From Clostridia bacterium (GTDB lineage Bacteria; Bacillota; Clostridia; Christensenellales; Borkfalkiaceae): a stretch of DNA of 64,000 bases. Within the stretch, counting starts at the first letter, position 1, and each line of letters starts with the position of its first letter. The translations under genes were made by a program, and so were the position numbers. This document shows positions 1 through 64,000 of this stretch, one piece after another. Location of the stretch: positions 31,623 through 95,622 of the forward strand of contig JAFQWV010000027.1 in NCBI GenBank assembly GCA_017407325.1. The letters run 5' to 3'. The notes beneath the pieces were generated by a model. The model searched no databases. It worked only from the letters and a program-made list of their open reading frames with translations, and was not told the origin of the DNA.

Positions 1-23
1 TTTGTCAATAGTTTTTATTATAA

Positions 24-115
24 TGCAAGCGCACGCTTGCAATTTATGAACGCCTGCGTTCAATTTATGACGGCGAAGTCGTCAATTTATGCAACGCAAG
101 TTGCAATTTATTTTT
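24..115 (+). repeat. word-plus-hairpin array (word AATTTATG/ATTTA, 4 hairpins) abutting the glnS stop codon
   Basis: TGCAAGCGcaCGCTTGCA ATTTA TGAACGCctGCGTTCA ATTTA TGACGGCgaaGTCGTCA ATTTA TGCAACgcaaGTTGCA ATTTATTTTTT. The four stems are all different and the linker is constant. Words start at 41, 62, 84 and 105. Confidence 0.85.
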
Positions 116-1730
116 TAAAGCTGTCTTTTAGAGATACGATTTCGGAAAGAATAATCTTTTCGCCGTCAACCATTTTCTTATAATATCCCGTTCTAAGCAT
201 TTGGAAGCAACTGCCCGTCTCAACGCTGTCGATATATTTTTCGCAAACGCCTTGATAAATAGTACGGCTGTTTTCGTTAATACGTTCTGAAAAATCTTGA
301 CCTTGATATTCGGCGTCTTTTAAAAGGTAATCGTACTTACGAATTTCGCAAGGAACGAAGCTTTCTGCGCTTACCCAGTGAATAGTACCTTTACATTTAA
401 CGCCTGAAGTGTCGTTACCGCTTTTTGAATTTTCAACGATTGAAACGTGAACTTCTTTAACGCTACCGTCGTCGTTTAATACGGCGTTTTCGTACTTGAC
501 GATATACGCGCCTTTAAGTCTGACTACGCCGTCAGGTTTAAGGCGGAAATATTTTGGCGGTGGGTTTAAAGAAAAGTCGCTTTGTTCGATATAAATTTCT
601 TTGGTAAAGAGTACGTTTCTCTTGCCAAGTTCCGGTTTATTAGGGTTAATCTCGACTTCAACTTCTTCGCTAGCATCAAAATTGTCGATAACGACTTTGA
701 GTGGTTCAACGACAGCCATAGCGCGTTCTGCGTTTTGGTTTAAGTTGTCGCGAATAAAGTGTTCAAGATAGGAAATTTCAATTTCAGAGTTAGATTTTGC
801 AACGCCAATTTCGTCGCAGAACTTTTTGAGTGCGTCGCTTGGCACACCGCGATTTCTAAGTCCCGTCAAAGTCGGCATACGTGGATCTGACCAGCCGTCA
901 ACTGAACTTTCTTCAACGAGTTTTTTAAGGTAACGCTTACTCATAACTAAGTTAGTAACGTTAAGTCTAGCAAACTCGATTTGGCGAGGTTTATGTTCAA
1001 CGCCCGTATTTTCAACCGTCCAGTTATAAAGCGGGCGGTGGTCTTCAAACTCTAAAGTGCAGAGAGAGTGCGTAACCTTTTGCATAGAGTCGCAGATAGG
1101 ATGAGCAAAGTCGTACATAGGATAGATGCACCACTTATTTCCCGTACGGTGATGTTCTGCGTGTAAAACGCGATAAATTACAGGGTCGCGCATGTTAATA
1201 TTAGGCGACTTCATATCTATCTTAGCGCGCAAAACCTTTTCGCCGTCAGCGTACTTGCCGTCGCGCATTTCTCTAAAGAGTTTAAGGTTTTCTTCAACCG
1301 TTCTGTTTCTGTACGGACTTTCCTTACCGGGTTCTGTAAGCGTTCCGCGAAGGGCGCGAATTTCGTCACCCGACAAATCGCAAACGAACGCCTTGCCGTC
1401 TAAAATAAGTTTTTCTGCTAAAGAGTAAATTACGTCAAAATAGTCTGACGCATAGTGAATTTCAGCCCACTCAAAGCCGAGCCATTTGATATCTTCTTTG
1501 ATAGCGTCAACGTACTCGGTCTTTTCTTTTGATGGGTTGGTGTCGTCAAAGAAAAGATTACACTTTCCCCCGAACTTTTTAGCAACGCCAAAATTTAGGC
1601 ATAAACTTTTAGCGTGTCCGATATGCAAATAGCCGTTAGGCTCTGGTGGAAAACGCGTTTGTACTGCGCTTACCTTCCCTTCTGAAAGTTCTTTTTCAAT
1701 AATTTCTTCAATAAAGTTTTCGCAAATCAT
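108..1730 (-). CDS. glnS: glutamine--tRNA ligase
   Basis: 540-aa ORF. Class I motifs PEPNGYLHIGHAKS (HIGH) and LVMSKR (VMSKR form of KMSKS, as in GlnRS). Long C-terminal beta-barrel anticodon-binding part. Confidence 0.93.
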   Translation of the reverse strand: MICENFIEEIIEKELSEGKVSAVQTRFPPEPNGYLHIGHAKSLCLNFGVAKKFGGKCNLFFDDTNPSKEKTEYVDAIKEDIKWLGFEWAEIHYASDYFDVIYSLAEKLILDGKAFVCDLSGDEIRALRGTLTEPGKESPYRNRTVEENLKLFREMRDGKYADGEKVLRAKIDMKSPNINMRDPVIYRVLHAEHHRTGNKWCIYPMYDFAHPICDSMQKVTHSLCTLEFEDHRPLYNWTVENTGVEHKPRQIEFARLNVTNLVMSKRYLKKLVEESSVDGWSDPRMPTLTGLRNRGVPSDALKKFCDEIGVAKSNSEIEISYLEHFIRDNLNQNAERAMAVVEPLKVVIDNFDASEEVEVEINPNKPELGKRNVLFTKEIYIEQSDFSLNPPPKYFRLKPDGVVRLKGAYIVKYENAVLNDDGSVKEVHVSIVENSKSGNDTSGVKCKGTIHWVSAESFVPCEIRKYDYLLKDAEYQGQDFSERINENSRTIYQGVCEKYIDSVETGSCFQMLRTGYYKKMVDGEKIILSEIVSLKDSFKK

Positions 1731-1838
1731 TTTAATGTCCTTGCTCGCGACTTTCGTGCGCGCGTTAGATTAATTATTAACATTTTAGCATTATTTTTAC
1801 AAATAATCAATCAAATTGACAGATTTTAGCGCAATTAC

Positions 1839-1867
1839 TTGACAATATAGCGATATTTTAATAAAAT
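1839..1867 (+). promoter_or_regulatory. sigma-A-type promoter of glyQS
   Basis: TTGACA (1839-1844), 17-nt spacer, TAAAAT (1862-1867); about 30 nt upstream of the glyQS SD. Confidence 0.6.
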
Positions 1868-1899
1868 ATCAAGGAAATTAAAATTTAGAAGGTAAAATT

Positions 1900-3276
1900 A
1901 TGTCAAACAATCAAGTTACGATGGATAAAATTGTTAATCTTTGCAAATCGCGCGGTATCATTTTCCCCGGTAGTGAAATTTACGGCGGTATGGGCAATAC
2001 TTGGGATTACGGTCCTATCGGCGTAGAAATCAAAAACAATATTAAAAAATGCTGGTGGAAGAAATTCGTTCAAGAAAGCGAAAATTCTTACGGCGTTGAC
2101 GCTGCAATCTTGATGAACGCACGCGTTTGGGATGCTAGCGGTCACACCGCATCTTTCTCAGACCCTAAAATGGACTGTAAAGAGTGTAAAACTCGCCACC
2201 GTGCCGACAACCTAATCGAAGCGCACTCTAAAGGAACGGTTAATGCAGACCTACTTTCAAACGAAGAAATGGAACAATATATTAAAGACAACAACGTTTG
2301 CTGTCCAAGATGTGGTAAGTCTAACTTTACCCCAATACGACAGTTCAATCTTATGTTTGAAACTTCACGCGGTGTAACTGAAGAAGGACAAAACAAAATT
2401 TACCTTCGCCCAGAAACTGCTCAAGGCGAATTCGTAAACTTTCTAAACGTTCAAAGAACGACTCGCGCAAAAGTTCCGTTCGGTATCGCTCAGATCGGTA
2501 AAGCCTTCCGTAACGAAGTTACGCCGGGCAACTTTATCTTCAGAACTATCGAGTTTGAACAAATGGAGCACCAATTCTTCTGCAAAGAAGGTCAAGACCA
2601 AGAATATTACGAAATTTATAAAAATCTTGCGTGGGAATTTTTAAAATCTATCGGTATTGACGAAAGTCATATTCGCTTTAAAGACCACGACAAACTTGCA
2701 CACTACGCAAAAGCTGCGTGCGATATTCAATATCAATTCCCTATCGGCTGGTCAGAGCTTAACGGTATTCACAATCGCACTAATTACGACCTATCCCGCC
2801 ACCAAGAATATTCTGGAAAGAGTATGCTTTACGTAGATCCGTTCACGAACGAAAAGTATATTCCTTACGTTATCGAATACTCAATCGGTGCAGACAGACT
2901 TATGCTTGCAGTCCTTTCTGAAGCGTACGAAGAAGAAACTCTCGAAAATGGCGAAACCCGTCAAGTTATGCACTTCCACCCTGCAATCGCTGCTTATAAA
3001 GTTGCTGTTTTACCACTTCAGAAAAATCTTTCTGAAAAAGCGCGCGAAGTACAAAAGATGCTCGCAAAACGCTTTATGGTAACTTACGACGAAGCAGGCT
3101 CTATCGGTAAACGTTATCGCCGTCAAGACGAAATCGGAACGCCGTACTCTGTTACTATCGACTTTGACACGATGGAAAACGACACCGTTACCGTTCGCGA
3201 CCGCGACACGATGGAACAAATCAGAATTAAAATTAGTGAACTATCCGACTATATCGCAGAAAAAATTGCTTATTAA
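1900..3276 (+). CDS. glyQS: glycine--tRNA ligase (single-chain alpha2 type)
   Basis: 458-aa ORF with a class II core (RPETAQG, FRNEVTPGNFIFRTIEFEQME) and a C-terminal anticodon-binding domain. AGAAGG SD precedes the ATG. Confidence 0.93.
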   Translation: MSNNQVTMDKIVNLCKSRGIIFPGSEIYGGMGNTWDYGPIGVEIKNNIKKCWWKKFVQESENSYGVDAAILMNARVWDASGHTASFSDPKMDCKECKTRHRADNLIEAHSKGTVNADLLSNEEMEQYIKDNNVCCPRCGKSNFTPIRQFNLMFETSRGVTEEGQNKIYLRPETAQGEFVNFLNVQRTTRAKVPFGIAQIGKAFRNEVTPGNFIFRTIEFEQMEHQFFCKEGQDQEYYEIYKNLAWEFLKSIGIDESHIRFKDHDKLAHYAKAACDIQYQFPIGWSELNGIHNRTNYDLSRHQEYSGKSMLYVDPFTNEKYIPYVIEYSIGADRLMLAVLSEAYEEETLENGETRQVMHFHPAIAAYKVAVLPLQKNLSEKAREVQKMLAKRFMVTYDEAGSIGKRYRRQDEIGTPYSVTIDFDTMENDTVTVRDRDTMEQIRIKISELSDYIAEKIAY

Positions 3277-3295
3277 TCGACTTATAGCCTAATTT

Positions 3296-3340
3296 TTGCC
3301 GTTTTGAAGGTTTTCAAAACGGCAATTTTATTTTTGTTTT
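3296..3340 (+). terminator. intrinsic terminator after glyQS
   Basis: TTGCCGTTTTGAAggTTTTCAAAACGGCAA followed by TTTTATTTTTGTTTT. Confidence 0.85.
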
Positions 3341-3427
3341 TAAATTAAAATTTCAACAGTTATTTTTTTCACACGAAAATAACTTACAGTTTTCGCTAAA
3401 ATTACACTTAGTTTTTACAAAATTTGG

Positions 3428-3456
3428 TTGACTTTAAATGATTTATCATTTAATAT
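3428..3456 (+). promoter_or_regulatory. sigma-A-type promoter of the DUF1538 operon
   Basis: TTGACT, 17-nt spacer, TAATAT. Confidence 0.6.
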
Positions 3457-3485
3457 ATTATTAACTAATTCTCGACAGGTAGTTT

Positions 3486-5012
3486 ATGAACAAAATTTTA
3501 CTTGACAAATTAAAAGAATCGCTATTATCTGTACTTCCGGTCACGGTAATAATTTTAGTTTTAAACTATATTTTGCCTGATCCGTTACCATTTTACGAGA
3601 TTTTAAAATTTGCAATCGGTGCAACGATGCTTTTTTTTGGTATGGTTTTGTACAACTTAGGAAGTGAAACGGCACTTAGCCCTATCGGTGAGACTATCGG
3701 TAACAGAATTACGGGTACGAAAAAAATCCCTGTTATTTTGCTCGTCGGTTTTATTATTGGTTTTATCGTAACTATTGCAGAACCTGACTTAATAGTTCTT
3801 GGCGACCAGCTCGGTTCAATAAAGTGGACGTTAATTATAACGATAGCAATCGGAGTTGGACTATTCTTAGTGCTTGCTCTTACGAGAATTATTAAAAAAT
3901 TAAGCCTAAACCTTGTTTTAATCGTGCTATACGGCGTTTTATTCGCACTTGTTATATTTACCGAGCAAAGATATATTCCACTTGCGTTCGACTCTGGTGG
4001 GGTAACGACAGGACCTATAACAGTTCCGTTTATTCTGGCACTCGGTATCGGTATTGCTTCGGTTTTAGGTGGTAAAAACAAAAAAGAAGACAGTTTTGGT
4101 ATAGTCGCACTTTGCTCTATCGGGCCGATAATTTCGGTTATACTTCTTTCAATGATTTTTAAACCTGAAATTGACTCAAGCATAACTACTCTTTCGTCAG
4201 ACAGCGTACTAGGTGTTTTAAAGCTTTTCGCGACTAACATGCCAACCTATTTAAAAGACGTATTAATCGCGCTACTTCCTATTACTCTTTTCTATTTTAT
4301 AATTGACTTCTTTCTTATAAAAACACCTAAGCGCAGACTTAAAAAGATTGTAATCGGTTTACTTTACACCTACGTTGGACTTTCACTCTTTTTAGCAGGT
4401 GTAAACGTCGGCTTTATGTCGGCAGGTTTAAACCTTGGTCAAAGAATAGCGTCACTTAGCAATAACTACGTACTTATTCCAATCGGAATGGCAATCGGTT
4501 GCGTTCTCGTTCTTGCCGAGCCTGCCGTTCAAGTTTTATCTAAGCAAGTAGAAGAAATTTCAAACGGTAATATTAAAAAGAAAACAATCGTAATTACTTT
4601 ATGCGTTTCAATGGCAGTAGCCGTTGGGCTTTCTATGCTTAGAGTAATATTCCAATTTTCCGTACTCTACTACCTAATCCCCGGCTACTTAGTCGCGTTA
4701 GGGCTTACGTTCTTTTCGCCTAAGGTTTACACGGCTATTGCGTTCGACTCGGGTGGAGTTGTGTCAGGTCCTATGACTACGGCGTTTATGTTACCGCTTG
4801 CAATCGGCGCGTCAACCGCAATCAGCGGTGCTGGTGGCGTACTTTTAAATGCGTACGGCGTTGTTGCGCTCGTTGCGCTTACCCCACTTATCACGATTCA
4901 AATTTTTGGTATAATAACTAAACAAAAATCGAAAAAGAAAACTATCGTTCTACCGAAAAATATCGTTACGCTATTTGAAGGCGATATTATTGAACTTGAC
5001 GTAAAAAGATAG
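3486..5012 (+). CDS. DUF1538-family polytopic membrane protein (internally duplicated)
   Basis: 508 aa and strongly hydrophobic. Two homologous halves each carry AFDSGGVTTGP / AFDSGGVVSGP. Confidence 0.8.
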   Translation: MNKILLDKLKESLLSVLPVTVIILVLNYILPDPLPFYEILKFAIGATMLFFGMVLYNLGSETALSPIGETIGNRITGTKKIPVILLVGFIIGFIVTIAEPDLIVLGDQLGSIKWTLIITIAIGVGLFLVLALTRIIKKLSLNLVLIVLYGVLFALVIFTEQRYIPLAFDSGGVTTGPITVPFILALGIGIASVLGGKNKKEDSFGIVALCSIGPIISVILLSMIFKPEIDSSITTLSSDSVLGVLKLFATNMPTYLKDVLIALLPITLFYFIIDFFLIKTPKRRLKKIVIGLLYTYVGLSLFLAGVNVGFMSAGLNLGQRIASLSNNYVLIPIGMAIGCVLVLAEPAVQVLSKQVEEISNGNIKKKTIVITLCVSMAVAVGLSMLRVIFQFSVLYYLIPGYLVALGLTFFSPKVYTAIAFDSGGVVSGPMTTAFMLPLAIGASTAISGAGGVLLNAYGVVALVALTPLITIQIFGIITKQKSKKKTIVLPKNIVTLFEGDIIELDVKR

Positions 5013-5020
5013 GAGATTAT

Positions 5021-5368
5021 ATGAAAAATAAAACCGAACTTGAACTACTGGTTATAATTGCACCACGCGGTTATAGTGATAAAATTACAGAATCTATCGA
5101 GATTTTGGCGCACTTTCCAGCGATTGTAAGAAGTAAGGGAACTGCCCCGAACGATATTTTAAGCACGCTAGGTATTGGCGAGCCTGAAAAAGATTTACTT
5201 CTTTCATTCTGCGAAAGAAAAAACGTTGATTATATTTATCAAATGCTTGAGGAGCAGTTTGAGTTAAAATCTAAACAACGCGGTATCGCATTTACTATCC
5301 CCGTTTCTGCAGTTGGCGGAAACGTAACGCTACAAATACTTCTCGGTAAAACGAGAAATCTTATTTAA
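5021..5368 (+). CDS. P-II-like small regulatory protein (divergent)
   Basis: 115 aa. It starts 9 nt after the DUF1538 stop with a GGAG SD. Ferredoxin-like beta-alpha-beta pattern, and it sits in the known DUF1538 + P-II gene context. Confidence 0.6.
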   Translation: MKNKTELELLVIIAPRGYSDKITESIEILAHFPAIVRSKGTAPNDILSTLGIGEPEKDLLLSFCERKNVDYIYQMLEEQFELKSKQRGIAFTIPVSAVGGNVTLQILLGKTRNLI

Positions 5369-5379
5369 GGAGAACGGCT

Positions 5380-5733
5380 ATGAACGAATTAATCGTAGTA
5401 ATAGTAAATCAAGGCTTTGAAGAAGAAGTTATGGAATCTGCGCGCGCCGCTGGTGCGCGTGGCGGTACGATTTTCAACGCGCGCGGAACGGCTAACGCCC
5501 AAGACGAAGTCAAATTTTTAGGCGTTACCCTACACCCCGATAAGGAAATCGTATTTATTCTTACAGACAGCGATAGCAGAAACACTATAATGACTGCAAT
5601 TAAGGAAAACACGGGATTAACTACCCCGGGCGCAGGAATTATCTTTTCGCTCCCCGTTGATAGCGTTATGGGTATCGGCAAAACTTCAAACGACGAAGAA
5701 AAACCCGACGAAACGGACGGAACAAATTCTTAA
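5380..5733 (+). CDS. P-II family protein
   Basis: 117 aa with an AAGGAG SD. LIVVIVNQG...ARGGTIFNARG...KEIVFIL...AGIIFSLPV resembles GlnB-like P-II folds. Acidic C-terminal tail. Confidence 0.72.
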   Translation: MNELIVVIVNQGFEEEVMESARAAGARGGTIFNARGTANAQDEVKFLGVTLHPDKEIVFILTDSDSRNTIMTAIKENTGLTTPGAGIIFSLPVDSVMGIGKTSNDEEKPDETDGTNS

Positions 5734-5799
5734 TTTTTAGCATAATTTATATAAAATAATCGGCTATAAGTCGATTAATTAATAAATAGGAGAAGTGAT

Positions 5800-6618
5800 A
5801 TGAAGCTATTTAAAAAACTTTTCGTTTTTTTAACAGTTTTAGTTTTAATGCTAACAGTTACTGCTTGTACTATTGACGAAAGCGAACTTAACAACCTTTT
5901 AAACGGGTTACTTACAAGCAATAATTCGGCAAACGTAACGACCAGTAACACTTTGCCTGTAAGACCTAGCACTTCTACTTCAAGTAATTACGGCGTTGAC
6001 AGTAGTAGCGAGCCTTACTATCCGATAAACCCAACAGAGTCTACAAATTCAAGCATTTACTTAGTTCCACCGTCACCGCCTGTTGAAATTTTGCCTCAAT
6101 ATAGTGCTAGTCAAGAATCAAGCAGTTCTAAAACTACTGTAACACCACCTACTTACCAAACAAACGGCTTATACTCTTTTGAAGCTACACTTGCTCCTTA
6201 TGAAAAAGTATACGTATTTGATGAAAAAACAAACATCAAACCGTTTACCGTTTCGCAAGGTATAAAAACAACCACGTCTTCAGGAAAGATCGCAAAAGAC
6301 GGTTCAGCAATAGGATATATGTTTACGTATGGCTTTCAATTAGGCAAAAACGGCTCGTTTGATAACAAATCTTTACAAATAACGACAACCGGCTATCAAC
6401 AAATTGAAATATACGCTTCCGGATCAAGTTCCGGCGTTATTTCTGGCGAGCTTTGGGTTATCGACTCTCAAGGCTATGTAATCGACAGTGCTATAATTTT
6501 GTTCGGAACGGTTCATAGTTACGTATTAACAATGCCATCCGAAGGCACATACGCATTAGTTGCCACAATGGAATCCAGCATAACCGTATGGGGCGTAAGC
6601 TTTATTGAGAACGCATAA
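5800..6618 (+). CDS. lipoprotein with S/T/P-rich linker and C-terminal beta-sandwich-like module
   Basis: Signal peptide plus lipobox LTVTAC. Low-complexity Ser/Thr linker. The C-terminal module ends GTYALVATMESSITVWGVSFIE, the same terminal pattern as the modules in the giant protein. Confidence 0.7.
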   Translation: MKLFKKLFVFLTVLVLMLTVTACTIDESELNNLLNGLLTSNNSANVTTSNTLPVRPSTSTSSNYGVDSSSEPYYPINPTESTNSSIYLVPPSPPVEILPQYSASQESSSSKTTVTPPTYQTNGLYSFEATLAPYEKVYVFDEKTNIKPFTVSQGIKTTTSSGKIAKDGSAIGYMFTYGFQLGKNGSFDNKSLQITTTGYQQIEIYASGSSSGVISGELWVIDSQGYVIDSAIILFGTVHSYVLTMPSEGTYALVATMESSITVWGVSFIENA

Positions 6619-6646
6619 AAGCCTTTACATAAGTCGGTTAACTAAA

Positions 6647-6687
6647 CAAAACCGCAACTTGCTTATTCGCAAGTTGCGGTTTTTTTA
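6647..6687. terminator. bidirectional intrinsic terminator (lipoprotein gene / pflA)
   Basis: AAAACCGCAACTTGCttattcGCAAGTTGCGGTTTTTTT, with A-run and T-run flanks. It overlaps the pflA stop codon. Confidence 0.85.
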
Positions 6688-7395
6688 TCTAAATTCTTCG
6701 GGTACGAATTTATACAAACTTTCGATCGTTTCATTATCGCACTCTTTCGTGTTTTTAAGCGGAAAATCAATACCTAAATTATCATATTTAGACTGACATA
6801 TATTCCTAAACGGCAAGAGTTCGATTTTTTGAAGATTTTTGTACTTTTTAGAAATTTCCACTACCCTTTTAACCGAAGCTTCACTGTCGGTTAAGTTTGG
6901 GACGACTACGTGCCGTACCCAAAGTGGAACATTTTTCTTAGAAGTCAGTTCTAAAAATTCTTCTACCCTTTTTAAACTTCCACGCGCATAAGTTTTATAA
7001 TCTTCTTCTGTTACAAACTTAATATCGCACATTACAAGGTCGCAATACTTTAAAACTCGTTCTGCTTTTTCAAGGTCACAAATTCCCGAAGTGTCTATCG
7101 CGGTGTGAACGTTTTCAGCCTTTAAAAGTTTGAAAAGCTCTTCAATAAACTCTGGTTGTAATAACGGTTCACCACCTGATACGGTAACCCCACCGTGTTC
7201 GAAAAAATAAGGCTTATAACGCATTATCTTATTAAATAAGTCGATTACGCTAACTTTTGCACCTGTTATATCCCACGTATCGGGGTTATGACAGTACACG
7301 CAACGAAGGTGGCAACCTTGCATAAACACGGTCACCCTTATTCCCGGTCCATCAACAGCACCAAGGCTTTGAAAGGAATTGATAGTGCCAAACAT
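6685..7395 (-). CDS. pflA: pyruvate formate-lyase activating enzyme (radical SAM)
   Basis: 236 aa. Contains CHLRCVYCHN (CxxxCxxC) and GGVTVSGGEPLL. Lies immediately downstream of pflB. Confidence 0.92.
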   Translation of the reverse strand: MFGTINSFQSLGAVDGPGIRVTVFMQGCHLRCVYCHNPDTWDITGAKVSVIDLFNKIMRYKPYFFEHGGVTVSGGEPLLQPEFIEELFKLLKAENVHTAIDTSGICDLEKAERVLKYCDLVMCDIKFVTEEDYKTYARGSLKRVEEFLELTSKKNVPLWVRHVVVPNLTDSEASVKRVVEISKKYKNLQKIELLPFRNICQSKYDNLGIDFPLKNTKECDNETIESLYKFVPEEFR

Positions 7396-7397
7396 AA

Positions 7398-9635
7398 TTA
7401 AAGTTGTCCGTGGAAAGTTCTTGAAATTACTTCCAACTGCTGTTCGCGTGAAAGCTTGTGGAAGTTTACGGCATATCCTGAAACTCTTATAGTTAAGTTT
7501 GGATATTTTTCTGGGTGATCCATAGCGTCAATCAACGTTTCGCGATTGAATACGTTTACGTTGATGTGTTGCGCTTTTTGGGCAAAGTAACCGTCGATAA
7601 TATCGACTAAGTTTTTATATCTTTGCTCGTCGTCGTGACCTAGCGCTTCAGGAATTATTGAGAAGGTATTAGAAATACCGTCTTTACAGATATCGTAAGA
7701 AAGTTTTGCAACAGAGTTAAGTGATGCAAGCGCGCCGTTTTTCTCCCTGTTGTGCATTGGGTTAGCACCCGGAGCAAAAGGTTCACCAGCCTTTCTTCCG
7801 TCTGGAGTTGAGCCCGTCTTTTTTCCGTACACTACGTTTGACGTGATAGTAAGAATTGATAAAGTATGCTCAGCATTGCGATAAGTTGGATTTTTGCAAA
7901 GCTCTTTATAGAAAAGCTCGACTTGTTCTTTAGCAATATTATCAACTCTGTCGTCGTCGTTACCAAAAGCTGGGAACTCGCCTTCCGTGATAAAGTCGGT
8001 AATAAGCCCCGTTTCGTCGCGAATTACTTTAACTTTAGCGTACTTAATAGCAGAAAGTGAGTCGGCTAAAACTGATAAGCCTGCAATACCGAACGCCATA
8101 TAGCGGTGAACTTCGCTGTCGTGAAGTGACATCTGAACTTTTTCGTACGCGTATTTATCGTGCATATAGTGAATAATGTTCATTGCAGTAACGTAAGTTT
8201 TTGCAAGCCACGGACGGTACTTGTCCATAAGCGCAATTACTTTATCGTACTCTAAATATTCGCCTTGATACGGCTCGCCCTTAGGAGCGACTTGGTCACC
8301 CTTCTTCTCGTCGCGACCACCGTTAATCGACATAAGCAAGAGTTTTGCAAGGTTTGCACGCGCACCGAAAAATTGCATATCCTTACCAACGCGCATTGCA
8401 GATACACAGCACGCGATAGCGTAATCGTCGCCGTAAACTGGGCGCATTACGTCGTCGTTTTCATATTGAATAGCGTCCGTATCGCAAGAAACCTTCGTTG
8501 CGTAACGCTTGAATGCTTTTGGCAAGTTGCGCGACCATAAAACGGTTAAGTTTGGTTCTGCGCTCGAGCCAAGATTGTAAAGTGTGTGGAGTATTCTGAA
8601 CGAGTTTTTCGTAACCAAAGTACGACCGTCAACGCCCATACCACCGATTGCTTCAGTAATCCACATAGGATCGCCTGCGAACAATTCGTTGTATTCTGGC
8701 GTTCTTAAGTGACGTGCCATACGAAGCTTCATAACGAAATCGTCTAAAATTTCTTGAATTTGACTTTCCGTATAAACACCATTTTCTATGTCACGCGTAA
8801 AGTAAATATCTAAAAAAGTGCTTACTCTACCCAAGCTCATAGCAGCGCCGTTTTGTTCTTTGATTGCTGCAAGGTATGCAAAATATAGCCATTGAACTGC
8901 TTCTTTAGAGTCGGTTGCAGGGTTTGATATATCAAATCCGTAGCTTGATGCCATTTTCTTAAGATCGTCAAGCACTAAAATTTGTTCGTGAAGTTCTTCA
9001 ACTTGACGAATATCTTCTGCACTAACGATAGTTTGCGAATATTTCTTTTTATCCTTTTTCTTTTCTTCAATCAAAAAGTCTACGCCGTATAAAGCAACTC
9101 TACGGTAGTCGCCGATAATTCTACCACGACCGTACGCGTCTGGAAGACCTGTGATGATACCAGAGTGGCGCGCAGCACGAATATCTTCGTTGTAAGCACG
9201 GAAAACACCGTCGTTATGTGTCGTACGGTAAATAAACTTTTCTTCTACTTTGTCAGATAGCTTATAGTTGTACGCAATACACGCCTTTCTCGTCATATTA
9301 AGACCACCGAACGGGTTTACACCACGCTTTAACGGCTCGTCAGTTTGAATACCAACGATAATTTCATTTTCACGGTCTAAATATCCCGGCGCATGCGAAG
9401 TCGGGGTGATAACAGTTTCAGTATCAACCTTTAAAACACCACCGTTTTTTGCTTCTTCTTTAAATAACTCGTTTAATTTTGCCATTAAAGAAGTCGTTCT
9501 TTGAGTAGCTGGTGCTAAAAACTTTTCATCACCTTCGTACGGTGTATAGTTGTCTTGTATAAAAGAGCGAACGTCAATTTGATTTTTCCAAGCGTCGCCT
9601 TTGAAACCTTTCCAAGCATTTATGAATCTTTCCAT
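7398..9635 (-). CDS. pflB: pyruvate formate-lyase (formate C-acetyltransferase)
   Basis: Glycyl-radical fingerprint RVSGYAVNF near the C-terminus and active-site [18 protein letters not shown] places the start at ATG 9635, not the GTG 9650 of the ORF track. Confidence 0.94.
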
Positions 9636-9716
9636 ACTCTCTCCTTCCACATGCCTAACATGTGTTATTTTTAGTTTTTTATGTAAACTTTAACCTTAAT
9701 TTCTCTTTGCTAATTT

Positions 9717-9746
9717 AATATACCATACGCAGGTATATTGTGTCAA
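9717..9746 (-). promoter_or_regulatory. sigma-A-type promoter of pflBA
   Basis: Minus strand reads TTGACA (9741-9746), 18-nt spacer, TATATT (9717-9722). Confidence 0.55.
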
Positions 9747-9763
9747 CAGATTTTTTAAACAAA

Positions 9764-9845
9764 CACAATATATTGTGATAAATTTTTTATTGAAACACAA
9801 AATGTTCGATAAATTGTTTTTTAAACTCCAAACGTTCGACAAATT
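9764..9845. promoter_or_regulatory. 14-bp perfect palindrome plus 30-31-bp tandem direct repeats upstream of the pflB promoter
   Basis: CACAATATATTGTG at 9764-9777. GATAAATT/GACAAATT-headed units start at 9777, 9808 and 9838. Minus-strand TGTCGAA / TATCGAA cores resemble Spo0A boxes. Confidence 0.45.
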
Positions 9846-9846
9846 A

Positions 9847-9877
9847 ATATCCGCCCTTTTAGCAAAGTAGCGGATAT
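9847..9877 (-). terminator. probable terminator after aspS
   Basis: ATATCCGC ... GCGGATAT stem directly downstream of the aspS stop. The U-tract is modest. Confidence 0.45.
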
Positions 9878-9889
9878 TTTAAGTTAACA

Positions 9890-11686
9890 TCAATCTTTTT
9901 TGTCGTCACGAATAGACAAATATAATTCGTCAAGTTGTTTCTTTTCAACCTTAGACGGAGCTTCACTCATAACGCAAGAAGCGTTTTGAACTTTAGGGAA
10001 AGCGATAACGTCTTTAATTGACTCAGTTTTCGCAAGAAGCATCGTAAGTCTGTCAAGACCAAACGCAAGACCACCGTGCGGTGGAGTTCCGTACTTAAAC
10101 GCGTTTACGAAAAATCCGAATTTCTTTTCGATATCTTCGTCGCTGAACTTTAAGATATTGAAAATCTTTGCTTGAAGTTCACGAGAATAAATTCTTATAG
10201 AACCGCCACCTGCTTCTTGACCGTTGATAACAAGGTCGTAAGCTTTAGCGCGCATCTTAGTAGGGTCTACGTCTAAAAGGTGTAAATCTTCGTCTTTCGG
10301 TGCAGTGAACGGATGATGCATAGCAACGTATCTTTGTTCTTCTTCGCTATACTCGAACATTGGGAAATCTACAACCCATAAGACGTCGTATTTATCTTTA
10401 TCGAATAAATTAAACTTTTCTGCTAGGTGTAGTCTTAAACCGCCTAAAGTGTTGAACACAACGGTATCTTTATCTGCAGAAATAAACACTGCATCGCCGT
10501 CAACTATATCTAATCTCTCAGAAAGTGCGTCTATAAGCTCGTTATTTAAGAATTTATTGAAAGAAGACTTAACTTCTCCACCGTTTTTAACAAGCCAGCA
10601 AAGACCTTTTGCGCCTAAAGTTTTTGCAAATTCTGAAAGGGCGTCTAAGTCTTTTCTTGAAAGATTTTTAGCACCTGACTTAAAGTTGATTGCCCTAACG
10701 CTACCACCTGAAGAGATAGCAGATGAGAATACTACGAACGGAGAATCTTTAACGATATCGGAAATATCTTTAAGCTCCATTTCAAAACGAGTATCAGGCT
10801 TATCCGAGCCGTAGCGAGTCATAGCTTCTTCATAGCTAAGCGTTCTAAAATGGTCGCTACCTAAGTCGATATTAACGGCATCTTTAAAAATTTTCTTAAC
10901 CAAGCCTTCAACCGTGTACATAACGTCGGTTTCTTTTTCAACGAAACTCATTTCAAGGTCGATTTGAGTAAACTCCGGTTGACGGTTAGCGCGTAAATCT
11001 TCGTCGCGAAAACATTTAGCAATTTGATAGTATCTATCGTAGCCTGCAATCATTAAAAGTTGTTTATAAAGCTGTGGAGATTGAGGTAGTGCGTAGAAAC
11101 AGCCTTCGTGAATTCTTGACGGAACGAGATAATCGCGCGCGCCTTCTGGGGTTGATTTACCCAAAAACGGCGTTTCGATTTCCATAAAACCTAAGTCGTA
11201 AAGGTATTGTCTTGCACTCATAGCGATTTGCGAGCGAATTTTAAGATTGTTTTGCAAAACCGGACGGCGCAAATCTAAATATCTGTATTTAAGACGTAAC
11301 GTTTCATTTACTTGCGTGTCGTCGATAATTTCAAACGGAGTAAGCTCGGCTTCAGATAAAATTTTGATATTTTCAGCCAAAATTTCAACTTCGCCCGTCG
11401 CAATCTTATCCGTTTTCGAGCTTCTTTCGCGAACAGTTCCTTCTACTGCCAAAACGTATTCCGAGCGAACAGACTCTGCCTTTTCAAAAAGCGATTTTTC
11501 AGAAACGGTTTCGTCAAGCACGATTTGAACGATACCCGTTCTGTCGCGAAGATCGATAAATATTAAACTTCCCAAGCTTCTACGGCGTTGCACCCAACCT
11601 GTTACCACCGCTTTTTCACCTACGTTTGAAAGCCTAAAACTTCCGCAGTATGCAGTTCTTGTAAGACCGTTCATAGATTCAGACAT
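9890..11686 (-). CDS. aspS: aspartate--tRNA ligase (bacterial type)
   Basis: 598 aa. N-terminal OB fold, class II motifs FRDEDLRANRQPEFTQID and GGLAFGLDRL, and a GAD-type insertion. Confidence 0.94.
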   Translation of the reverse strand: MSESMNGLTRTAYCGSFRLSNVGEKAVVTGWVQRRRSLGSLIFIDLRDRTGIVQIVLDETVSEKSLFEKAESVRSEYVLAVEGTVRERSSKTDKIATGEVEILAENIKILSEAELTPFEIIDDTQVNETLRLKYRYLDLRRPVLQNNLKIRSQIAMSARQYLYDLGFMEIETPFLGKSTPEGARDYLVPSRIHEGCFYALPQSPQLYKQLLMIAGYDRYYQIAKCFRDEDLRANRQPEFTQIDLEMSFVEKETDVMYTVEGLVKKIFKDAVNIDLGSDHFRTLSYEEAMTRYGSDKPDTRFEMELKDISDIVKDSPFVVFSSAISSGGSVRAINFKSGAKNLSRKDLDALSEFAKTLGAKGLCWLVKNGGEVKSSFNKFLNNELIDALSERLDIVDGDAVFISADKDTVVFNTLGGLRLHLAEKFNLFDKDKYDVLWVVDFPMFEYSEEEQRYVAMHHPFTAPKDEDLHLLDVDPTKMRAKAYDLVINGQEAGGGSIRIYSRELQAKIFNILKFSDEDIEKKFGFFVNAFKYGTPPHGGLAFGLDRLTMLLAKTESIKDVIAFPKVQNASCVMSEAPSKVEKKQLDELYLSIRDDKKD

Positions 11687-11737
11687 AAATTTCCTTCTTT
11701 TTGCGCAAAATATGCGCGCGTATTATTAACTTTATTA

Positions 11738-11766
11738 ATTTTACATAAAATGTAAATTAAAGTCAA
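11738..11766 (-). promoter_or_regulatory. sigma-A-type promoter of aspS
   Basis: Minus strand reads TTGACT, 17-nt spacer (contains the palindrome TTTACATaaaATGTAAA), TAAAAT. Confidence 0.55.
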
Positions 11767-11821
11767 TAGAAAACGCGCGCAATTTCAAAAAATTGAGAGC
11801 CTATTTTTGTTTCTAAAAAAC

Positions 11822-12907
11822 TTATCCTATTTGCTTTAGTCCGTAAACACTAATTGAGCCACCTTTTGAATAAATTTCATTTCCCGATTCGTCAAAAAAT
11901 CTAATTCTTAAATTGTCGATAAAGCTTTGCCCTATATCCTTACCTATCGTCGTTTTGGCAACCAACCCAATAGCATCACCCGTATCAAGAGAGGCTTGTT
12001 GCTTTTCGACTTTTGCAAAATTTGCACACATATTAAACTTAAAAGATACGTGATAAGTTTCGCTATAAAGCGTTAAATCGCTTTCTTCGGTGTCGTAAAC
12101 GATAACGTAAGACGAGCCGATTTTCGTCTCAATTCTAGTTGAAACGGGTGTATTTGGCTCGCTTAGGTTAAAAGGAATCTCCATAAGCGCAAACAACTCT
12201 TTATACCTTCCACCAAGACTGAGTTCAATCTCACTATCTTGTGGAATTATTGAATACGCAACCTGCGCCCACTGAAGGTCAGATTTTTTTACGTAGTTTG
12301 AAGTGATGTCGTTACCACTTGCGTCGCACTCAGCCTTTTTTGCCGTGTATTCACCGCTCTTTAACTTATCAATTTCTTCATTCAATTCGTCAACAGTCGG
12401 CGCATTTAATGATTTTGCAGAAAGAGTAACGTCACCCGAAAGACCGTTGACGGAACTAACGATTTTTGAATTTAAAAACTTGTTTATTTCGTCTATTTTC
12501 CCGTTTACACGGCTGAGTAAAATTTCTACTTGAGTGCTACCACCTAAAGAAAGCATAGTTGAGTTTACCGAGTTTTTAATTTCAATATTGAAAACCTCAG
12601 AATTTAAAACGACGGTACTTTCATCGTTTTCAAATAAAATTTGCGCTAATATCTCTCCTGCAACCTGAGTATTTTTTCCTTCAGCCACCCACGATAGCAA
12701 AATAACGCTTTCATCATCTTGCGGTAACGTAGTCAGTTTAATAACGTCGCCACTATCGTCTGGATAGGTTAATTTTAAATAGGCAGAAAGCTTAGACAAA
12801 TCAAGCTCGTTATAAAATTTATCGAACTCAAACGTAAAGGTTTCAACACCACTATCCCCTTGAAATAATGGTTTTTTAATGATTTTTACTTTTCTTTGAT
12901 TATACAT
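11822..12907 (-). CDS. hypothetical protein resembling phage baseplate/tail-fibre proteins
   Basis: The start was moved to ATG 12907 (GGGGGA SD) because the promoter at 12938-12965 lies inside the ORF-track N-terminus. The N-terminal beta domain and the SVNGLSGDVTL motif recall Firmicute phage tail-fibre/BppU-like proteins. Confidence 0.55.
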   Translation of the reverse strand: MYNQRKVKIIKKPLFQGDSGVETFTFEFDKFYNELDLSKLSAYLKLTYPDDSGDVIKLTTLPQDDESVILLSWVAEGKNTQVAGEILAQILFENDESTVVLNSEVFNIEIKNSVNSTMLSLGGSTQVEILLSRVNGKIDEINKFLNSKIVSSVNGLSGDVTLSAKSLNAPTVDELNEEIDKLKSGEYTAKKAECDASGNDITSNYVKKSDLQWAQVAYSIIPQDSEIELSLGGRYKELFALMEIPFNLSEPNTPVSTRIETKIGSSYVIVYDTEESDLTLYSETYHVSFKFNMCANFAKVEKQQASLDTGDAIGLVAKTTIGKDIGQSFIDNLRIRFFDESGNEIYSKGGSISVYGLKQIG

Positions 12908-12937
12908 AATCCCCCTTGACCTTAATTCCCTAATGGT

Positions 12938-12965
12938 ATTATAAACCAACTTTTAATTTTGTCAA
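12938..12965 (-). promoter_or_regulatory. sigma-A-type promoter of the 11822-12907 gene
   Basis: Minus strand reads TTGACA, 16-nt spacer, TATAAT. Confidence 0.6.
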
Positions 12966-13001
12966 TAACTCTCTGCCAACGAATTTTTCGTTAGAGCAAG
13001 T

Positions 13002-13037
13002 AAAAATGAGTTCGACGATTTGTCGAACTCATTTTAT
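13002..13037 (-). terminator. intrinsic terminator after the 13051-14466 gene
   Basis: AATGAGTTCGACgattTGTCGAACTCATT with a T-run on the minus strand. Confidence 0.8.
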
Positions 13038-13050
13038 TAATTTTTAAAAA

Positions 13051-14466
13051 TTATGCTTTTTTCTTTTTTAATGCTACTACTAAAATCACAGCTAAAGTTG
13101 CAACGAAGAATATACTACTTTCAGCGCTTGCGTTTGATTTACAACCGCCAGCACTTGGTTCTTCGTTTTTGCTAAGATCTTCGTTACTTTTATTAGGTCT
13201 AGTGATAGGAGATTTTGAAGTTTCTTGTGTAGAGTTGTTTTCTACTGCCCCGCCTTTCGAAGATTCTACCTTAGAGTTAGTTGTAGTTTCTTCTTTTGAA
13301 GCTTGTGGCTTAGAGCTGTTTGCAGTTTCTTCTTTTGAAGCTTGTGGCTTAGAGCTGTTTGTAGTTTCTTCTTTTGAAGCTTGTGGCTTAGAGCTGTTTG
13401 TAATTTCTTCTTTTGAAGAGCTTGAACCCGTGTTATCATTACCACCTGTTGAATAATTGACTCTTATACTACCAACGAGTAAAATTTGTGTTTCTTTACC
13501 GTCCATAAGTTTAAAGACCGGTTTTTCGCCGTTAGTAGCGTAATCGTCTGTAGCAATTGCAAAGCCTTCGTAATTTTCGCCTGTTGATACCGTGCTTGCT
13601 GGCTTAACTTGAGTAATGCTAGGAGTATTTGCGCCGTTAAAAATTATTTGAACGCTCAAGTTCTTTTTATTGTTATCCGTTGCGGCCCACAAAACGTCTT
13701 GGGATACGTCGTAATCAAGCGCCATTGCGCAACCAAGACCTGTGTCTATATCAGCAATCTGCACCGAAGTTTCGTCTTTATTTAAAATATAAGCATATAC
13801 GTGACCGTTGTCTTCTAACGCAACGAAGAACACGCCGTTTGCAGCTTGATTTGGATAGTTGCTGCTTTTGAATAAGCCACCCTTATTTTTATCGTAAAGT
13901 TTACCTTCGAGCTCGCTGTTAGAAACCCACTCAACGGCCTCAAGTCCTACGTTCGAATCGCTTACTTTTGGCAAACTTGAAGTTAAATTCCACTCTTGAG
14001 TAGCAACCACAGTATCTCCGCTTGCTTTTGGATCTACCTTTAAAACCGCGTTTTTACTTACACTTTTATTAGCAGAGTCCCTTTCAGTACAAACGTAAAC
14101 GAAACCTTCTTCGTCAGCCGTTATACCTTCTGTATCAGCGGCTTTAGAACTGCTTGGATTAGTTTTAAATTTAATTTTTTTACCTTTTCCTTTGCTATAT
14201 CCGCTAGCAAACGATAAAGTTCCGTTTTTCGCCACGTCTAAAACCCACATCATACCGTCGCCGTTTTCAACGACGAAAAGTTGCCCGTTATAAAAATCTA
14301 AACCTGATGAATCGGCAGAAAACAATCCTTCGCTCTGGTCGTAAACAGTAGTTGCGTTGTTTCCCGGCCAGGTTATTTCAGTCGCAGCAAATGCTACTAA
14401 ACTATTTGCACAAAAAAACAGCGCAAACGCAAAACATAAAGAGATTAATAACTTGTTAATTTTCAT
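13051..14466 (-). CDS. secreted beta-propeller-like protein (SdiA-regulated/phytase-like) with tandem repeats and C-terminal anchor-like tail
   Basis: Signal peptide. Motifs EGITADEEGFVYVCTERD and ENYEGFAI. SKEETTNSSKPQA is repeated. The C-terminus reads GGCKSNAS, then a hydrophobic helix, then KKKKA. Confidence 0.7.
   Translation of the reverse strand: MKINKLLISLCFAFALFFCANSLVAFAATEITWPGNNATTVYDQSEGLFSADSSGLDFYNGQLFVVENGDGMMWVLDVAKNGTLSFASGYSKGKGKKIKFKTNPSSSKAADTEGITADEEGFVYVCTERDSANKSVSKNAVLKVDPKASGDTVVATQEWNLTSSLPKVSDSNVGLEAVEWVSNSELEGKLYDKNKGGLFKSSNYPNQAANGVFFVALEDNGHVYAYILNKDETSVQIADIDTGLGCAMALDYDVSQDVLWAATDNNKKNLSVQIIFNGANTPSITQVKPASTVSTGENYEGFAIATDDYATNGEKPVFKLMDGKETQILLVGSIRVNYSTGGNDNTGSSSSKEEITNSSKPQASKEETTNSSKPQASKEETANSSKPQASKEETTTNSKVESSKGGAVENNSTQETSKSPITRPNKSNEDLSKNEEPSAGGCKSNASAESSIFFVATLAVILVVALKKKKA
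13271..13420 (-). repeat. 39-nt in-frame tandem repeat, about 3.8 copies (SKEETTNSSKPQA)
   Basis: TTAGAGCTGTTTG(C/T)AGTTTCTTCTTTTGAAGCTTGTGGC is reiterated head to tail. Confidence 0.9.
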
Positions 14467-14621
14467 AAATTGCCTCTAACGTTTATTTTCACGACAATTA
14501 TATATTATTCCATAAAATTTCGTCAATAATTTCTCAAAAATTTTCCAAAATAGATATAAACTAAACACAAAAAGATATTTGCAGAACTTTTAATTAATTA
14601 TTAATAAAATAGAAAAATAGC

Positions 14622-14647
14622 AAAAACCGACCTATAGGTCGGTTTTT
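14622..14647 (-). terminator. intrinsic terminator after ylmC-like gene
   Basis: AAAAACCGACCtataGGTCGGTTTTT. Confidence 0.85.
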
Positions 14648-14657
14648 GCATAAAAAG

Positions 14658-14930
14658 CTATTCTTCTTCACTATCACAAACGCCTTCGCTTTGACAGCCG
14701 ATAGGCTCGTTTTTAAGCCTGACTAAAACAGCGTCGTCACCAATTTTTTCTACGCAACAAAGGTTTACTAAAAACTCGTCAGAAGGTAGTATCGTTTTTT
14801 TAGAAACGATAAACGCAAGCACTCTACCATCAGGGAAAGTAAACACTAAATCAGTTACTTTACCAAGGTCTTTACCGTCAACAAGATTGACGACTTTTTT
14901 CTTTTTTAAACTGCTATAATTTAATTCCAT
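14658..14930 (-). CDS. ylmC: YlmC/YmxH-family sporulation protein (PRC-barrel)
   Basis: 90 aa. VVNLVDGKDLGKVTDLVF is typical of the family, and the gene follows sigG as in Bacillus. Confidence 0.8.
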   Translation of the reverse strand: MELNYSSLKKKKVVNLVDGKDLGKVTDLVFTFPDGRVLAFIVSKKTILPSDEFLVNLCCVEKIGDDAVLVRLKNEPIGCQSEGVCDSEEE

Positions 14931-14976
14931 ACACCACCGTCTACGGTATATGTTATTCGCTAAAATTCGTTTATAT

Positions 14977-15747
14977 TCAACAAATTTTATTTTTAATAGT
15001 TTTTAAGGCGTTTTTTTCTAATCGGGAAACTTGCGCTTGCGAAAGCCCTATCTCATCGGAAATTTCAGTTTGAGTTTTACCTTCATAATATCTTAAATAT
15101 AAAATTTTTCTTTCTCTGTCGCCTAGCTTTTTGATGGCTTCGGTAAGTGCAACCTTTTCCGTCCAGTTATCTTCGGTATTTTTCTCGTCTGCAATCTGGT
15201 CAAGAAGTAGTAGCGTATCCCCTTGCTTATTATATACGGGGTCGTAAAGTGAAACGGGGTCGGAAATAGCGTCAAGCGCATAAACGACTTCTCTTTCGCG
15301 AATTGCAAGTCGCTTTGCGATATTCTCCGTAGTCGGTTCACCGTCTTCTGCTTCGATTTCACTTCTGGTTTTTAAAACCTGGTACGCAGTGTCGCGAATA
15401 CTTCTTGAAACGCGCAAGCTGTTCTTTGCACGAAGATATCTTTTAACTTCGCCAAGTATCATAGGAACTGCGTAGGTTGAAAACTTTACCCCGACTTGCG
15501 TATCGAAATTATCGGTCGCCTTAATAAGCCCAATGCACCCTGCTTGAAACAAGTCGTCAACCGAAACCTTAGAAGATGAAAACCGTTTGATTACGGATAG
15601 CACCAGACGCATATTCCCCAAAATAAATTTTTCTTTTGCTAAAAGGTCTCCGCCTTTTATTTTTAAGAGTAAGTCGTTGCAATCTTTAGAGCCAAGGCGC
15701 GGAAGCTCGCTTGTGTTTATTCCGCAAATTTCAACTTTTTGTGCCAT
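14977..15747 (-). CDS. sigG: RNA polymerase sporulation sigma factor G
   Basis: 256 aa. The N-terminal KVEICGINTSELPRL, then NMRLVLSVIKRF, VKFSTYAVPMILGEVKRYLR and VSRSIRDTAY match SigG rather than SigF. Confidence 0.9.
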   Translation of the reverse strand: MAQKVEICGINTSELPRLGSKDCNDLLLKIKGGDLLAKEKFILGNMRLVLSVIKRFSSSKVSVDDLFQAGCIGLIKATDNFDTQVGVKFSTYAVPMILGEVKRYLRAKNSLRVSRSIRDTAYQVLKTRSEIEAEDGEPTTENIAKRLAIREREVVYALDAISDPVSLYDPVYNKQGDTLLLLDQIADEKNTEDNWTEKVALTEAIKKLGDRERKILYLRYYEGKTQTEISDEIGLSQAQVSRLEKNALKTIKNKIC

Positions 15748-15884
15748 AAACTTTCCTTTTTTCGCTGTCTTTTATATAGAAAAACCAGCCTATAGCACTA
15801 TTATCGGCTATTTTTGGTTTTTTATTCCAATTTTGAGAAAGTTTTAAATCTGCAAAAATTTAGTAAAAAGTTATATTTTAATCG

Positions 15885-15913
15885 TTGACATTAATAATTA
15901 AATATAATATAAT
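15885..15913 (+). promoter_or_regulatory. sigma-A-type promoter of hydCBA
   Basis: TTGACA (15885-15890), 17-nt spacer, TATAAT (15908-15913); about 95-nt leader. Confidence 0.7.
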
Positions 15914-16009
15914 ATTTTTTAGTATGTATAGTGATTTGTTTGTTTACCTACGATAGACAGGCATTTCAAAAGAAAAACAAGCATAACAATCTACTAAAGG
16001 AGGGCTGGT

Positions 16010-16495
16010 ATGGCTCATTTACAAGAGAATGCTGTCAAGAAGATTGTAGAAATCTGTGACAGATACGCTCAAGAAAGAACCCCACTTATGATGATTTTAA
16101 GCGATATTCAAAAGGAATACGGCTATATTCCGCTTGAAGTTCAGGAAATCGTTTCAGAAAAGACAGGTATTTCGGTTGCTGAAATTTACGGCGTCGTTAC
16201 CTTCTATTCGTTCTTCTCTTTAAAACCAAAGGGAAAATACGTTATCGGTTGCTGTCTTGGAACGGCTTGCTACGTTAAAGGCGCACAGCAAGTAATTGAC
16301 AAATTTTCTGAAATTATCGGCATTAAACCAGGTGAAACTTCTGAAGACGGTTTATTTACCTTAGACGCACTCCGTTGTATCGGCGCTTGCGGTATCGCCC
16401 CTGCCGTTACTATCAACGGTAAGGTTTACCCAAAGCTTTCCGTTGACCAAATTCCTAAAATCGTTGAAGAATATAGAGCGTTGGAGGCAAACTAA
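16010..16495 (+). CDS. hydC: [FeFe] hydrogenase NuoE-like [2Fe-2S] subunit
   Basis: 161 aa. Thioredoxin-like 2Fe-2S pattern CCLGTACYV...CIGACGIAP. AAGGAGGG SD. Confidence 0.88.
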   Translation: MAHLQENAVKKIVEICDRYAQERTPLMMILSDIQKEYGYIPLEVQEIVSEKTGISVAEIYGVVTFYSFFSLKPKGKYVIGCCLGTACYVKGAQQVIDKFSEIIGIKPGETSEDGLFTLDALRCIGACGIAPAVTINGKVYPKLSVDQIPKIVEEYRALEAN

Positions 16496-18360
16496 TGATT
16501 AAAAATTTTGAAGAACTCAATCAATTAAGCGCAAAATGCGCAAGCTGTCTTGACGCAAAGTTCACAGGCAGCGACGGAAAAAGACATATCGTTTTATGTG
16601 GTGGTACAGGTTGTCTTTCTTCTAATTCTGACGAAATTACTAAAGAATTCAGAAAGTTAGTTGCAGAAAAGCATATCGAAGACAAAGTTACCGTCAACCA
16701 AGTTGGTTGCTTTGGTTTCTGTTCTCAAGGACCTTTCGTAAAGATTTATCCGGAAGATACTCTTTACAGACTTGTAAAAATCGAAGACGTTTCGGAAATC
16801 GTTGAAAAGGATATTATCGACGGTGAAGTCGTTGACAGATTGTTATACATCGACCCAAAAACGGCTGAAAAAGTAACTAAGCAAGAAGATATCAACTTCT
16901 ACAAAAAGCAAGTTCGCGTTGCACTTCACGGTTGCGGTAGCATTAACCCTGAAGATATCAACGAAAGTATCGGCGCTGGCGCATTCAAAGGCTTAGCACG
17001 CGCACTTACTATGGACAGACAAGACGTTATCAACGAAATTTTAGAATCTGGACTTCGCGGTCGTGGTGGTGGTGGCTTCCCTACCGGAAGAAAGTGGCAA
17101 TTTGCTTACGCTCAACCAGACGGCGAAAAGTACGTCGTTTGTAACGGTGACGAAGGTGACCCGGGCGCGTTTATGGACAGATCAATCCTTGAAGGTAACC
17201 CACTTGCAGTTATCGAAGGTATGATGATCGCTGGTTACGCTATCGGCGCACAAAACGGTTACTTCTACGTTCGTGCTGAATACCCTATCGCCGTAAACAG
17301 ATTAAAAATTGCTATTAAGCAAGCAGAAGAACTCGGTCTTTTAGGAAATAACATCTTAGGTACCGACTTTAGCTTTAACGTACATATAAGACTTGGCGCA
17401 GGCGCGTTCGTTTGCGGTGAAGAAACTGCACTTTTAAACTCTATCGAAGGTCAAAGAGGTATGCCTAGACCACGTCCACCGTTCCCAGCGGTTAAAGGTC
17501 TTTGGGATAAACCTTCTATTATCAATAACGTTGAAACACTTGCTTGCGTTCCTTATATTCTAAGAGAAGGTAAAGATGCGTTCTCAAGCCACGGTACTCA
17601 AAAATCTAAGGGAACTAAGGTTTTTGCACTCGGCGGAAAAATCAACAACGTAGGCTTAGTTGAAGTTCCTATGGGAACTACTTTACGCGAGCTTATCTAT
17701 GATATCGGTGGTGGCGTTCCTAACGGCAAAAAGTTTAAAGCAATTCAAACGGGTGGTCCTTCAGGTGGATGCTTAACGGCAGCTGACCTTGACGCTGAAA
17801 TCGACTTTGACAACCTTGTTGCTAAAGGCTCGATGATGGGCTCTGGCGGTGCTATCGTAATGGACGAAGACAACTGTATGGTTGACGTTGCTAAGTTCTA
17901 TATGGAATTTATCTGCGACGAATCTTGCGGTAAATGCACTCCTTGCCGTATCGGTACTAAGAGAATGCTTGAAATCCTTACTAAAATTACTGACGGTAAG
18001 GCTACTATGGACGACTTAGCAGAACTTGAAGAACTTGCAGAAAACGTCAAGAGTAACTCTCTCTGCGGTCTCGGTCAAACTGCTCCAAACCCTGTTTTAT
18101 CTACCTTAAAGCATTTCAGAGACGAATATATCGCTCACATAGTTGACAAGAAATGCCCTGCTCATACTTGTAAGAACCTTATGATTTACGATATCGAAGC
18201 TGACAAGTGTAAAAAGTGTAGCCTTTGCGCTCGCAAATGCCCTGTTGGCGCTATTTCTGGCGTTGTCGGTAAAGAACCTTTCGTTATCGACCAATCTAAA
18301 TGTATTAAGTGCGGTATGTGTATTGCTTCTTGTAAGTTTAATGCTATCGTTAAAAAATAA
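16495..18360 (+). CDS. hydB: [FeFe] hydrogenase NuoF-like flavoprotein subunit
   Basis: 621 aa. Contains GRGGGGFPTGRKW (FMN/NAD(H) site), ESCGKCTPCR, and C-terminal 2x[4Fe-4S] motifs CKKCSLCARKCP and CIKCGMCIASC. Start overlaps the hydC stop. Confidence 0.92.
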   Translation: MIKNFEELNQLSAKCASCLDAKFTGSDGKRHIVLCGGTGCLSSNSDEITKEFRKLVAEKHIEDKVTVNQVGCFGFCSQGPFVKIYPEDTLYRLVKIEDVSEIVEKDIIDGEVVDRLLYIDPKTAEKVTKQEDINFYKKQVRVALHGCGSINPEDINESIGAGAFKGLARALTMDRQDVINEILESGLRGRGGGGFPTGRKWQFAYAQPDGEKYVVCNGDEGDPGAFMDRSILEGNPLAVIEGMMIAGYAIGAQNGYFYVRAEYPIAVNRLKIAIKQAEELGLLGNNILGTDFSFNVHIRLGAGAFVCGEETALLNSIEGQRGMPRPRPPFPAVKGLWDKPSIINNVETLACVPYILREGKDAFSSHGTQKSKGTKVFALGGKINNVGLVEVPMGTTLRELIYDIGGGVPNGKKFKAIQTGGPSGGCLTAADLDAEIDFDNLVAKGSMMGSGGAIVMDEDNCMVDVAKFYMEFICDESCGKCTPCRIGTKRMLEILTKITDGKATMDDLAELEELAENVKSNSLCGLGQTAPNPVLSTLKHFRDEYIAHIVDKKCPAHTCKNLMIYDIEADKCKKCSLCARKCPVGAISGVVGKEPFVIDQSKCIKCGMCIASCKFNAIVKK

Positions 18361-18374
18361 GTGGAGGAATTACA

Positions 18375-20141
18375 ATGTCTAAAGTAAATATTAAAATTGA
18401 AGGCATACCTTTCGAGGTAGAAGCCGGTCAAACGATTTTAGAAGCAGCCAAGGCTTGCGGTTTTGAAATCCCTTCGCTTTGCGCTTTTAATCACGGAGAA
18501 TGTTCAAAAGGCTCCTGCCGTGTTTGTCTTGTTGAAGCAACCGGCGCTAGAGGCTTAGTTGCATCTTGCGTATACCCTGTTAGCGAAGGTATGGAAATTA
18601 CTATTTCTTCACCAAAAGCTACTGCTGCAAGAAGATCTTCTGTTGAACTTTTATTATCTAATCACAACAAAAACTGCCAACAATGTGAAAAGAACGGCAA
18701 ATGCGAGCTTTTACACGTTGCTAAAATAACCGGTGCTAGAGACGATATGTATCAAGGTGCACAAACACCTACTACTCTCGACCGTCTTACCCCTTCTATC
18801 GTCAGAGATACGTCTAAATGTATCCTTTGCGGTAGATGTGTTGAAAGATGTAAAAACGCACACGGCTTAGGTATTTTAGGCTTTGAAAAGCGTGGTTTCA
18901 ACACTATCGTTTCCCCTGCTGAAAACAGAAGCTTTGCTAACTCTCCTTGTATCCTTTGCGGTCAATGCGTAAGCGTTTGTCCAACGGGTGCTTTAATGGA
19001 AGTTTCTGAAATCGAAAAAGTTGATGCAGCATTTAAAGCCGGTAAATACGTAGTAGTTCAAACTGCCCCTGCAGTAAGAGCTGCGCTCGGCGAAGAATTC
19101 GATATGCCTATCGGCTCGCTCGTTACAGGTAAAATGGTTTCTGCCCTAAAGCGCCTTGGCTTTAAGAAGGTATTTGATACTAACTTTGCAGCAGACCTTA
19201 CTATTATGGAAGAAGCAACCGAACTTCTTGACAGAATCAATAACGGTGGCGTTCTCCCTATGATTACTTCTTGTTCTCCAGGCTGGGTAAACTACGCTGA
19301 AATTAACTACGGCGAACTTTTACCACACCTTTCAAGCTGTAAGTCACCACACGAAATGTTCGGTGCTATCTTGAAAAATTACTACGCTGAAAAGAACGGT
19401 ATTAAGCCTGAAGATATGTTCGTCGTTTCTATCATGCCTTGTACTGCTAAAAAGTACGAAAAAGATAGACCAGAGCTTTCTGTAAACGGTCTTAAGGACG
19501 TTGACGCTGTTTTAACTACGAGAGAGCTTGGTAAACTCATCAAGCGTTCTGGTATCAACTTTACTAAACTTTCTGACTCTGAATTTGACAACGATATCGT
19601 TGGCGAATATTCAGGTGCAGGCGTAATCTTCGGAACGACCGGTGGCGTTATGGAAGCGGCTCTTCGTACTGCTGCGTACACCCTAACAGGTAAAGAACTT
19701 GAAAAAGTTGAGCTTACCGAAGTTCGCGGTTTCGAAGGTATCAAAGAAGCATCTTACAACTTAGCAGGAAAAGAAGTTAGAATCGCAGTTGCTCACGGTA
19801 TGAAAAATGCTAAAGTTTTACTTGACCAAATTAAAGACGGCACAAGCAAATATCACTTTATTGAAATTATGGGCTGTCCGGGTGGCTGTATCGCAGGTGG
19901 CGGACAACCGTACGTAAAACCTTGCTTCTTGCCAAACGAAGGCGCTGATATTTTAGATACTTACAAGCAAAAGAGAGCAAGCGCGCTTTATTCTGAAGAC
20001 GAATCAAAACAAATCAGAGTTTCTCACAAGAACCCACAAATTATTGACCTTTATAAAAACTTCCTTGGAAAGCCAAACTCTCACAAGGCTCACGAGCTTC
20101 TTCACACTACTTACGTAAAGAGAGAAAAGTTCACGAAGTAA
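18375..20141 (+). CDS. hydA: [FeFe] hydrogenase catalytic subunit (M3-type, trimeric/bifurcating-type context)
   Basis: 588 aa. N-terminal 2Fe-2S, HNKNCQQCEKNGKC and two 4Fe-4S ferredoxin motifs. H-cluster motifs MPCTAKK and EIMGCPGGCIAGGGQP are canonical, but motif L1 reads TSCSPGW (19266-19286). Confidence 0.92.
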   Translation: MSKVNIKIEGIPFEVEAGQTILEAAKACGFEIPSLCAFNHGECSKGSCRVCLVEATGARGLVASCVYPVSEGMEITISSPKATAARRSSVELLLSNHNKNCQQCEKNGKCELLHVAKITGARDDMYQGAQTPTTLDRLTPSIVRDTSKCILCGRCVERCKNAHGLGILGFEKRGFNTIVSPAENRSFANSPCILCGQCVSVCPTGALMEVSEIEKVDAAFKAGKYVVVQTAPAVRAALGEEFDMPIGSLVTGKMVSALKRLGFKKVFDTNFAADLTIMEEATELLDRINNGGVLPMITSCSPGWVNYAEINYGELLPHLSSCKSPHEMFGAILKNYYAEKNGIKPEDMFVVSIMPCTAKKYEKDRPELSVNGLKDVDAVLTTRELGKLIKRSGINFTKLSDSEFDNDIVGEYSGAGVIFGTTGGVMEAALRTAAYTLTGKELEKVELTEVRGFEGIKEASYNLAGKEVRIAVAHGMKNAKVLLDQIKDGTSKYHFIEIMGCPGGCIAGGGQPYVKPCFLPNEGADILDTYKQKRASALYSEDESKQIRVSHKNPQIIDLYKNFLGKPNSHKAHELLHTTYVKREKFTK

Positions 20142-20150
20142 TAAAATTAC

Positions 20151-20186
20151 AAAGGGTAGTCCAAACTTGGACTACCCTTTTTTTTG
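20151..20186 (+). terminator. intrinsic terminator after hydA
   Basis: AAAGGGTAGTCCAAacTTGGACTACCCTTTTTTTT. Confidence 0.9.
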
Positions 20187-20220
20187 CTTTAATCGTTCTA
20201 TAAGTCGATTATTGCACTTT

Positions 20221-21096
20221 TTATAGGTTTATTTTGTTTTTCAAAACCCTTGCTTGATAGAAAAATCCTAAAATAGAGCCACCTATAAGAAATACCGTTC
20301 CAAACAGCGTCGTTAAAAAGTTTACCGTTTCGTTTGATAAGAAATCATAAATATAATTCGTCGAAACGTTTACGTTTATAAACCAACCGAAAAAGACTTC
20401 AAGCGTTATAACCGTTATTACTATTGATAACGCTTTGAATACACCTGATTTATTTCTGAAAAAGCACACTAGCGTGTTATCGGCAACCACTACGAAAACA
20501 ACTAACAAAATTACGTTCAACCATTTAAAAATGATAGACGTTTTTCTAAGGGCACAAAGCGCTGGAAAATCTGCAAATTTAAAAACTTCGTTTGCTCCAC
20601 CGCCAAAAGTAAAAGCAAGCACTATTCCCAGTATGATTAAGATTGTAGAAATCAAATTTAAAACTACGGAAACGATTTGTTTTGCTAAAAGATGTTCTTC
20701 AATCGTTGCCGGCACGCTTAACATTACGTACCCGTGCGAACCAAAAAAGCATTTTTTAAATCTATTTGACGTTTTTATGCTCATCATACAAAGTAGCGTA
20801 CCGCCGATACCTGCAAAAAGCATAATCGAGAAAATAAGCGACAGTTGCGCGTTGTAATACCCCATCGACTCAGGATTTAAATTTTTCATTAGCGACGCTG
20901 AACTGCAGGTTGAAATTATTGCAGTAACAAGTATTACGAGCAAGATTAAATAAGTCGTAAAAATCGGTTTAATTTCATACTTTAACAATTTTTTAAGAAC
21001 GTATCCGCGCACTTTTTTGACGTTTCCGTTTTTATCGTAATCGGAAACAGGAACGCTGAACGGACTGTCAACCATAACTTTTTCTTCTACGCCCAT
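20221..21096 (-). CDS. multi-pass membrane protein, probable permease partner of the ABC ATPase
   Basis: 291 aa with about 6 hydrophobic segments. Its ATG overlaps the ATPase stop by 10 nt. Confidence 0.7.
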   Translation of the reverse strand: MGVEEKVMVDSPFSVPVSDYDKNGNVKKVRGYVLKKLLKYEIKPIFTTYLILLVILVTAIISTCSSASLMKNLNPESMGYYNAQLSLIFSIMLFAGIGGTLLCMMSIKTSNRFKKCFFGSHGYVMLSVPATIEEHLLAKQIVSVVLNLISTILIILGIVLAFTFGGGANEVFKFADFPALCALRKTSIIFKWLNVILLVVFVVVADNTLVCFFRNKSGVFKALSIVITVITLEVFFGWFINVNVSTNYIYDFLSNETVNFLTTLFGTVFLIGGSILGFFYQARVLKNKINL

Positions 21097-21791
21097 CTGA
21101 ACACCTCCCTAAAAAGTTCGTCAATACTCTTTCCTTTCTCTAGGCGAATTTCTTCGGTCTTTCCCGAAAGCACGATTTCACCGTTTTTAATAAACAAAAT
21201 ATGGTCGAAATAATTTTCAATCTCGCTTATTAAATGAGTACTGATAATTAGCGTTGCATTTTCATTTTTCATCTTAATTATCGTCTCGAGTATGTAATCG
21301 CGCGCAGCAGGATCGACGCCAGCGATAGGCTCGTCTAAAATATAAAGTTTCGCATCTCGCGATAAGGTTAAAATAAGCGCAAGTTTTTCTTTCGTACCTT
21401 TTGATAAGGTTTTAATTTTAAGCGCTGGATTAATTTGAAGTTCTATTAGCATTTTCTCGGCTTTAGGCTTGTTAAAGTCGTAGAAAAAATCTTCGTAAAA
21501 CTGCATTTGCTCGTTAACCGTAAAATCGTTAAAAAGCGAGTACGCATCAGATAGGTACGAAACGGCAGATTTGGTTTCTACACCGCGTTCTTTTCCCAGT
21601 ATTTTAATACTGCCTGCCGTCGGGGTTAAAAGCCCAGCAATAAGTTTAATCAAAGTCGTCTTGCCACTGCCGTTAGGACCTAAAAGTCCCACTATAGCAC
21701 CGTTATCTTCAAGTTTTAGGTTTACGTTAGACAAAGCAAGATTATCTTTGTACATTTTCGTAAGATTTTCGCATTCTAAAATATATTCCAA
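21087..21791 (-). CDS. ABC transporter ATP-binding protein
   Basis: Walker A GPNGSGKTT, signature LSKGTKEKL, Walker B LYILDEP. AAGGAGGTG SD sits 6 nt before TTG 21791. The ORF-track N-terminal extension overlaps the promoter. Confidence 0.9.
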   Translation of the reverse strand: MEYILECENLTKMYKDNLALSNVNLKLEDNGAIVGLLGPNGSGKTTLIKLIAGLLTPTAGSIKILGKERGVETKSAVSYLSDAYSLFNDFTVNEQMQFYEDFFYDFNKPKAEKMLIELQINPALKIKTLSKGTKEKLALILTLSRDAKLYILDEPIAGVDPAARDYILETIIKMKNENATLIISTHLISEIENYFDHILFIKNGEIVLSGKTEEIRLEKGKSIDELFREVFRWA

Positions 21792-21813
21792 TTTTATCCA
21801 CCTCCTTGCTACT

Positions 21814-21842
21814 ATTATACTACCTATATGTATCTGTGTCAA
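21814..21842 (-). promoter_or_regulatory. consensus sigma-A promoter of the ABC operon
   Basis: Minus strand reads TTGACA, 17-nt spacer, TATAAT. Confidence 0.75.
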
Positions 21843-21845
21843 TCC

Positions 21846-21874
21846 CCAAAATAAAACGCCGAATTTCTCGGCGC
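21846..21874 (-). terminator. intrinsic terminator after sigE
   Basis: Minus strand reads GCGCCGAgaaatTCGGCGT followed by TTTATTTT. Confidence 0.7.
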
Positions 21875-22588
21875 TTATTCTTGTTCTGCTTTTTTAATTT
21901 CCTTTCTTAACCTTGCAACAATCTTTTTTTCAAGCCGTGATATGTACGACTGCGAGATACCTAAAAGGTCGGCAACTTCTTTTTGGGTAAGTTCTTTTCC
22001 GCCACCTAACCCAAACCTTAAATTCATTATTTGTCTTTCGCGTGGGTTTAACTTTAAAATCGCGTTTTTAAGTTGCTCGTGCTCGGCAGAAATTTCTAAA
22101 TTTTTCGAAACGACGTCAGAGTCCGTTCCTAATACGTCGGATAGTAGCAATTCGTTACCTTCCCAATCGACGTTTAACGGCTCGTCAAACGAAACTTCGC
22201 CTTTTATCTTTGAAACGCGCCTTAAGTGCATCAAAATCTCGTTTTCAATACAGCGTGAAGCGTAAGTTGCAAGCTTAATTTTCTTTTCCGCGTCAAACGA
22301 ATTTATCGCCTTAATAAGCCCAATCGTCCCGACTGAAATAAGATCGTCAAGCTCAATCCCCGTGTTATCAAATTTTCTCGCTATATATACTACAAGTCGC
22401 AAATTTCTCTCGATTAAAAGTTTTTTAACTTCACTATCACCGTCAGCGAGAAGTTTAATTTTCTCTTGTTCTTCTTCGCTATCAAGTGGCTCGGGCAAAG
22501 TTTCAGCACCCGACATATAATGAATATACTGTGGCTTGCGAAAGAGTTTTAATATTAATTTTTTAATTTTTGCAAAGAGTTTTTTCAT
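21875..22588 (-). CDS. sigE: RNA polymerase sporulation sigma factor E (pro-sigma-E)
   Basis: 237 aa. Basic pro-sequence [16 protein letters not shown], then [23 protein letters not shown] and [20 protein letters not shown], closely like B. subtilis SigE. Confidence 0.92.
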
Positions 22589-22621
22589 ATTTACCCCCTA
22601 ATAACCGTGTTATAGCCTAAT

Positions 22622-23422
22622 TTATAGAAAAAATGCACCAATTATTATTTCTGCGTCATCGCAAAGTTTATTCGTGCTTTTATTAAACCCTAAAACCGCG
22701 TCAAAAACGCGAGTCGTTCCGTTTATTGAAATCGTCACGCTGTCAATATCGTATAAAGCAAGGTCACCTATACCGCTAGCCGTCGTTATCGGCATAAATC
22801 TTGACGCGCTTTTTCCGTTAAACAATTTATCAATCACCTCGCTTTCGCAAACGAGAACGGGAAGATTCGTTTTTGCATCAACTAAAGTGTTTCCACTGTC
22901 GACAAAAGCCGTAAATTTTTTGCGTATTCCATTAACTTCAAGCGTTATTTCGCACTCGAAATTTTTGTTTAGTTTATTAATTTTAGAAAGAGTAACCTTT
23001 TTTATTATCTTATAGCATAAAAACGCGACTAAAAAATTTATACCGACGGGAAGTACGCCTGCATTTTTGACACCTTCAGTTGAATAGTCAATACCTAATA
23101 AACTTAAAACGCCTATTATCGTACCGCCTACTGCAAAAGTTAACAGAATAAAAACGTTTAAAAATTTCAGATAGTTAAAAACGGTCTTATGCTCGCACGA
23201 AATTAAAGTTATAAGCATTGCAAGTATAATTTTTATTAAAAAAGATATACCGTCGTTAAGATTAAACATCGGAACTATCACCGCAATTATAGTTCCTACG
23301 ATTGCACCGAGCGAAAGTCTAAAAAACGTGGAGCGCGTTTTGGTAAGTTTCGCCGTTCCCTTTAAAAGAAGGTAGTCCATTATTAAATTATCAATAATAG
23401 CATATTCAAGATAAACTTCCAT
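22622..23422 (-). CDS. spoIIGA: sigma-E processing peptidase SpoIIGA
   Basis: 266 aa. N-terminal membrane domain starts MEVYLEYAIIDNLIMDYLLL. C-terminal aspartic protease motif is VDSGNTLVD. Lies directly upstream of sigE. Confidence 0.88.
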   Translation of the reverse strand: MEVYLEYAIIDNLIMDYLLLKGTAKLTKTRSTFFRLSLGAIVGTIIAVIVPMFNLNDGISFLIKIILAMLITLISCEHKTVFNYLKFLNVFILLTFAVGGTIIGVLSLLGIDYSTEGVKNAGVLPVGINFLVAFLCYKIIKKVTLSKINKLNKNFECEITLEVNGIRKKFTAFVDSGNTLVDAKTNLPVLVCESEVIDKLFNGKSASRFMPITTASGIGDLALYDIDSVTISINGTTRVFDAVLGFNKSTNKLCDDAEIIIGAFFL

Positions 23423-23502
23423 AATACTACTTTATATAAATTTAACCCAAAAATTATAACTAACTTTGTTACATAATAAATAATTTTGTCAAAACTAAAA
23501 AC

Positions 23503-23550
23503 AAAAAACCGCGCTATACGGCGAAAATCGCCCTATAGCGCGGTTTTTTA
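23503..23550. terminator. bidirectional terminator-like hairpin
   Basis: AAAAAACCGCGCTATA ... TATAGCGCGGTTTTTT with a nested CGGCGAaaaTCGCC hairpin. Confidence 0.7.
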
Positions 23551-23585
23551 TAGTTTTATATAAAATGCTATTTCTTTCTCTATTA

Positions 23586-23752
23586 GTGAAGTTTTCGCTA
23601 GCGAAAATGAAGTTGTGCTATGCACAGTGAAGTTGCTCACTTTTCTCGCAGTGAAGTTAAGTTTGCCAATAACTTCGCCGTTAGGCGAAACTTCACTCAC
23701 AAAGTGAACTTCACTATCGAAGATAACTTCACTTGCCCAAAGGGCAAACTTA
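23586..23752. repeat. quasi-palindromic word-plus-hairpin array (GTGAAGTT x4, then AACTTCAC x3-4)
   Basis: Words are at 23586, 23607, 23627 and 23651 (forward) and at 23689, 23707 and 23725 (reverse complement). Different small hairpins lie between them: TTCGCtaGCGAA, GTGCtatGCAC, CGCCgttaGGCG, TCACaaaGTGA, TATCgaaGATA, TTGCCCaaaGGGCAA. Confidence 0.85.
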
Positions 23753-23809
23753 GTTTTAGCGTGAACACTCCGTTAAGAGTATTCACGCTAATTGCCGAGC
23801 GTTTTTTAA

Positions 23810-25381
23810 TTAAAATTCTAAAAGTTTTAAATATTCGTTTTTGTCAACAGCAGCAAGGAACAAGTATAATCTTGGACCTTGATCGCTACCGATTAATAAG
23901 TTATAGAACACTTTGAAGAACTTTTGTTGACGAGCCATATTTTCTTTCTTCGTCAAGTTTACGTCGTTTATAATCGTGTATAAATAACTTTGGATATCTT
24001 TATCAGTAAAACCTTCGGTGTTTTTAACGTATTCGTAAAGGTTTTTAACCGCAAGCTTTTCTTCTTCGTCGCAAGCGTCGTAAAACTCTTGATTTTTATT
24101 TTCTAAAAGTTTATACATCTTTGACGGTTGGTGATTCGTAATCCAATTCTTAACGCGCGCAAGTCTTGATTCGTCAGCCTTGTCAAACTCAATGCCGATT
24201 TTACCAAGTAAAGCTTTAACTGCATCAGGTTTAAAATCAACTACCGTTGCAATACTTGCTAAAACGCCGAACGGAACTTTTGACTTAGTCTTGTCGCCGT
24301 CAATTAAACTAAATTCGTAAACCGTTTGATTAAACTCGTCACTAGTGCCGTTTTTAACTGCCTCTAAGCCCTTATCAAACTCGCTATAATGGCGAATAAT
24401 AGTGTCGTCAAAATTGAACGCAAACGGTGCTTTAGGCTCGTATTTAGCAAAGAGCCATCTAATCATATCAGGCTCGTACACCTTTAAAAGTGTAGCAGGC
24501 GTAATGTTGTTACCTGTAGAACTGTGCATATCGCCAAGTCCAGCAATAGAAAGCCAGCCGTAACCTTGGAAAAGCGGTGGTTCAACCCCTAAAACGTTTT
24601 TAGCGATATCGCTTGCTACGACGTAGCTACCGCTTGATGCGGCGTGGTCAATACCACCCGGTTCAAAGTCAACCCCTTCAACGCCCCAACGCATTGGCCA
24701 GTCAACCTTCCAAACGAGTTTAATAAGATTATATTCGCGAATTTTAACCGTCTTAGTTTGACCACACTTTTTACATCTGAAAGTAATTTCTTCGCAGTCG
24801 TCAGAAACGGATAAAACCTCGGTAAAGTCTTTCATTTCGCAGTCGCAGTAAACGTTTAACGGATAGTAATTATCTCTGTCGTCTTCCGTCGCGTCCTGAG
24901 TTTTATAACTCATTAAAATGTCGTAAATTTCTTTACGCTTTTTGAGTGCGAAAATTATGCCGTCAGCGTATCTTCCCGAAGTGTATTCCTTTGCTTGATA
25001 TCTATAATCTGCACTAATACCAAGTTCTTTTAAAGAATTTTCAAATTCCTTTTCGTTGTATTCGGCATACGTAGAGTATACACCGTACGGATCTGGAATA
25101 TAAGCGTAAGGCATACCGATATATTTTTCAAAATCAGGACAAATTTTTACAATGTTTGACGGCGCTTTTCTAAGTCTGTCAAACTCGTCCCACGAAAATA
25201 ATAATTTTGCTTTTTTACCCATTTTTTCAAGAGCCTTGCAAACGTAGAAACTCGTTGCAACGTCTCTGAAATTTCCGATGTGCACAGATCCACTCGGACT
25301 AATACCAGCGGCACAAACGTACACGTCTTTATTAGGTTTTCTTGCTATAAGTTCTTCAGCAATTTTCTCTGCCCAATGCAT
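23810..25381 (-). CDS. lysK: class I lysine--tRNA ligase
   Basis: 523 aa. N-terminus MHWAEKIAEEL...AAGISPSGSVHIGNFRD (HIGN) and overall layout resemble archaeal/spirochaetal-type LysRS. The KMSKS-equivalent loop reads GDMHSSTG. Confidence 0.82.
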   Translation of the reverse strand: MHWAEKIAEELIARKPNKDVYVCAAGISPSGSVHIGNFRDVATSFYVCKALEKMGKKAKLLFSWDEFDRLRKAPSNIVKICPDFEKYIGMPYAYIPDPYGVYSTYAEYNEKEFENSLKELGISADYRYQAKEYTSGRYADGIIFALKKRKEIYDILMSYKTQDATEDDRDNYYPLNVYCDCEMKDFTEVLSVSDDCEEITFRCKKCGQTKTVKIREYNLIKLVWKVDWPMRWGVEGVDFEPGGIDHAASSGSYVVASDIAKNVLGVEPPLFQGYGWLSIAGLGDMHSSTGNNITPATLLKVYEPDMIRWLFAKYEPKAPFAFNFDDTIIRHYSEFDKGLEAVKNGTSDEFNQTVYEFSLIDGDKTKSKVPFGVLASIATVVDFKPDAVKALLGKIGIEFDKADESRLARVKNWITNHQPSKMYKLLENKNQEFYDACDEEEKLAVKNLYEYVKNTEGFTDKDIQSYLYTIINDVNLTKKENMARQQKFFKVFYNLLIGSDQGPRLYLFLAAVDKNEYLKLLEF

Positions 25382-25447
25382 AATTCCACCTCTAAATTTG
25401 GTATGTTTTATTGATTTAATCGACTTATACGCCGATTTATTAGTTTT

Positions 25448-25990
25448 CTAACCTTTTTTAACTCTCTCTTCAATAGCCCTTGCGACTTCTTCAGGAGTAA
25501 GGCTTGTAGTATCAATTACGCAGTCGTAATTTGATAAGTTTAAAATATCTAAACCGTAAAAGTTTTTATATCTTAACGCTTCGCTTTTTCTTCGCGCGGT
25601 AAGTTTATCAAGTGCCTCGTCTACGCTTTTATACCCTTCGTCAGCGCGACCTGCATTGAACACTCTCTCTGCTGCAACGCGCGGATCGACTTTAAGGTAA
25701 AAACTCAAGGTTGAAGGAACGAAATGCCACGCAAGACGCGAATCGAAAATAAAATTACCGTCTACACTTTCGTAACTTGCTAAATAGTCGTCAATCTTTT
25801 TGTCGTACGCTGGATTTCCTTCGATATGGCGGTTAAATTCTTCTATCGTCATACCTTCTTCCTGCGCGAGTTTTCTTAAAATAACACCCGTTGAAACTCG
25901 AGTTACTTCGTGACGGGAAGAAAGTATTCCCATAACGGTACTTTTACCGCTACCTAAGTCCCCTGTTATCGAAATTCTGAATTTTTCCAT
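25448..25990 (-). CDS. cytidylate kinase-like family P-loop protein
   Basis: 180 aa with P-loop GDLGSGKST and the size and pattern of the (d)CMP kinase-like family. Confidence 0.75.
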   Translation of the reverse strand: MEKFRISITGDLGSGKSTVMGILSSRHEVTRVSTGVILRKLAQEEGMTIEEFNRHIEGNPAYDKKIDDYLASYESVDGNFIFDSRLAWHFVPSTLSFYLKVDPRVAAERVFNAGRADEGYKSVDEALDKLTARRKSEALRYKNFYGLDILNLSNYDCVIDTTSLTPEEVARAIEERVKKG

Positions 25991-26069
25991 AATACACCTA
26001 TAAACTTTAATAAGTATATATTATTTAACTAATATAGTCAACAAAAATACAAGTTGAATTTTATAAAAC

Positions 26070-26897
26070 TTAAACCGAAATATTCTGTTTTTCTAAAAAC
26101 GCGATAATCGGTTTTGTCAACAACTCAAACTGTAAAGTATCGTTTGGATAAACCGCGCTAAAAGTCTTTTTAAGTCCGTCAAATAAAATTTTTGTTCTCG
26201 AAGTTTTTTCTCTTACGTCTAAAACTACCGTAACCATAAAAATTTGCGGTACTTCCATAAGTTTAGTTTTTGCCGATTGAGATAGCGCAAATAAACTTTT
26301 TGCTCTATCAAAAAGATTTCCGAACCAAGAAATTTCAAGTGCAAACTGCAAATTGTTCTCGTTTGCATTTTCACCTTTAGAAAGTTCTACGGCAATAAAG
26401 AGTGCTTGCAAATATTCGTTTACCGACTTAAGCATCTCGGCGCGATTAAAACTTATTTTGTTTTTCTGCGCTTTGAAATATTCGTAAAACTCGGTAGCGT
26501 CTTCAAAGAATTTTTTAGCCGTCTTTTTAGCGAACTTATAGTTCTTTTTTTCAACACCTAATTCCGAAAACATATCCATTTGACTTTCCCCCGCCTCAAG
26601 GTCAGCCCTTTCCCGAACAAAGGGCTGACCGTTTTTGGGGAATTTTTCAACCTGTTTTATAGGTTTAGGTATATTTACGTTTTCTTGAATTTTATCTTCT
26701 TTTTTGGCAACCGATTTTTCAGATTTTTCAGTGCTTAATTTTTCTTTCTTTACAGATTTCTTTTCTTTAGATTCAGATTTTATCGTTTTATCGACGTATA
26801 GCGCGACTTTTTTATTTTCTTTGCGCTCTTTAAGGTCGACGGTTTCACCGTCAAAAAAACCTTTATCGTAAAACTTAATCTTTACTGTGCCTGGCAA
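26070..26897 (-). CDS. hypothetical Lys/Glu-rich protein (start uncertain)
   Basis: 275-aa ORF from a TTG without SD, overlapping the parC end by 23 nt. An internal ATG (MDMFSELG) has a GGGGGA SD. No recognisable motif. Confidence 0.45.
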
Positions 26898-29325
26898 ACA
26901 AATAGGTAAATTCAGGTAAAATCGTGCCGATATTTTTGATAGGTTTACCTTTTGTAGTTCTTGCTTCTCTTACTATTTGATCGGTGTCAGAATAGTATTC
27001 AACACCCATTCTATCTACTATATAAACGCCCTTAGTTTCGTCGCCTGTTATACTATCTGCAAACAAGACTTTTTCGTTAAGCTTGCTATCGCCAAGTTCA
27101 AAAATCTTAACGCCCTTTCTTGCTCTGGCAAGGCGAGAAATTGACGAGATTGCAACGACTTTATATTCGCCAGTAGTTGCACCGAGTGCTATTTTGTCCG
27201 TTTCGTCGTTGACTTGTTTGCTAAATACGACCTTATCACCTTCGTATAGGTCTACGCCCTTAACACCACCGGCAACTCTACCTTGTTCAGGAAGTTTATC
27301 CTTTTCAGCGTTTAAGCACATACCTTTTTCGGTAACAAAGAACATAGTCGTGTTTTCTTTTTCTTGTTCAACCCAAATAAGCTCGTCGCCGTCTTTGAGT
27401 TTAATTGCTTGATAAATACCCTTTTGAACGGTGTATTCCTTCCAATCGGTAAGCTTAACCATACCTTGTTTTGTGTAGAACATAAGCTTTCCGTCCGGAA
27501 CTTCAATTCCTTTAACTGCGAAGAAGCTTACAGGCATTTCGCCTTTTTCTGCTTCAGGGAACAGCGTTTCAAAGCTTACGCCGTCAACCAAAGTTCCTTT
27601 AGACTCTGAAAGTAGTTCCATATCAATCTTATAGCAGTTACCAAGGTTAGTAAACGCATAAACGAACTGGTCGGAACGAGCGTCAACGGTAAACTTGAAT
27701 ACGTCGCGTGCGTTAGGCTCGCCGTCAGACTCGATACGCTTGAACGTCGCAGGCTTAATCTTTCTAATTTTGCCCTTAGAGTTGAGCCCTACTACGAAGT
27801 TTTCGACAGGTACGGCATCGGTTGATTTTGAAATTACGATATCGCTTGCATTTTCAACGATTTGAGATCTTCTGTCGTCGCGATATTTCTTCTTAATCAC
27901 AAGCATTTCTGCTTCAACGACTTGCATTTGCTTAGCCTTGGAGTCGATTATCGCGTTATATTCCTTAATTTTAGCCTGCAATTCTTTAAGCTCGTTTTTA
28001 AGATTATCAATCTCAAGCTTAGTAAGTCTTGCAAGCCTTAAGTCTAAAATTGCGTTCGCTTGTTTATCGGTTAGCGAGAACGCTTTTTTAAGATTTTGGC
28101 GAGCAGTTGACGTATCTTGAGAAGTCTTGATTATTCTGATTACTTCGTCAATATTAGTTACCGCAACGATTAAACCTTCTAAAATGTGGGCGCGTTCTTT
28201 AGCCTTTTCAAGGTCGTATTTCGTTCTTCTTAAAATGACGTTTCTTTGATATTCAACGTAGTGACGGTAAATATCTAAAAGTCCAAGTTGTTGCGGTTTA
28301 CCTTCAGCGATTGCAACGATATTAATGCCGAACGAACACTCAAGGTTAGTCATTTTATAAAGCGAGGCAAGAATTTTGTCTACGTTTGCGTCTTTCTTAA
28401 GTCTGATAACGGCACGCATACCTTTACGGTCTGATTCGTCGTTTACCGATTGAATACCACCGAAAATTTCTTTTTTCTCGTCGCACAAGTCGTCAATCTT
28501 CTTTAAAAGTTGAGCTTTATTTACTTGGTAAGGAATTTCAGTAATGACAAGGCTTTGTCTATCGCCGTCGCCAACTTCTATATGAATTTTAGCGCGGAGC
28601 GTAATTTTACCCCTACCCGTTTGGTAAGCCTTTTTAAGTTCCGTACCCGCAATTATATAACCACCCGTAGGAAAGTCGGGACCTTTGACGATTTTCATCA
28701 TTTCGTCAAGCGTAATTTTAGGATTGTGTATATATGCAATTGCGCCGTCGATAACTTCAGCTAAGTTGTGCGTTGGAATATTCGTCGCAAGACCTACCGC
28801 AATACCCGTTGCGCCGTTAACCAAAAGGTTAGGATATCTACCCGGCAAAATGTCAGGTTCTTTAAGCGAGTCGTCAAAGTTAGGATTCCATCTTACGGTA
28901 TTTTTTTCAATATCCTTTAACAATTCTAACGCAAGCGGTTGCATTTTAACTTCCGTATAACGCATTGCAGCCGCAGGATCGCCGTCGATTGAACCAAAGT
29001 TTCCTTGACCTTCGACAAGTGGCATACGCATGTTATAAGGCTGAGCTAAACGAACCATCGCATCGTACACTGACGAGTCGCCGTGTGGGTGGTATTTTGC
29101 CAAGCAGTCACCGACAACTCTCGCGCTCTTTTTAAAGCCTTTGTCTGGGAACATTCCTTGTTCGTACATAGAATATAAAATTCTTCTTTGAACAGGCTTT
29201 AAGCCGTCCTCAACTCTTGGTAAGGCTCTATCGAGTATAACGTGTTCTGCGTACGGAATCATTGACGAGTGCAGAACTTCTTCCATTGTGTTGGTTATTA
29301 TTGATTCTCTTTTTACTACTTCCAT
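26875..29325 (-). CDS. parC: DNA topoisomerase IV subunit A
   Basis: 816 aa. Contains [11 protein letters not shown] (Q as in ParC; GyrA usually has H), YHPHGD and AAMRYTE. No GyrA-box seen in the C-terminal domain. Confidence 0.8.
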
Positions 29326-29370
29326 TGTTTAAAATCTCCAAATACCCTTAATAATCGACTTATTGACCGA

Positions 29371-31329
29371 CTAATCTCTGTTTCTAACTTCAAAGTCGTC
29401 AACTTTGTTGAAGTCTGCATATTTTTGAATATAAGCCTTTCTTTCTTCTAAGCCGTCACCCATTAAGATGGTGATAAGTCTTTCGGCTTCAGCCGCATCT
29501 TCAATGCTTACGCGCATTAAAATTCTCGTTTGCGGGTTCATAGTCGTTTCCCAAAGCTGACTTGGATTCATTTCGCCAAGCCCTTTATAGCGTTGAAGTT
29601 GATAGCCACGACCGACGATTTCTATCTTCTTTTTAAGTTCTTTATCGTCGTAGGCATATTCTACAACGTCTTTTTTATACACCTTATAAAGTGGTGGCAT
29701 ACCGATATAAACGTGACCTTCTTGAATAAGCTCGCGCATGTATCTAAAGAAGAAGGTTAGAAGAATTGCTCTTATATGTGCGCCGTCCTGGTCGGCATCA
29801 GATAAGATAATAACTTTATCATATCTTAAATCCTTCATAGAAAAATCACTGCCGATACCTGTTCCGAGTGCGCTTATAATAGTTCTAATTTCTTCGTTTT
29901 TCAAAACTTCTTCGATGCGCTTTTTCTCAGTATTAAGCGGTTTACCCCTAAGCGGTAAGATTGCTTGGTGCTGACGGTCACGACCTTGTTTTGCGCTACC
30001 GCCCGCCGAGTCACCTTCTACGATAAACACTTCGTTAAGTTCTGCTTTTCTTGACGAGCAGTCTGCAAGTTTACCAACGAGCTTTGCCCCATCAGCACTA
30101 TTTTTAGCCCTTGCAACTTCTTTAGCCTTTCTGGCTGCCGTTCTTGCTTTTTCTGCAGCAAGCGCCTTTTCCATCATTTTTTCTAGAATTTCAGTTTTCT
30201 TTTTGTCCTTTCCTAACTGAGCAAGTTCCGTTATAGTAACGCTTTCAACCGCAGGTTTAACTTCTGGGTTTCCAAGTTTGGTCTTAGTTTGACCTTCAAA
30301 CTCGACGTTTTTCATTTTTATAGAAATAATCGCCGTCATACCTTCGCGGAAATCTTCGCCGATAAGATTTTGGTCTTTCGCTTTCAAGAAACCGCGCTCT
30401 CTTGCGATATCGTTCATAATACGCGTTACACCCGACTTAAAGCCGACTTCGTGCATACCGCCTTCAGGCGTTGGAATATTGTTTACGAACGAATAAATAC
30501 TTTCGGTGTAAGCGTCAGTGTGTTGAATAGCAAACTCAATCTTAATATCGTCTTTTTCTTTGCAAACGTAAATAGGCTCGCTATAAAGAGTGGTTTTTCC
30601 TTCGTTAAGGTATTTAACAAAGTCGATAATACCACCGTCATAACAAAATTCTTCGGTTACAGGGTTTTCACTTCTTTTGTCGGTGAAGGTAATTTTTACA
30701 CCCTTATTCAAAAACGCAAGCTCTTTTAAGCGCTTTGATATAATTTCAGCTTTAAACTCAACCGTTTCAAAAATGGTCGCATCTGGCTTAAAGCGAACGA
30801 ACGAGCCGTGCTTATTCGTCTTTTCCTTAGTATTTTCAAGCTCGCCTTGTGGGATACCTGCATAGATTTTTCCGTTTCGCTTGTCCACCCAGCTTTTAAA
30901 GTCCATTTTATAAACTGTCTTTTTATAGACTTCAACCTTAAGCCACTCGCTTAGTGCGTTCGTAACGGATGCGCCAACGCCGTGCAGACCGCCAGAGAAT
31001 TTATAATTGTCGTTATTAAACTTACCCCCTGCGTGAAGCTGGGTAAATACGACTTGAACACCACTAACTTTTGCTTTAGGGTGAATATCTGTAGGAATAC
31101 CACGTCCGTTATCCTCAACCGACGCGCTGCCGTCTTTATATAATATTACTGAAACGGTATCAGCATAGCCGTTTGCCGCTTCGTCAATAGCGTTATCTAC
31201 TATTTCCCACAAAATATGATGAAGACCTTTCACACCGGTACTTCCGATATACATACCGGGCCTAACTCTTACCGCCTCAAGACCTTCTAAGATATCAATA
31301 TCGCCTGAACTATATCCGTTTGCTGCCAT
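29371..31329 (-). CDS. parE: DNA topoisomerase IV subunit B
   Basis: 652 aa. GHKL ATPase region (LEGLEAVRVRPGMYIGST, GGLHGVGASV) and Toprim region (EGDSAGGSAKQGRDR, PLRGK). Paired with parC. Confidence 0.8.
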   Translation of the reverse strand: MAANGYSSGDIDILEGLEAVRVRPGMYIGSTGVKGLHHILWEIVDNAIDEAANGYADTVSVILYKDGSASVEDNGRGIPTDIHPKAKVSGVQVVFTQLHAGGKFNNDNYKFSGGLHGVGASVTNALSEWLKVEVYKKTVYKMDFKSWVDKRNGKIYAGIPQGELENTKEKTNKHGSFVRFKPDATIFETVEFKAEIISKRLKELAFLNKGVKITFTDKRSENPVTEEFCYDGGIIDFVKYLNEGKTTLYSEPIYVCKEKDDIKIEFAIQHTDAYTESIYSFVNNIPTPEGGMHEVGFKSGVTRIMNDIARERGFLKAKDQNLIGEDFREGMTAIISIKMKNVEFEGQTKTKLGNPEVKPAVESVTITELAQLGKDKKKTEILEKMMEKALAAEKARTAARKAKEVARAKNSADGAKLVGKLADCSSRKAELNEVFIVEGDSAGGSAKQGRDRQHQAILPLRGKPLNTEKKRIEEVLKNEEIRTIISALGTGIGSDFSMKDLRYDKVIILSDADQDGAHIRAILLTFFFRYMRELIQEGHVYIGMPPLYKVYKKDVVEYAYDDKELKKKIEIVGRGYQLQRYKGLGEMNPSQLWETTMNPQTRILMRVSIEDAAEAERLITILMGDGLEERKAYIQKYADFNKVDDFEVRNRD

Positions 31330-31405
31330 AACTACTCCTTAATTTATCGTATATTATATTTTTTATCTGAAAATTGAATTAATTGAACTATTCAAAGGCT
31401 TTTTC

Positions 31406-31951
31406 TTATTCTGACTTTTTACTTAAAGTCTTTAAAACCCTTAAACCGTTCTCTACCCTTTCGAGATAGCCGTACTTTAGCATCTCGTTTTTTATAAGAA
31501 TAAACTCATCAAAAACGTCGGCAATTATAAGATGAACTTCTTTATCTGAATAAATTCTATTCTTTTTAAACTTTTTCGCAATCTCGCCCAAAACCACTTC
31601 TCGCTTTTTAATCTGAACAGGAAGCGCCAAAAGTTTTCCATCCATAAAGCATTCGTCTAAGACTTCTTTATTAAAAGCGTTTTTATGAATTTCTCTGTTT
31701 TCTTTAATTATATCCTTCAACGACCTATCAAGCGAGTGTGGATTTAGCGAATACGTTTGATAGTACTGTTCTTTTTTAGACACGACAAAACCAACCGCCT
31801 GCAACTTTTTCAAGTGAAAGCTTGCGGTTGATACCGTGATATTTAATTCCATTGCAATCTCTTCCACGAACTTAGGCTTTTCCATTAAAGAAGATAAAAT
31901 TTTTAAGCGCGTGGAATCGGCAACGGCTTTTAAGAACAATTCTGCACTCAT
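31406..31951 (-). CDS. ArsR-family HTH regulator with DUF2087-like C-terminal domain
   Basis: 181 aa. N-terminal wHTH (LKAVADSTRLKILSSL...EIAMELNITVSTASFHLKKL). C-terminal segment YSDKEVHLIIADVFDEF...GYLER. Confidence 0.78.
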   Translation of the reverse strand: MSAELFLKAVADSTRLKILSSLMEKPKFVEEIAMELNITVSTASFHLKKLQAVGFVVSKKEQYYQTYSLNPHSLDRSLKDIIKENREIHKNAFNKEVLDECFMDGKLLALPVQIKKREVVLGEIAKKFKKNRIYSDKEVHLIIADVFDEFILIKNEMLKYGYLERVENGLRVLKTLSKKSE

Positions 31952-32095
31952 CTTGATTTTATAACCGTCGAATTATTTTTTCTAATTTGATATTATACTA
32001 ATAAAAACAAATTTGTCAAGCTATTTTTAACAAAATTTAAAAATTTTCAATAAAAAACGCTCATATTTTTTGATAAATACAAGCGTTTTTTGTTT

Positions 32096-32419
32096 TTATT
32101 CAATTATTATTTGACCTATGAAAAGGTTGTCAACTTTGTTTTTTAGTTTCAAACTTTCTATTTCATTTTTAGACTTTGTTCTTAGATACTCGTCTGTCAA
32201 CATAAAACTTTCTCCACGCGAGATAATAATCAGCGCATCACCATGTTTCGGTTCTTTTTTAAGCGAATTATCCAAAATAATAAATTGTGGCGTAGTTTTG
32301 AATTTTTGCGAAATTTCAAGCACCGTTTCGTTTTTACCAACAAAATAAACGGTTTTATTAAAAATATTAATTGGGGTTAATAACTTCATACTAATACGAA
32401 TATATTTTTGTATAAGCAT
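32096..32419 (-). CDS. small hypothetical protein, LysM-like segment (start uncertain)
   Basis: 107-aa ORF. VYFVGKNETVLEISQKFKTTPQFIILDN...GDALII follows a LysM-like spacing. No SD at either candidate ATG. Confidence 0.4.
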   Translation of the reverse strand: MLIQKYIRISMKLLTPINIFNKTVYFVGKNETVLEISQKFKTTPQFIILDNSLKKEPKHGDALIIISRGESFMLTDEYLRTKSKNEIESLKLKNKVDNLFIGQIIIE

Positions 32420-33928
32420 TTTTATTACAAACTACGGGGTGATACTATAAAAAAAGTTTTTAAGACCGTTGCGCTTGTAACCGTTTTTTCTTGTTTCGAG
32501 CGTTTTTTAGGTTTCCTTTACAGAATATTCTTATCTCGAAAGCTCGGCGCAGAAGGAATCGGTATGTACCAAATCACTTTGTCGGTCGTCGGAGTGCTTG
32601 TCACACTTACGGCAAGTGGAACGCCTATTACCGTTTCAAGACTTATGCTAAAAGCGCGTGCAAAAAACAATCCGCAAACCGAGCGCGACGTAATTTCAGC
32701 AGGTATATTCACAAGCCTTTTAATAAGCCTTCCGATAACGATAGCACTTTATGCGTTTAAGAGTAAACTAAGCTTTATTTTTGCCGATCCACGATGCTAT
32801 GATTTACTTTTAGTAATCTTGCCAAGCATAGTGTTAACAAGTGTTTACGCAGTTATACGCGGGGTTTTTTGGGGAAACAAGAATTTTTTAACCTATTCGT
32901 TAATCGAGCTTATCGAAGAAGTTATAATGATTGTATTCGGTTTTTTCTTAGTATCGAAAATGACGTCAATCTACGACGGAACGGTGCGAGCAGGTTATTC
33001 GATTTTTATATCTTACGTCGTATCTTTCGTCATCTCGACAACCATCTTTATCGTTCAAGGTGGAAAACTGACAAATCCTGTAAAGCAGTTCTTGCCACTT
33101 ATCGAATCGTCACTTCCCATAACATTAATGCGAACGGGAACCTCACTTATATCAAGCTTAGTTGCAATAATATTACCTATGCGACTTATCGCAACGGGGC
33201 TAACGTCAAGCGATGCCCTCGCACTCTACGGCGAACTTAGCGGTATGACTTTACCACTTCTATTTATTCCGTCAACGCTTATAGGCTCGATAGCACTCGT
33301 TCTTGTTCCGGATATATCCGAAAACTTTTATAAAAATAATATTGAAATTCTAAAAAACAAAATCTCTGGCGCAATAAAATGTTCAGTTTTAATATCCTGC
33401 TTAATCTTTCCTACGTTTATTGCTTGCGGTAGAGAAATAGGCGTTTTAATCTACTCTAACTTAAACGCAGGAATTATGCTTTCAGCGTCGGCTATTATGA
33501 TGCTACCTATGAGTATAACAATGATTACTAACAGCGTGCTAAATTCTATGAATATGGAAAAGAAAACGCTTTTATTCTATCTTATAGGCGCGTGTTTTTT
33601 ACTTGCGTTCGTTTGGTTTTTGCCGTCAATTTGTGGCGTTTACGCGCTTATTTGGGGACATATTGCAAGTTACGTAATTACGGCAATTCTAAATTTAATT
33701 ACTCTTGAACTTGCCTTTTACAAAAATATATCCTACAAAAAGCACCTTGTACTATCTTTTCTGTCTGCGCTGCTATCAACCTTTTTTGGAGTGTTTATTA
33801 ACGGCATTTTGTCGAACTTTTTCGGAAATCTTTTAGTGCTTATAATATCAACCGTAGCAGTTTTGATATTCGACTTTATACTTATGAAAATTTTTTCCGT
33901 TTTCGAATTTTTAAAAAGGGTTAATTAA
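32408..33928 (+). CDS. spoVB: SpoVB/MurJ-type (MOP superfamily) flippase
   Basis: About 14 TM segments. The N-terminal FERFLGFLYRIFLSRKLGAEGIGMY resembles SpoVB. The true start is unclear: TTG 32408 lacks an SD, and GGGGTGAT precedes an in-frame ATA at about 32447. Confidence 0.75.
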   Translation: MYKHFYYKLRGDTIKKVFKTVALVTVFSCFERFLGFLYRIFLSRKLGAEGIGMYQITLSVVGVLVTLTASGTPITVSRLMLKARAKNNPQTERDVISAGIFTSLLISLPITIALYAFKSKLSFIFADPRCYDLLLVILPSIVLTSVYAVIRGVFWGNKNFLTYSLIELIEEVIMIVFGFFLVSKMTSIYDGTVRAGYSIFISYVVSFVISTTIFIVQGGKLTNPVKQFLPLIESSLPITLMRTGTSLISSLVAIILPMRLIATGLTSSDALALYGELSGMTLPLLFIPSTLIGSIALVLVPDISENFYKNNIEILKNKISGAIKCSVLISCLIFPTFIACGREIGVLIYSNLNAGIMLSASAIMMLPMSITMITNSVLNSMNMEKKTLLFYLIGACFLLAFVWFLPSICGVYALIWGHIASYVITAILNLITLELAFYKNISYKKHLVLSFLSALLSTFFGVFINGILSNFFGNLLVLIISTVAVLIFDFILMKIFSVFEFLKRVN

Positions 33929-33971
33929 CGCTTGACAATTAATATCTATTGTTATATATTATTTTCACAAA

Positions 33972-34110
33972 TGCAGAGTAGGATTACCGCGTTAAGTGTT
34001 GCAAAACGGGATGTTGTTTGCAAACGAAAGACGTTGTCTGCGATGGTTGTCCGCGTCCGTTGCAAATAAGCAATCAGGTTCTCTACTTTTGTAGAGAATT
34101 TTTTGCTTTT
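33972..34110 (+). ncRNA. THF (tetrahydrofolate) riboswitch with terminator expression platform
   Basis: GCAGAGUAGGAUUACCGCGUUAAGUGUUGCAAAACGGGAUGUUGUUUGCAAACGAAAG... matches the conserved AGAGUAG / CGCGUUAAGUGU / GGGAUGU / AACGAA blocks of the folT-motif aptamer as I remember them. It is followed by TTCTCTACttttGTAGAGAATTTTTTGCTTTTT, directly upstream of folT. Confidence 0.85.
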
Positions 34111-34137
34111 TACGGAACTCTATTAAGGAGTTTTATT

Positions 34138-34815
34138 ATGTTTAATTTACTTGCACCAAGCGCCTTTGATTTTAAGGCAATTTTTTCTAACGTTCTATCT
34201 GAATGGTACTATTATCTAACTTTTATTCTAATAGTGCTGACGGTAATTTTTCTTGTCGTTAAGTTCAAACCGCAAGAAAAAGTCGAACTTAAGAAAACGC
34301 ATAAACTATCAATAATTGCAATTCTTTCCGCGCTTTGCGTTATTGCAAATATTTTCTCATTTGGCTCGGATTTTGTAAAGTTTTCGTTTGTTAGCGTAGT
34401 GTGCTTTATCGCAGGTTTTACGCTTGGTCCAATCGGAGGACTTGCAGTTGGTTTTATTGGCGACTTTTTGGCGGGAATAATCTTTCCGTTTGGCGTATAT
34501 AACCCGATAATCGCGCTCGGTAGCGCTTTATTTGGTTTTATCCCCGGAATTATCTTCCACTATTTTAAAGGAAACAATATCATAAAAACGGTCGTTTCGT
34601 TTATAATTTGCTACGTCGTTTGTTCGGTTCTCTTAAACACTACCGCAACCTATTTTATGTACTTACACGGAAATTCGGCTAAGTATCAAACGGTATTTGC
34701 TTACCTCGTTGCAAGAATTCCGACGACTGCAATTACCCAAGGTATCAATCTTGTAATTTCAATCTTGCTACTTCCTGCACTTAATAAAATTAAAGAAACA
34801 CTTTTGAAAAAATAA
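34138..34815 (+). CDS. folT: folate-family ECF transporter S component
   Basis: About 225-aa membrane protein starting at ATG 34138 (AAGGAG SD), downstream of the THF riboswitch. The ORF-track start 34018 lies inside the aptamer. Confidence 0.8.
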   Translation: MFNLLAPSAFDFKAIFSNVLSEWYYYLTFILIVLTVIFLVVKFKPQEKVELKKTHKLSIIAILSALCVIANIFSFGSDFVKFSFVSVVCFIAGFTLGPIGGLAVGFIGDFLAGIIFPFGVYNPIIALGSALFGFIPGIIFHYFKGNNIIKTVVSFIICYVVCSVLLNTTATYFMYLHGNSAKYQTVFAYLVARIPTTAITQGINLVISILLLPALNKIKETLLKK

Positions 34816-34821
34816 TAAAAA

Positions 34822-34866
34822 AGAAAAGCGCGGTTATCAAAACGTTTTGATAACCGCGTTAATTTA
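34822..34866. terminator. bidirectional terminator (folT / aminotransferase)
   Basis: Perfect 30-nt palindrome CGCGGTTATCAAAACGTTTTGATAACCGCG with A-rich and T-rich flanks. Confidence 0.85.
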
Positions 34867-36042
34867 TTTGATTTTTTCTATAAACTTTCTTATTCTTTCA
34901 AGTGCTTTTTCAATATCTTTTATACTGTAAGCATAACTTATGCGAACGAAGTTTTTTCCTGACTTACCAAAAGCACTGCCGGGAACAACCGCCACCCACT
35001 CGCTATCGAGTAATTTTTGAGCAAATTCGTCGCCATCCATACCAAAAGATTCGACGGAAGCAAAAACGTAAAACGCTCCACGTGGTGGAATACATTTAAA
35101 TCCCATATCTTCAAGCTCATTGACAAGATATCTTCTTCGCATATCGTATTCGTCGCGCATATCGTTAATAACCGAAAAGTCGTTCTCAAAACAATCTTTT
35201 AAGCACGCAACACCTGCATACTGACTTATAGTCGGCGCACACATAATTGCGTATTGATGAATTTTGATAAGCACGCTACAAATTTCTTTCGGTGCTAAGA
35301 GATAACCAAGTCTCCAGCCAGTCATAGCAAAAAACTTAGAAAAACCGTTAATAACTACTGTGCGTTCTTTTAGTCCAGCGATATTCGCAGGAGATACGTG
35401 AACGCCCTCGTAAGTTAATTCGCTATATATCTCGTCACTTATAACGATAAGGTCGTTTTCGATAATAAGTGGGGCTATAAGCTCGTAATCTTCCTTATTC
35501 ATAGTTGCGCCCGTCGGATTATTCGGGTAAGAAAGAATAATTGCTTTAGTTTTACCAGTTATGCACTTTTTAAGATTTTCCGGCGTTACCTTAAATTCGG
35601 TTTCCTTTTCGCAAGGGATAGGAATAGCCACACCACTTTGAAGTTCAACGCACGGCGCGTAGGATACGTAGCTTGGATCAAGCACTAAAACTTCATCACC
35701 GGGATTTATAAACCCACGCAAAGTCATATCAACTGCTTCAGATGCTCCGATAGTTACGATAACTTCATTTTTAGGGTCGTATTCCAGGTTGTATTTAGTG
35801 TTGTAAAAACGCGAGATAAGCTCTCTAAGCTCGTCAAGTCCCCAATTTGACGTGTAATGAGTATAGCCTTTTCTAATTGCGTTCATAGCAAAATTACGAC
35901 CACTCCAAGGCGTGTCAAAGTCAGGCTCTCCAACACCTAAGGAAATAGCGTTTTCATTTTTCCTTACGATATCGAAAAACTTTCGAATTCCCGAAGGCTT
36001 TATTTCTTTTGCTTTTTTGGAAAAATATTTATCGTAATCCAT
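34864..36042 (-). CDS. class I/II PLP-dependent aminotransferase
   Basis: 392 aa. SGIRKFFD, PNNPTG and the PLP-lysine context NGFSKFFAMTGWRLGY. Confidence 0.88.
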   Translation of the reverse strand: MDYDKYFSKKAKEIKPSGIRKFFDIVRKNENAISLGVGEPDFDTPWSGRNFAMNAIRKGYTHYTSNWGLDELRELISRFYNTKYNLEYDPKNEVIVTIGASEAVDMTLRGFINPGDEVLVLDPSYVSYAPCVELQSGVAIPIPCEKETEFKVTPENLKKCITGKTKAIILSYPNNPTGATMNKEDYELIAPLIIENDLIVISDEIYSELTYEGVHVSPANIAGLKERTVVINGFSKFFAMTGWRLGYLLAPKEICSVLIKIHQYAIMCAPTISQYAGVACLKDCFENDFSVINDMRDEYDMRRRYLVNELEDMGFKCIPPRGAFYVFASVESFGMDGDEFAQKLLDSEWVAVVPGSAFGKSGKNFVRISYAYSIKDIEKALERIRKFIEKIK

Positions 36043-36044
36043 TT

Positions 36045-36533
36045 TTATTCGTGTATGCTAATTCTCTTAGACTTTTTGGTATTGCCTAACAAAATTCCGC
36101 CTTCCTTATATTTTTTCAAGATAAAATGCGTGGTGACGCTGGTTACGCAGTCGATACCAGAAAGTCTTTCACTGATAAAGAGTGCTACGTCGCGCATAGT
36201 AGTCCCCTCTAAAGTAATAGAAAAATCATAAGTGCCACTCATAAGATAAACAGACTTAACTTCTGGAAAACTTGATAAATCTTCTGCAATCTTTTCAAAC
36301 CCTGCGCGAGCTTGTGGTGTAACTTTAACTTCAACTAGCGCATCAACTAGTTCTTCCCCCGTCTTTTCATGATTGATAACGGCTGTATACTTTACGATCA
36401 CACCGTCTTTTTCAAGTTCTGAGATAACTTTTTCAATCTCTTTTTCTTCCACTCCAAACATGACGCCAAGTTTTTTAGGCGTATAGCGTGCATCATCTTG
36501 CAATGCGTTTAAGACTTTTTTCTTTAAATCCAT
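36045..36533 (-). CDS. Lrp/AsnC-family transcriptional regulator
   Basis: 162 aa with an N-terminal HTH plus a RAM-like domain. Its stop lies 2 nt before the aminotransferase start. Confidence 0.85.
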   Translation of the reverse strand: MDLKKKVLNALQDDARYTPKKLGVMFGVEEKEIEKVISELEKDGVIVKYTAVINHEKTGEELVDALVEVKVTPQARAGFEKIAEDLSSFPEVKSVYLMSGTYDFSITLEGTTMRDVALFISERLSGIDCVTSVTTHFILKKYKEGGILLGNTKKSKRISIHE

Positions 36534-36602
36534 AAAAATATCCGTCCTTTATGTTTTACTTCTTATATTTTTTGAGAATATTATAACTATAGGAGAACTA
36601 AT

Positions 36603-36689
36603 ATGTTGTTATTAAGTATCGGTTTAGTTATAGGCGCAAACTTGGGTTTATTTTTCTTTGCACTGATAAATGCTTCTAAAAAAGATTAA
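36603..36689 (+). CDS. candidate 28-aa hydrophobic mini-protein
   Basis: AGGAGA SD sits 6 nt before the ATG. Peptide is MLLLSIGLVIGANLGLFFFALINASKKD. Its stop overlaps the convergent ABC exporter stop by 4 nt. Confidence 0.35.
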   Translation: MLLLSIGLVIGANLGLFFFALINASKKD

Positions 36690-38356
36690 TATCTTTTAAG
36701 CTCTACACATCTATCTTTAATAGTCATTTGAACGTTACAAATATCTTTTGCAACCATCTTGTGCGAAATAATAATTAGCGTCGTGTCATTTCCAAGCTTT
36801 TCTTTAATAGACTTTAAAACTTTAATTTCCGTTTCCTCGTCTAAAGCGCTAGTTGCTTCGTCAAGTAAAATAATCGGCTTTTTGCTAAGTAGCGCACGGC
36901 AGATTGCAACGCGCTGACCTTGACCTTCGCTAAGCCCTTGACCGTTTTCACCAATCACAGTATCAAGACCTTGTGGCAAACTATCTAAAAAGTCCATGCA
37001 ACTAATTTCGGCTGTCGCCACTATTTCTTCTTCTGTTGCGCTATCGTTTAAAAAGCAAACGTTTTCGCGAATAGTTCCTGAAAAAAGCATATTCCCTTGC
37101 GGAACGAAGGCAAACAAAGACCTATCCGACGACGTAATTTTTTTCTTAGAATTTTCTGTTTCAAAATATAATTCACCTTGATAATCGTCATATACGCCGA
37201 GTAATAGTTTAAATAGCGTACTTTTGCCAATTCCTGAAATACCTTTTATCAAACAGAAATCACCTTTTTTAATTTCGAAGCTAGCGTTATCTATCACCTT
37301 TTCGCGACCGTAAGAAAAGGTTAAATTTTTCGCGCTTATTGAACGAATATCAGAATAATTTATTCTGTCGTCTTCACTAGATTTTTGCTCGTCTTTAATG
37401 TCGATAACTTCCAAAATTCTTTCAGCCGACGACAGCATTTCATAGTAAACGGTAAAAATTTGAGTAAAGTTCATAAACGGCGCTTGCAGTTGATTTACAA
37501 GCTGAATCATAGCAGTAATCAAACCGAAAGTCACGCCACTACTACCGTTTAAAAGGTTTATAGCTCCCCAAACGACTGTTGCGATATAGAAAAACGAAAA
37601 AGCAAAACTTAACGCACTTGTGAGTAATGACGCTATATAGCGTTGTTTTTTAGCAGTTTTTAAATATTCGTCAAACTTTTTACTGCCGAGCGAAGAAACT
37701 TTATACTCCACCGAAAAAACTTTAACCGCCAAAAGATTTGACGTGTTTTCTGTTAGATAAGACACAACTTCGCTTTCTTTTTCGCGAGTTTTTCTGTGAA
37801 GCTTCTTAAATAGCTTTCTTACCAAAAAAGACGCGCCAACGATTACAAGTCCACCTAAAACTAAAAACAGCGTAAATATCGGTTGATAGTAAAGGAGCAC
37901 CCCGACAGCCAAAACGACTTTTACAATCATTGCAACAAACGCAGGAAGTATTTGCGAATATCCACGCGCAATTATCTGCGAATCCGTCGTAATTCTGCCG
38001 ACCAAATCCCCCGTTTTATACTCTGAAATTTTAGCATAATCTTTGTTTAAAAGCTTAGAAAAAACTTCTTTTTTAAGATTCACTTCGCAAGTTAATCTGC
38101 ACTTTTCAATCATAATTTTATCAAGCACAGAAAATAAAAATGCAAAAATTAATAAAATTATCGAAACACCAGCTCGGAATAAAACAGTTTTAAGCTCGCT
38201 ACTATCGCTTAGCGCAGAGTTGATTAAGTCTTTCGTAGACAACGCAAAAAAGACCATAAGCGCCGATTGAACCCCGCTTACAAGCACCGTTAAAAGATAT
38301 ATGAATTTTGTTTTTTCAGTACTCTTTTTTATAAATTGCGTTGCTTTACTTTTCAT
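36686..38356 (-). CDS. ABC exporter, fused permease/ATPase (MsbA-like type)
   Basis: 556 aa. Six N-terminal TM helices, Walker A GISGIGKST, signature LSEGQGQR, Walker B ILLDEATSALD. Confidence 0.9.
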   Translation of the reverse strand: MKSKATQFIKKSTEKTKFIYLLTVLVSGVQSALMVFFALSTKDLINSALSDSSELKTVLFRAGVSIILLIFAFLFSVLDKIMIEKCRLTCEVNLKKEVFSKLLNKDYAKISEYKTGDLVGRITTDSQIIARGYSQILPAFVAMIVKVVLAVGVLLYYQPIFTLFLVLGGLVIVGASFLVRKLFKKLHRKTREKESEVVSYLTENTSNLLAVKVFSVEYKVSSLGSKKFDEYLKTAKKQRYIASLLTSALSFAFSFFYIATVVWGAINLLNGSSGVTFGLITAMIQLVNQLQAPFMNFTQIFTVYYEMLSSAERILEVIDIKDEQKSSEDDRINYSDIRSISAKNLTFSYGREKVIDNASFEIKKGDFCLIKGISGIGKSTLFKLLLGVYDDYQGELYFETENSKKKITSSDRSLFAFVPQGNMLFSGTIRENVCFLNDSATEEEIVATAEISCMDFLDSLPQGLDTVIGENGQGLSEGQGQRVAICRALLSKKPIILLDEATSALDEETEIKVLKSIKEKLGNDTTLIIISHKMVAKDICNVQMTIKDRCVELKRY

Positions 38357-38438
38357 ATTGTTAATTGTACCATTAATTGACTATTAAGTCAATTATTTTT
38401 AAAAAATAAAAAAGTTGATAAAAATTCTCTGATTTCTA

Positions 38439-39161
38439 TTAAACATACAAAAGGTTTGTTCCTTTTAAAGTAAAATACCAAAATTTTTTATTTCCGTATA
38501 TATCGCCGTCTATTAGCAATAAATGTAGTTCGTAACAGCTATCCCTAAAATGCAATTCAGCCGAGTATAAACTTGTCCATAATGTTAACGGATTATCATC
38601 TTCCCACTTATTTATCTTAAAATCTTCACGCTCTATTATTTCATAATTCTCTATTAAAACTTCACGTCTACCTATCTTTATAAAATAATCTTTGCCATTT
38701 GAATATTCTTCAAGAACCAGTTCACCCACAACGTCGTCAAGTATAAACTTTTCGGGTAAATAGTCTTGCGCAATTTCAGTTGTTTTATTAGCCTTATCAG
38801 CCGTTTTTTCTAACTCTTTTAACAAATTATTTGCATAAGACGTTAAAAACTCTTTATCTTGTTTGCAGGCATAACCTAATACTATCGTTTCTGTATTTAT
38901 TTTATCAAAAATCTCTTTAGGTAAAGACGATAACGCTTCAGCGTTTCTCTCTATTTGTGCTTGATAAAAATTTTCAGCTAAATTTGCCTTAATAACTGCC
39001 GAAAACAATTCTTTATCTTTAGACATTTTTTTAAAAAACTCGCTTTTACTGCGTTGCTGAATATCGACATACGATTTAATTTTCTCGTCAAATTCTTTTA
39101 AACAATGTATAAACCTTACTTGCTCGTACTGCGACACCCATTTTTTTGTTAAATATTTCAT
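38439..39161 (-). CDS. hypothetical protein, DUF4085-like
   Basis: Start moved to ATG 39161 (GGAG SD). The N-terminus MKYLTKKWVSQYEQ resembles the MKYFTKEWY start I associate with DUF4085 proteins. Confidence 0.6.
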   Translation of the reverse strand: MKYLTKKWVSQYEQVRFIHCLKEFDEKIKSYVDIQQRSKSEFFKKMSKDKELFSAVIKANLAENFYQAQIERNAEALSSLPKEIFDKINTETIVLGYACKQDKEFLTSYANNLLKELEKTADKANKTTEIAQDYLPEKFILDDVVGELVLEEYSNGKDYFIKIGRREVLIENYEIIEREDFKINKWEDDNPLTLWTSLYSAELHFRDSCYELHLLLIDGDIYGNKKFWYFTLKGTNLLYV

Positions 39162-39220
39162 AAAAATCTCCATTTTTAAGTGGCTTAACCAAACAACCAC
39201 CCAATTTTTAATAATTTAAA

Positions 39221-39239
39221 CCTATACTATATGTATAGG
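39221..39239. promoter_or_regulatory. candidate operator palindrome in the divergent region
   Basis: CCTATACtatatGTATAGG (7-bp perfect arms) lies between the DUF4085-like gene and the first HTH gene. Confidence 0.35.
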
Positions 39240-39285
39240 TGATTTATCTTATAGACCACCTAAATATAACTTTAGGAGTAAATAA

Positions 39286-39735
39286 TTGTCCATATCTCAA
39301 TCCTTCCAAAAAAGGTTTCATTCAATAATAGAAGATTCAGACTATACTCGTAGTGAATTAGCAAAACTGATTCCTTTAAGCCAAAGCACTCTTTCAAATG
39401 CTTTAACGTACGGCATTATACCTAGCACTAAGACGTTAGTAAAAATCGCAGACTTTTTCGATATATCTATTAACTTTCTTTTAGGCAAAACTGACGTCGA
39501 AAATTTTGATAAAAGTTCTGCACCTGCTAACTTTCAGTCGCGTTTTGAAAGTCTATGTTTAGAAAAAGAAGTTACACATTACAAGGTAGCCAATGATTGC
39601 TTGTTTGATAAAAGTAATATCTCTAGATGGATTACTAAAGGCTTCTTACCTGAACTTGAAATATTAGAATTGCTTTGCGATTACTTTAACGTTTCTATTG
39701 ATTATATTTTGGGTAGGTCAGATTATAAAGACTAA
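39286..39735 (+). CDS. double XRE-type HTH protein (paralog 1)
   Basis: 149 aa. TTG start with TAGGAG SD. Two HTH modules, each ending in ISINFLLGKTD / VSIDYILGRSD. Confidence 0.78.
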   Translation: MSISQSFQKRFHSIIEDSDYTRSELAKLIPLSQSTLSNALTYGIIPSTKTLVKIADFFDISINFLLGKTDVENFDKSSAPANFQSRFESLCLEKEVTHYKVANDCLFDKSNISRWITKGFLPELEILELLCDYFNVSIDYILGRSDYKD

Positions 39736-39762
39736 TTATAATTTATTTAGGAGTCATAATTT

Positions 39763-40209
39763 ATGCCTATTTCTACAAAGTTCCAAAAGCGCATAAACGA
39801 ACTTGTCGCTGATTCTGAATTAAAGAACGCGGATTTAGCAAAAGCTGGGAAATTTGATTATCGTTCATTATCAAACGCATTAGTTTATGGAATAATTCCG
39901 ACTACGTCAACGCTTATTAAAATTGCTGATTATTTCAACGTATCAATAGACTATCTTTTAGGAAGAACTGACAAAAACGATTTTTTTGAGATGTCAAACT
40001 CAACCTTTCAACAAAGATTTGAAGAACTTTGTAAAGAAAAAGGCGTTACTCATTACAAAGTTAGTCAAGATTGTTTCTTTGATAAAAGCAACATATCGCG
40101 TTGGCTTTCTAAAGGTTATTTGCCAACGCTTGAAATTCTAGATATGATAACAAAATATTTTAACGTTTCTATTGATTACATTTTGGGTAGGTCAGATTAT
40201 AAAGACTAA
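39763..40209 (+). CDS. double XRE-type HTH protein (paralog 2)
   Basis: 148 aa. ATG with TAGGAG SD. Same two-module layout as paralog 1, and the last about 53 nt differ from paralog 1 at one position. Confidence 0.8.
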   Translation: MPISTKFQKRINELVADSELKNADLAKAGKFDYRSLSNALVYGIIPTTSTLIKIADYFNVSIDYLLGRTDKNDFFEMSNSTFQQRFEELCKEKGVTHYKVSQDCFFDKSNISRWLSKGYLPTLEILDMITKYFNVSIDYILGRSDYKD

Positions 40210-40230
40210 TTGTATTTTAACAAATTATTT

Positions 40231-40262
40231 TAGGTGGCTAAAGCATTTAGCCACCTATTTTA
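40231..40262. terminator. terminator after the HTH pair
   Basis: TAGGTGGCTAAagcaTTTAGCCACCTATTTT. Confidence 0.8.
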
Positions 40263-40303
40263 GTAAAAAAATGTCTTATTTTGTCGAATATTGTCAAAAA
40301 TTA

Positions 40304-41368
40304 TTAACTATTTAAGTTAGCCATTTCATACCAACGTTCTGCATGGTGAACAGCTAGCCCAAAGCTTTCGTCTACCATACTTTTTAAAAGCGCCATTTCG
40401 CTAAGCATTACGCTTTCGCCTTCTTCCCAAAAAGAAACGTTGTCACCTTCTGTTGAATAAGTCTCAATACCCATAAAAACCGACTTATTGACCGACTTTG
40501 CATAATTTATCTCTTCGCTTGATACGCTGTAAATTCCGTCTGCGGTATCGCGATAACTCATTAAAAATACTCTGTCGCAAATATCAATCATTGCTTCATA
40601 AGCAAGTCTTTTTTCGCCGTTATAAGTTATCTCATAATCAAGCCAGAACGGTAAATCAAAAGAAAATTCGATATCAGGAAAATCCGTTTTAACTTTTATT
40701 GCAACGTCAATTAGTTCTTGTATAAGAGTTACCCTTACAGGACTTTCTTTATCCGTACCCTTCCAAGACGGATTTTGGTGTGGTTCAATATCTAAATGAA
40801 CACCCGAAAATTGAGAATTTGGAAATTCTTGTTGATACGCTAAATATTTATTAAGTTTAGTATACAAATTTGTGCTATCTTGCGCCCAGCCGTATTCTCC
40901 ACCAAGCCAATACACGCGAATATTCTTTTCTTTTGCTTTTTGAATAAAAGATGCGGTATTAACGGAAAATTCACTCGAACAGTAATAAATTTCATTGACA
41001 CCACGCGTTGCTACAAAATCTAAATATTCGTCGCCTAAACTCTTTTTCCACCACCAAACTCCTAAAACGCGCTCCTTTTTTTCATTTTCAGAATTATCAA
41101 TAGAAATTTCAATACTTTCCGATAGTGACAAACTATTTAAACTTTCCGATAGTGACAAACTATTTAAACTTTCCGATAGTGACAAACTATTTAAACTTTC
41201 CGGATTTTTAGATGAATTAGTCGAGTTAATCGACTTATACAGCGATTTTTGGCTTAAACTTACACTTTCACTTATTGAATTTTTTAAGTTATTCTTACTT
41301 TCATTTTTTCCACACGCTACCAATAATGCTAACGCTAAAATAAGCATAATAATAAATATTTTTTTCAT
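40304..41368 (-). CDS. lipoprotein with Ser/Leu repeats and a TIM-barrel glycosidase-like domain
   Basis: Lipobox LLVAC. SLNSLSLSE is repeated 3 times. The C-terminal about 260 aa (VLGVWWW..., GVHLDIEPH) look like an uncharacterised GH-like domain. Confidence 0.7.
   Translation of the reverse strand: MKKIFIIMLILALALLVACGKNESKNNLKNSISESVSLSQKSLYKSINSTNSSKNPESLNSLSLSESLNSLSLSESLNSLSLSESIEISIDNSENEKKERVLGVWWWKKSLGDEYLDFVATRGVNEIYYCSSEFSVNTASFIQKAKEKNIRVYWLGGEYGWAQDSTNLYTKLNKYLAYQQEFPNSQFSGVHLDIEPHQNPSWKGTDKESPVRVTLIQELIDVAIKVKTDFPDIEFSFDLPFWLDYEITYNGEKRLAYEAMIDICDRVFLMSYRDTADGIYSVSSEEINYAKSVNKSVFMGIETYSTEGDNVSFWEEGESVMLSEMALLKSMVDESFGLAVHHAERWYEMANLNS
41114..41204 (-). repeat. 27-nt in-frame tandem repeat, about 3.3 copies
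   Basis: ACTTTCCGATAGTGACAAACTATTTAA is reiterated at 41114, 41141 and 41168, with a partial copy at 41195. Confidence 0.9.
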
Positions 41369-41375
41369 AATTTTT

Positions 41376-41410
41376 TAAAATTCCCACCGCTTTTTAGCGG
41401 TGGGATAAAA
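41376..41410 (-). terminator. terminator after mscS
   Basis: TCCCACCGCtttttaGCGGTGGGA with a short U-run on the minus strand. Confidence 0.6.
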
Positions 41411-41416
41411 TTTTAA

Positions 41417-42295
41417 TTATTTCTTATCGATCATATGAACGTCAATTTGATTGAACGGAACGGTAATGCCGTTTGCATCAAATGCTTTCTTAACGTCGTC
41501 AATCATAGTAAAGTATACGGTCCAATAATCTTCGTTTTTGCACCATGCTCTAACGGTAATTTCAATACCAGAAGAAACGCATGCTGAAATTTTTACGAAA
41601 GATTCAGGATCTTTTAATACTAACTCGTTATTTGCAAGAACTTCTTCAACAAGACGAATAGCTTTTCCAGCATCGTCGCCGTAAGAAATTTGGAAAACGT
41701 TATCAACTCTGCGTAAGTCTTTCATAGAGTAGTTAGTAATGTTTCCGTTAGCGAGCGCGCCGTTAGGAAGCATAACTACTTTGTTGTCAACCGTTACAAC
41801 GTAGGTATAGAAAAGTCTGATATCTTCAACAGTACCTGTTTCGCCTTGAGCAGTAATAAAATCGCCAATCTTAAAAGGTCTCATAATAATGATTACGAAC
41901 CAACCAGCAAGGTTAGCAAGCGAGCCTTGAACGGCTAAGCCGATAGCAACTGAAACAGATGCGATAATCGTACCAATACCAGCAGTATCAATACCAACGT
42001 AACCTAAGAAGATTACAAAAAGCACGAGTTTTAAACCAAACTTAATAAGCTTGTAAACTACGTTGGTAATCGTCTTATCTCTACCCTTTTTCTCCATACC
42101 CTTTTTAACTCTTTTTGCAATAAAGTTAACGACAGAGAAAAGAATAAATAAAACGATTAAACCGATTAAAAGCTTCAACCCGCTAGTTTGAATCCAGTCG
42201 ATACACTTTTGGAAAAATGCCGACCAGCTCCAAGTAGCAGCAGCTTCACCAGTAGTTCCTGCTGATTCCACTGTTTCTGCAAACAATTTAAACAT
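41417..42295 (-). CDS. mscS: small-conductance mechanosensitive channel (MscS family)
   Basis: 292 aa. Three TM helices, then the beta-domain motif PFKIGDFITAQGETGTVEDI. Confidence 0.86.
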   Translation of the reverse strand: MFKLFAETVESAGTTGEAAATWSWSAFFQKCIDWIQTSGLKLLIGLIVLFILFSVVNFIAKRVKKGMEKKGRDKTITNVVYKLIKFGLKLVLFVIFLGYVGIDTAGIGTIIASVSVAIGLAVQGSLANLAGWFVIIIMRPFKIGDFITAQGETGTVEDIRLFYTYVVTVDNKVVMLPNGALANGNITNYSMKDLRRVDNVFQISYGDDAGKAIRLVEEVLANNELVLKDPESFVKISACVSSGIEITVRAWCKNEDYWTVYFTMIDDVKKAFDANGITVPFNQIDVHMIDKK

Positions 42296-42396
42296 TTATT
42301 CACCTCAAAAATTTATTGTGTAAGTAAATAATAGCAAGTATAATAATAAAAGTCAATTATTAATTTAAACTATTTATTATTTCACAAAATTTTTAT

Positions 42397-43383
42397 TTAT
42401 ATCTTAAAATATTTTTGATTTTTACTTCGTGGTTTTTCTGGGTTAGTCATACCAATAAGCCCGGCTTCAAGCGCTGGAAGAATATAGTTTTTACGAAAAG
42501 TATCTCTTGACTTGAGCCCAACCTTTTCCATAAGTTCAGTAAGTGACATAGGATAAGCTTCTATAACCGACATAAGTGCGGTTATTTGATTATTTATATG
42601 GCTATAATGCTTTCTGGAATCTTTTATTATATCAAAAAGTGCAGATTTTATAACGCCCAGCATAAATAAAATAAACCTATTTGACTTACCTTCGGAAGTA
42701 GAAAGGCTTATCGCTTTATAATATTGTTCTTGGTTATCCTTTATTATACTTTCAATTGGTATCCATTTAAATATAGGTTTCCAATTCGACAAAAGTGCCG
42801 TTTGCCAAAGTCTACCCATTCTGCCGTTTCCGTCAAGGAAAGGGTGAATAAATTCAAATTCATAATGAAACACGCTTGATTTTATAAGCATTTGGGGTTT
42901 ACTTGTCTTTAGCCAATCGAATAATTGTAAAAGTTGCCCTTTTACCATTTGATATGGTGGAGCAACGTGTATTACGTCGCCATTTTGATTGATAACACCA
43001 ACTGAAGAAGTCCTAATTTTACCAGCCTCATCCACAAGATCGTTCATCATAATCTTGTGCATTTTTGTTAAATCTTCTATCGAAAAAGGATTGACTTCAT
43101 CAATCACTTTATAAGTTTGAAAAGCATTCTTTACCGCAATAATATCATCTTGTGGACCTAAAACACGCTTACCTTCTATTACGTCGGTTACTTGTTGTAA
43201 CGAAAGTGTATTATTTTCAATAGCAAGTGAAGAGTGTATAGATTTAATACGACTAACCCTTCTTAATCTTGGAAGTTTTTCAAGTTCGTTAACGTTTTTT
43301 AACTCACCCAAAAGTTCCATAATTTCAGAAGTTAACTCTAACATTTCTTCAGTAATATCATAAGGTGGAATATATTTATCCAT
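42397..43383 (-). CDS. Fic-family protein (class II type with C-terminal wHTH)
   Basis: Fic motif HPFLDGNGRMGRL. N-terminal SLAIEN fits the (S/T)xxxE(G/N) auto-inhibition motif. C-terminal winged-helix-like segment. Confidence 0.9.
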   Translation of the reverse strand: MDKYIPPYDITEEMLELTSEIMELLGELKNVNELEKLPRLRRVSRIKSIHSSLAIENNTLSLQQVTDVIEGKRVLGPQDDIIAVKNAFQTYKVIDEVNPFSIEDLTKMHKIMMNDLVDEAGKIRTSSVGVINQNGDVIHVAPPYQMVKGQLLQLFDWLKTSKPQMLIKSSVFHYEFEFIHPFLDGNGRMGRLWQTALLSNWKPIFKWIPIESIIKDNQEQYYKAISLSTSEGKSNRFILFMLGVIKSALFDIIKDSRKHYSHINNQITALMSVIEAYPMSLTELMEKVGLKSRDTFRKNYILPALEAGLIGMTNPEKPRSKNQKYFKI

Positions 43384-43404
43384 AACTCTCTCCTTCTTGA
43401 AATA

Positions 43405-43433
43405 ATTTTAGCATATTCTGATTATATTGTCAA
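43405..43433 (-). promoter_or_regulatory. sigma-A-type promoter of the Fic gene
   Basis: Minus strand reads TTGACA, 17-nt spacer, TAAAAT. Confidence 0.6.
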
Positions 43434-43436
43434 CAA

Positions 43437-43578
43437 CTTACACGAAATCATACACGATATCTTACACGATTAGATGTTGCTTTGCAACTCGATATGCAAC
43501 CTTGCGGTTGCTCGATATGCAAAACTGTCGTTTCGCTCGATATGTGCCTACGGCACTCGATAGCAAGTTTTTAACTTG
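43437..43578 (-). repeat. 12-nt direct repeats (..TACACGA x3), then a word-plus-hairpin array with word CATATCGAG (reverse orientation)
   Basis: The plus strand shows CTCGATATG/TCGATAG words at 43489, 43511, 43536 and 43556. They separate GTTGCtttGCAAC, CAACCttgcGGTTG, CAAAACtgtcGTTTCG, GTGCCtacGGCAC and CAAGTTtttAACTTG. Confidence 0.85.
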
Positions 43579-43702
43579 CATTGTGGTCGTGAACGCTATC
43601 GCGTTCCGTAATTAACATATAATTTTTTTCTAAGGATTTTAATTATTATATAATTTCACACCTCATCCGTCGCTTCGCGACACCTTCCCCTCAAGGGGAA
43701 GG
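43578..43702. repeat. mosaic repeat modules shared with 61116-61353
   Basis: CATTGTGGTCGTGAACGCTAnCnCGTTCCGT..TAACATATA recurs at 61280-61323. ATTATTATATAA recurs at about 61341. ACACCTCATCCGTCGC..CGCGACACCTTCCCCTCAAGGGGAAGG recurs inverted at 61116-61160. Confidence 0.85.
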
Positions 43703-43724
43703 CTTGTTTTAAATTTTGTTGAAT

Positions 43725-44070
43725 TACGCGTCAGTCTACACGACTGGCAGGTCGCCTGCCTAAAAACCTTAGAAACAAGGTCGGGCAACCCGACTGTTAT
43801 GTATTGTTTATTACCCAAACTTAAAGCACGCGTCAGCCACACGACTGGCAGGTCGCCTGCCTAAAAACCTTAGAAGCGAGCAAGACAAGGCACAAAAAAA
43901 GTGTTTGGATTGGATAGACCTTTTTTATTACGGTTAAAAGGCTTAGAAACAAGTTAGGCTAGGCTCGAAAAAGCCCTTCGGATTGGATAGACCTTGCCTA
44001 TTATATGATTAAAAACCTTAGAAGCGAGCAAGACAAGGCACAAAAAAAGTGTTTGGATTGGATAGACCTT
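43725..44070. repeat. nested dispersed direct repeats in the Fic-kdgK spacer
   Basis: ACGCGTCAGnCnACACGACTGGCAGGTCGCCTGCCTAAAAACCTTAGAA occurs twice (about 43726 and 43829). AAAAACCTTAGAAGCGAGCAAGACAAGGCACAAAAAAAGTGTTTGGATTGGATAGACC occurs twice (about 43863 and 44010). GGATTGGATAGACC occurs 3 times. Confidence 0.85.
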
Positions 44071-44099
44071 TGCGGTCATCCAAGTCAAACACTTTTTTT
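44042..44099. terminator. long bidirectional terminator-like hairpin downstream of kdgK
   Basis: AAAAAAAGTGTTTG...ATTGGAT...ATCCAA...CAAACACTTTTTTT. Confidence 0.7.
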
Positions 44100-44136
44100 A
44101 GAAACGCCGTATTGCGACGCTTATAAGGTTTTTAAA

Positions 44137-45159
44137 TTAGCGTTGAACGCGACCTGATGCGTCCCCACCAGCTAAATTTTCAACTTCTTCTTTAGAAACA
44201 AGGTTGAAGTCGCCGTTGATAGTGTGCTTTAATGCGCTTGCAGCAACTGCAAATTCTAAAGCCTTACCTTGATCGGTTGGGTAAGTTAATAAGCCGTGAA
44301 TTAAACCGCCAGAGAAAGAGTCACCACCACCAACGCGGTCAATGATTGGGTTAACGTCGTAACGCTTAGATTGATAGAATTCTTTACCATTGTAGATAAG
44401 AGCCTTCCAGCCGTTGTGAGTTGCAGAGAAAGATTCTCTTAAAGTAGAAACAACGTACTTAAAGCCGAATTCTTTAGCCATAGCCTTGAAGATACCTTCG
44501 TAGCCAGCAGCATCAGTCTTACCAGCGTTTACGTCAGCTTCAGGCTTGAAGCCTAAGCAAAGTTCAGCGTCTTCTTCGTTACCGATACAAACGTCAACGT
44601 ACTTCATAAGAGGTTTCATGATAGAGATAGCCTTTTCGCTAGTCCATAATTTTTTACGGAAGTTAAGGTCAACTGAAACGGTAACACCGTGGCGTTTTGC
44701 AGCTTCACAAGCAAGACGAGTAAGTTCAGCACTCTTATCAGAGATAGCTGGAGTAATACCAGACCAGTGGAACCAGTCAGCACCTTCCATGATAGCGTCG
44801 AAATCGAAATCTTGTGGATCAGCTTCAGCAATAGCACTGTTTGCGCGGTCGTAGATAACCTTACTTGGACGCATAGATGCGCCGGTTTCAAGGAAGTAAA
44901 TACCAACTCTGTCGCCACCACGAGCAATATAATCAGTCTTAACGCCGTATTTTCTTAATGCGTTAACAGCGCTTTGACCAATTTCGTGTTTAGGAAGTTT
45001 GGTTACGAAGTAAGCATCGTGACCGTAGTTAGCGCAAGAAACAGCAACGTTTGCTTCGCCACCGCCGTAAACAACGTCGAAAGCGTCAGATTGAACGAAA
45101 CGACGGTTTCCAGGAGTTGAAAGACGTAACATAATTTCGCCTAAAGTAACAATTTTCAT
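44137..45159 (-). CDS. kdgK: 2-dehydro-3-deoxygluconokinase (PfkB family)
   Basis: Start at ATG 45159 (AAGGAG SD). MKIVTLGEIMLRLSTPG...GGGEANVAV... and the C-terminal DRVGGGDSF motif. Confidence 0.85.
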   Translation of the reverse strand: MKIVTLGEIMLRLSTPGNRRFVQSDAFDVVYGGGEANVAVSCANYGHDAYFVTKLPKHEIGQSAVNALRKYGVKTDYIARGGDRVGIYFLETGASMRPSKVIYDRANSAIAEADPQDFDFDAIMEGADWFHWSGITPAISDKSAELTRLACEAAKRHGVTVSVDLNFRKKLWTSEKAISIMKPLMKYVDVCIGNEEDAELCLGFKPEADVNAGKTDAAGYEGIFKAMAKEFGFKYVVSTLRESFSATHNGWKALIYNGKEFYQSKRYDVNPIIDRVGGGDSFSGGLIHGLLTYPTDQGKALEFAVAASALKHTINGDFNLVSKEEVENLAGGDASGRVQR

Positions 45160-45307
45160 TATAATTCTCCTTATCAGACAGCCTAATTTCAAGGCTTGTC
45201 CAAATTTTTTTCATTACATATATTATAATACAAGAACTAATTATCGTCTATTTTTTTTATTAGCAACTTTATACACAAAACGGATATTTAGCAGTTAAAA
45301 ACAGAAA

Positions 45308-46489
45308 TCACGCTTTATACTCGTCCATAAGTGCAGTAAAGGCTGGAATAGAATTTAAAATCTGTTGTTTTGAAACGCAGTAAGATATGCGCGCGTGGGT
45401 TTTAACGCCAAAGCCCGTACCTGCAACTATTAAAAGTTCATGTTTAAGAGCGCGCTTGGAAAATTCTTCACCGTCACCTGAAGGGGACTTAACGAACAGA
45501 TAAAACGCACCGTCAGGCTTGGCGAATTCATAGCCAAGTTTACTTAGCGCATCGCACAAAACATCGCGATTTTCTTTGTATTCAGCAACGAGTGCTTTTT
45601 GTGAAACGTTTTCTTTTGCGACGAATTGAAACAAGCTTGGAGCGCAAACGTAGCCGTATGCTCTACCTGCTCCACAAACTGCAAGGTAAAGTTTTTCCGA
45701 GTCTTGCATTTTAGGGTTAATCGCTATATAGCCAATTCTTTCGCCCGGAAGTGATAGCGATTTCGAGTAAGAATAACAAACAACCGTGTCGTCGTAATAG
45801 TTCATCAGATACGGCACTTCTTCGCCGTAAGTAATTTCTCTGTACGGCTCGTCACAGATGATAAAAATTCGCGTTCCGAGTTCTTTAGATTTAGCTCGCA
45901 AGATATCGCAAAGCTTTTCGATAATCTCTTTACTGTAAACGACGCCACTAGGATTGTTAGGGCTGTTTACTATAATAGCTTTAACGCTTTTATCAATTTT
46001 AGAAGATAAATCGTCAAAGTCGATAGTCATATCGTCAAGCGGTTTAACAACCTCAAATTTTGCGCCAGCAGTTTCAGAGAAAACTTTATATTCTGGGAAG
46101 TACGGCGCAAGTGCAAGCACTTTTTCGCCACTATTTATAAGCGCGCCAAGCGAAATCGTCAAAGATGCCGCCGCCCCACAAGTCATATAAATTAAGTCTT
46201 TGTTAATGCCGACAGAAAATCTTTCGTTGATAGAACGAGCAATCGTTTCTCTAACCCCCACATCCCCTTGAGCAGAAGTATAACCGTGTAAGCTCGTTGG
46301 ACTTACGTTAGAAACAAGGTCGATAATCGACTTATTTACCGACTTTGGTGGTTCTATGCTCGGATTTCCTAAACTAAAATCGAAAACCTTATCTTCACCA
46401 ATTTCCGCCTTTCTTTTTTTGCCGTATTCGAAAAGTTCTCTTATAACGCTACGCGTAGAACCTAAACCGTAAAATCTCTCGTTAAACAT
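45308..46489 (-). CDS. class I/II PLP-dependent aminotransferase (aspartate/alanine type)
   Basis: 393 aa. NSPNNPSG and the PLP-lysine context YSYSKSLSLPGERIGY. Confidence 0.88.
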   Translation of the reverse strand: MFNERFYGLGSTRSVIRELFEYGKKRKAEIGEDKVFDFSLGNPSIEPPKSVNKSIIDLVSNVSPTSLHGYTSAQGDVGVRETIARSINERFSVGINKDLIYMTCGAAASLTISLGALINSGEKVLALAPYFPEYKVFSETAGAKFEVVKPLDDMTIDFDDLSSKIDKSVKAIIVNSPNNPSGVVYSKEIIEKLCDILRAKSKELGTRIFIICDEPYREITYGEEVPYLMNYYDDTVVCYSYSKSLSLPGERIGYIAINPKMQDSEKLYLAVCGAGRAYGYVCAPSLFQFVAKENVSQKALVAEYKENRDVLCDALSKLGYEFAKPDGAFYLFVKSPSGDGEEFSKRALKHELLIVAGTGFGVKTHARISYCVSKQQILNSIPAFTALMDEYKA

Positions 46490-46523
46490 TTTATCACCGT
46501 AAATATTATTTTTTTTATAGTTT

Positions 46524-46549
46524 TCAAGGGATGAAAACTCATCCCTTGA
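46524..46549. terminator. hairpin downstream of the giant ORF (no U-tract on the minus strand)
   Basis: TCAAGGGATGAaaacTCATCCCTTGA. T-rich flanks suit only a plus-strand reading. Confidence 0.35.
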
Positions 46550-46577
46550 ATTTTGTTTAGTTGTGTTAAAAATTTGA

Positions 46578-49500
46578 TTATTTAGTATAATCTAGCAATA
46601 CCGAATGTTGATAAGTACCTTCTGCGTAATTACCGATTACTGCGCTAGCTACGTGTGATGCGCTAACGCTAAATCCCGCAGTCAAACTATCAGCTTCTGC
46701 ACCGTTTAACTTAACTTTTGCAATAGGAGTAAACTCGATGTCACAATTATCGTTATTTACAAAGTTTCCGTCATTATCGTAAACGACAAGATCAGAAATA
46801 ACACCCGAGAAGGTTATAATTGCATTACCAGCTTCAACGCTTTGAGTCATATTCATAAAGTCTTGACCAGTACCAACGTTGTAAGTTGTTCCGTCCTTTT
46901 CGTAGTTAAAGTTCATAGTAACTGAAACTGCGCCGCTAAGGTTCGACTTATTCTTCATAAGCTCTGCAACGTAATTAGTACCGTAGAACTCTAAATGAGC
47001 GGTAAAGCGAATACCCGTGTAATCCTTATTAAGTCTTATCGAACCACCTTCGGTGAACGAAAGTTTAGTGTACATTGCAGTCCACTCACCAGCTGGAGCC
47101 GTTCCGTTTTGACCTACAGCCGTAACGCCCTTATCCGTCCAGCACAGGAATTCAAATCCACTTGGTGCGTCAGGAGCATTTGGCATAGTACCGTCTTGAT
47201 AAGTCTTATAAAGATATGCGTTTTCTTCGCCGTTCTTAGTTACTTCGATAGTAGCTGAAACAGTTTGTGAAACACCAACCTTTAATTCATACGAACCAGC
47301 GTGAACACTACCTAAAACGTAGTGAGTTCCCCAAATGGTAGTATCAATTTGGCTGTTCCAAGTAACTGCTAAAGTAATTTCCGTACCACTATCTGCAGTA
47401 GAGTTAGTGCTGATTTCAGCCTTAACTTTGTCAAGACGGTAATCGCTGTTTAATGCAGTAGTATCTTCAATAGAGTAAATCTTAACGATATAGTAAGGAA
47501 CTGCGCTATTTAAAACGATAATTTCAATGGTAGTAGCGTAATGTCCATTGTCAAGTAGTTCAAGATTAGAACCGTTCCAAACGTAACCGCTTTCAAGAAC
47601 TAATTCAACAGGTACTGAATATCTTCCTGCCGCGACGTTATGTGCGCCCATAGTTAAGTCGTAAATAGTTTCGTCGCTTGGGTCGTCAGCGTTAGTCGCT
47701 TCAGCAAGTTTCCACTTAATTTCGAATACGCTTTCAAATACTTTTTCACCATTTATACCGTCTAACGCGTAAGGAATTTGGACTTGAATAGTTTCGTCGC
47801 TACGAACAGTTGGGGTATCAATCTCAATATCCGTAATCGAAATCGTCCAGAACGCGTAAAGAACTGTATCGCCTTCGATAAATACTTCGTCATCCAAACC
47901 GTAAATTTCTCCACTTCCGTCAGGATATAACGACCAGCCTTCGAATTCAGCAACGGTATTATCAGGAAGAATATATTCAGCCGTTACTGTAAAGTAAGTA
48001 CTGTTAGCGTGTTGGACAGATACTGGCATAGTAGCACCAGTATCGAACGTATCAACGAAAGTAATTACTACGTTGCCCGTTACCTTTTCAAAGCCTGCAT
48101 AAATTGTTACTGCCGTATCCGTAGAATTTGCCTTTAACGAATTGATAAAGTCAATAGTAAACGCTTGGTTAATATCAAATTCTTGAGCTCCTTCATTGTC
48201 GGTATACCAACCTACGAAAGAATAACCAGGAATTTGCGGTCTAACGTGTAGAGCGCTACCTAAAGATGCAGTTCCTTGAGTATGAACGAACGGAATTGCA
48301 TCGCCTACAGGCACGATAACGGAATCGTATAAATCTGCATTTTGATTGAACTCGTCGTCGTTTGCAATGACACTAAACTTTTCGAAGTTAACTGTTATAC
48401 CCCATCTTGCGTAAAGGGTAAACGTTTCATCGTCAGGTTCTAACGCCATAACCTTGTTAGGATTATCACCGTCAAATACCCAAGTTCTTTCAAAACCTTG
48501 GCTATCAATATAGTACCAGCTGTGAATTACGTAACCGTTTGCAGTTGCCGTAATAGTTGGAAGTTCAGTATTGAAAGTGAACATACCGCTGTTATTTTCG
48601 AGCGTTTTGCCTTCAACTTCTAAAGTAGCAAAATCAATGTTTGCATTTCCACTTTCGAAAGTTATCTTGTATTCGTTCGCTCTCCAAACAGCAAATAGCG
48701 TAATGTTTTCTGTCAACGTGATAACGCTTTCAGTCGTATACTCAGCAGTTGGACTATTTTGAACCAACGACCAACCGACGAACGTATAACCCATAAGGTT
48801 AGTAAATTTATCGGTTAGTGCGTATCTGTAACCTATCGGGTAAACGTTACTGTCTTGAACGACAGGATAAGCAGAACCAACGACTTCTGCGTATTCAGTC
48901 TTAAAGGTTACCTTAGCACCAAAGTCTGCTTGAAGGTCAATCTCATAAATATCGTTATCCGTGATTATACCCGAACTTTCAAGTGATGCTTGACCGAAAT
49001 TCCAATCCGCGCCGTTGTAAGTCCAAGTACGGAAGGTACGCGTCGTATTAATATAAGAAGGATTTTCCGCAAGAACAGGTGCGTCGAATAATTCGGTGTA
49101 TGATACCATATCCGTAGTTATAAGTTCGTTACCGTTCTTATAGTTAATCGTGTAAGTCTTTGGTGTCCAATCTGCAGTAACTACGACGTGATCATTTAAC
49201 ATGATGTTAGACGAGAATATTTCGCCGTTACTATAATACCAGTCAACGAAGTTGTAACCAACGCGACTTAATTCTAAATCTTTAAGTGCTTGTTCTCTGC
49301 CAACACCTCTAATCGTAATAACTTCATTAACTTGCTTATTCTTAGGTATTTTGTACTCAACGGTATTTCCGAAACCTGAGTCGAACGTGAGAGTATAATA
49401 ACCTACGTTAAATACCGCATATAAGGTTGAAACTTTTTCTTCGTTGCCTTCAACAATTACGTCTGAATAAAGATCAATATCGTAAAGTCCGCCTGCTTGG

Positions 49501-52500
49501 TATGATGCAACTTGAGCAGATTGATCAATAGACCAACCGATAAATTCGATATTTTGAGCAGCCGGTGCGTTGTTTAATCCAGATTCAGCGAAAGTAGGCA
49601 ACTCAATCTTCGCACTCTTAACGAACGGAGTAGCATTTGCATAAGTTCCACTACCATCGGTAGATAAGTATTTTTCAACGCCTGCATATACAAACTTAAC
49701 CTTAACGATATTATCGCTAGTAGTTTTTACAGGATAAGCATTAATTAACAACTTAGAAATGATTGTTTCGTCGCCTACCGACTTAACGAAAAGTTCAGTT
49801 AGACCGTTCGTGTTTATTGATAGCGTCGCAAGTTCAGCATTTGTGTAAACCGCTAAATCGCTTGAAGTCGCTAAAGAGTTACCACTTGCGTCAACTACTG
49901 ATAACGTACTTGAATTGTTCGACGTTCTAACGCCACCAACAAACTTAACTTCAACCCTTTCAACACCATTAGGAATTGAAATCTTCAACGCATTTTCGCC
50001 TGCGTCTAAAGTTAAGTATCCGTTTTCGTTAGCGTAACTGTTCGATAATCCAGTAAGAACTAATTGGTTACCAACGTCACCGTTAGAATCGATTACTAAG
50101 TCACCAGCAACACCTTGCGTCCAGTCGCTTGAATCTTTTCTTTCAAAACCAACGCCCGCGTTTGCATTTTTACTATCTTGGATAGTAACGTGTGCTGATG
50201 CTTGGTAAGTATTTGATTCTATTGTTTCATCTTCATTATTAGTTGTAATAAACGCATAACCTATATCAGCGTACAAAGTAGTCGTGAAGACGTATTCGTT
50301 ACCGATGTCTTTATTGAAATTGTCACAAGTCCATACAAGACTGTCAGGAATCCAATCTTTAGAAACACCGCTTCTGTCTATGTAATAACCTCTAACTTCA
50401 AACGCTGAAATTACTGCAGATTTAGTAGTTCCGATAGGATAAATGAAATTCTTTTCAACGAGTGGTTCATTGTCAGTAAATTGAATTATGATATTTCTGA
50501 GAGTCAAGTCTAACGTTACGCCAATTTGTTGTAAGTTTTCATTAACGCCGTCACTAAATGCAAAACTACCATAATCACTATCGTCAAGCTTTATATAACC
50601 TGTGAGAGTTTGAGTTCCACTTTGTAAGCTAGAAAGCGTCCATCCGCTAACTGCAAGTGACCAGTCGATAGCAAGATTCTTACCAAAGCCGTCACCCGTT
50701 ACCATTACGTTTGCAGGAAGCTCTAAGGCGCTTGCCGAAACAATTGCAGTTCCACTTGTAGAACCTTCTTCTCTGTAAACGTTTTCCATAACGTCAACTA
50801 TATATTTTTCTAAATCTTGTAGCTCGTTTGGTGTTACGATTTCCTTAGTATGAATATCCTCAATGAAGTATGCGTACAAGTAAATCGTATCGCCGTCAAT
50901 CATTTCAAACGACGGATAGAACTTATTTTCACCGTCAAACGTCGCTTGATTTTGGAATACGCCGTCGTCAAGATACCAACCCATAAAGATATAACCGTTT
51001 AAAGTTGGATCTTCACTAGGTTTAGTAATACCGTCAACTAAATTAAACGTTCCGCCATCGTGCGTTGCTTCATTGCTTATAAACTCGTAATTGTAAGTAA
51101 TAGGAGTCCACTTAGCGTAAAGCGTAATATCTTCAGAAACTGTTAATTCTTGACCGTAAGTGTATGCCACTGCACCACCTTCTGTCGTTGCCCAACCGGC
51201 AAACGTATAACCGTCACGGTGGAAGTGGTTGATATCGACGATAGTTGAACCACTTACGAGATAATCGTAAGTTTCTTCAGCGCCTTCTATATTATTGTTA
51301 TAAGTAAGCGTATTACCTACAAATTGATCGTTTGAAACGCTAGCGCTAATTCCAACGATATAAATAGCGCTATTTCCCGTTGTAGTAATATTAATAGTCG
51401 AAGCTTCGCTTACTGTAGTTGCGTAAACTGCTATGTCAGCAACGAACGGAGTAAACGTACTACCATCATCAAACGTTCTTGATACAGAATATTCTGTACC
51501 GTTGATAGTAAATTTGCTTGAACCACTTGCTACAACAGCAGAAACTCTTATAGACAACGCACTTTCAGTAGTAATGCCACTAACGTTTACGCTAATAGTA
51601 TTACCTTTTGCAAGAGAAAGCATAGGCTTAGACATAGCGTTAGAACCTGCCGTTGCACCACTTGCGTCAATAGTTAATACGTCGCCGTTTTTAGCAATAA
51701 TTTTTCCGTTATATTTAGTAGTCCAATCATTACCTAAAGTTTGAGAGCAATCGGTGTAAACCGTATCAATCGCTTGTAGTTCGCTAGAGTATGCGTCCCA
51801 CTTAGCGGTTAAAGTTTTACCCGAGCCCCATTGTGCGTATAAAACCGTACCTTCAGGAATGACACCTACTAAGCGATTATCAGATGCATTAGGGTTGAAA
51901 ATATCACCCGGATAATAAGTATCACCTTGACCGTTAGATTGAGTATTCCAACTTAAGAATACTTTATCTTCTCTTGTTTCTGCAGTCATATCAAACTCGT
52001 TTTCCGAAAGTGGGCCACGACCGTTAGTGTAATACTTAGTAAACGAATCAGTTGAACCGTCGTTAGCATAGTAAGTCAACGCCCTTGCACGTTGCCATAC
52101 AGCGTAAAGCGTAATATTACCGTCAAGTTCTAACGATTTACCAACTTGATAGTTTTGTTCAATACTATCTGAGCCTTTCGTTCTAGACCAACCGATAAAT
52201 TCGTAGCCTTCGCGCTCGAAGAAGTTCTTTTCAACGATAGCGTCATCACCCGAACCGTTTTCGGCGTAAACGACTTCACGAGTTAACGCGTTATCTGTGC
52301 CGTCGTTTGCGTGATAAGTAATAATATGACTTTCGTCCTCAACCATAGTACACTCAACCTTAATGCCGGTTAAGTAAATATTTGTTGATCTATGAGTATT
52401 TCTAACCGTAAATACGGTTTCATCTCCCGAATATTCATATATATGATATGAAGGAGAGAACTCGTAGAAGTAGTTAAAGTCTGTTTCATTATCAGTTTCC

Positions 52501-55500
52501 GTGTAGGAGTGGTCAGTAACCAACATTTTATCTTTACCGCTGTTCAACGGACCAACCTCTAACGTTACGTCGTTACCTGATGCACGGAATCTAACTGCAT
52601 AAACTGAGATTTTAACAGAAGCATAACCCTTTGGAACTACTACGTAGATAAACGGAGCATTAAGACTTGTTTGGTGATAACCTTTAATCATTGACCAAGT
52701 TTGACCGTGATAGTCTGTATCAACGAGTGCCGCAGTAATACCGTCGTCTTCGTCAACGACAGTTTCGTCGTCAGCAATAATCTTAACTTCACCGTTTCTT
52801 GCAACGATCGTACCAGGAATCGTCGCTTCGTCAGTTGCAACTTGATAGTAGTCTGACCAAGCCTTATCGTGCGTATTAGAATTATTGTTATAGAGTACGT
52901 GGTCGCCAGAGCCTGTGTAAGCAAACGCTGTAAATTCAGCAGAATACGTTGCGTAATCTTCAGCTTCTACTACGGTTACTTTGCAATAAACGTAATACGT
53001 ACCGTCTTGACTTCTATCATAAGCTTGACTGTCAATTTCAACACCAGCCCAACTAGAATACCAAACCGTACCACTAGGTGCAGTGTCTAAAGTTGCCCTA
53101 AAGATATATGTACCTGCTACGTTTGCATTATAAGCAACACTAGTCCAACTACCTACGATAACCGCGTAGTCGTAGTCGCTTGTCTCGTTACCGTTTATGT
53201 CGCAAACTACAAATTCAGTAGGTAAACTGTTGATAATTTCAGATTCAGTAGTACCTTCTTGAACGGTCTTTTCTAAGTCTTTAACGATAACAGGTAAAGT
53301 AGCCGTATACCAATTTGCGGTAACAGTCGTATCTTCGTTGAACGTCGTATCTTGCGTAATGCTTGGAGACCAACCGTCAAACGTATATTCATAACCGTTT
53401 ACCGTAAATCTGACTTCAGAGAAATCAGGCATAGAGTCAAGGCTATCGCCACTGTAAATTTTATATTCAAGTGCAAACGAACCAAAAACTTGACTAATTT
53501 GATCGCTTGTCATACCAGCAGGCGCGTTCACGTCGAAAGTGATAGTAATCTTTGGTTCTTCTTCCATTATAACGTAAAGATTATTAGTTTCACTTGTGAC
53601 AGTTAAAACGTCGCCAGGGTTATAATAACTTGCTGTTCCGCTTGTGGCGGTTGCCCATCTACTGAACAAATAGTGATCAGGTAAATCAAGGTGTTCAGTT
53701 TGCGGTTTAACGATTACTTTTGCCTGATTTAAATAGTTATAAGGTTCTTCTATCGCTTCGCCGTAAGAATTATTGTCATTGATAACTGTATGGTAATATA
53801 ATTTGTTAGTAGAGTCTTCAATATTCTCATCGTTTATGTTTTCATCTTCGTATTGAGCGTTAACAACGATAGAATGAAGCGCAGTATTGTTACCGCTTGA
53901 GAATAAGTAAAGAATATTTCCGTAATCATCAGTCGTACTTATACTTAAATTCGTATAAGTTGCACCAACAGTTTGACTAAGCGGAACTTGTATTCCATCT
54001 TCAGTCCAAAGCGAAACGTTATCTTTCGTTGCATTCGTTACTTTAATAACGATTAAAAGCATCGAATACTCATTTGGTAAGTCAATTTTAATCGGCGCGT
54101 CATTTTTATAAGATGAGTTACTGAAAGTCGCACCTGTTAAATTGATAATACCGTCGCTTGTTATTTCGCCAATATTATCTGCGTCAACTACGATAGAAAC
54201 TTCACCGTTTTCTGACAACGTATAGCGGTCGTTTGTTAAAGTAAGTCCGCTATTCCATGCAGTTCTACCGTCTGACATATAACCGGCACCAGCCATAACT
54301 TGCGCGCCAATTACGTAAACTTCAACGATAGATTCGACCGTTATAGTTGACGTTTCAACTTCTCCAATCTCGTAAAGATATCCACTTGGAACGCTTATCG
54401 TACCAGTTACTTTATAGAAACCAGCCACGTCAATATTTGCATAGTTACTGATATTTTTAGCCGTGTAATTACCGTCTAATTCTGTTGCGTAAGTCGCATT
54501 TACGTAATCCCAATCAACAGTCCAACTTGCCGTAGAACCGTTAGCAAGACGTATCGTCGTAGTGCTTGGTAAATATAAACCGTAAACTTTAGCATCAGCA
54601 AGCGGAACTTTACCGCGTGTTGATTCAGGAGTATCTGCACTATCAACAACCGTATACCACTTAGCGTATAGAGTCATATCTCTTAATACGTTATCAATCG
54701 AATCTGTATAAACGTTGCCGAGTGAATCTACCCAATGGCTGAATACGTAACCTTTAGAAGAAGTGGTCGGAACAATAGCTGTAAGATCTAACGAACCACC
54801 GTTTTCAACTTTTTGATCAGCGATAGCACCGTCAAAAGGTCTAGCGTCGTTATCGTCAGTAACAAACGAAATCGTTCTTTCAACGTCTGTATTAATTTCC
54901 GTAGTCAATTCTAACGAAATTTCATAGAATCTTGCACCACTACTAAAGTTTAAGTAATAAGTAATATCATCACCGTTTTCATCTGCGGTGTCAAACGAAC
55001 CAGAAGTACCGGTCAAGTATGTATTTGAAACAGATGGAGTAATGATTGCAGTTTCCCCATTACCCATAGAAGATCCTATAGTTTTAGAAACCCAAATATT
55101 AATTTGTCCGTTACTACTTGGAGTACCTACAACTTTAACTTTAAACGAAGAATAAACAGAACTTGGAACTTTAAAACTAATATATCTTGTCGATTTTGAA
55201 GATCCACCAGTCTTAATTACCGTACCAGTTTGTAAATCACCACTACCAAATACGATATCCGTTCTTTCTTCTGCCATATTTGATAAACCGTGGAAAGTTA
55301 CTTCAATACCTTGCGAGTTAGGCACGGTTAGTTGTTCACCATTTTTATAAATGATAAAGTTTTCTATTTCCGTAGGTATATCAATCTTTTTTTCCCAAAC
55401 AGCGTATAAAGTAACCGTTGCATCTTGAGTATTAGCAAGGTTTTCAACGCTTTCACCGTTTAGATATACCACGTCACCGTTTGCGCTCGTTGCCCAGCCT

Positions 55501-58500
55501 TTAAAAGTGTAACCTTCTAGCGTAAAGCCGTTTTGAGTTAATGCTGTAGCCTGACCGTAAGTTGCAACTATCGGACTCATTTCTCCCGTTGCATCTTCAT
55601 TATTTTTATTAAACGCGATATTGTACGTAATAGGATTCCAAGTAGCAGTTAAAGTTACGTCACTTGCTGGCATCGTAAACGAAGCGTTTGCTTGTTTTAC
55701 GCCGTCAAACGCACTTGATTCCCAACCAGCGAAAGTATAACCTAATCTTGAAGGATTAGCCCCACTGATTGTAAACGTAACACCTTCTTTAAACCTATTA
55801 GAATTGCTTGGCATTGAAATTTCTTCGCCATCAACACCGTCTACGTAAGTTACGCTGTAAGTTGCAGTCCAACTTGCCGTAAGCGTTACGTTATTTTCAG
55901 GCATAGTAAACGTTTCACCTGCTTGCTTAGTTCCGCTAAATGCAGATGACGTCCAACCTGCAAAAATATAATTAGTTCTTGTAGGAACAGTTGAACTGAT
56001 AGTAACAGTGTCCCCGCTTGAATATTGGGTACTGTCCGTAGGAGCGTTTGCCCCACCGTTAGCGTTATAAGTTACGGTATATGTATCTGGTGTTTCGCCC
56101 GTTGCGTTCCACTTAGCGTAAAGCGTAGTATCGTTTGTAACGACTGTATTGAAATCATAAGCCTTAGTTAAGTTACTGTCTAAGTACCAACCGCCAAAAG
56201 TATAATCAGTCTTAGTAGGAGCAGTCGGCTCAGAAACTTTTCCACCAACCGCAATATTAGAAACGTTACTTACAGAAGTTCCACCGTTTTCTTCAAAAGA
56301 CACGGTAAACGTCGGCGCCTTACTTAACTCAACTTTAATACCAGTTATAAAACCGTTATTGCTTGCATTTCCATTTGAAATAGTATAAGTTCCAGCAGAT
56401 AATGAACTAGTCGTATACGATCCAGGTGTAAACTCTTTGAATAAATTTGTTTCCGTATAGAACGCTGAAGAAGCGATTATATCACCTGTACTACCATTTA
56501 TTGAAACCGTCCAGTTTTTACTATTTGTTACGGTGGTTCCGTAAACAGTAACTTTTGCAGTATAACCTTCTTTAATAACGATAGTTGCAAAATCTTTACT
56601 ATTTGCCGCAATTCTTATAAACGGCTCAGTAATTGCACGGTGGGTTGAGTCAGTTATACACTTGCTTGAATCAAATTTTACCGTAACACCCGTGTTGTCA
56701 ATAATTGTATAATATCCATCGCTCAAATAATCAGCGTACAAATCTGTCCAACGAACGTTTTGGTAAATATCAGCATTAGTGGTAACGTATTTACCGTCAC
56801 TATCCATGGTATAAGAATTCCAAGTAACGGTAGAATCGCTTGCAGAAACTCTCGAACTGATAGAACCAGGAGCAATTTGGAAAACAGGTTTAAGCGTCAT
56901 ATCCTTCGTTGGATGTATTTCAGCATTTTCTGCATATTCAACACCGTCTTGGTCTATCCACGCTATAAAAGTATAATTTGTTCTTGCAACGTTAGTTGGC
57001 GCGTTAAAACCGTCAACAAAATTGGCATTAATCACAGAATTTAGTTTCGCGGTGATGTTTATACCTGTATTTCCGTTGAAATCGTAGGTAATATTGTAAT
57101 AATTATTTCTACTACCTGTTAAATCTTGCACTATGGCACTGAAGTCAATAGTAATTGTATACTCCGTGGCAGTCCAAACGGCGTAAATTGTTCCGTTTGA
57201 AAGTTCAGCATCTTCAATTAAATCACCATTTGCATCGAACAAATCTGCGCTTGTTGCGTTTTCAGAACTTGCAAAACCTGCAAAATCATAATGTTCTCTA
57301 CTTGGAATATGCGAACTTAAAAGTTCAGGATTTGCAATTGCTACTTTAATACCCGAAAGCGTTTCGCTACCGCCAGCGAAACTACCACCGTTAGCGTCAA
57401 GTGTAAACGTGTATGCTTCAACGCTATCTTCAAGTTCCCAACCTGCGTAAAGAACCATATCCGACGTAATAATGGTTGAGTTTAATACAAACTGCGTCGT
57501 TAATTGTGCGTCTATATACCAACCCGTAAAGTCGTAATTATCTCTTGTTGGCGTAGGTAAAGTACCAGTATAAACGTTACCGACAACAGCCGCGATATAT
57601 TCGTCACCCGAAAGCGTTCCGCCGTTTGCATCTAACGGAATTTGTCTTTCGTTAACGTTAGGTGTAGTAGGCTTGTTTACAGTTTCGTTAAAATATTCGA
57701 TAAACGCTAAAATAAACGGAGCCGTACCTTTTGAACCATTTGCAACCGCAGATTTATTAACATATGTAGACGCTAGACCTGAATTCGCATCACTTAAACT
57801 TGTAGCACCACAAATATCGTATACGTTAATATCCGAACCGCTAACTGATACAGAGTGTGCATAAATACCTTCAAAAACTTGTCTACCAATATCGTTATAT
57901 GAAAGAGGATCTCCCCCTGCAGTAGTAGTATAAGTTCCTGACAAATATCCCGCTTTACCGCCTTTCATTAAAGCGTAAGCAAACATCGCAGAACCTGACG
58001 TTTCAAGATAGTTATCCGTATTCTTTATCGTGCCTTGGTTTAAAACATGATAGAACATTTTAGAATCAGGGTCTTGATGCGCTAAAATACTATCCATCAA
58101 ATCTTTAAATACAGCCGTCAAATACGCTCTACTGCTCGTATATGTAGTATTTTTAAACGTAATTTCGTTTATCGTTTCGTCTGGCAAATAATCTAAAACG
58201 TCAACGAGCGACATAGCAAGCCAGCCTGTACCACGTGACCAGAAAGCCGAACTTACGCCGTCTTCATTTGCCCAAGGCGCAGCACCGTCCGCAGAATAAC
58301 CGTGGTAATAAAGGCCTGTGTCACTATCGCGCATATTATTAACTACTACGGCGTATTGGTCAATTAAGCCTTGCACGGTATATCTAAAATCAGTAGTTCC
58401 TAACTGCGCTTTACCGCCTGCCGCTAAATATCTTGCATAAAGCGGAGCGTACATATATAAACCGTCAAGCCAAACTTCATTAACTTCATCCGGCGTATGC

Positions 58501-60419
58501 CAAGGGTTATAAGTATCTTCAAGCCTATGACTCTCGTCGTTTGCAAACTGAGTTAACGCCCACTCAACTGCTCTTAAAAATTTGTCGTCACCAGAAAACT
58601 CGTAAGCATCGAATAAAACGCGGGTAGTTTGCAAGAAGTCAAGTCTTACGATATTGTTGAACTGGCTAGCACTTTCTGGATTAGGCGTGTCACTTGAATT
58701 GCTATATTGAACGATAGTACCGTCTTCACGGATATATCTTTCGAGATAATCAACCACGAATTGTTGATACTTATCTATCGTTTCTCCTTGAGTGTCTTCG
58801 TTTAAGTTATAAGAAAGGTTTACGAGCGAATTTAAGAAAATGCCGTTTACGTAGTTAAAGTAACCACGCCATTTTTCATCTTCACCAACCCACGAGCCTT
58901 GCACCATATTTTTCCATGCTTCGCCGTTAACCTTACTGTTATCCGTGGTTGTGTCTACGTGCCCTTCGATATAATCAAGAATCGCATCTTGATCAACTTC
59001 GTTAAACCAAAGTGCGTATAAAGTTATATCCTCACTTACCTTATCCAAGTCAAAATCAAACTCGTCTCTATAAGTCGATTTATCCGTAGTTTTATACCAA
59101 CCCATAAAGGTATAACCTGTTCTTTCTGGGTTCTCAGGTCTATCGACCATACCGTCGTCGCTTGCGACTTCCATCGTCTCTTTACCGTTAGACATTGTAC
59201 CGTCTTGCGCGTTAAACGTAATGGTATAATTATTCGCATTCCATTGCGCAACAAACGTTACGTCACTTGCTGGCATAGTAAACGTTCCGCCAGGCTGATA
59301 CGTATTATTACCGTATTTCCAGCCCGTAAACGTATATTTAGATCTTGTCGGAATAACGCTACTAATATTTATTTTATCGCCCGATTCGTACTGATTATTA
59401 TCACTCGGTGCACCGCTACCGCCGTTTGCATCATACGTCACCGTAAAATCAGTCTTTTCCGTCCAATTAGCAGTAAGTACTACATTGGCAGTTCCCATTG
59501 TAAACTGTCCGTTTGAAATTATGACACCACCACTTGTAACAGTCCAACCATCAAACAAGTAATTATCTTTAGTCGGATTAGAAGTTATAACGTCAGAAAT
59601 CTTTACCGTAGCACCTTCAGCAAAACTTCCACCGCTTACGTTACTAGTACTACCATTAAACTTACCACCGTTTAAATTATAAGTTACGGTATAAGTAGCC
59701 GCCGGCGTTTCACCTGCTGGAGTCATATCCGTAATACGTAAAGCACTAACTTTTACTTTTTTATTACTTCCAACCAATTCAACAGTATCAAATACTAAAG
59801 TACTAGTGCCAGCTGCAGCAGTTGTAAATTCAACATAACCAACTCTACCAGTACTTGAAGTGTGTTTGTAGTAATTCATAAAATCGGTAGGCGTGCTACC
59901 ACTAGCAAACGCAGTTGCATGTTTTGTAATATTCTTAGTTGAAGGAGTTTCAGAATTGAAAGAATACGAATAAGTAGGGCTCGATGTTAAATCAGCTGAA
60001 CCAGCGATTAACATTTCAACTTTTGCTGGATATAACAAGTTGAATTCAACAGTAATATCATCACTATGACCATTACTTTGCGTCAAAAGATTTTTGGATG
60101 TTCCACTAGCACCGTTAATAGAAACAGATTCAGCATCGCCTATTTTCCAATTTTGATTAGGTGATATAAAAGTAACATAATTAGCAGAACCAGTTGGCTG
60201 AACCGTTCCCAAAGTGTAACTCGTGCCAGATTTTGTAAGATATACAGTTTTAGCCCCAGTTATAGTAGCACTACTCAAATGCAAGTCAAATGTTTTATCG
60301 CCATTAGCAGCGCTTGCGGTGTATTTTGTGTCGAAGGTTGAAATGCCCACGCCAAAAGACACTACCATTAAAAACGATAGCGCAACGATTGCCAAACTTC
60401 TAAATTTCTTCTTAAACAT
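46578..60419 (-). CDS. giant secreted multidomain protein: Listeria-Bacteroides (InlB B-type) repeats, GH88/GH105-like domain, multiple beta-sandwich modules
   Basis: Uninterrupted 4613-codon ORF. AAAGGAG SD before the ATG. Signal peptide MFKKKFRSLAIVALSFLMVVSF. About 25 copies of the ..Y.V.Y..NGG ... Y.F.GW ... LYA.W repeat. No LPXTG or other anchor at the C-terminus. Confidence 0.9.
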   Translation of the reverse strand: MFKKKFRSLAIVALSFLMVVSFGVGISTFDTKYTASAANGDKTFDLHLSSATITGAKTVYLTKSGTSYTLGTVQPTGSANYVTFISPNQNWKIGDAESVSINGASGTSKNLLTQSNGHSDDITVEFNLLYPAKVEMLIAGSADLTSSPTYSYSFNSETPSTKNITKHATAFASGSTPTDFMNYYKHTSSTGRVGYVEFTTAAAGTSTLVFDTVELVGSNKKVKVSALRITDMTPAGETPAATYTVTYNLNGGKFNGSTSNVSGGSFAEGATVKISDVITSNPTKDNYLFDGWTVTSGGVIISNGQFTMGTANVVLTANWTEKTDFTVTYDANGGSGAPSDNNQYESGDKINISSVIPTRSKYTFTGWKYGNNTYQPGGTFTMPASDVTFVAQWNANNYTITFNAQDGTMSNGKETMEVASDDGMVDRPENPERTGYTFMGWYKTTDKSTYRDEFDFDLDKVSEDITLYALWFNEVDQDAILDYIEGHVDTTTDNSKVNGEAWKNMVQGSWVGEDEKWRGYFNYVNGIFLNSLVNLSYNLNEDTQGETIDKYQQFVVDYLERYIREDGTIVQYSNSSDTPNPESASQFNNIVRLDFLQTTRVLFDAYEFSGDDKFLRAVEWALTQFANDESHRLEDTYNPWHTPDEVNEVWLDGLYMYAPLYARYLAAGGKAQLGTTDFRYTVQGLIDQYAVVVNNMRDSDTGLYYHGYSADGAAPWANEDGVSSAFWSRGTGWLAMSLVDVLDYLPDETINEITFKNTTYTSSRAYLTAVFKDLMDSILAHQDPDSKMFYHVLNQGTIKNTDNYLETSGSAMFAYALMKGGKAGYLSGTYTTTAGGDPLSYNDIGRQVFEGIYAHSVSVSGSDINVYDICGATSLSDANSGLASTYVNKSAVANGSKGTAPFILAFIEYFNETVNKPTTPNVNERQIPLDANGGTLSGDEYIAAVVGNVYTGTLPTPTRDNYDFTGWYIDAQLTTQFVLNSTIITSDMVLYAGWELEDSVEAYTFTLDANGGSFAGGSETLSGIKVAIANPELLSSHIPSREHYDFAGFASSENATSADLFDANGDLIEDAELSNGTIYAVWTATEYTITIDFSAIVQDLTGSRNNYYNITYDFNGNTGINITAKLNSVINANFVDGFNAPTNVARTNYTFIAWIDQDGVEYAENAEIHPTKDMTLKPVFQIAPGSISSRVSASDSTVTWNSYTMDSDGKYVTTNADIYQNVRWTDLYADYLSDGYYTIIDNTGVTVKFDSSKCITDSTHRAITEPFIRIAANSKDFATIVIKEGYTAKVTVYGTTVTNSKNWTVSINGSTGDIIASSAFYTETNLFKEFTPGSYTTSSLSAGTYTISNGNASNNGFITGIKVELSKAPTFTVSFEENGGTSVSNVSNIAVGGKVSEPTAPTKTDYTFGGWYLDSNLTKAYDFNTVVTNDTTLYAKWNATGETPDTYTVTYNANGGANAPTDSTQYSSGDTVTISSTVPTRTNYIFAGWTSSAFSGTKQAGETFTMPENNVTLTASWTATYSVTYVDGVDGEEISMPSNSNRFKEGVTFTISGANPSRLGYTFAGWESSAFDGVKQANASFTMPASDVTLTATWNPITYNIAFNKNNEDATGEMSPIVATYGQATALTQNGFTLEGYTFKGWATSANGDVVYLNGESVENLANTQDATVTLYAVWEKKIDIPTEIENFIIYKNGEQLTVPNSQGIEVTFHGLSNMAEERTDIVFGSGDLQTGTVIKTGGSSKSTRYISFKVPSSVYSSFKVKVVGTPSSNGQINIWVSKTIGSSMGNGETAIITPSVSNTYLTGTSGSFDTADENGDDITYYLNFSSGARFYEISLELTTEINTDVERTISFVTDDNDARPFDGAIADQKVENGGSLDLTAIVPTTSSKGYVFSHWVDSLGNVYTDSIDNVLRDMTLYAKWYTVVDSADTPESTRGKVPLADAKVYGLYLPSTTTIRLANGSTASWTVDWDYVNATYATELDGNYTAKNISNYANIDVAGFYKVTGTISVPSGYLYEIGEVETSTITVESIVEVYVIGAQVMAGAGYMSDGRTAWNSGLTLTNDRYTLSENGEVSIVVDADNIGEITSDGIINLTGATFSNSSYKNDAPIKIDLPNEYSMLLIVIKVTNATKDNVSLWTEDGIQVPLSQTVGATYTNLSISTTDDYGNILYLFSSGNNTALHSIVVNAQYEDENINDENIEDSTNKLYYHTVINDNNSYGEAIEEPYNYLNQAKVIVKPQTEHLDLPDHYLFSRWATATSGTASYYNPGDVLTVTSETNNLYVIMEEEPKITITFDVNAPAGMTSDQISQVFGSFALEYKIYSGDSLDSMPDFSEVRFTVNGYEYTFDGWSPSITQDTTFNEDTTVTANWYTATLPVIVKDLEKTVQEGTTESEIINSLPTEFVVCDINGNETSDYDYAVIVGSWTSVAYNANVAGTYIFRATLDTAPSGTVWYSSWAGVEIDSQAYDRSQDGTYYVYCKVTVVEAEDYATYSAEFTAFAYTGSGDHVLYNNNSNTHDKAWSDYYQVATDEATIPGTIVARNGEVKIIADDETVVDEDDGITAALVDTDYHGQTWSMIKGYHQTSLNAPFIYVVVPKGYASVKISVYAVRFRASGNDVTLEVGPLNSGKDKMLVTDHSYTETDNETDFNYFYEFSPSYHIYEYSGDETVFTVRNTHRSTNIYLTGIKVECTMVEDESHIITYHANDGTDNALTREVVYAENGSGDDAIVEKNFFEREGYEFIGWSRTKGSDSIEQNYQVGKSLELDGNITLYAVWQRARALTYYANDGSTDSFTKYYTNGRGPLSENEFDMTAETREDKVFLSWNTQSNGQGDTYYPGDIFNPNASDNRLVGVIPEGTVLYAQWGSGKTLTAKWDAYSSELQAIDTVYTDCSQTLGNDWTTKYNGKIIAKNGDVLTIDASGATAGSNAMSKPMLSLAKGNTISVNVSGITTESALSIRVSAVVASGSSKFTINGTEYSVSRTFDDGSTFTPFVADIAVYATTVSEASTINITTTGNSAIYIVGISASVSNDQFVGNTLTYNNNIEGAEETYDYLVSGSTIVDINHFHRDGYTFAGWATTEGGAVAYTYGQELTVSEDITLYAKWTPITYNYEFISNEATHDGGTFNLVDGITKPSEDPTLNGYIFMGWYLDDGVFQNQATFDGENKFYPSFEMIDGDTIYLYAYFIEDIHTKEIVTPNELQDLEKYIVDVMENVYREEGSTSGTAIVSASALELPANVMVTGDGFGKNLAIDWSLAVSGWTLSSLQSGTQTLTGYIKLDDSDYGSFAFSDGVNENLQQIGVTLDLTLRNIIIQFTDNEPLVEKNFIYPIGTTKSAVISAFEVRGYYIDRSGVSKDWIPDSLVWTCDNFNKDIGNEYVFTTTLYADIGYAFITTNNEDETIESNTYQASAHVTIQDSKNANAGVGFERKDSSDWTQGVAGDLVIDSNGDVGNQLVLTGLSNSYANENGYLTLDAGENALKISIPNGVERVEVKFVGGVRTSNNSSTLSVVDASGNSLATSSDLAVYTNAELATLSINTNGLTELFVKSVGDETIISKLLINAYPVKTTSDNIVKVKFVYAGVEKYLSTDGSGTYANATPFVKSAKIELPTFAESGLNNAPAAQNIEFIGWSIDQSAQVASYQAGGLYDIDLYSDVIVEGNEEKVSTLYAVFNVGYYTLTFDSGFGNTVEYKIPKNKQVNEVITIRGVGREQALKDLELSRVGYNFVDWYYSNGEIFSSNIMLNDHVVVTADWTPKTYTINYKNGNELITTDMVSYTELFDAPVLAENPSYINTTRTFRTWTYNGADWNFGQASLESSGIITDNDIYEIDLQADFGAKVTFKTEYAEVVGSAYPVVQDSNVYPIGYRYALTDKFTNLMGYTFVGWSLVQNSPTAEYTTESVITLTENITLFAVWRANEYKITFESGNANIDFATLEVEGKTLENNSGMFTFNTELPTITATANGYVIHSWYYIDSQGFERTWVFDGDNPNKVMALEPDDETFTLYARWGITVNFEKFSVIANDDEFNQNADLYDSVIVPVGDAIPFVHTQGTASLGSALHVRPQIPGYSFVGWYTDNEGAQEFDINQAFTIDFINSLKANSTDTAVTIYAGFEKVTGNVVITFVDTFDTGATMPVSVQHANSTYFTVTAEYILPDNTVAEFEGWSLYPDGSGEIYGLDDEVFIEGDTVLYAFWTISITDIEIDTPTVRSDETIQVQIPYALDGINGEKVFESVFEIKWKLAEATNADDPSDETIYDLTMGAHNVAAGRYSVPVELVLESGYVWNGSNLELLDNGHYATTIEIIVLNSAVPYYIVKIYSIEDTTALNSDYRLDKVKAEISTNSTADSGTEITLAVTWNSQIDTTIWGTHYVLGSVHAGSYELKVGVSQTVSATIEVTKNGEENAYLYKTYQDGTMPNAPDAPSGFEFLCWTDKGVTAVGQNGTAPAGEWTAMYTKLSFTEGGSIRLNKDYTGIRFTAHLEFYGTNYVAELMKNKSNLSGAVSVTMNFNYEKDGTTYNVGTGQDFMNMTQSVEAGNAIITFSGVISDLVVYDNDGNFVNNDNCDIEFTPIAKVKLNGAEADSLTAGFSVSASHVASAVIGNYAEGTYQHSVLLDYTK
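57690..58982 (-). other. GH88/GH105-like (unsaturated glucuronyl/rhamnogalacturonyl hydrolase) domain within the giant protein (about aa 480-910)
   Basis: VWLDGLYMYAPLYA, SAFWSRGTGWLAMSLVD and NYLETSGSAMFAYALMKG match the (alpha/alpha)6 GH88/GH105 family motifs (YteR/UGL-like) as I remember them. Confidence 0.7.
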
Positions 60420-60528
60420 ATATGTACTCCTTTTCGGAAAAAGCCTTTTTTTGTTCTACTTTCCCCGACAACGGATTATTCCCGTATTTTACGCGCAAAA
60501 GCACGCGATAAATATTATAATATATAAT

Positions 60529-60557
60529 ATATTAACAAAACGCGACAAAATTGTCAA
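60529..60557 (-). promoter_or_regulatory. sigma-A-type promoter of the giant gene
   Basis: Minus strand reads TTGACA (60552-60557), 17-nt spacer, TAATAT (60529-60534); about 100-nt leader. Confidence 0.65.
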
Positions 60558-60632
60558 TAATATTATAAAAACTTGTAGCAGGTTGCAAGAAATTTTCCAC
60601 TTCATATAAAGCACATTGCACAAGAAAACAAA

Positions 60633-60727
60633 ATAAATTGCAAAATAAATTTTGCATAAATTGACGGCGTTTGCCGTCATAAATTGACCGCTAACTGCGT
60701 TCATAAATTGCAACCCAAGTTGCATTA
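60633..60727 (-). repeat. word-plus-hairpin array, word CAATTTAT (reverse orientation, 4 units)
   Basis: The plus strand reads ATAAATTG GCAAAATaaATTTTGC ATAAATTG GACGGCgtttGCCGTC ATAAATTG GACCGCtaactGCGTTC ATAAATTG GCAACccaaGTTGC. As written, the terminal G of each word and the first G of the next hairpin are the same base. Confidence 0.85.
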
Positions 60728-60765
60728 TGGTTATTTTTTCATTGCGAGCGTTACTTCTATTTATT

Positions 60766-60948
60766 CCTACCCCGTCATTGCGAGCGCGATTTATCGCGCG
60801 TGGCAATCTCTAAAGAACTAACCGAGCACTTTTAACGCCGAACACTAAAACAACCCACACGCACTTTATAGATTCTTACGCTTTCGCTCAGAATGACACT
60901 AATGAGTGTTGTAAAATAATTAGACGGCGTTTAAAAAAAACGCACGAC
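60766..60948 (+). repeat. 184-bp structured/MITE-like element, copy 1
   Basis: Starts CCTACCCCGTCATTGCGAGCGCGATTTATCGCGCGTGGCAATCTCTAAAG and ends AGACGGCGTTTAAAAAAAACGCACGAC. Contains internal long-range inverted repeats. Confidence 0.85.
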
Positions 60949-60954
60949 AATAAT

Positions 60955-61078
60955 GCAAATCGTGATTTGCAATTTATGAAAGTTTTAACTTTCAATTTAT
61001 GCGCCTAAAGCGCAATTTATGAACTTTGCAAAAGTTCAATTTATCGCAGTTTTTGCGAATAAAATTCGCAAAAACTGC
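60955..61078 (+). repeat. word-plus-hairpin array, word AATTTATG(A) (5 hairpins)
   Basis: GCAAATCgtGATTTGC, GAAAGTTttAACTTTC, GCGCctaaaGCGC, GAACTTTgcaAAAGTTC and a 15-bp stem GCAGTTTTTGCGAATaaaATTCGCAAAAACTGC. Words are at 60971, 60994, 61014 and 61038. Confidence 0.88.
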
Positions 61079-61169
61079 CCTATAACGCGATTATTGCACC
61101 ATTTTTTCCCCCTAGCCTTTCCCTTGAGGGGAAGGTGTCGCCCCGCGACGGATGAGGTGTAAGATTGTT

Positions 61170-61310
61170 AATGATGTGCAAAATAAATTTTGCATGATGC
61201 GCTAACTTGTCAGTTAGCATGAAGCGCAATCCTACTTTTTGCGCACGGATTACATGATGTGTAAGTATGCAAGCAACTTACATTGTGGTCGTGAACGCTA
61301 GCACGTTCCG
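61170..61310 (+). repeat. word-plus-hairpin array, word CATGATG/CATGAAG
   Basis: TGCAAAATaaATTTTGCA (same hairpin as at 60639-60656), GCTAACttgtcaGTTAGC, GCGCAA..TTGCGC, TGTAAGT..ACTTACA and GAACGctagcaCGTTC. Confidence 0.8.
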
Positions 61311-61390
61311 TGAATAACATATATTTTAATTTCGGACTGAAATTATTATATAAATCGTTTTTTGTCATTGCAGCGCGATTTTTATTTACT

Positions 61391-61574
61391 CCTACCCCGT
61401 CATTGCGAGCGCGATTTATCGCGCGTGGCAATCTCTAAAGAACTAACCGAGCACTTTTAACACCCGAACACTAAAATAACCCACAACGCACTTTAGAGAT
61501 TCTTACGCTTTCGCTCAGAATGACAATATTCAGTATTATAAAATAATTAGACGGCGTTTAAAAAAACGCACGAC
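61391..61574 (+). repeat. 184-bp structured/MITE-like element, copy 2
   Basis: Near-identical to 60766-60948 and 61707-61890. Confidence 0.88.
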
Positions 61575-61580
61575 CACAAT

Positions 61581-61672
61581 GCAAATCTGAGATTTGCAAA
61601 TCATGAAAGCCTGCTTTCAAATCACGAACGGCTTGCCGTTCAAATCATGAAGGCTCAGCCTTCAAATCATCC
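61581..61672 (+). repeat. word-plus-hairpin array, word AAATCATGA (4 units)
   Basis: GCAAATCtgaGATTTGC, GAAAGCctGCTTTC, GAACGGCttGCCGTTC and GAAGGCtcaGCCTTC. Words are at 61598, 61619, 61642 and 61664. Confidence 0.88.
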
Positions 61673-61706
61673 TCTAAGGCAACATATCGAGCGCGATTTT
61701 TTTACT

Positions 61707-61890
61707 CCTACCCCGTCATTGCGAGCGCGATTTATCGCGCGTGGCAATCTCTAAAGAACTAACCGCGCACTTTTAACACCCGAACGTAAAAACAACCCAC
61801 AACGCACTTTAGAGATTCTTACGCTACCGCTCAGAATGACAGTATTCAGTATTATAAAATAATTAGACGGCGTTTAAAAAAACGCACGAC
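61707..61890 (+). repeat. 184-bp structured/MITE-like element, copy 3
   Basis: Near-identical to copies 1 and 2. The word CATATCGAG is present both before it (61683-61691) and after it. Confidence 0.88.
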
Positions 61891-61896
61891 CTTTAT

Positions 61897-62004
61897 GAAA
61901 GTTAAAAACTTGCTATCGAGCAACCGTTAGGTTGCATATCGAGTTGCTCCAGCAACATATCGAGCGCGAACAAAGTTCGCGCATATCGAGTAGCCTTTAA
62001 GCTG
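61897..62004 (+). repeat. word-plus-hairpin array, word CATATCGAG (4-5 units)
   Basis: AAGTTaaaAACTT, CAACCgttaGGTTG, TTGCtccaGCAA, CGCGAACaaaGTTCGCG and TAGCctttaaGCTG. Words are at 61912, 61935, 61956 and 61982. Confidence 0.88.
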
Positions 62005-62080
62005 CCCAATACTGCCGTACGGTTACTAGCGTCAAAAATTGCCAAATTTCAGGCGATTTTATGCTTTTTGGTCGAGTATT

Positions 62081-62124
62081 CAAAAAAGGCGCGAATTTGC
62101 CAAATAACGGCAAATTCGCGCCTT
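62081..62124 (-). terminator. second terminator-like hairpin downstream of the mini-ORF
   Basis: 16-bp stem AAGGCGCGAATTTGCC / GGCAAATTCGCGCCTT, followed by a T-run on the minus strand. Confidence 0.6.
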
Positions 62125-62139
62125 AAAATCAATATTTAT

Positions 62140-62187
62140 TAAAAACATAAAAATTAAAAGCCTTGCGAAATACTTCGCAAGGCTTTA
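62140..62187 (-). terminator. intrinsic terminator after the mini-ORF
   Basis: AAAGCCTTGCGAAatacTTCGCAAGGCTTT, followed on the minus strand by TTTAATTTTTATGTTTTT. Confidence 0.85.
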
Positions 62188-62201
62188 AGATTGTTTTTTA
62201 A

Positions 62202-62330
62202 TTACCAAACGATACCGATATCGTCTGCGTCAACGTCGTTGTCAGCACCTAATTGACTTGCAGTTACAACGTCTTCTGTAAAGAAGGTAATTTCAAATTG
62301 TAATTCTTCATAATTTTTCATAATTTTCAT
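62202..62330 (-). CDS. candidate 42-aa highly acidic mini-protein
   Basis: AGGAGGT SD is directly upstream of ATG 62330, 9 nt after the stop of the upstream repeat-protein gene. Peptide is MKIMKNYEELQFEITFFTEDVVTASQLGADNDVDADDIGIVW. A terminator follows. Confidence 0.5.
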   Translation of the reverse strand: MKIMKNYEELQFEITFFTEDVVTASQLGADNDVDADDIGIVW

Positions 62331-62339
62331 ACCTCCTAA

Positions 62340-64000
62340 TTAACCATTTAATACTACGCCGTAAATTTCGGCTTGAGCATCAGTAAGTTGACCAGCATCA
62401 TAAAGCTTTTGCGCTTTACTTACGATTGTATCACTTTCAATTGCATCACTTTCAGCGATAATTGATACGCCGTTGATTGTAATCGTCATATCAACGTTTA
62501 ATGCGTTTTGTGCTTTTGCTGAATCAATACCAGTTATTGAAAGGTTTGCAAGATATCCACTTTGATTTTCGTTATAAGCAATATTAAGAACATCAACGTT
62601 TACGTTTGCACTAGAACCATTTGTAAGGTTAGCAACGTTAAACACAGCACTTGCATTTAAAGTTAAACCATTTAAAGCGTTTTCGTTTGCATCAACGATA
62701 GTTACAACGTAACCAAATCTAACTGCTGGACTTTCAGCACTCTTTCTAAAACTAATACCTAAATATTCAGCCTTAGCAAATGCATTTACATCACCAAACT
62801 TGCCAATATAAGTATAACCAAAATCTGAAATTTGAATTTCTTTAATATAAGTACTTGATTGCGAACCGTCAACTTCAAATCTGTAAACGCCATTTTCAGT
62901 TGTAACATATTCAAAATCTTTAAATGCACCTGCCGTTGTCGTAACCGTTGAAAGTGCAGTAGTACTATTATTATTATAGAAGGAAGATGCTACTTCTCTA
63001 CCCGAGTATATTGTAACAACAATTTTAGTGTTAGCTTCAGCAAAGAATTCAATATATGCACCATCTTTACCTTTTATCATACTATAAGATACATTATCAA
63101 TAGTTTGTGCTTCAACACCCCAATTGTTTGAACTGTTAGTTCCTAATGTATATCCCGCTTCTTGAGCATCATCAGCCGTTGTATAATTGTTAAAATCATA
63201 AGAAACAGCAGGTGTTAATAATGAGATATTAGCAGTTACTGTTGCGTTTGATACATCGTAACCAGTCTTCGCTTTTAAAGTACCAATAACAACGCCGTCA
63301 GCATATTCACCCCAAACAACTTCAAATTGAACCTCATCAATTGTTACAATTGCAGGTAAAGCGTCGTATATACCGTCTTGAGTAGCAGTAATATTAAGTG
63401 AAGTACTTGCAACAGCAATTTCTTTTACGATAACTTGCATTGTAGGAGCGGCTGCAGTTACGTCGTAGACGTTAGCGTCTACTGTTACGTTACCAGTTAA
63501 AGTATAGTTTTGAAGTTTGGTTGCGTCGTAATCTTTATCCCATTTCCAAGTTACAGGCAAAGAATATTCGCCAGAAGTAACTACGGTAGGAAGTTCGATT
63601 TCGTCTATTGCAGTTCCAAAATCAATTTCTACGTTAGAAACAGCGTCATATTCAGTGATTGAAGGCTTAACGAAGTTAGCGTCAAGTTCCCAAACTGCTT
63701 TAAAGGTTGTGTCAGAATTGATTGGAACTGTTGTAATATCAATTACAGTTGAACCGTCAGTTGACCAACCTAAGAAATTGTAACCAGTCTTAGTAGGTGC
63801 TGTAGGGGCAGACGTTAAAGTTTTACCTTCTTCAACAGTTACAGCTGCAACTTCGCTACCACCGTCAGTATCAAATGATACGGTGTAGTTAGTTACCAAC
63901 GGAGTGATTTCAACATCATAGATAAAAAACTTTCTGGCAGTTCCTGAATTACCACACATCAATGCCGCGTTAGCTGTAAAAACAGTGGTTCCTTTATCTA
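62340..64000 (-). CDS. Listeria-Bacteroides repeat / Ig-like / beta-sandwich module protein, N-terminus beyond the window edge
   Basis: The reading frame stays open to position 64000, upstream of the TTG/ATG given in the ORF track. Contains YTVSFDTDGG...YNFLGWS...FKAVW, a module ending STYIKEIQIS, and a C-terminal ISFR...AVRF domain like the giant protein's C-terminus. Confidence 0.85.
   Translation of the reverse strand, partial: DKGTTVFTANAALMCGNSGTARKFFIYDVEITPLVTNYTVSFDTDGGSEVAAVTVEEGKTLTSAPTAPTKTGYNFLGWSTDGSTVIDITTVPINSDTTFKAVWELDANFVKPSITEYDAVSNVEIDFGTAIDEIELPTVVTSGEYSLPVTWKWDKDYDATKLQNYTLTGNVTVDANVYDVTAAAPTMQVIVKEIAVASTSLNITATQDGIYDALPAIVTIDEVQFEVVWGEYADGVVIGTLKAKTGYDVSNATVTANISLLTPAVSYDFNNYTTADDAQEAGYTLGTNSSNNWGVEAQTIDNVSYSMIKGKDGAYIEFFAEANTKIVVTIYSGREVASSFYNNNSTTALSTVTTTAGAFKDFEYVTTENGVYRFEVDGSQSSTYIKEIQISDFGYTYIGKFGDVNAFAKAEYLGISFRKSAESPAVRFGYVVTIVDANENALNGLTLNASAVFNVANLTNGSSANVNVDVLNIAYNENQSGYLANLSITGIDSAKAQNALNVDMTITINGVSIIAESDAIESDTIVSKAQKLYDAGQLTDAQAEIYGVVLNG

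Follow-up and report, generated by a model that had tools for sequence, protein, structure and literature searches.

The array of four small hairpins that lies directly behind glnS in the Clostridia genome analyzed here is best explained as a solo arm of a dispersed, modular and rapidly turning over intergenic repeat of the Gut-1 superfamily, which was acquired recently; we give this reading a probability of about 0.7. The repeat consists of small hairpins threaded on a constant word of 7 to 9 nt, and a complete element comprises two arms, with the word inverted between them (GATGAWTTG ... CAAWTYATC), flanking a short center that in at least one full-length relative holds a small gene for an Avd/IVP-like four-helix-bundle protein (PF05635/TIGR02436). 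The glnS copy would have arisen after the split from the sister species, when an element inserted between the glnS stop codon and the promoter of the next gene, in a stretch rich in A and T, and the site would then have been remodelled through recombination at shared words, by arm swapping and deletion, into a single arm without a gene. The glnS array is a new word variant of a kind of repeat that is known but unexplained.

The window referred to throughout is the whole stretch of DNA that was analyzed, 64,000 nt in length. The genome to which it belongs (G000) comprises 1.59 Mb in 28 contigs and is 95% complete.

Organization of the array downstream of glnS

The features of the array, and those of the related elements in the window, are collected in Table 1. 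An earlier note, made by inspection of the window, had described four hairpins joined by ATTTA, and direct reading bore this out, with near-perfect stems within positions 24 to 105. Given that TG...CA flanks every stem and ATTTA joins neighboring hairpins, the constant word of the array is CAATTTATG. This word occurs 11 times in the window versus 1.09 expected, a count reached by none of 100 shuffles, and it also heads the distant array at 60954 to 61044, which the note had correctly taken to share it. Folding of the plus strand yielded exactly the four hairpins (−31.7 kcal/mol, z = −3.1), with none of 200 shuffles being as good; this better-folding strand is antisense to glnS, in agreement with the polarity that had been proposed.

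Table 1. Coordinates of the glnS array and of related features in the window
Feature	Position	Strand	Description
Segment absent from the sister species (G003)	18..107	+	~90 bp replacing the 9 nt AAAGAAAAC (alignment of own, G003 and G019 spacers)
Hairpin 1	24..41	+	TGCAAGC-GCAC-GCTTGCA; CAAGC-type stem, loop GCAC
Hairpin 2	47..62	+	TGAACG/CGTTCA; AACGC/GCGTT stem, seen in 13/14 A-type arms
Hairpin 3	68..84	+	TGACGGC/GTCGTCA; ACGGC/GTCGT stem, one G-T pair
Hairpin 4	90..105	+	TGCAAC-GCAA-GTTGCA; loop GCAA
Word CAATTTATG, copies 1, 2 and 3	40..48, 61..69, 83..91	+	
Terminal word CAATTTAT (104-111) and T-run (TTTTTT)	104..116	+	Holds the glnS stop codon, 108-110 (minus)
glnS, glutamine--tRNA ligase, 540 aa	108..1730	−	TIGR00440, 681 bits versus cutoff of 426
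A-type arm, CAATTTATG family	60633..60727	−	Left arm of a two-armed element in the window
Hairpin plus CGACAATAATG junction	60925..60953		Ahead of the B-type arm; also present behind the IVP gene in the G003 element that bears it
B-type arm, CAATTTATG family	60954..61044	+	Array cited in the earlier note

The choice of hairpins is not arbitrary. The stems CAAC(C), AACGC, ACGGC and CAAGC/CAAAAT recur across 14 aligned copies, and the glnS array corresponds to such an A-type arm with its first and last stems swapped. The description of the four hairpins as different from one another thus stood as far as their stems are concerned, but they are not unrelated, since they form the usual A-type set, in which the stems are conserved and the loops vary. 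The single G-T pair of hairpin 3 on the plus strand becomes an A-C mismatch on the glnS-sense strand.

That the array abuts the end of glnS proved right as well, the stop codon (108-110) lying inside the last word, behind which comes TTTTTT. As the promoter of the following gene lies at the left edge of the window, the array fills the space that separates the glnS stop codon from the next promoter. The gene downstream, which lies beyond the left end of the window and shares the strand of glnS, encodes a membrane-like protein of 204 aa with no Pfam match, and its identification as CvpA was not supported on that account. Its promoter is a perfect TTGACA-17-TATAAT on the minus strand (G000:C19:31565-31640 plus window positions 1 to 20), and promoter and gene are conserved together throughout the genus.

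Several identities for the array were considered and discarded. Phased binding sites on double-stranded DNA were rejected because the words are spaced by 20 to 23 bp here but by 21 to 38 bp in other word families, and a small open reading frame (ORF) across the array was rejected because the unit lengths of 21, 22 and 22 nt break the frame. No Rfam family could be assigned, the only match in positions 1 to 400 being a chance hit to psRNA6 (E = 0.53), and a phage or plasmid origin was rejected, blastn giving no match in collections of either kind. Elsewhere in the window, a tetrahydrofolate (THF) riboswitch aptamer was found on the plus strand at 33972 to 34064 (Rfam RF01831, 75.9 bits).

The glnS site in relatives

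The corresponding site is empty in the relatives. In the sister species (G003), whose GlnS is 99% identical and whose flanking regions are about 93% identical, the end of glnS reads TAG-TTTTCTTTAAAAC-TATTGACA, with 20 nt between the stop codon and the same promoter and no hairpin. Likewise, in G019 (GlnS 84% identical) about 20 nt separate glnS from the TTGACA-17-TATAAT promoter, and 20 further congeners showed unrelated spacers after glnS, the array being absent. The earlier note had reckoned with relatives that carry only one of the hairpins; the outcome was more extreme, as the relatives carry none.

A pattern of three words gave 31 matches in the genome of the window and 8 in G003, whereas none was found in 21 other species of the genus or in a sample of 300 genomes from across the order. 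In a scan across GTDB, true hairpin-word arrays with CAATTTATG were found only in metagenome-assembled genomes of Christensenellaceae and other Clostridia, the remaining CAATTTATG matches being ordinary tandem repeats. Taken together, the empty site in relatives and the restricted distribution of the three-word pattern indicate that the glnS array is a young, lineage-specific gain.

Turnover was also observed at sites where both sister species carry an element. At three orthologous sites, CAATTTATG elements of the genome of the window stood opposite elements of the CAAATCATG type in G003, and the boundaries coincided; part of the center was common to both, while the words and most of the hairpins differed. 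In one case the last hairpin had been kept and the words flanking it had changed. Separately, an orthologous arm shared by the two genomes (G000:C13:18516-18588 and G003:C18:24385-24460) has one loop reverse-complemented (ACGGC-AAA-GCCGT versus ACGGC-TTT-GCCGT) and another stem lengthened through a compensatory A...T insertion. Some of the variability of the loops may be due to flip-flop of this kind.

Strain variation at the glnS site and spread of the arms

Contigs from other samples encoding an identical GlnS of 540 aa were used for comparison among strains. At least four fillings of the glnS site were found. The first is the solo arm of the window; the second differs from it by an additional TAA at the junction. 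The third is a full element, about 370 bp long, with two arms and CATGAAATG/CATTTCATG words, and the fourth is a hybrid that starts as the CATGAAATG/CATTTCATG element and, two hairpins in, switches to CATGATTTG units. All four have the right junction (T/A)ATAAAAACTATTGACA in common, in keeping with a single ancestral insertion that later underwent arm swapping and deletion. Contigs L169, L175 and L177 carry the two-arm or hybrid fillings at the fixed glnS junction, a case of allelic replacement within the species. With identical GlnS, at least four fillings in one species and an empty site in the sister, the glnS site constitutes a clean natural experiment on an orphan class of elements.

No clean target-site duplication was apparent at the glnS site. 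A TAAA duplication is possible when the second allele is compared with the empty site, the junctions having been altered since.

A copying event was observed at another locus. In one strain (L186, a variant of G000:C20:40200-40400), an A-type arm had been copied about 650 bp away into the next intergenic spacer, carrying along 14 nt of the end of the gene that flanks the source and being joined at a TTGCTTTA microhomology. This flank-carrying copy suggests that one way in which arms spread is by ectopic recombination or template switching, and it looks like the product of one of these processes rather than of transposition. We infer that the arm behind glnS is a non-autonomous relic, of a repeat that would spread by recombination or template switching and not by means of a classical transposase. 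The explicit transposase search covered the Y1 family, and no autonomous transposase partner was found.

A dispersed repeat family with two-arm elements

The proposal that the array belongs to a dispersed family was confirmed genome-wide, with 80 copies of CAATTTATG in 45 clusters, forming about 20 arrays. A general scan returned at least 128 hairpin-word arrays, all of them intergenic and adjoining protein or tRNA genes, in which six word families were recognized (CAATTTATG, CAAATCATG, CTCGATATG, GTGAAAT, GTGAAGT and CATGAAATG). Two types of full arm exist for CAATTTATG, the A type described above and a B type with stems CAAAAAC, AAAGTT, CGC and AAAAC; in CAATTTATG arms, stems and words are conserved and loops are variable.

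Conservation of the pairing was evident from the 14 A-type arms, in which 99.2% of the pair cells were paired, compared to 17 to 38% in slid controls. Compensatory double changes affected 16 cells versus a shuffle mean of 5.0, and none of 500 shuffles reached 16.

When two arrays lay close together, they were arranged head to head in 20 of 32 pairs. The resulting two-arm elements end in GATGAWTTG ... CAAWTYATC, with the words inverted between the arms, and have a center of about 100 bp, in which an A/T-rich stretch accompanies the hairpins GTCGNGAACGC..GCGTTCCG and CAGTTTTT..AAAAACTG. Folding of a whole element yielded eight local hairpins, with the terminal words pairing as a closing stem (z = −8.3). 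A long stem of the kind found in 23S rRNA intervening sequences (IVS), formed by pairing of words across the arms, was discarded because the minimum-energy fold pairs the terminal words only. For its part, the glnS copy is a single arm, the second inverted end being absent.

In the window, GTCATTGCGAGCG...CGCGTGGCAATCTC repeats at 60730 to 60900 and 61350 to 61440 fill the center of the two-arm CAATTTATG element. This center is the place that the gene occupies in the gene-bearing relative, and the same repeats interrupt an element at G000:C15:44300-44500.

Covariance searches with the Gut-1 model (RF01706) related these elements to a known motif, using the Rfam gathering score of 50 bits as the threshold for membership. 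The model recognizes GTGAAAT arrays and matched 41 places in the genome of the window, 7 of them above the gathering score; the matched arrays serve as arms in composite elements of the kind described here, and some of them have a CAATTTATG arm as their partner. No match was obtained in positions 1 to 400 or 60500 to 62100 at an E value of 10 or lower, and none in the whole window at the gathering score. Within the genus, 12 of 23 genomes gave a match above the cutoff.

Association with PF05635 genes

The genome of the window contains three PF05635 (23S_rRNA_IVP) genes (G000:C17:51535-52278, C15:50301-51000 and C27:25563-26450), each directly preceded by a hairpin-word array built on one word of its own (ATTTCAC/GTGAAAT; GATGAAGTC/GACTTCATC; TATGTAAT/ATTACATAC). 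The C27 copy is placed after a tRNA gene and its terminator. In the genus as a whole, 29 such genes were found in 13 of 23 genomes. A word array lay within 330 nt upstream of 17 of 28 PF05635 genes by an automated criterion, and of about 25 of 28 by eye, against a background of 7.2% for all genes of the genome of the window; these counts come from related genomes that are not independent, although the word types concerned number at least ten.

One full-length relative bears the gene between its arms. The two-arm CAAATCATG-family element of G003:C11 (L166, 17487-20801), located at about 18800 to 19470 of the contig directly after the stop codon of the upstream gene, consists, in order, of a left CATGATTTG arm, a center hairpin, an ORF of 117 aa, a hairpin plus CGACCATAATG, and a right CAAATCATG arm. 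The encoded protein was recognized as a TIGR02436 'four helix bundle protein' (91.7 bits), and its match to PDB 2RLD, an entry with five chains, was at 4e-22. In the genome of the window, copies of about 250 bp that lack the gene look like internal-deletion derivatives of this gene-bearing form. No PF05635 gene of the genus was accompanied by the CAATTTATG word, and the three of the genome of the window are not of the F1 or F2 word type. A PF05635 gene between CATAAATTG/CAATTTATG arms would be the missing master copy of the CAATTTATG word family. The numbers of PF05635 genes and of Gut-1 matches per genome were only loosely correlated, G021 having no genes and eight arrays. No enzymatic or mobilizing activity is known for PF05635 proteins.

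PF05635 proteins form pentamers of four-helix bundles, are homologous to Avd, a protein of diversity-generating retroelements (DGR), and are encoded in selfish 23S rRNA intervening sequences; their function is undescribed in the literature (PMC4990558, PMC10053308, PMC3936711). In the Coxiella IVS, heptamer repeats lie just upstream of the ORF (PMC4990558). A tentative reading, which we consider possible but doubtful as a whole, is that hairpin-word arrays, Gut-1 included, serve as cis binding platforms for pentameric Avd/IVP-like PF05635 proteins. Each arm would present the five subunits of the ring with about five single-stranded copies of the word, which hairpins keep apart, and each protein paralogue would have a word of its own. 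Protein and arms would together make up a small selfish element, a non-ribosomal cousin of the 23S rRNA intervening sequences, and gene-less arms such as that behind glnS would be scattered through the 3' ends of genes. If true, this would provide a first function for an orphan RNA motif and for a widespread orphan protein family. The gene-bearing form and the arrays upstream of most PF05635 genes of the genus tie the Gut-1 motif to the IVP/Avd-like family in a way that can be tested.

Alternative explanations for the glnS array

An array that is, or is part of, a small non-coding RNA antisense to glnS, similar to Gut-1 and ending at hairpin 4 and its U-run, with single-stranded words that would bind a protein or another RNA, is an unlikely alternative to a recently acquired repeat arm. 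Several properties of the plus strand speak for such an RNA: it folds into exactly the four hairpins, and it holds the sole terminator-like site in positions 1 to 400, namely, hairpin 4 followed by ATTTATTTTT. In the A-type arms, moreover, all seven one-sided stem changes are G-U on the plus strand and none is A-C, and CAATTTATG arrays show a slight preference for folding in the plus sense (better in 8 versus 3, p = 0.04). Gut-1 itself is considered a probable non-coding RNA by Weinberg et al. (2010, Genome Biol 11:R31, PMC2864571). However, the plus strand upstream of the array contains no promoter-like site, the TATAAT at 19 to 24 abutting the first stem and lacking a −35 box, and promoter scans of the glnS arm and of full elements showed nothing enriched over shuffles. 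The glnS copy is, in addition, dispensable, and it has no Rfam match.

The strand preference also varies by word family, the counts of G-T versus A-C giving answers as mixed as those of the folding asymmetry. Gut-1 arrays favored the Rfam sense in 17 of 17 cases, and word families besides Gut-1 and CAATTTATG showed no significant preference. Given these mixed signals, the claim of a strand bias is limited to the A-type arms. Their 7:0 G-U bias, together with the better fold of the plus strand, hints at a strand-specific function, be it in RNA or in single-stranded DNA, which a purely neutral relic could do without; such a role of the arm is possible, if unproven.

A functional 3' end module of glnS, in which four hairpins in the 3' untranslated region would terminate transcription or shield the mRNA against 3' exonucleases and be under selection, appears quite improbable. 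The position of the array is suggestive, as it begins within the stop codon and lies ahead of the promoter of the next gene, and further copies lie 17 to 65 nt from the stop codons of neighboring genes. REP/BIME elements stabilize upstream mRNA, and by analogy these hairpins might do the same. Nonetheless, the array is absent from the sister species and from all congeners examined, and in strains with identical GlnS other elements take its place.

The glnS-sense strand does not behave as this explanation would require either. An intrinsic terminator of glnS would be expected to show a G+C-rich hairpin followed by a U-run on the sense strand and to be conserved in relatives. In positions 1 to 400, no hairpin followed by a U-run was found on that strand, the last hairpin being followed by AUUAUAAUAAAAAC; the four-hairpin fold was not the minimum-energy structure (z = −1.3), hairpin 3 carries its A-C mismatch, and the site is empty in relatives. 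The suggestion that the array sits in place of the glnS terminator is therefore not supported, given a site that is empty in relatives, is refilled among strains and lacks a sense-strand hairpin with U-run. In view of the folding of the sense strand, the absence of a U-run, the mismatch in hairpin 3 and the family-dependent strand asymmetry, a role for glnS is regarded as incidental. Any effect on the gene, such as 3' hairpins protecting the end of the mRNA or blocking antisense read-in, would probably be a by-product of the insertion. As the array is dispensable and recent, its annotation as a conserved terminator or regulator of glnS would not be justified, and it is of little importance for glnS itself.

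A REP/BIME or REPIN element mobilized by a RAYT (IS200-like Y1) transposase, which would account for dispersed intergenic palindromes with linker motifs at gene ends and for their mosaic organization, is largely refuted and very improbable, since searches with positive controls gave no PF01797 (Y1 transposase) match in this 95% complete genome, and since the hairpins of an arm differ and follow one another in direct order instead of repeating one unit in alternating orientation.

Comparison with known systems

The preferred reading, that of a solo arm of a modular repeat, places the glnS array beside several known kinds of element. As with the BIME/REP (REPIN) elements of enterobacteria and pseudomonads, the copies are intergenic, located at gene 3' ends and variable among strains, and they combine palindromic units with short linker motifs in mosaic clusters. 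Unlike those elements, they carry different hairpins in direct order within a cluster, joined by a constant linker, and no RAYT gene is present.

Miniature inverted-repeat transposable elements (MITEs) and the pneumococcal BOX elements resemble the gene-less derivatives of about 250 bp in their inverted ends, their modular and mosaic structure and their presence/absence polymorphism. The present elements differ in that the only gene-bearing relative found here encodes a four-helix-bundle protein and not a transposase, that target-site duplication is not clear, and that at least one copying event looks like flank-carrying recombination.

Parallels exist also with the PF05635-encoding intervening sequences of 23S rRNA in Coxiella burnetii (PMC4990558) and Leptospira. 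The element of G003:C11 has complementary termini around its ORF, the terminal words of the two-arm element pair as a closing stem, and tandem heptamer repeats directly upstream of the ORF are found in the Coxiella IVS as well. In contrast to these sequences, however, the present elements are not located in rRNA, their arrays following the stop codons of protein genes and terminators, and their termini are arrays of words and hairpins rather than one long stem. An ORF within such termini was found in G003:C11 alone, the glnS copy having no ORF and one arm only.

A further likeness is to Gut-1, which was presented as a non-coding RNA standing on its own and found in gut metagenomes only (PMC2864571). 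Both consist of three to four small hairpins parted by one constant short word, which in Gut-1 is GUGAAAU, whereas the word and the stems of the glnS array differ from those of Gut-1 and the covariance model does not reach it. In the genomes studied here, Gut-1 behaves as an arm of a strain-variable repeat and not as the stand-alone RNA described, and what are taken for 'RNA genes' of the Gut-1 type may for the most part be repeat-DNA arms.

Follow-up and report, generated by a model that had tools for sequence, protein, structure and literature searches.

A copy of a dispersed, strain-variable foldback repeat with Gut-1-type arms between lysK and spoIIGA of an uncultured Christensenellaceae genome

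The repeat array described here occupies the spacer between lysK and spoIIGA, at 23586-23752 of the window, by which is meant the whole 64,000-nucleotide stretch that was analysed. The host genome (G000) is an uncultured Christensenellaceae MAG of 1.59 Mb and 95% completeness. The array's neighbours encode SpoIIGA, a sigma factor, and a class I lysyl-tRNA synthetase (LysRS), all on the minus strand; the sense strand of the element is also the minus strand, the same direction as lysK. The features of the locus are collected in Table 1.

Table 1. Features of the lysK-spoIIGA spacer and its flanking genes, in window coordinates
Feature	Position	Strand	Basis
Element copy: 3'-truncated, gene-less, Gut-1-type two-armed word-and-hairpin repeat	about 23563-23792	-	Alignment to copies in genomes G001, G003, and G075
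Hairpin H, conserved 5' module, TTAGCGTG...CACGCTAA	23756-23791	-	Inverted repeat, 15-nt arms, 93% complementarity
Sense arm: CTAAGTT (degenerate, 23747-23753) and three GTGAAGTT	23673-23753	-	Gut-1 match and direct/inverted repeats
Sense-arm GTGAAGTT words, read on the minus strand (plus-strand numbering)	23725-23732, 23707-23714, 23689-23696	-	Direct repeat
Sense-arm mini-hairpins, one after each word	23733-23747, 23715-23724, 23697-23706, 23673-23688	-	Inverted repeats
Centre: GGCAAACTTA, a possible pairing partner of TAAGTTTGCC (23743-23752) that would close the sense arm	23658-23672	-	Inverted repeat of 10 nt, 100% complementary
Antisense arm, AACTTCAC-type words (three GTGAAGTT and one ATGAAGTT on the plus strand)	23586-23658	-	Repeats and Gut-1 match on the plus strand
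Antisense-arm mini-hairpins	23592-23607, 23614-23626, 23635-23650 (weak)	-	Inverted repeats
Tail: 5' half of the element's terminator stem, TAATAGAGAAAGAAATAGCATTTT (family TAACAGAAAAAGAGAGGACATTT)	23555-23585	-	Alignment; 3' half absent
Bidirectional intrinsic terminator T2, host sequence outside the repeat	23503-23549	both	22-nt arms, 95% complementarity
Remnant of the old lysK terminator: A-tract and left arm cgctcggca, right arm gone	23793-23807	-	Intact hairpin in alleles X and Y
lysK, class I lysyl-tRNA synthetase, upstream gene	23810-25381	-	PF01921, E 6e-104
spoIIGA, downstream gene, parted from the element by T2	22622-23422	-	PF03419, E 5e-38

On the plus strand, the octamer GTGAAGTT was found in exact form at 23586, 23627, and 23651, with ATGAAGTT at 23607; the original prediction had counted four such words in the left half, which is correct for three of them and holds for the fourth at seven of its eight letters. 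For the right half, three to four copies of the reverse complement had been claimed, and three exact AACTTCAC words are indeed present (23689, 23707, and 23725 on the plus strand, at a spacing of exactly 18 nt), together with degenerate AACTT(C/A) copies at 23671 and 23747. Across the array as a whole, the words follow one another at uneven distances of 18-24 bp. The window contains 12 copies of the octamer versus 2.95 expected, a count reached by none of 100 shuffles, and 6 of the 12 copies fall in a stretch of 147 nt. Every interval between words forms a different perfect mini-hairpin; these hairpins and the central pair AAGTTtgccaatAACTT/CGCCgttaGGCG, both described beforehand, were all recovered. 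The strong bidirectional terminator reported near the array (T2) was likewise found, with a 22-bp stem, and was flagged on both strands by a terminator scan.

A long hairpin just past the lysK stop codon, previously listed beside the array as another feature, is real (15 bp) but not separate: because it aligns within the copies of other genomes, it is the 5' end of the element (hairpin H), and it is kept with compensatory changes in 11 copies. The ORF at 23620-23916 (+) had been read as a translation of the repeat; it has no Pfam match and is a read-through of the repeat, as is the ORF at 23548-23700 (-), also without a Pfam match. When folding was compared with shuffled sequences, as had been proposed, z values of -5.0 (plus strand) and -5.8 (minus strand) were obtained, and none of 200 shuffles was equally stable.

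A further proposed check, a genome-wide search for other mirror-image arrays, overturned the idea of a structure unique to this spacer. An arm was defined as a 7-mer occurring three or more times without change, all intervening spacers folding into hairpins, and block-shuffled genomes served as the control. The host genome contained 126 such arms, compared with 0-2 in shuffled genomes; 112 lay outside long ORFs, and many of the arrays were convergent pairs. Their words are CTCGATATG, CATGATTTG, CAATTTATG, GTGAAAT, GTGAAGT, ATGAAAT, ATGAAGTC, and GCGATAT. The idea of five words per pentamer was not pressed, since four exact words are the commonest number per arm (86 of 126).

Within its own genome, the repeated part of the locus is confined to 23583-23754, and T2 was not found repeated along with the array elsewhere in that genome. 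A full copy is located on contig C24, one with a different arm on C26, and half copies elsewhere. Copies 83-88% identical to that of the window, aligning from 23792/23793 to 23563-23573, were found in two genomes of the same genus (G001 and G003) and in one of another genus (G075). From these, a full element could be read as opening with hairpin H, continuing with sense arm, centre, and antisense arm, and closing with an intrinsic terminator that belongs to it (AAAAAGAGAGGAC...GTTCTCTCTTT). About four identical words of 7-9 nt make up the sense arm, each with a different mini-hairpin behind it, and the antisense arm carries their complements. Complete terminators are present in other copies. 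The closing stem at the centre co-changes on both sides in the ATGATGTT subfamily (CGATGTTTGCC/GGCAAACATC).

Several further observations concern the company that the arms keep. More than 100 additional arms carry CTCGATATG, CATGATTTG, CAATTTATG, ATGAAAT, or GCGATAT (e.g. C2:18241-18498, C8:33134-33394, C13:12614-12777, and 60633-62004 of the window), many of them as convergent pairs with a longer centre. One-armed GTGAAAT arrays sit in a mosaic of other short modules (C4:15600-16000 and ~60 other places), such as ccttcaccttgaggggaaggtgtcgcaaagcgacggatgaggtgt and a tandem module of ~48 nt, which also occur alone at many sites. Behind the element terminator, many copies carry a conserved extra module of ~100 nt (..GGTTTGGGCTTAGCCC..TTGACTAGTCAAATGCGATGCTTGCAC..ATTCTCCGCTAAG..), seen at L152, L157, L164, L168, L169, L171, and L174 of G001 and G075. 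This module (M2) is absent from the host genome and from the loci of Avd-like genes described below and is therefore not part of the core element.

Comparison with Rfam showed that one arm of the repeat is the Gut-1 motif (RF01706). The minus-strand match spans 23685-23756 (45.7 bits, E 5e-8), the plus-strand match 23563-23638 (31.6 bits), and model positions 1-77 are aligned on both array halves. Both scores miss the Rfam gathering threshold of 50 bits because the linker word here is GUGAAGU, not GUGAAAU. Among 39 Gut-1 matches in the genome, 7 were over the threshold, at 51-64 bits (top 64.4). Gut-1 was rated a likely RNA and reported only from human-gut metagenomes, with no function given (Weinberg et al. 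2010, Genome Biol 11:R31, PMC2864571); its Rfam consensus, a hairpin-GUGAAAU unit repeated three times, is listed as Gene/sRNA. One other paper was found, which uses it as a benchmark, and neither of the two gives an account of a two-armed form, of mobility, or of a gene link. The arrays share with Gut-1 three to four variable hairpins parted by a conserved GUGAAAU-type linker, and their occurrence in human-gut Clostridia. They differ in that the word of the window copy is GUGAAGUU, and in that the published model is a single 77-nt arm, whereas the unit here comprises two inverted arms and H (with a terminator in full copies), exists in many copies that vary among strains, and occupies putative 3' UTRs.

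The strain-variable nature of the repeat is evident at the locus itself. Three spacer alleles were found on metagenome contigs encoding identical LysRS or SpoIIGA protein. Allele W matches the window without a difference. Allele X (L136/L137) has an intact lysK terminator, 356 unrelated nt, and the same T2, whereas allele Y (L021), also present in a sister genome with flanks about 95% identical, has the intact terminator and 189 unrelated nt without T2. The array is thus absent from strains with identical flanking proteins, and T2 is common to an allele that has no element. In X and Y, the lysK terminator at the equivalent place reads cgctcggcag-aaaattt-ctgccgagcg; the 5' edge of the element, at 23792/23793, is the breakpoint versus both alleles and falls in the loop of this former terminator, the right arm of which is gone. 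Many contigs stop within the lysK-spoIIGA spacer, as expected for a repeat. Alleles X (L136 69-424) and Y (L021 5590-5778) also share a segment of ~75 nt, ggcgttttaaggggtgcggggagaatcagccacttg.cgcgtttttgtttctttttgctacaaaaagaaa, in opposite orientations, and allele X contains a promoter-like TTGACT-17-TATAAT site with a short hairpin and T-run behind it, possibly marking a small transcript.

Two further copies in the host genome gave a similar picture. At the orthologous sites, the sister genome has plain terminators of 27-46 nt, and at both of these empty sites the element with its own terminator replaces the resident one, with no duplication and no remnant. Three sites filled in the host genome therefore differ in sister strains or species; the family is both multi-copy and present or absent between close relatives at the same site, as in MITE-like elements. 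In G075, several copies have one arm of a divided terminator on either side, which is suggestive but ambiguous. A possible 9-bp duplication at L174, CCCGCCTTA, overlaps the consensus of the element end and is ambiguous too, and no clear terminal inverted repeat or target duplication was seen in the copies examined.

The sense-strand RNA of the element has a predicted MFE of -87.9 kcal/mol, versus -66.8 kcal/mol with pairs limited to 32 nt, such that word-on-word pairing of the arms is predicted to add about 21 kcal/mol. An RNAalifold consensus of 11 copies from four genomes contained H, the local hairpins, and three nested word-word helices. In these copies, the word-word helices were 98% paired, with compensatory changes at 4 pairs (slid controls at most 51%), and the local hairpins 95.8% paired, with compensatory changes at 7 pairs (slid controls at most 45%). 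Three G075 copies are the source of the compensatory changes in the word helices: at every word of either arm, and in the closing stem as well, they have ATGATGTT/AACATCAT in place of GTGAAGTT/AACTTCAC; this concerted switch would fit a ladder of paired words. The ladder-like fold originally proposed, with left words pairing to right words and mini-hairpins protruding, is thus plausible on MFE and covariation, but as a predicted property of the family and not of the lysK locus. One-armed arrays keep identical words without a partner arm, so pairing between arms cannot be the sole reason for the words, and something besides pairing, e.g. a trans factor or a copying process, must keep them constant.

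The stems are about 97% Watson-Crick. Counts of G-T versus A-C mismatches were 9:4 in arm 1 and 13:17 in arm 2, mostly at the word flanks; with so few non-Watson-Crick pairs and no clear excess of G-T over A-C, RNA is not favoured over DNA, and this asymmetry was dropped as a means of calling the folding strand.

With regard to transcription, 26 of 36 Gut-1 matches in the host genome lie downstream of a co-oriented ORF, often 0-80 nt past the stop codon, and among 14 copies for which H and the terminator give a direction, 12 follow a co-oriented ORF. A promoter scan near the window copy gave no promoter-like site on the strand of the element. Gene order and consensus scans together suggest that lysK transcripts would continue across H and both arms, sense before antisense, and likely end at T2 in the window strain, so that the array would form a structured lysK 3' UTR of ~300 nt with its arms folding back word on word.

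Taken together, the array is one copy of a dispersed, strain-variable foldback repeat, one arm of which is the Gut-1 motif of Rfam. The most likely explanation for about 23563-23792 of the minus strand is a gene-less, 3'-truncated copy of this repeat carried in the lysK 3' UTR as a relic of selfish spread, with words that are putative sites for a trans factor. Copies of the family lie at the 3' ends of co-oriented genes, in place of or inside the resident terminator, and the window copy would have at most a side effect on the stability or termination of the lysK mRNA 3' end.

Four other explanations were weighed against this one. A module of benefit to the host, acting in the 3' UTR as a mobile terminator or a stabilizer of mRNA 3' ends, is unlikely as the account of the element, although it is compatible with the relic of selfish spread. 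REP/BIME elements in Escherichia coli have been proposed to protect or terminate upstream transcripts in this way. Full copies do bring their own intrinsic terminator and occupy the sites of resident ones, their orientation is biased with the upstream gene, and the predicted structure is very stable. However, sister strains that have only a plain 30-nt terminator at these sites do well, the terminator belonging to the window copy has been lost, and a role of this kind leaves the identical words and the mirror arm unexplained.

A stand-alone small RNA gene with its own promoter, the role first put forward for Gut-1, is a further explanation; single-stranded words repeated between hairpins resemble protein-titrating RNAs such as CsrB/RsmZ. 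Such a trans-acting or protein-sponging sRNA would agree with hairpins kept by compensatory changes and folding z values of -5 to -6, and with the Gene/sRNA class of Rfam and the "likely RNA" rating of Weinberg et al. It was nevertheless judged quite improbable: the strand of the element lacks a promoter-like site, copies begin 0-80 nt past the stop codons of co-oriented genes, G-U pairs are few, the 1.6-Mb genome contains 126 arms with about eight different words, and the element is absent from strains with identical neighbour genes.

An array bound by protein as double-stranded DNA (iterons, a partition site, or an operator of the spoIIGA-sigE sporulation promoter), or a cruciform at the DNA level, is very improbable. 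Direct and inverted repeats of one octamer, stems that are nearly pure Watson-Crick, and a position upstream of the promoter of the Avd-like gene in some relatives would suit it; against it are the irregular word spacing, spacers kept as hairpins that duplex binding does not need, the strong terminator between the array and the spoIIGA promoter, the same array at unrelated loci, and its absence from strains with identical spoIIGA. Least tenable of all is a REP/BIME/REPIN-type element moved by a RAYT (IS200/IS605-like Y1) transposase, for although a short palindromic unit in inverted pairs, intergenic, multi-copy, and at gene 3' ends resembles one, profile searches of the 95%-complete host genome gave no match to Y1 (PF01797) or TnpB (PF07282), the conserved part is the linker word and not the palindrome, and there is no GTAG-type tag.

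Counting against the selfish repeat favoured here, no transposase was found that would move the element. The genes flanked by two inverted family-A arrays on C20 encode solely domain-less proteins, with no transposase, and the phage collection contained no match to the element. Of 63 pattern matches in viral contigs, true two-armed copies were seen only in L206 (IMGVR_UViG_3300029305_011416), which has two two-armed GTGAAGTT elements about 4 kb apart; the others look like other tandem repeats.

The best lead to a partner of the words is a gene of the S23p/Avd-like family (PF05635), a candidate on the basis of gene adjacency. The host genome has three PF05635 genes. Immediately upstream of every one of them is a convergent array of words and hairpins, each array using its own word (GTGAAAT, GATGAAGTC, and TATGTAAT). 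Upstream arrays were scored as at least two sense and at least two antisense copies of an exact 7-mer within 420 nt. By this measure, 22 of 28 PF05635 genes in 23 genomes of the genus have an upstream mirror array, 21 of them convergent, compared with a background of 6% of all genes in the host genome. An array before every PF05635 gene was not the rule: six of the 28 in the genus lack one, and in a class-wide sample only 8-10 of 30 such genes have it. In the protein tree, PF05635 genes that share a word group together, a pattern that common descent alone would also give.

Arrays with the GTGAAGT word of the window precede PF05635 genes in G095, G189, G299, and one metagenome contig; all four have the order of the window type (CTAAGTT..GGCAA GTGAAGTT ... 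GGCAAACTTA ACTTCAC ...). In relatives, both arms are upstream of the PF05635 gene, and the junction varies: the last word abuts the ribosome-binding site, or a promoter lies between. Most word classes of the host genome have no cognate PF05635 gene there. As none was found for the GTGAAGT word in this genome, the window copy is probably an orphan.

Some of these gene-bearing loci have features of their own. Units of array and Avd-like gene often follow directly after tRNA genes, or an apparent tmRNA 3' end, and the terminators of these (L125, L111, L112, L109, L122, L129, and L395); integrative elements typically insert at such positions. Counted from the MAESK start, which was also used for the protein tree, the Avd-like proteins linked to GTGAAAT in L104 (contig C17 of the host genome) and L125 (C10 of G003) show 100% identity; the flanks in the two genomes are only about 93-95% identical. 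The L104 copy is at a contig end, behind two tandem arrays. On the metagenome contig L359, the Avd-like gene comes after a plain tandem repeat, GTGAAGT tatgagagttgaga, of at least six units without hairpins, i.e. the same word in a different grammar. Among solved structures, the nearest to the array-linked protein is 2RLD, which is uncharacterised and whose entry contains five chains.

PF05635 has been tied both to Avd (PMC10053308) and to an ORF carried by the selfish intervening sequences (IVS) of 23S rRNA (PMC4990558). The gene beside complete arrays shares its fold family with the Avd of diversity-generating retroelements (DGRs) (PMC10053308); the repeat is not a DGR, as the profile search found no reverse transcriptase (PF00078) in the host genome. 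The resemblance to the IVS of Coxiella and Leptospira lies in a selfish appearance, self-complementary ends, a place in the loop of a host RNA hairpin, and the same four-helix-bundle family, the ORF of the IVS having long been suspected of a role in mobility (PMC4990558). IVS, however, sit in rRNA helices, carry their ORF between inverted repeats, and are cut out by RNase III, whereas the arrays here have both arms upstream of the gene, arms made of words and hairpins, and terminators as targets. The window copy, between lysK and spoIIGA and without a Pfam-matching ORF, is accordingly not an S23p-bearing IVS.

A broader likeness is to REP/BIME/REPIN, BOX, RUP, and Correia-type MITEs, which are also short, structured, multi-copy, intergenic, often in inverted pairs, at gene 3' ends, modular, and strain-variable. 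For the arrays, no RAYT or other transposase was found in the host genome, and no clear terminal repeats or target duplication were seen; their conserved part is a single-stranded linker word, the palindromes differing from unit to unit.

The words of the repeat may be recognition sites for a trans factor, for which the PF05635 four-helix-bundle protein would be the best candidate. A more specific proposal, which we put forward tentatively and hold to be possible but not probable, is that the arrays are the specific nucleic-acid partner of an S23p/Avd-like subfamily. Array and gene would then form an undescribed selfish module that has terminator hairpins as its landing sites and is related to the S23p-bearing IVS, with the word as a recognition code and gene-less copies as orphans.

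Taken alone, the window copy is an ordinary member of its family, and its effect is probably little more than a longer lysK 3' UTR. The family, on the other hand, takes up a noticeable part of the DNA between genes in gut Clostridia with small genomes; it disrupts metagenome assemblies, with several contigs ending in the lysK-spoIIGA spacer, and swaps transcription terminators between strains. It carries a word specific to each array that changes in concert across both arms, and it is tied by adjacency to S23p/Avd-like proteins, the role of which outside DGRs has been open since the 1990s. If true, the partnership of array and protein would be the first function for the orphan Gut-1 motif and for PF05635 outside DGRs.

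Follow-up and report, generated by a model that had tools for sequence, protein, structure and literature searches.

The longest open reading frame by far in the draft genome (1.59 Mb, 28 contigs) of a Clostridia bacterium of the family Borkfalkiaceae (assembly GCA_017407325.1) encodes a secreted protein of 4613 aa, the runner-up having 1753 aa, in which about 25 Listeria-Bacteroides repeats are combined with a predicted GH105 hydrolase domain and a series of beta modules. We judge it reasonably probable that this is a Sec-secreted modular protein of ~500 kDa, with a repeat stalk, pectin-binding modules and a GH105 domain that trims the products of pectate lyases. An earlier sequence-only reading had proposed a secreted, anchorless repeat giant with a GH88/GH105-type domain acting as a pectin-processing or adhesion machine, and the GH105 pocket, the pectinolytic genome and a module modelled with a CBM-like fold support that proposal. 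Of the two substrate classes it named, the genome context favours pectin over glycosaminoglycans.

Within the window, the whole 64,000-nucleotide stretch of contig JAFQWV010000027.1 analysed here, the frame occupies 46578..60419 on the minus strand and runs for 13.8 kb and 4613 codons with no stop. The promoter, Shine-Dalgarno sequence and signal peptide originally read from the letters were all located on the same strand. The promoter-like site (60529..60557), seen by direct reading and in a scan, comprises a -35-like TTGACA (60557-60552) and a -10-like TAATAT (60534-60529) separated by a 17-nt spacer with TG; 10 of 12 consensus positions agree, a consensus match only. The Shine-Dalgarno AAGGAG (60427..60432, minus strand) was read directly, with the ATG 7 nt downstream. 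Residues 1-37 (60309..60419, minus strand) constitute a signal peptide with KKKFR, a hydrophobic segment at aa 5-30 and an A-S-A cleavage motif at 35-37, the sole hydrophobic window in the protein. The mature chain would be ~500 kDa with a pI of 4.25. As had been claimed, it carries no recognisable cell-wall or membrane anchor: the C-terminus is hydrophilic and free of LPXTG, neither SLH nor CW_binding gave a Pfam match, and there is no second hydrophobic segment. The protein may be retained at the cell surface. A 12-bp stem-loop (46523..46550) separates the stop codon from the aminotransferase gene that follows; its T-run is on the plus strand, so it may or may not terminate transcription of the giant gene. 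Two genes downstream, a kdgK-like sugar kinase of the PfkB family (44137..45192, minus strand; Pfam PfkB, E = 8.7e-31) may belong to uronate catabolism.

The GH105 domain and its genomic setting

The catalytic domain, delimited by Pfam, PDB matches and residue mapping, spans aa 480-915 (57675..58982, minus strand). Pfam Glyco_hydro_88 (PF07470), a single profile for both GH88 and GH105, matched aa 513-910 (E = 1.1e-50; 173 bits, cut-off 26.6; aligned over positions 23-349 of the 352-position profile), in agreement with the GH88/GH105-like domain initially placed at about aa 480-910. The best matches among solved structures were PDB 4wu0 (E = 2.4e-38) and YteR (E = 3.9e-33), with values of 3e-146 and 5e-109, respectively, for a family profile of the domain. 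Membership of the UGL-type family GH88 was rejected, as GH88 structures matched only weakly, at about 1e-4 (6.6e-5 for one GH88 entry) compared with 2.4e-38 for 4wu0. On these comparisons, the assignment holds and sharpens, the domain being classed as GH105, not GH88.

All ten pocket residues of YteR are conserved (Y523, D594, H641, W650, D652, M656, H706, W727, R729 and W733), matching Tyr41, Asp88, His132, Trp141, Asp143, Met147, His189, Trp211 and Trp217, plus Arg213, in YteR numbering (PMC4528949). In the profile alignment, the catalytic Asp143 of YteR falls on D652. The motifs FWSRGTGW, WLDGLYMYAP and ETSGSAMFAYAL, picked out in the first reading, are present in the protein at conserved GH105 positions. 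The significant PF07470 match and the complete pocket thus answer in the affirmative the check on profile support and catalytic residues suggested at the outset, and we predict that this one GH105 domain is catalytically active.

The pectin genes of the genome include six PL1, one PL9, GH28, CE8, KduI, UxaA, UxaB and UxaC, and this small-genome gut Clostridia bacterium is, judged by its gene content, a pectin specialist. A genome search found no rhamnogalacturonan lyase of family PL11, the one such family for which the search was informative, and hence a YteR-type substrate may not come from the organism itself; the exact substrate of the domain could derive from homogalacturonan or rhamnogalacturonan. 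Two further GH105 genes encode a cytoplasmic enzyme and a lipoprotein. The characterised Bacillus GH105 enzymes YteR and YesR are intracellular. The present domain is an example of an exported GH105, for which an extracellular role is not obvious; such an enzyme would free its product outside the cell, an observation that counts against our main reading.

Repeats, beta modules and the C-terminal domain

Pfam recognised Flg_new (PF09479) in 15 stretches of the whole protein (445 bits) and Flg_new_2 in 4, and TIGR02543 scored 233 bits over 9 stretches. Self-BLAST of the whole protein returned the identity match only, and the repeats were counted by HMM iteration instead. The custom HMM found 18 Listeria-Bacteroides repeats that are solid and 5 that are weak, and 2 more were added by eye, bringing the count, degenerate copies included, to the roughly 25 first estimated. 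All are encoded on the minus strand. Three repeats precede the catalytic domain (aa 243-469, 59013..59693; Pfam and own HMM) and three follow it (aa 926-1177, 56889..57644; own HMM), after which come a group of four (aa 1371-1673, 55401..56309; Pfam and own HMM) and a single copy (aa 1849-1919, 54663..54875; own HMM). Two pairs with one weak member each, at aa 2226-2371 (53307..53744) and aa 2699-2860 (51840..52325), were found by our HMM and a motif scan, and a further pair at aa 3036-3180 (50880..51314) by the HMM. The largest group, of about eight repeats, several of them degenerate, occupies aa 3588-4200 (47820..49658; own HMM and motif scan), and a degenerate half repeat (FEFLCW) at aa 4390-4449 (47073..47252) was recognised by motif scan and by eye.

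The Ig-like segments proposed to alternate with the repeats were borne out in part. The segment at aa 1920-2059 (54243..54662, minus strand, as for all segments and modules below) contains a Big_4 match (PF07532, aa 1949-1987) that, scanned as a slice, scored 27.2 bits (cut-off 22.1), and a second, at aa 2372-2499 (52923..53306), matched Big_4 weakly, at 17 bits, below the cut-off. Two segments of Ig-like size at aa 3185-3429 (50133..50867) gave no Pfam match and may be Ig-like, as their size and the sequence patterns they have in common with the Big_4 segments suggest. Two others at aa 4201-4389 (47253..47819) gave no significant Pfam match and are likewise possibly Ig-like.

Seven beta modules, M1 to M7, are interspersed with these elements. 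M2 (aa 1195-1370, 56310..56837) was modelled by AlphaFold2 with a pLDDT of 78 and a pTM of 0.79 from an alignment 9 sequences deep, and Foldseek matched it to CBM-like jelly rolls. The top match was to a putative pectate lyase, in its carbohydrate-binding domain (PDB 8wc1, 8x8h; E = 5.8e-7 for 8wc1), followed by CBM22, CBM35, CBM6 and CBM61; across these folds, E-values ranged from 5.8e-7 to 1e-3 at a probability of ~1.0, with TM scores of only 0.35-0.56 and 12-17% identity. M2 may share a fold class with the CBM jelly rolls but has no sequence-profile match to them, and the similarity of the modelled M2-type fold to CBMs is modest. Membership of a CBM family was not detected at the sequence level, either by Pfam (no match on any module) or in the PDB (no sequence match for the M2/M5 profile).

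HMM iteration starting from an entire beta module strayed into the Listeria-Bacteroides repeats, and a stricter jackhmmer search and hhalign were used to group the modules. M2 forms a family with M5 (aa 2500-2698, 52326..52922; jackhmmer, and hhalign 96%) and M6 (aa 2862-3032, 51324..51836; hhalign to M2 90%), and M4 (aa 2060-2225, 53745..54242) pairs with M7 (aa 3430-3560, 49740..50132; hhalign 71-77%). M3 (aa 1676-1846, 54882..55394; hhalign to M5 29-45%) is borderline, and the N-terminal M1 (aa 38-236, 59712..60308) has neither a Pfam match nor an hhalign link to the other modules. A single family common to all seven was not confirmed by hhalign. A word-based search for homologues of the M2/M5-type module via a 1605-aa paralogue yielded only orthologues of that paralogue. 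The N-terminal module of the 1272-aa PL9 lyase of this genome is possibly related to the beta modules, with an hhalign probability of only 37-44%. Pectic glycans are the presumed ligand of the modules.

The chain ends in the GGSIRL...GIRF domain (aa 4450-4613, 46581..47072), predicted as a beta sandwich by a low-confidence model (pLDDT 54) that gave no fold match at E <= 0.001. This domain had been thought to recur at the end of the neighbouring 62340 gene, a claim that profile-profile comparison did not support (probability 0.2%); homology to the C-termini of both the 62340 gene and the C6 protein was set aside as unproven (hhalign 0.2-0.5%), and an enlarged HMM of the domain that included L085 and L086 matched neither. 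Weak homologues were found in 3 of 200 family genomes, always N-terminal or internal: directly after the signal peptide in L085 and internally in L086. These positions weaken the case for a dedicated C-terminal anchor.

Relatives and alternative readings

Three giant allelic or orthologous proteins, P0002 (5949 aa), P0004 (6001 aa) and P0003 (6322 aa), have the same module order and align colinearly with the C-terminal 3070 aa of the present protein at 94, 82 and 36% identity, respectively. The signal peptide is identical to those of P0002 and P0004. All three relatives have two GH105 domains where the present protein has one, which is the counterpart of their second (64-65% identity, compared with 35-37% to the first); it is ~1350 aa shorter and lacks the first GH105 cassette. 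M1 is strain-specific, with no counterpart in P0002 or P0004, and unique to the present protein among these giants. Strains differ greatly in the N-terminal third of the protein, against 82-94% conservation over the remaining, C-terminal two thirds. The giant gene was absent from 22 congeneric species genomes, and a contig search with the GH105 domain as query returned no relatives. A second such search, with pyruvate formate-lyase, grouped the organism with MAGs of uncultured gut Clostridia/Oscillospiraceae type, at identities not exceeding 79%.

Outside this cluster, the nearest GH105 domains, at 40-43% identity, belong to the metagenomic proteins P0006-P0009 and P0017, in all of which Flg_new repeats adjoin GH105. 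Most of these fusions have 955-1280 aa and 2-5 repeats, making the present protein 3-4 times longer, and its unassigned beta modules are additional to theirs; P0009 (3126 aa) combines GH105 with 20 repeats and a PL1 pectate lyase on one chain. A lone glycoside hydrolase domain in so large a repeat scaffold had been considered unusual. The size is indeed rare, but the combination of GH105 and repeats recurs in the nearest relatives, and, judged from these sequences, the architecture is one of known parts at very large size that is found again in unstudied proteins.

The alternative that survives best, which we regard as unlikely, is that adhesion is the main function, the protein attaching to plant particles, other cells or host mucus as an adhesin or a fibre on the surface, with the GH105 domain acting in sugar recognition or in a minor capacity and not in catabolic flux. 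Non-catalytic repeats and binding-like modules make up more than 85% of the chain, the contrast between a hypervariable N-terminal third and a conserved remainder is typical of exposed adhesin tips, the absence of the gene from the 22 congeneric genomes would suit a surface trait peculiar to a niche or strain, and the cell already has its cytoplasmic and lipoprotein GH105. Retention of the full catalytic pocket argues instead for a working enzyme, and the presence of two GH105 domains, or of GH105 together with a PL1 lyase, in relatives points to selection for catalysis.

It is improbable that the GH105 domain acts on unsaturated uronate ends of non-pectic origin, such as those of lyase-cut ulvan-like or gum-type glycans, or on the unsaturated glucuronyl of arabinogalactan proteins or glycosaminoglycans. 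Open-pocket GH105 enzymes with unsaturated glucuronyl substrates exist (for example Nu_GH105; PMC4528949), and the domain is just 30-40% identical to characterised enzymes and carries insertions relative to YteR (436 aa compared with about 360), but the pocket agrees with the YteR residue set, one relative has a PL1 pectate lyase on the same chain, and the gene content is overwhelmingly pectinolytic. That the frame arose as a chimera during assembly, or is a decaying gene without expression, as the draft state of the genome and the missing first cassette might suggest, is highly improbable given 13.8 kb without stops, intact start signals, colinearity over the C-terminal 3070 aa, at 82-94% identity, with relatives that were assembled independently, and internal DNA repeats that do not exceed 73 nt at 74% identity, a divergence from which an artefact had already been judged unlikely.

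Proposed role and closest known systems

In the pectin-trimming reading that we prefer, more than 30 small beta domains (~25 beta-grasp repeats plus the Ig-like segments) would probably make a long flexible stalk, and about seven CBM-like beta-sandwich modules would probably bind pectic glycans, keeping the protein, and perhaps the cell with it, attached to particles of plant wall. The pectate lyases that the organism secretes (PL1 and PL9) would generate fragments whose non-reducing terminus is a 4,5-unsaturated galacturonate, GH105 would hydrate the vinyl ether of this residue, and the product, once taken up, could be catabolised by KduI and the KdgK-type kinase. A bolder version, which we put forward tentatively, is that the beta modules (M2/M5/M6, M4/M7, M3 and M1) represent one or more new pectin-binding CBM families on a species-specific "pectin-grappling" fibre of 100-nm scale, whose hypervariable, enzyme-bearing N-terminal tip, with one or two GH105 cassettes, is swapped between strains and whose conserved C-terminal part, including GGSIRL...GIRF, docks non-covalently to the envelope through a so far undescribed mechanism.

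Pectin is a major dietary fibre, and uncultured Clostridia with uncharacterised systems of enzyme display do much of the work of degrading it in the gut. The present protein would offer a non-cellulosomal, non-SLH and non-sortase presentation of a pectin-trimming enzyme together with many binding-like modules on one 500-kDa chain, a set of candidate CBM families for pectic glycans and, in its strain-variable tip with one or two GH105 domains, a possible marker of strain-level niche differences. It leaves the understanding of GH105 and of Listeria-Bacteroides repeats unchanged.

The closest characterised enzymes are the GH105 unsaturated rhamnogalacturonyl/galacturonyl hydrolases YteR of Bacillus subtilis (PDB 1nc5/2d8l/2gh4) and CA_C0359 of Clostridium acetobutylicum (4wu0; E = 2e-38). 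Both share the Pfam family of the present domain and are identical to it at the ten pocket positions, but each consists of one domain only, in about 360-375 aa, whereas here an exported domain of 436 aa with insertions is embedded in a 4613-aa chain. In overall design, the protein resembles the xanthanase RuGH5a of the gut Ruminococcaceae UCG-13, described in a preprint as an extracellular enzyme with a signal peptide, a catalytic domain, CBMs, undefined sequence and Listeria-Bacteroides repeats (bioRxiv 10.1101/2021.06.02.446819). Both would be extracellular CAZymes of gut Clostridia of uncultured type with multiple such repeats; RuGH5a differs in being a GH5 enzyme acting on xanthan, with only three CBMs according to the figure legend, whereas the present protein combines ~25 repeats with some seven candidate CBM-like modules.

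The catalytic domain

Pfam placed Glyco_hydro_88, a family that spans both CAZy GH88 and GH105, at residues 513-910 of the giant protein (E = 1.1e-50). The best match among solved structures was the YteR-like GH105 of Clostridium acetobutylicum (4wu0, 2.4e-38), with Bacillus subtilis YteR at 3.9e-33, whereas a GH88 entry reached only 6.6e-5; of the GH88/GH105-like assignment made in the sequence-only reading, the GH105 half thus stands and the GH88 half does not. A family profile that combined the domain with seven single-domain relatives matched 4wu0 at 3e-146 and YteR at 5e-109, in an alignment reaching the N-terminal Tyr. The conserved YteR pocket described in the CA_C0359 structural paper (PMC4528949) consists of Tyr41, Asp88, His132, Trp141, Asp143, Met147, His189, Trp211 and Trp217, and the same paper adds an arginine that corresponds to YteR Arg213. 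All ten are found in the giant protein (Y523, D594, H641, W650, D652, M656, H706, W727, W733 and R729), so that profile search and catalytic residues agree and, with the closest structures being GH105, the domain is a GH105 with an intact predicted active site.

Expression signals and modular architecture

The gene is a single ORF of 4613 codons (window 46578-60419, minus strand), the longest in the genome and 2.6 times the length of the next. The promoter, Shine-Dalgarno site and signal peptide originally read from the sequence were borne out: a promoter-like site (TTGACA, 17-nt spacer with TG, TAATAT) lies upstream on the minus strand at 60557-60529, AAGGAG precedes the ATG by 7 nt, and the signal peptide, closed by A-S-A at residues 35-37, is the sole hydrophobic segment. 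The mature protein is ~500 kDa with a pI of 4.25. As noted in the sequence-only reading, it has no recognizable wall or membrane anchor: LPXTG near the C-terminus, a further membrane segment and SLH or wall-binding domains are all absent. Between the stop codon and the start of the downstream aminotransferase gene lies a 12-bp stem-loop (46523-46550) with its T-run on the plus strand, yet both genes are on the minus strand. An extended signal-peptide pattern (hydrophobic core ...SFG/FGxS.FS..., then K.AxA) is common to the giant, the product of the upstream 62340 gene, a 1605-aa protein on contig C6 and a PL9 lyase of the same genome, and may represent a recombination anchor or a specialized export signal.

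Pfam recognized 15 Flg_new and 4 Flg_new_2 stretches, and an HMM trained on the giant itself found 18 solid and 5 weak Listeria-Bacteroides repeats, to which two degenerate copies could be added by eye; the early estimate of about 25 is therefore fair as an upper count. One of the proposed Ig-like segments exceeded the Big_4 cut-off, the others being suggestive only. Seven further segments of 130-200 residues each (beta modules M1-M7, numbered from the N-terminus) had no Pfam match. In profile-profile comparison M2, M5 and M6 grouped at 90-96% and M4 and M7 at 71-77%, M3 was borderline and M1 had no link to the other modules. An AlphaFold2 model of M2 (residues 1195-1370; pLDDT 78, pTM 0.79), based on 9 aligned sequences, paralogues and orthologues of the module, matched best in the PDB the carbohydrate-binding domain of a putative pectate lyase (8wc1, E 5.8e-7), followed by CBM22, CBM35, CBM6 and CBM61 modules with TM-scores of only 0.35-0.56. 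The M2-type module had no sequence-level match in the PDB. Going by the modelled fold, the beta modules are probably jelly rolls resembling CBMs, without assignment to a family. A second catalytic domain could not fit, every stretch without assignment being too short.

For residues 4450-4613 the model was a beta sandwich of low confidence (pLDDT 54), and a fold search with it returned nothing significant. The claim of the sequence-only reading that this domain also ends the 62340 product was not confirmed (hhalign 0.2%), and an HMM extended by two distant homologues missed both that product and the similar-looking end of the 1605-aa paralogue; the C-terminal region of the 62340 product resembles it at the motif level only. 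A profile search found weak homologues of the giants' C-termini in 3 of 200 same-family genomes, one of them directly after a signal peptide. Another, in a secreted protein (locus L086, 343-3393, genome G158), is an internal GASIR...GIRF module preceded by an HxHxDH-motif segment, by eye a metallo-beta-lactamase-type domain. The region thus looks like a mobile module, not a dedicated C-terminal anchor.

Relatives and genome setting

A 5.8-billion-protein collection contained three giants of the same architecture (5949, 6001 and 6322 aa), two of which, P0002 and P0004, have the identical signal peptide despite unrelated sequence over the next 200 residues. Each carries two GH105 domains versus one here, which corresponds to their second (64-65% identity) and not their first (35-37%). 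Compared with the closest relative, no identity is detectable at residues 38-240; it is then 40-80% as far as about residue 1400 and reaches 89-97% beyond residue 1500, a gradient indicating that the enzyme-bearing N-terminal third is hypervariable, differing by whole cassettes, and the C-terminal two thirds conserved. Neither the genomes of 22 other species in the genus nor a sample of 60 family genomes contained an orthologue. HMMER, run exhaustively over 1.84 billion cluster representatives, returned 1552 proteins matching the GH105 domain; the nearest ones outside the giant's cluster share 40-43% identity and are multi-domain, 1082-3126 aa long, and in every one checked Listeria-Bacteroides repeats adjoin GH105. 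Repeat plus GH105 is therefore a recurring architecture; the rarity of the giant lies in its size and its count of CBM-like modules. The metagenomic protein P0009 (3126 aa) combines 20 such repeats with GH105 and a PL1 pectate lyase, so that one chain would bear a lyase and the hydrolase predicted to trim its product.

The assembly (1.59 Mb, 28 contigs, 95% complete) belongs to a pectin specialist, homogalacturonan-centred and lyase-based. It encodes two further GH105 genes, one (375 aa, cytoplasmic-type) adjoining GH28, UxaC, an ABC system, CE8 and a secreted PL9 lyase of 1272 aa, the other (a 511-aa lipoprotein) adjoining UxaA and UxaB, as well as KduI and six PL1 pectate lyases; PL11 was not found in the genome. 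A PfkB-type kinase gene lies in the window two genes downstream of the giant gene. The toolkit of beta module, Listeria-Bacteroides repeat and Ig-like domains recurs in other secreted proteins of the genome, including the PL9 lyase, the 62340 product, the 1605-aa protein and a lipoprotein with beta-helix-like repeats, seen by eye and matching nothing in Pfam, in its C-terminal half. The Pel9A-like PL9 lyase (C1:26856-30674, outside the window), whose cluster also includes KduI and the ABC transporter, carries at its N-terminal end a beta module with a weak relationship to M2 (hhalign 37-44%) and, at its C-terminal end, a transmembrane segment. The 62340 gene (62340-63998, minus strand) runs past the window edge and measures 747 aa in contig C19; its secreted product comprises a signal peptide, a beta module, one Listeria-Bacteroides repeat, Ig-like segments and a second beta module. 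In the 1605-aa protein an M2/M5-type module and Big_4 domains are joined by eight tandem EPEQPGT linker repeats, which precede an unassigned last domain; orthologues of the protein (P0155-P0162) are 80-100% identical across several assemblies.

Proposed function and precedent

On the best-supported reading, the giant is exported and processes pectin as a modular protein. It would leave the cell as one chain in which repeats and Ig-like domains serve as spacers and the CBM-like modules bind pectic glycans, and the GH105 domain would strip the unsaturated galacturonate left behind by the organism's secreted lyases, the released sugar entering the KduI/KdgK route. The main rival holds that the giant is chiefly an adhesin, its variable tip counting more than catalysis; a purely non-catalytic role is, however, at odds with the conserved GH105 pocket and with relatives in which GH105 is duplicated or fused to a lyase. 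Action of the GH105 on non-pectin substrates is less likely. An assembly artefact, already doubted in the sequence-only reading, is unlikely because the longest DNA repeat within the ORF is 73 nt at 74% identity and relatives that were assembled independently are colinear with the giant over its C-terminal 3070 residues.

The literature that could be searched held no description of a GH105 version of this design, and the beta modules of the giant protein have no assigned family. The families of all recognizable parts are known, and so is the design principle: the experimentally studied RuGH5a xanthanase of a gut Ruminococcaceae combines an extracellular catalytic domain with CBMs and Listeria-Bacteroides repeats (bioRxiv 10.1101/2021.06.02.446819), a precedent for the combination proposed for the giant.

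Follow-up and report, generated by a model that had tools for sequence, protein, structure and literature searches.

Hairpin arrays with constant linkers in a Christensenellaceae genome as probable divergent copies of the Gut-1 repeat

In the noncoding region at 60632-62004 of the window, i.e., of the whole 64,000-nt stretch of contig JAFQWV010000027.1 that was analysed, short hairpins are joined to one another by a constant word, which raises the question of whether such arrays exceed chance and what kind of element they belong to. We re-read the region and found all five arrays described in the initial annotation, with the perfect 15-bp stem at 61046-61078 also present. The words lie at the following positions:

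CATAAATTG: 60632, 60655, 60678, 60702
CAATTTATG/C: 60970, 60993, 61013, 61037
[AC]ATGA[TA]G[TC]G: 61170, 61193, 61218, 61253
CAAATCA[TC][GC]: 61597, 61618, 61641, 61663
CATATCGAG: 61935, 61956, 61982, with a lone copy at 61683
GCTATCGAG: 61912, in the same array as the CATATCGAG copies at 61935-61982

An array was scored when a 7-mer occurred at least three times at a spacing of 17-32 nt, and first-order Markov resamples of the window, with dinucleotide frequencies preserved on average, served as the null. The window contains ~12 word arrays, compared with a mean of 0.24 (maximum 2) per resample. Anchored perfect stems of at least 4 bp were found in 12 of the 16 inter-word segments, where 0.95 were expected and the maximum in 1000 shuffles was 5. 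The shuffle control proposed with the initial annotation thus yields no comparable arrays, and those of the window are far beyond chance. Three further arrays were found outside the five, at 15-112, 23585-23755, and 43476-43591; they comprise four more copies of CAATTTATG at 40-112, an inverted word pair AGTGAAGTT / AACTTCACT at 23585-23755, and three copies of CTCGATATG plus CTCGATAG at 43488-43563.

The element behind the arrays is small, varies between strains, and has two inverted arms, of which each array represents one, with a defined polarity. Such an arm starts with a head, CACGACnnnnATG, continues with 4-5 short hairpins separated by 5-nt linkers, and finishes with a truncated tail word. 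The stems are mostly 6-8 bp and the loops 3-4 nt, and nearly all hairpins have TG at the start and CA at the end. Since the stems reach into the words (TG...CA) and take 2 bp of the word at each side, the truly unpaired linker is 5 nt, and the 9-nt word consists of CA, the constant 5-nt linker, and TG. The word spacing is irregular, at 20-26 bp. Arms occur solo, in tandem, or as inverted pairs, in which a core lies between two oppositely oriented arms. Left-arm words mostly match those of the right arm, as in 60632-61078, 23585-23755, and the compared sequences L001, L085, L090, L102, L306, L316, and L400, and are mismatched in the element at 61170-61671. The features of the window are as follows:

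15..112, plus strand: solo arm; head TTATTATAATG (15-25), four hairpins, CAATTTATG at 40, 61, and 83, tail CAATTTATT (104-112)
23585..23755, no strand: inverted arm pair without core; homologous copies in L101 and L052
23585-23658: left arm of this pair; words [AG]GTGAAGTT / AATGAAGTT
23689-23733: right arm of this pair; words AACTTCACT, degenerate tail AACTTAGTT at 23747
43476..43591, minus strand: arm; CTCGATATG three times and CTCGATAG as read on the plus strand (CATATCGAG on the minus strand), inner head CATTGTGGTCGTG (43579-43591) at its end
43592..43705, no strand: core-type module after the head; hairpin AACGCTATCGCGTT, AT-rich TATAAT-like stretch, module CACCTCATCCG...CCTTCCCCTCAAGGGGAAGG
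60632..60730, minus strand: left arm of element 1; [AC]ATAAATTG at 60632, 60655, 60678, and 60702 (plus strand), degenerate head CATTATGG (60723-60730)
60747..60950, no strand: separate ~200-nt repeat, copy 1, nested in the core of element 1; contains GTCATTGCGAGCGCGATTTATCGCGCGTGGCAATCTC, terminates in TTAGACGGCGTTTAAAAAAA
60943..61078, plus strand: right arm of element 1; head CACGACAATAATG, words CAATTTATG (three times) and CAATTTATC, final 15-bp hairpin 61046-61078
61100..61145, no strand: the GGGGAAGG / GATGAGGTG module in inverted copy, immediately external to the left arm of element 2
61170..61293, minus strand: left arm of element 2 (A-type); words AATGATGTG, CATGATGCG, CAAGAAGCG-type CATGAAGCG, and CATGATGTG, hairpins including CTAACTTGTCAGTTAG, inner head CATTGTGGTCGTG (61281-61293)
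61294..61568, no strand: core of element 2; its parts are hairpin AACGCTAGCACGTT, a second, AT-rich hairpin whose loop is TATAAT-like, and copy 2 of the ~200-nt repeat, nested
61372-61577: ~200-nt repeat, copy 2, nested in the core of element 2; bracketed by TATTATATAAAT / TATTATAAAATAAT
61569..61671, plus strand: element 2, B-type right arm; four hairpins after head CACGACCACAATG, words CAAATCATG / CAAATCACG / CAAATCATG, tail CAAATCATC
61688-61893, no strand: ~200-nt repeat, copy 3; preceded by the lone word CATATCGAG (61683-61691)
61885..62004, plus strand: arm; head CACGACCTTTATG, words GCTATCGAG and CATATCGAG (three times), last hairpin TAGCCTTTAAGCTG

The solo arm at 15-112 has the stop codon of glnS (minus strand, 108) on one side and, on the other, the -35 box of the promoter that follows on the same strand, and the pair at 23585-23755 folds with a z-score of -4.9 on both strands. 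The arms at 43476-43591 and 61885-62004 have hairpin units in common, in a different order; in strain L008, a perfect palindrome TAGCTTTTAAGCTA takes the place of the last hairpin of the latter arm. The module at 43592-43705 is ~90% identical to copies in L064, L052, and L070, and its GGGGAAGG module recurs as the inverted copy at 61100-61145. In element 1, the left arm is ~92% identical to a solo arm of L085 (7395-7476), and the hairpins of the right arm include GCAAATC..GATTTGC and AAAGT..ACTTT. The hairpins of the A-type arm at 61170-61293 recur in the same order, with different words, in L001, L070, L052, L064, and L085. The ~200-nt repeat is missing from an otherwise similar core at L085 5380-5485, and at L085 5585-5620 the word CATATCGAG runs straight into an array without the intervening repeat.

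The initial annotation described stems that vary freely while pairing is retained. Nearly all stems do differ from one another, except that the hairpin TGCAAAATAAATTTTGCA is common to two arrays (60639 and 61177), but their sequences are not free: the hairpins are position-specific and conserved between paralogous copies, and the loops are variable. The retention of pairing is borne out. Double-sided, compensatory changes affect 5/26 pairs in the B arms, eight homologous copies of which make up alignment A1, and 13/26 pairs in the A arms, with few broken pairs; examples are CAATCC..GGATTG to TAAGCC..GGCTTA and AGCGAC..GTCGCT to AAAGAC..GTCTTT. Hairpin variants recombine between copies, with the units exchanged like cassettes at the constant words, and the words within one array change in concert. 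Instead of being specific to one array, as first described, the words belong, as variants, to a single family (CAnnTCATG, CATATCG.G), at least five of them different in one genome. The word CAAATCATG is used in unrelated genomes of 42-62% GC with entirely different hairpins, which points to a conserved reader of the linker.

This architecture had initially been assigned to no known repeat class, yet the same layout is found in the Gut-1 RNA motif (Rfam RF01706; Weinberg et al. 2010, Genome Biol 11:R31, PMC2864571). Judging from the sequences, the arrays are very probably divergent, homologous copies of this dispersed repeat of gut Clostridia, catalogued in 2010. The Gut-1 consensus, CAaUGAAAU-hairpin-GUGAAAU-hairpin-GUGAAAU-hairpin-GUGAAAU with variable covarying stems, has the architecture of the window arms; Gut-1 comprises at least three consecutive, differing, covarying hairpins, and each window arm has 4-5, with the compensatory pairs given above. 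The inner head TTGCGGTCGTGAA is common to the Gut-1 seed flanks and the window; the seed flanks run on into GUUGCGGUCGUGAAG, and the window inner head reads CATTGTGGTCGTGAACG (43579, 61281). The flank after the last hairpin is also shared, its block TTG.GGTCGTGAA not varying across alignment A3, in which two of the Gut-1 seeds are represented. Furthermore, an inverted second arm is visible in the Gut-1 seed BAAZ01000095 and in L400, and the sister strain L001 carries the exact Gut-1 word (CATGAAATG / CGTGAAATG).

Compared with the Gut-1 linker consensus, (A/G)UGAAAU, the window words on the Rfam strand (CATGATTTG, CATGATGYG, CATAAATTG, and CTCGATATG) are 1-3 nt off; GUGAUAU of some seeds equals ATATCAC, near the window word CATATCGAG, and AGTGAAGTT is a further window word unlike that of Gut-1. 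With the Rfam model, whose gathering threshold is 50 bits, L400 26-108 scored 52.3 bits, and the GC-rich CAAATCATG arrays of L383 and L332 scored 36.3 and 35.1 bits, respectively. The model gave no window match at the threshold, none at E up to 10 in 60300-62400 or 43440-43640, and none in the L001, L053, L070, L064, or SGB_375 copies. In the excerpts of PMC2864571 consulted, Gut-1 derives from human-gut metagenome sequences with no sequenced organism, and mention of an inverted second arm, a core, multi-copy dispersal, strain polymorphism, or loop polarity was not found in their Gut-1 text; as far as these excerpts go, the inverted arm pairing and the loop polarity are seemingly additions to the 2010 description.

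The element is multi-copy in the Christensenellaceae MAG JAZSKA01, with 80-91% identity among the copies in the window and eight contig slices, and the copies, which are not the same in every strain, lie dispersed between housekeeping genes. The solo arm at 15-112 is identical in sequence in strains L002-L006; in L001, whose locus is otherwise identical, a full two-arm element stands in its place. With respect to the genes around them, solo arms are found in both orientations. The copy number, the L001 replacement, and the two orientations all speak for a mosaic element, and we tentatively read the arrays as the arms of a non-autonomous, dispersed, REP/BIME-like mosaic of gut Clostridia (here Christensenellaceae) that would act as a folded single strand, in which we place a little less than even confidence. 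The arm module would work in the folded state, more likely as DNA than as RNA, with the hairpins serving only by their structure, as spacers that leave the short constant linker accessible. The linker would be read in trans by a factor specific for single strands, as enzymes of the RAYT and IS200/IS605 types read a motif beside a hairpin. Spread, gain and loss of units, and homogenisation of words may come from that factor or, alternatively, from replication that stalls at hairpins and switches template at the words. The position-specific hairpins kept by compensatory changes, the cassette exchange, the use of CAAATCATG across unrelated genomes, and the loop polarity and loop types described below were also counted for the mosaic element, as was the lack of a transposase or Nop/Tas gene among the ORFs annotated.

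Several observations count against it. No clean pair of insertion and empty site was seen, the sole strain difference (L001) being a replacement and not a simple insertion; no candidate enzyme was found in the genome fragments inspected; and the ends of IS200/IS605 lie on one strand, whereas the two arms of this element favour opposite DNA strands. There was no consistent target-site duplication at the ends of six full copies, and no autonomous partner element was found. On the side of the mosaic element, Pfam scans revealed no transposase or Nop/Tas gene in 30 ORFs of the window (a set without 36686..38356, the giant ORF and the two past it, and some small ones), nor did the precomputed annotations of eight more ORFs at the orthologous locus of L001; all of these belong to chromosomal, non-mobile gene families or have no Pfam match. 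A RAYT (Y1 HUH) gene was likewise absent from the Pfam-annotated window ORFs. A phage or plasmid origin was rejected, two viral-contig scans giving chance matches only, without arrays. When strains were compared across 60400-62200, 7/7 metagenome contigs stopped at or just before the repeats. A gene for a four-helix bundle (23S-IVS type, by eye from the translation) adjoins arrays in L400 and L402, in opposite gene orientations; the two cases may be related.

The loops bear on whether the folded strand is RNA or DNA. Among 99 distinct hairpins, 41 loops are of the form G..A vs one of the form T..C, and this polarity follows the word orientation and is present in both arms of inverted pairs. 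The defined polarity initially proposed from three G-T pairs is therefore real and rests on a much stronger signal. The favoured (GNA) strand is the opposite of the one modelled for Gut-1 in Rfam. There are 44 triloops (44%; 23 GNA, 33 closed by C-G) and 11 GNNA tetraloops, only five of which are GNRA. GNA triloops closed by C-G are typical of stable DNA mini-hairpins, for instance d(GCGAAGC), and not of stable RNA hairpins. The loop sequences thus indirectly suggest a better fit to DNA mini-hairpins than to RNA; a C-GNA-G could also open as a 5-nt RNA loop. With these loops, and with the arms of one element favouring opposite DNA strands, the RNA-level structure of the initial annotation is not established. 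Of its interpretation, compensatory pairing and polarity stand, and free stem variation, array-specific words, the lack of a known class, and the RNA level are not supported.

In the main rival explanation, Gut-1 is an expressed, structured small RNA, either a multivalent sponge or scaffold with 4-5 identical single-stranded sites, set apart by insulating hairpins, or a stabiliser of mRNA 3' ends, and the copies are paralogous sRNA genes or UTR elements. We regard this as possible but rather doubtful. The covariation and the strand polarity of the hairpins speak for it, as do one C(UUCG)G loop and some GNRA loops, and the excerpts of Weinberg et al. (PMC2864571) rate Gut-1 as certainly RNA, from covariation, and list it as an sRNA, which also counts against single-stranded DNA. 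Solo arms directly after a stop codon (window 15-112, L332 after rplQ, L356, and L402) would be transcribed by read-through, but these cases and the Rfam model give the RNA strand with UNC or U-rich loops, not the favoured GNA strand. Triloops at 44%, with GNYA as common as GNRA, are unusual for selected RNA hairpins, and the arms lie in both orientations relative to genes. Room for transcription is left by AT-rich, TATAAT-like core sequences and by promoter-like hexamers in the core, including ATGACA-16-AATAAT directed into the B arm in three copies, which are not independent evidence because they are duplicates of one another; a -35/-10 pair at a consistent distance from the head is not conserved. 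The arm as a small transcription unit, with the head as -10 box and the tail plus T-run as terminator, was rejected for its misfitting spacing and the absence of a conserved -35: a -10-like head would place the transcription start inside hairpin 1, and the T-run lies 7-8 nt from the last stem and therefore forms no canonical terminator. We also considered a rod of four-way junctions built by long-range pairing between the words of the two arms. This pairing is used in MFE folds, yet it is not obligatory because solo arms, tandem arms (L007 150-405), and the mismatched element at 61170-61671 exist; degenerate words without compensation in the opposite arm were observed in L001.

Alternatively, the words might be duplex DNA sites, either subterminal sites of a DDE transposase, as at the ends of Tn7, Mu, and IS21, or sites of a nucleoid or regulatory protein in inverted arms of ~100 bp, with palindromic spacers that are incidental or aid cruciform extrusion. 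Inverted arms with 4-5 sites each do resemble multi-site transposon ends, the arm words usually match, a spacing of 20-26 bp approximates two helical turns, and some arms abut strong TTGACA-17-TATAAT promoters. This nevertheless seems unlikely to us: it leaves the compensatory changes in the spacers and the one-strand loop polarity unexplained, would need several specificities for at least five words in one genome, and is at odds with the irregular spacing and with the lack of a transposase gene (ORFs scanned) and of visible target-site duplications. Inspection of the words as restriction, Chi, DnaA, or Fur-type sites gave no consistent match. Even less probable, in our estimate, is that the constant word is a rewritable address, in which single-strand-specific recombination or transposition machinery would read the exposed linker and the words of an array would be re-specified together; it would account for conserved, ordered hairpins with different words, for words shared by arms, and for cassette-like units.

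Stem-loop TIGR arrays, which are processed to guide RNAs for a Tas (Nop-domain) protein, show a formal resemblance: their stems are variable and consistently palindromic with few conserved nucleotides at the base (UG...CCA; Faure et al. 2025, PMC12045711; Xu et al. 2026 preprint, bioRxiv 10.64898/2026.09.09.750476), so that 2-3 nt at the stem base are conserved in both (TG...CA in the arrays). However, a TIGR unit has two variable 8-12-nt spacers and box C/D motifs inside the loop (PMC12045711), whereas the arrays have a constant 5-nt linker between stems and loops of 3-4 nt. TIGR arrays lie next to a tas gene; here, no Nop/Tas gene was present among the Pfam-annotated ORFs (30 in the window plus the L001 annotations), and the copies are dispersed over the chromosome instead of clustering around an effector gene. 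With two defining features contradicted, the spacers and (in the ORFs scanned) the tas gene, this identity was rejected as extremely improbable. A literature search by word sequence and hairpin-array architecture returned only the TIGR papers as relevant, the rest being primers and unrelated matches; the TAACTGA heptamer repeats (PMC4679880) are plain tandem heptamers and unrelated.

For the mosaic element, the nearest analogues by structure would be REP/BIME clusters and modular MITEs. REP/BIME of Enterobacteria and Pseudomonas are likewise short extragenic palindromes in mosaics with other motifs, and the arrays are dispersed, extragenic, multi-copy palindromes in mosaics too; the location of REP/BIME after genes or terminators, their hundreds of strain-polymorphic copies, and the reading of a short single-stranded motif beside the hairpin by the RAYT enzyme, on single-stranded DNA, were counted as further likenesses. 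RAYTs are rare in Firmicutes. In REP, the palindrome is conserved, carries a 5' GTAG, and alternates in orientation between neighbours, whereas the stems of the arrays differ between units, the linker is constant, and the units are direct within an arm. Pneumococcal BOX (boxA-boxB(n)-boxC), Correia of Neisseria, and RUP are also non-coding, dispersed, and foldable, with nested insertions, inverted terminal parts, and modules of variable internal unit number; unlike the arrays, they have modules of conserved sequence, none joins mutually unrelated hairpins by a short constant linker, and several have target-site duplications and a known parent IS, neither of which was found here. Of the MITE features, the arrays have the inverted arms, without a consistent target-site duplication in the six full copies or an autonomous partner among the sequences found. 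The attC sites are recognised as folded single-stranded DNA by structure over sequence, with short conserved core sites, but they are 55-140 nt long, their core sites are inverted, they lie on either side of gene cassettes, and IntI is required. CRISPR shares the regular alternation of constant and variable segments, but has constant, often palindromic 25-36-nt repeats, variable non-palindromic spacers, and cas genes, whereas the arrays have a constant segment of 9 nt and a palindromic variable segment, with no cas genes in the scanned ORFs; the comparison of the arrays to an inverse of CRISPR holds as a formal analogy and nothing more.

Since 2010, Rfam has listed Gut-1 among the small RNAs, as an orphan. 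The arrays place Gut-1-type sequences in an identifiable lineage, a Christensenellaceae MAG, in addition to GC-rich contigs, and indicate that the element, dispersed and variable between strains, probably has two inverted arms of which the catalogued motif covers just one, and that the family, with its several word variants, extends beyond what the Rfam model detects. In practice, metagenome contigs of these strains break off where such a repeat is reached or slightly short of it. Should the arrays act as RNA, they would present several copies of one single-stranded site, a multivalent display of natural origin. If the words are rewritable addresses, they would represent a new kind of structure-plus-address mobile DNA system, and Gut-1 would not be an sRNA. 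If single-stranded DNA is the acting form, Gut-1 would have to move from the sRNAs to the REP-like elements, with good reason to look for its enzyme.

The initial annotation had described five arrays of hairpins joined by constant words in the island upstream of the giant gene, and our reading of 60000-64000 found all five in place, with the word positions checked by pattern search. The window as a whole holds ~12 arrays (a 7-mer occurring at least three times at a spacing of 17-32 nt) versus a mean of 0.24 in first-order Markov resamples, which keep the window's dinucleotide frequencies on average. Of the 16 segments between words, 12 fold into a perfect anchored stem of 4 bp or longer, whereas 0.95 are expected and none of 1000 shuffles gave more than 5. 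Arrays and stems thus far exceed resampled or shuffled sequence and show that the words and hairpins of the window are not chance. The arrays are real, non-random and structurally constrained. TG...CA closes 72 of 99 distinct hairpins and the stems reach 2 bp into the words, so the unpaired linker is 5 nt.

The island words are found again at distant window sites (40-112 and 43488-43563), and all arrays share one polarity once they are oriented with the words ending in ATG. In this orientation, an arm runs from the head CACGACnnnnATG, or a degenerate form of it, through four or five hairpins to a tail word that is cut short (CAAATCATC or CAAATCATT, for example), and two inverted arms around a core make up an element:

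40-112, word CAATTTATG, four copies
23585-23755, inverted pair AGTGAAGTT / AACTTCACT
43488-43563, word CTCGATATG
60632-61078, complete element (inverted arm, core, arm)
61170-61671, complete element (inverted arm, core, arm)
61683-62004, third element, partial
60747-60950, 61372-61577 and 61688-61893, three copies of a ~200-nt repeat, 87-94% identical

The ~200-nt repeat is unrelated to the arrays and nested in the element cores. It contains GTCATTGCGAGCG and the stem-loop GTCATTGCGAGCGCGATTTATCGCGCGTGGCAATCTC, its second copy (61372-61577) is bracketed by TATTATATAAAT and TATTATAAAATAAT, and it resembles a small mobile repeat in its own right. Its right end bears a promoter-like ATGACA-16-AATAAT directed into the next arm. 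Another module, CACCTCATCCGTCG...CGACACCTTCCCCTCAAGGGGAAGG with a GGGGAAGG/CCTTCCCC hairpin, has inverted copies at 43660-43705 and 61100-61145 and further copies in three contig slices of the Christensenellaceae MAG JAZSKA01 (L064 28-80, L070 2664-2720 and L085 5227-5275); it accompanies the hairpin-array elements at varying relative positions. Further intergenic repeats at 43720-44135 (GCGTCAG.C.ACACGACTGGCAGGTCGCCTGCCTAAAAACCTTAGAA and CTTAGAAGCGAGCAAGACAAGGCACAAAAAAAGTGTTTGGATTGGATAGACC, each twice) have no Rfam match and have related copies in L070 and in L090, another slice of this MAG.

The inner head CATTGNGGTCGTGAACGC matches one species representative, JAZSKA01, many times; the remaining genome matches are chance and lack arrays. 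Full copies on its slices L085 (two), L090, L102, L053 and L101 share 80-91% identity with the window elements, and their hairpins are position-specific with variable loops:

A arms: AAAAAAC.., CAATCC.., CTAAC.., CAAGC..
B arms: GCAAATC.., AAAGT.., AGCGAC.., AAGATG.. or AAGGC..

The hairpin variants occur in reticulate combinations; therefore, units have been swapped between copies at the words. Compensatory changes (RNAalifold) affect 5 of 26 pairs in the B arms and 13 of 26 in the A arms. Identical hairpins in identical order carry different flanking words in different copies: CTAACTTGTCAGTTAG is flanked by CATGATTTG, CATGAAATG, CATGATGTG or CATGATGCG, and GATTTG-CAATTTATG-AAAG in one copy is GATTTG-CAAATCATG-AAAG in another, which indicates that words evolve in concert within an array.

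Against Rfam, the window arrays and the Christensenellaceae copies matched nothing but unrelated families, all weakly and below threshold. GC-rich relatives on metagenome contigs, however, match the Gut-1 RNA motif (RF01706), with 52.3 bits for L400 26-108 (threshold 50), 36.3 for L383 and 35.1 for L332. The architecture had been taken as undescribed, but the Gut-1 consensus has it: three variable hairpins with GUGAAAU between them. In the published Gut-1 seeds (PMC2864571, supplement file 95), the sequence after the arrays is GUUGCGGUCGUGAAG, which is also the inner head seen in the window, and TTG.GGTCGTGAA is invariant in our alignment that includes two of these seeds. At least one seed has an inverted second arm, as does L400. 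The seeds also have a GUGAUAU word variant close to CATATCGAG of the window on the other strand, and arrays of the related strain L001 carry the exact Gut-1 word. The window arrays are divergent Gut-1 family members missed by the Rfam model and no new class.

Most of what a metagenome scan with three hairpin-spaced CAAATCATG words returned was plain tandem repeats, and eight loci carry genuine arrays; with L316 and L392 being one locus, these amount to seven distinct arrays (L306, L316/L392, L332, L356, L383, L400 and L402; GC 42% to 62%). The word is constant across them and the hairpins are unrelated, tracking host GC content; tail-to-tail arms also occur. The array tail adjoins a putative four-helix-bundle (23S-rRNA-IVS type) gene, assigned by eye from translation, in L400 (1048-1416) and L402 (899-1267), in opposite orientations, which may be coincidence. 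The GlnRS gene of the window is present on human-gut-type metagenome contigs.

The site downstream of glnS has the same solo arm in the window and five strains, whereas L001 has a full element with two arms there, built on other words. All seven contigs reaching the island from the right stop at or just before the repeats. The surrounding genes are chromosomal by Pfam for 30 window ORFs and by precomputed annotations of eight more in the orthologous L001 locus, and include aminoacyl-tRNA synthetases, gyrA/B, two sporulation-type sigma factors, spoIIGA and an Fe-hydrogenase; no transposase or Nop/Tas protein is among these ORFs. The scanned set excludes the giant ORF, the pair of ORFs past it, 36686..38356 and some small ORFs. 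Viral sequence scans gave nothing real. Other features of the window are as follows:

33972-34064 (+), THF riboswitch (RF01831, 75.9 bits), the sole gathering-level Rfam match in the window, upstream of an ECF-transporter S-component gene (34018..34815)
39286-39735 and 39763-40209, two tandem paralogous double-HTH (HTH_3 + HTH_26) genes near the 43476 arm
41114-41200, perfect 27-nt tandem repeat, 3-4 copies, within ORF 40304..41368 (354 aa, no Pfam match); a coding repeat unrelated to the arrays
42397-43383, Fic-domain gene near the 43476 arm
46578-60419, minus strand, giant ORF (4613 aa) with a signal peptide and many Listeria-Bacteroides type repeats, flanked by inverted arms (43476-43591 and 61885-62004), both with word CATATCGAG
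62077-62198, two strong terminator hairpins back-to-back, after a 42-aa ORF (62202..62330); they cause spurious sub-threshold RsaF and L20 leader matches

In the strain contig L007, arrays lie on both sides of an HTH/HipA pair, and the gene family neighbouring the giant ORF has PF09479 (Flg_new).

The loops of the 99 distinct hairpins were counted on the strand with words ending in ATG. G..A loops number 41 versus a single T..C loop. Triloops (44 of 99; GAA 11, GCA 8, GTA 3, GGA 1) are closed by C-G in 33 cases, and the 39 tetraloops include 11 GNNA, five of them GNRA, and no TNNC. The bias is present in both arms of inverted pairs and is therefore intrinsic to the module instead of a replication-strand effect. 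C-GNA-G and C-GNNA-G are classic, very stable DNA mini-hairpins, such as GCGAAGC, whereas selected RNA hairpins prefer GNRA and UNCG tetraloops. Since the loops fit the DNA preferences better than those of RNA, we lean towards arms acting as single-stranded DNA.

Anatomy, dispersal, polymorphism, covariation, polarity and the homology to Gut-1 are established, and the mechanism is inferred. The arrays may, tentatively, be a REP/BIME-like non-autonomous element whose arms act as folded single strands, probably of DNA. The hairpins would present the short constant linker for a trans-acting factor to read, and both the exchange of units and the homogenisation of the words would follow from recombination or template switching there. 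Four points count against this reading: no enzyme for such an element was found among the annotated ORFs, no target-site duplication was seen at the ends of element copies, the two arms favour opposite DNA strands, and the loop types speak for DNA only indirectly. It is rather unlikely that the arrays are instead an expressed Gut-1 sRNA or UTR element; PMC2864571 reports Gut-1 from human-gut sequences and, because of covariation, lists it as an sRNA, but the Rfam model strand has UUC/UGC/UUU loops, the complement of the strand favoured here. Arrays of binding sites in duplex DNA seem improbable. The stems of TIGR stem-loop arrays are likewise palindromic, variable and conserved at the base, but the arrays here differ in their spacers and have no tas gene among the annotated ORFs, making an identity as TIGR-like guides barely credible.

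To the Gut-1 family, the present analysis adds a two-arm mosaic anatomy, an organism assignment, word variants, concerted word change and loop polarity.
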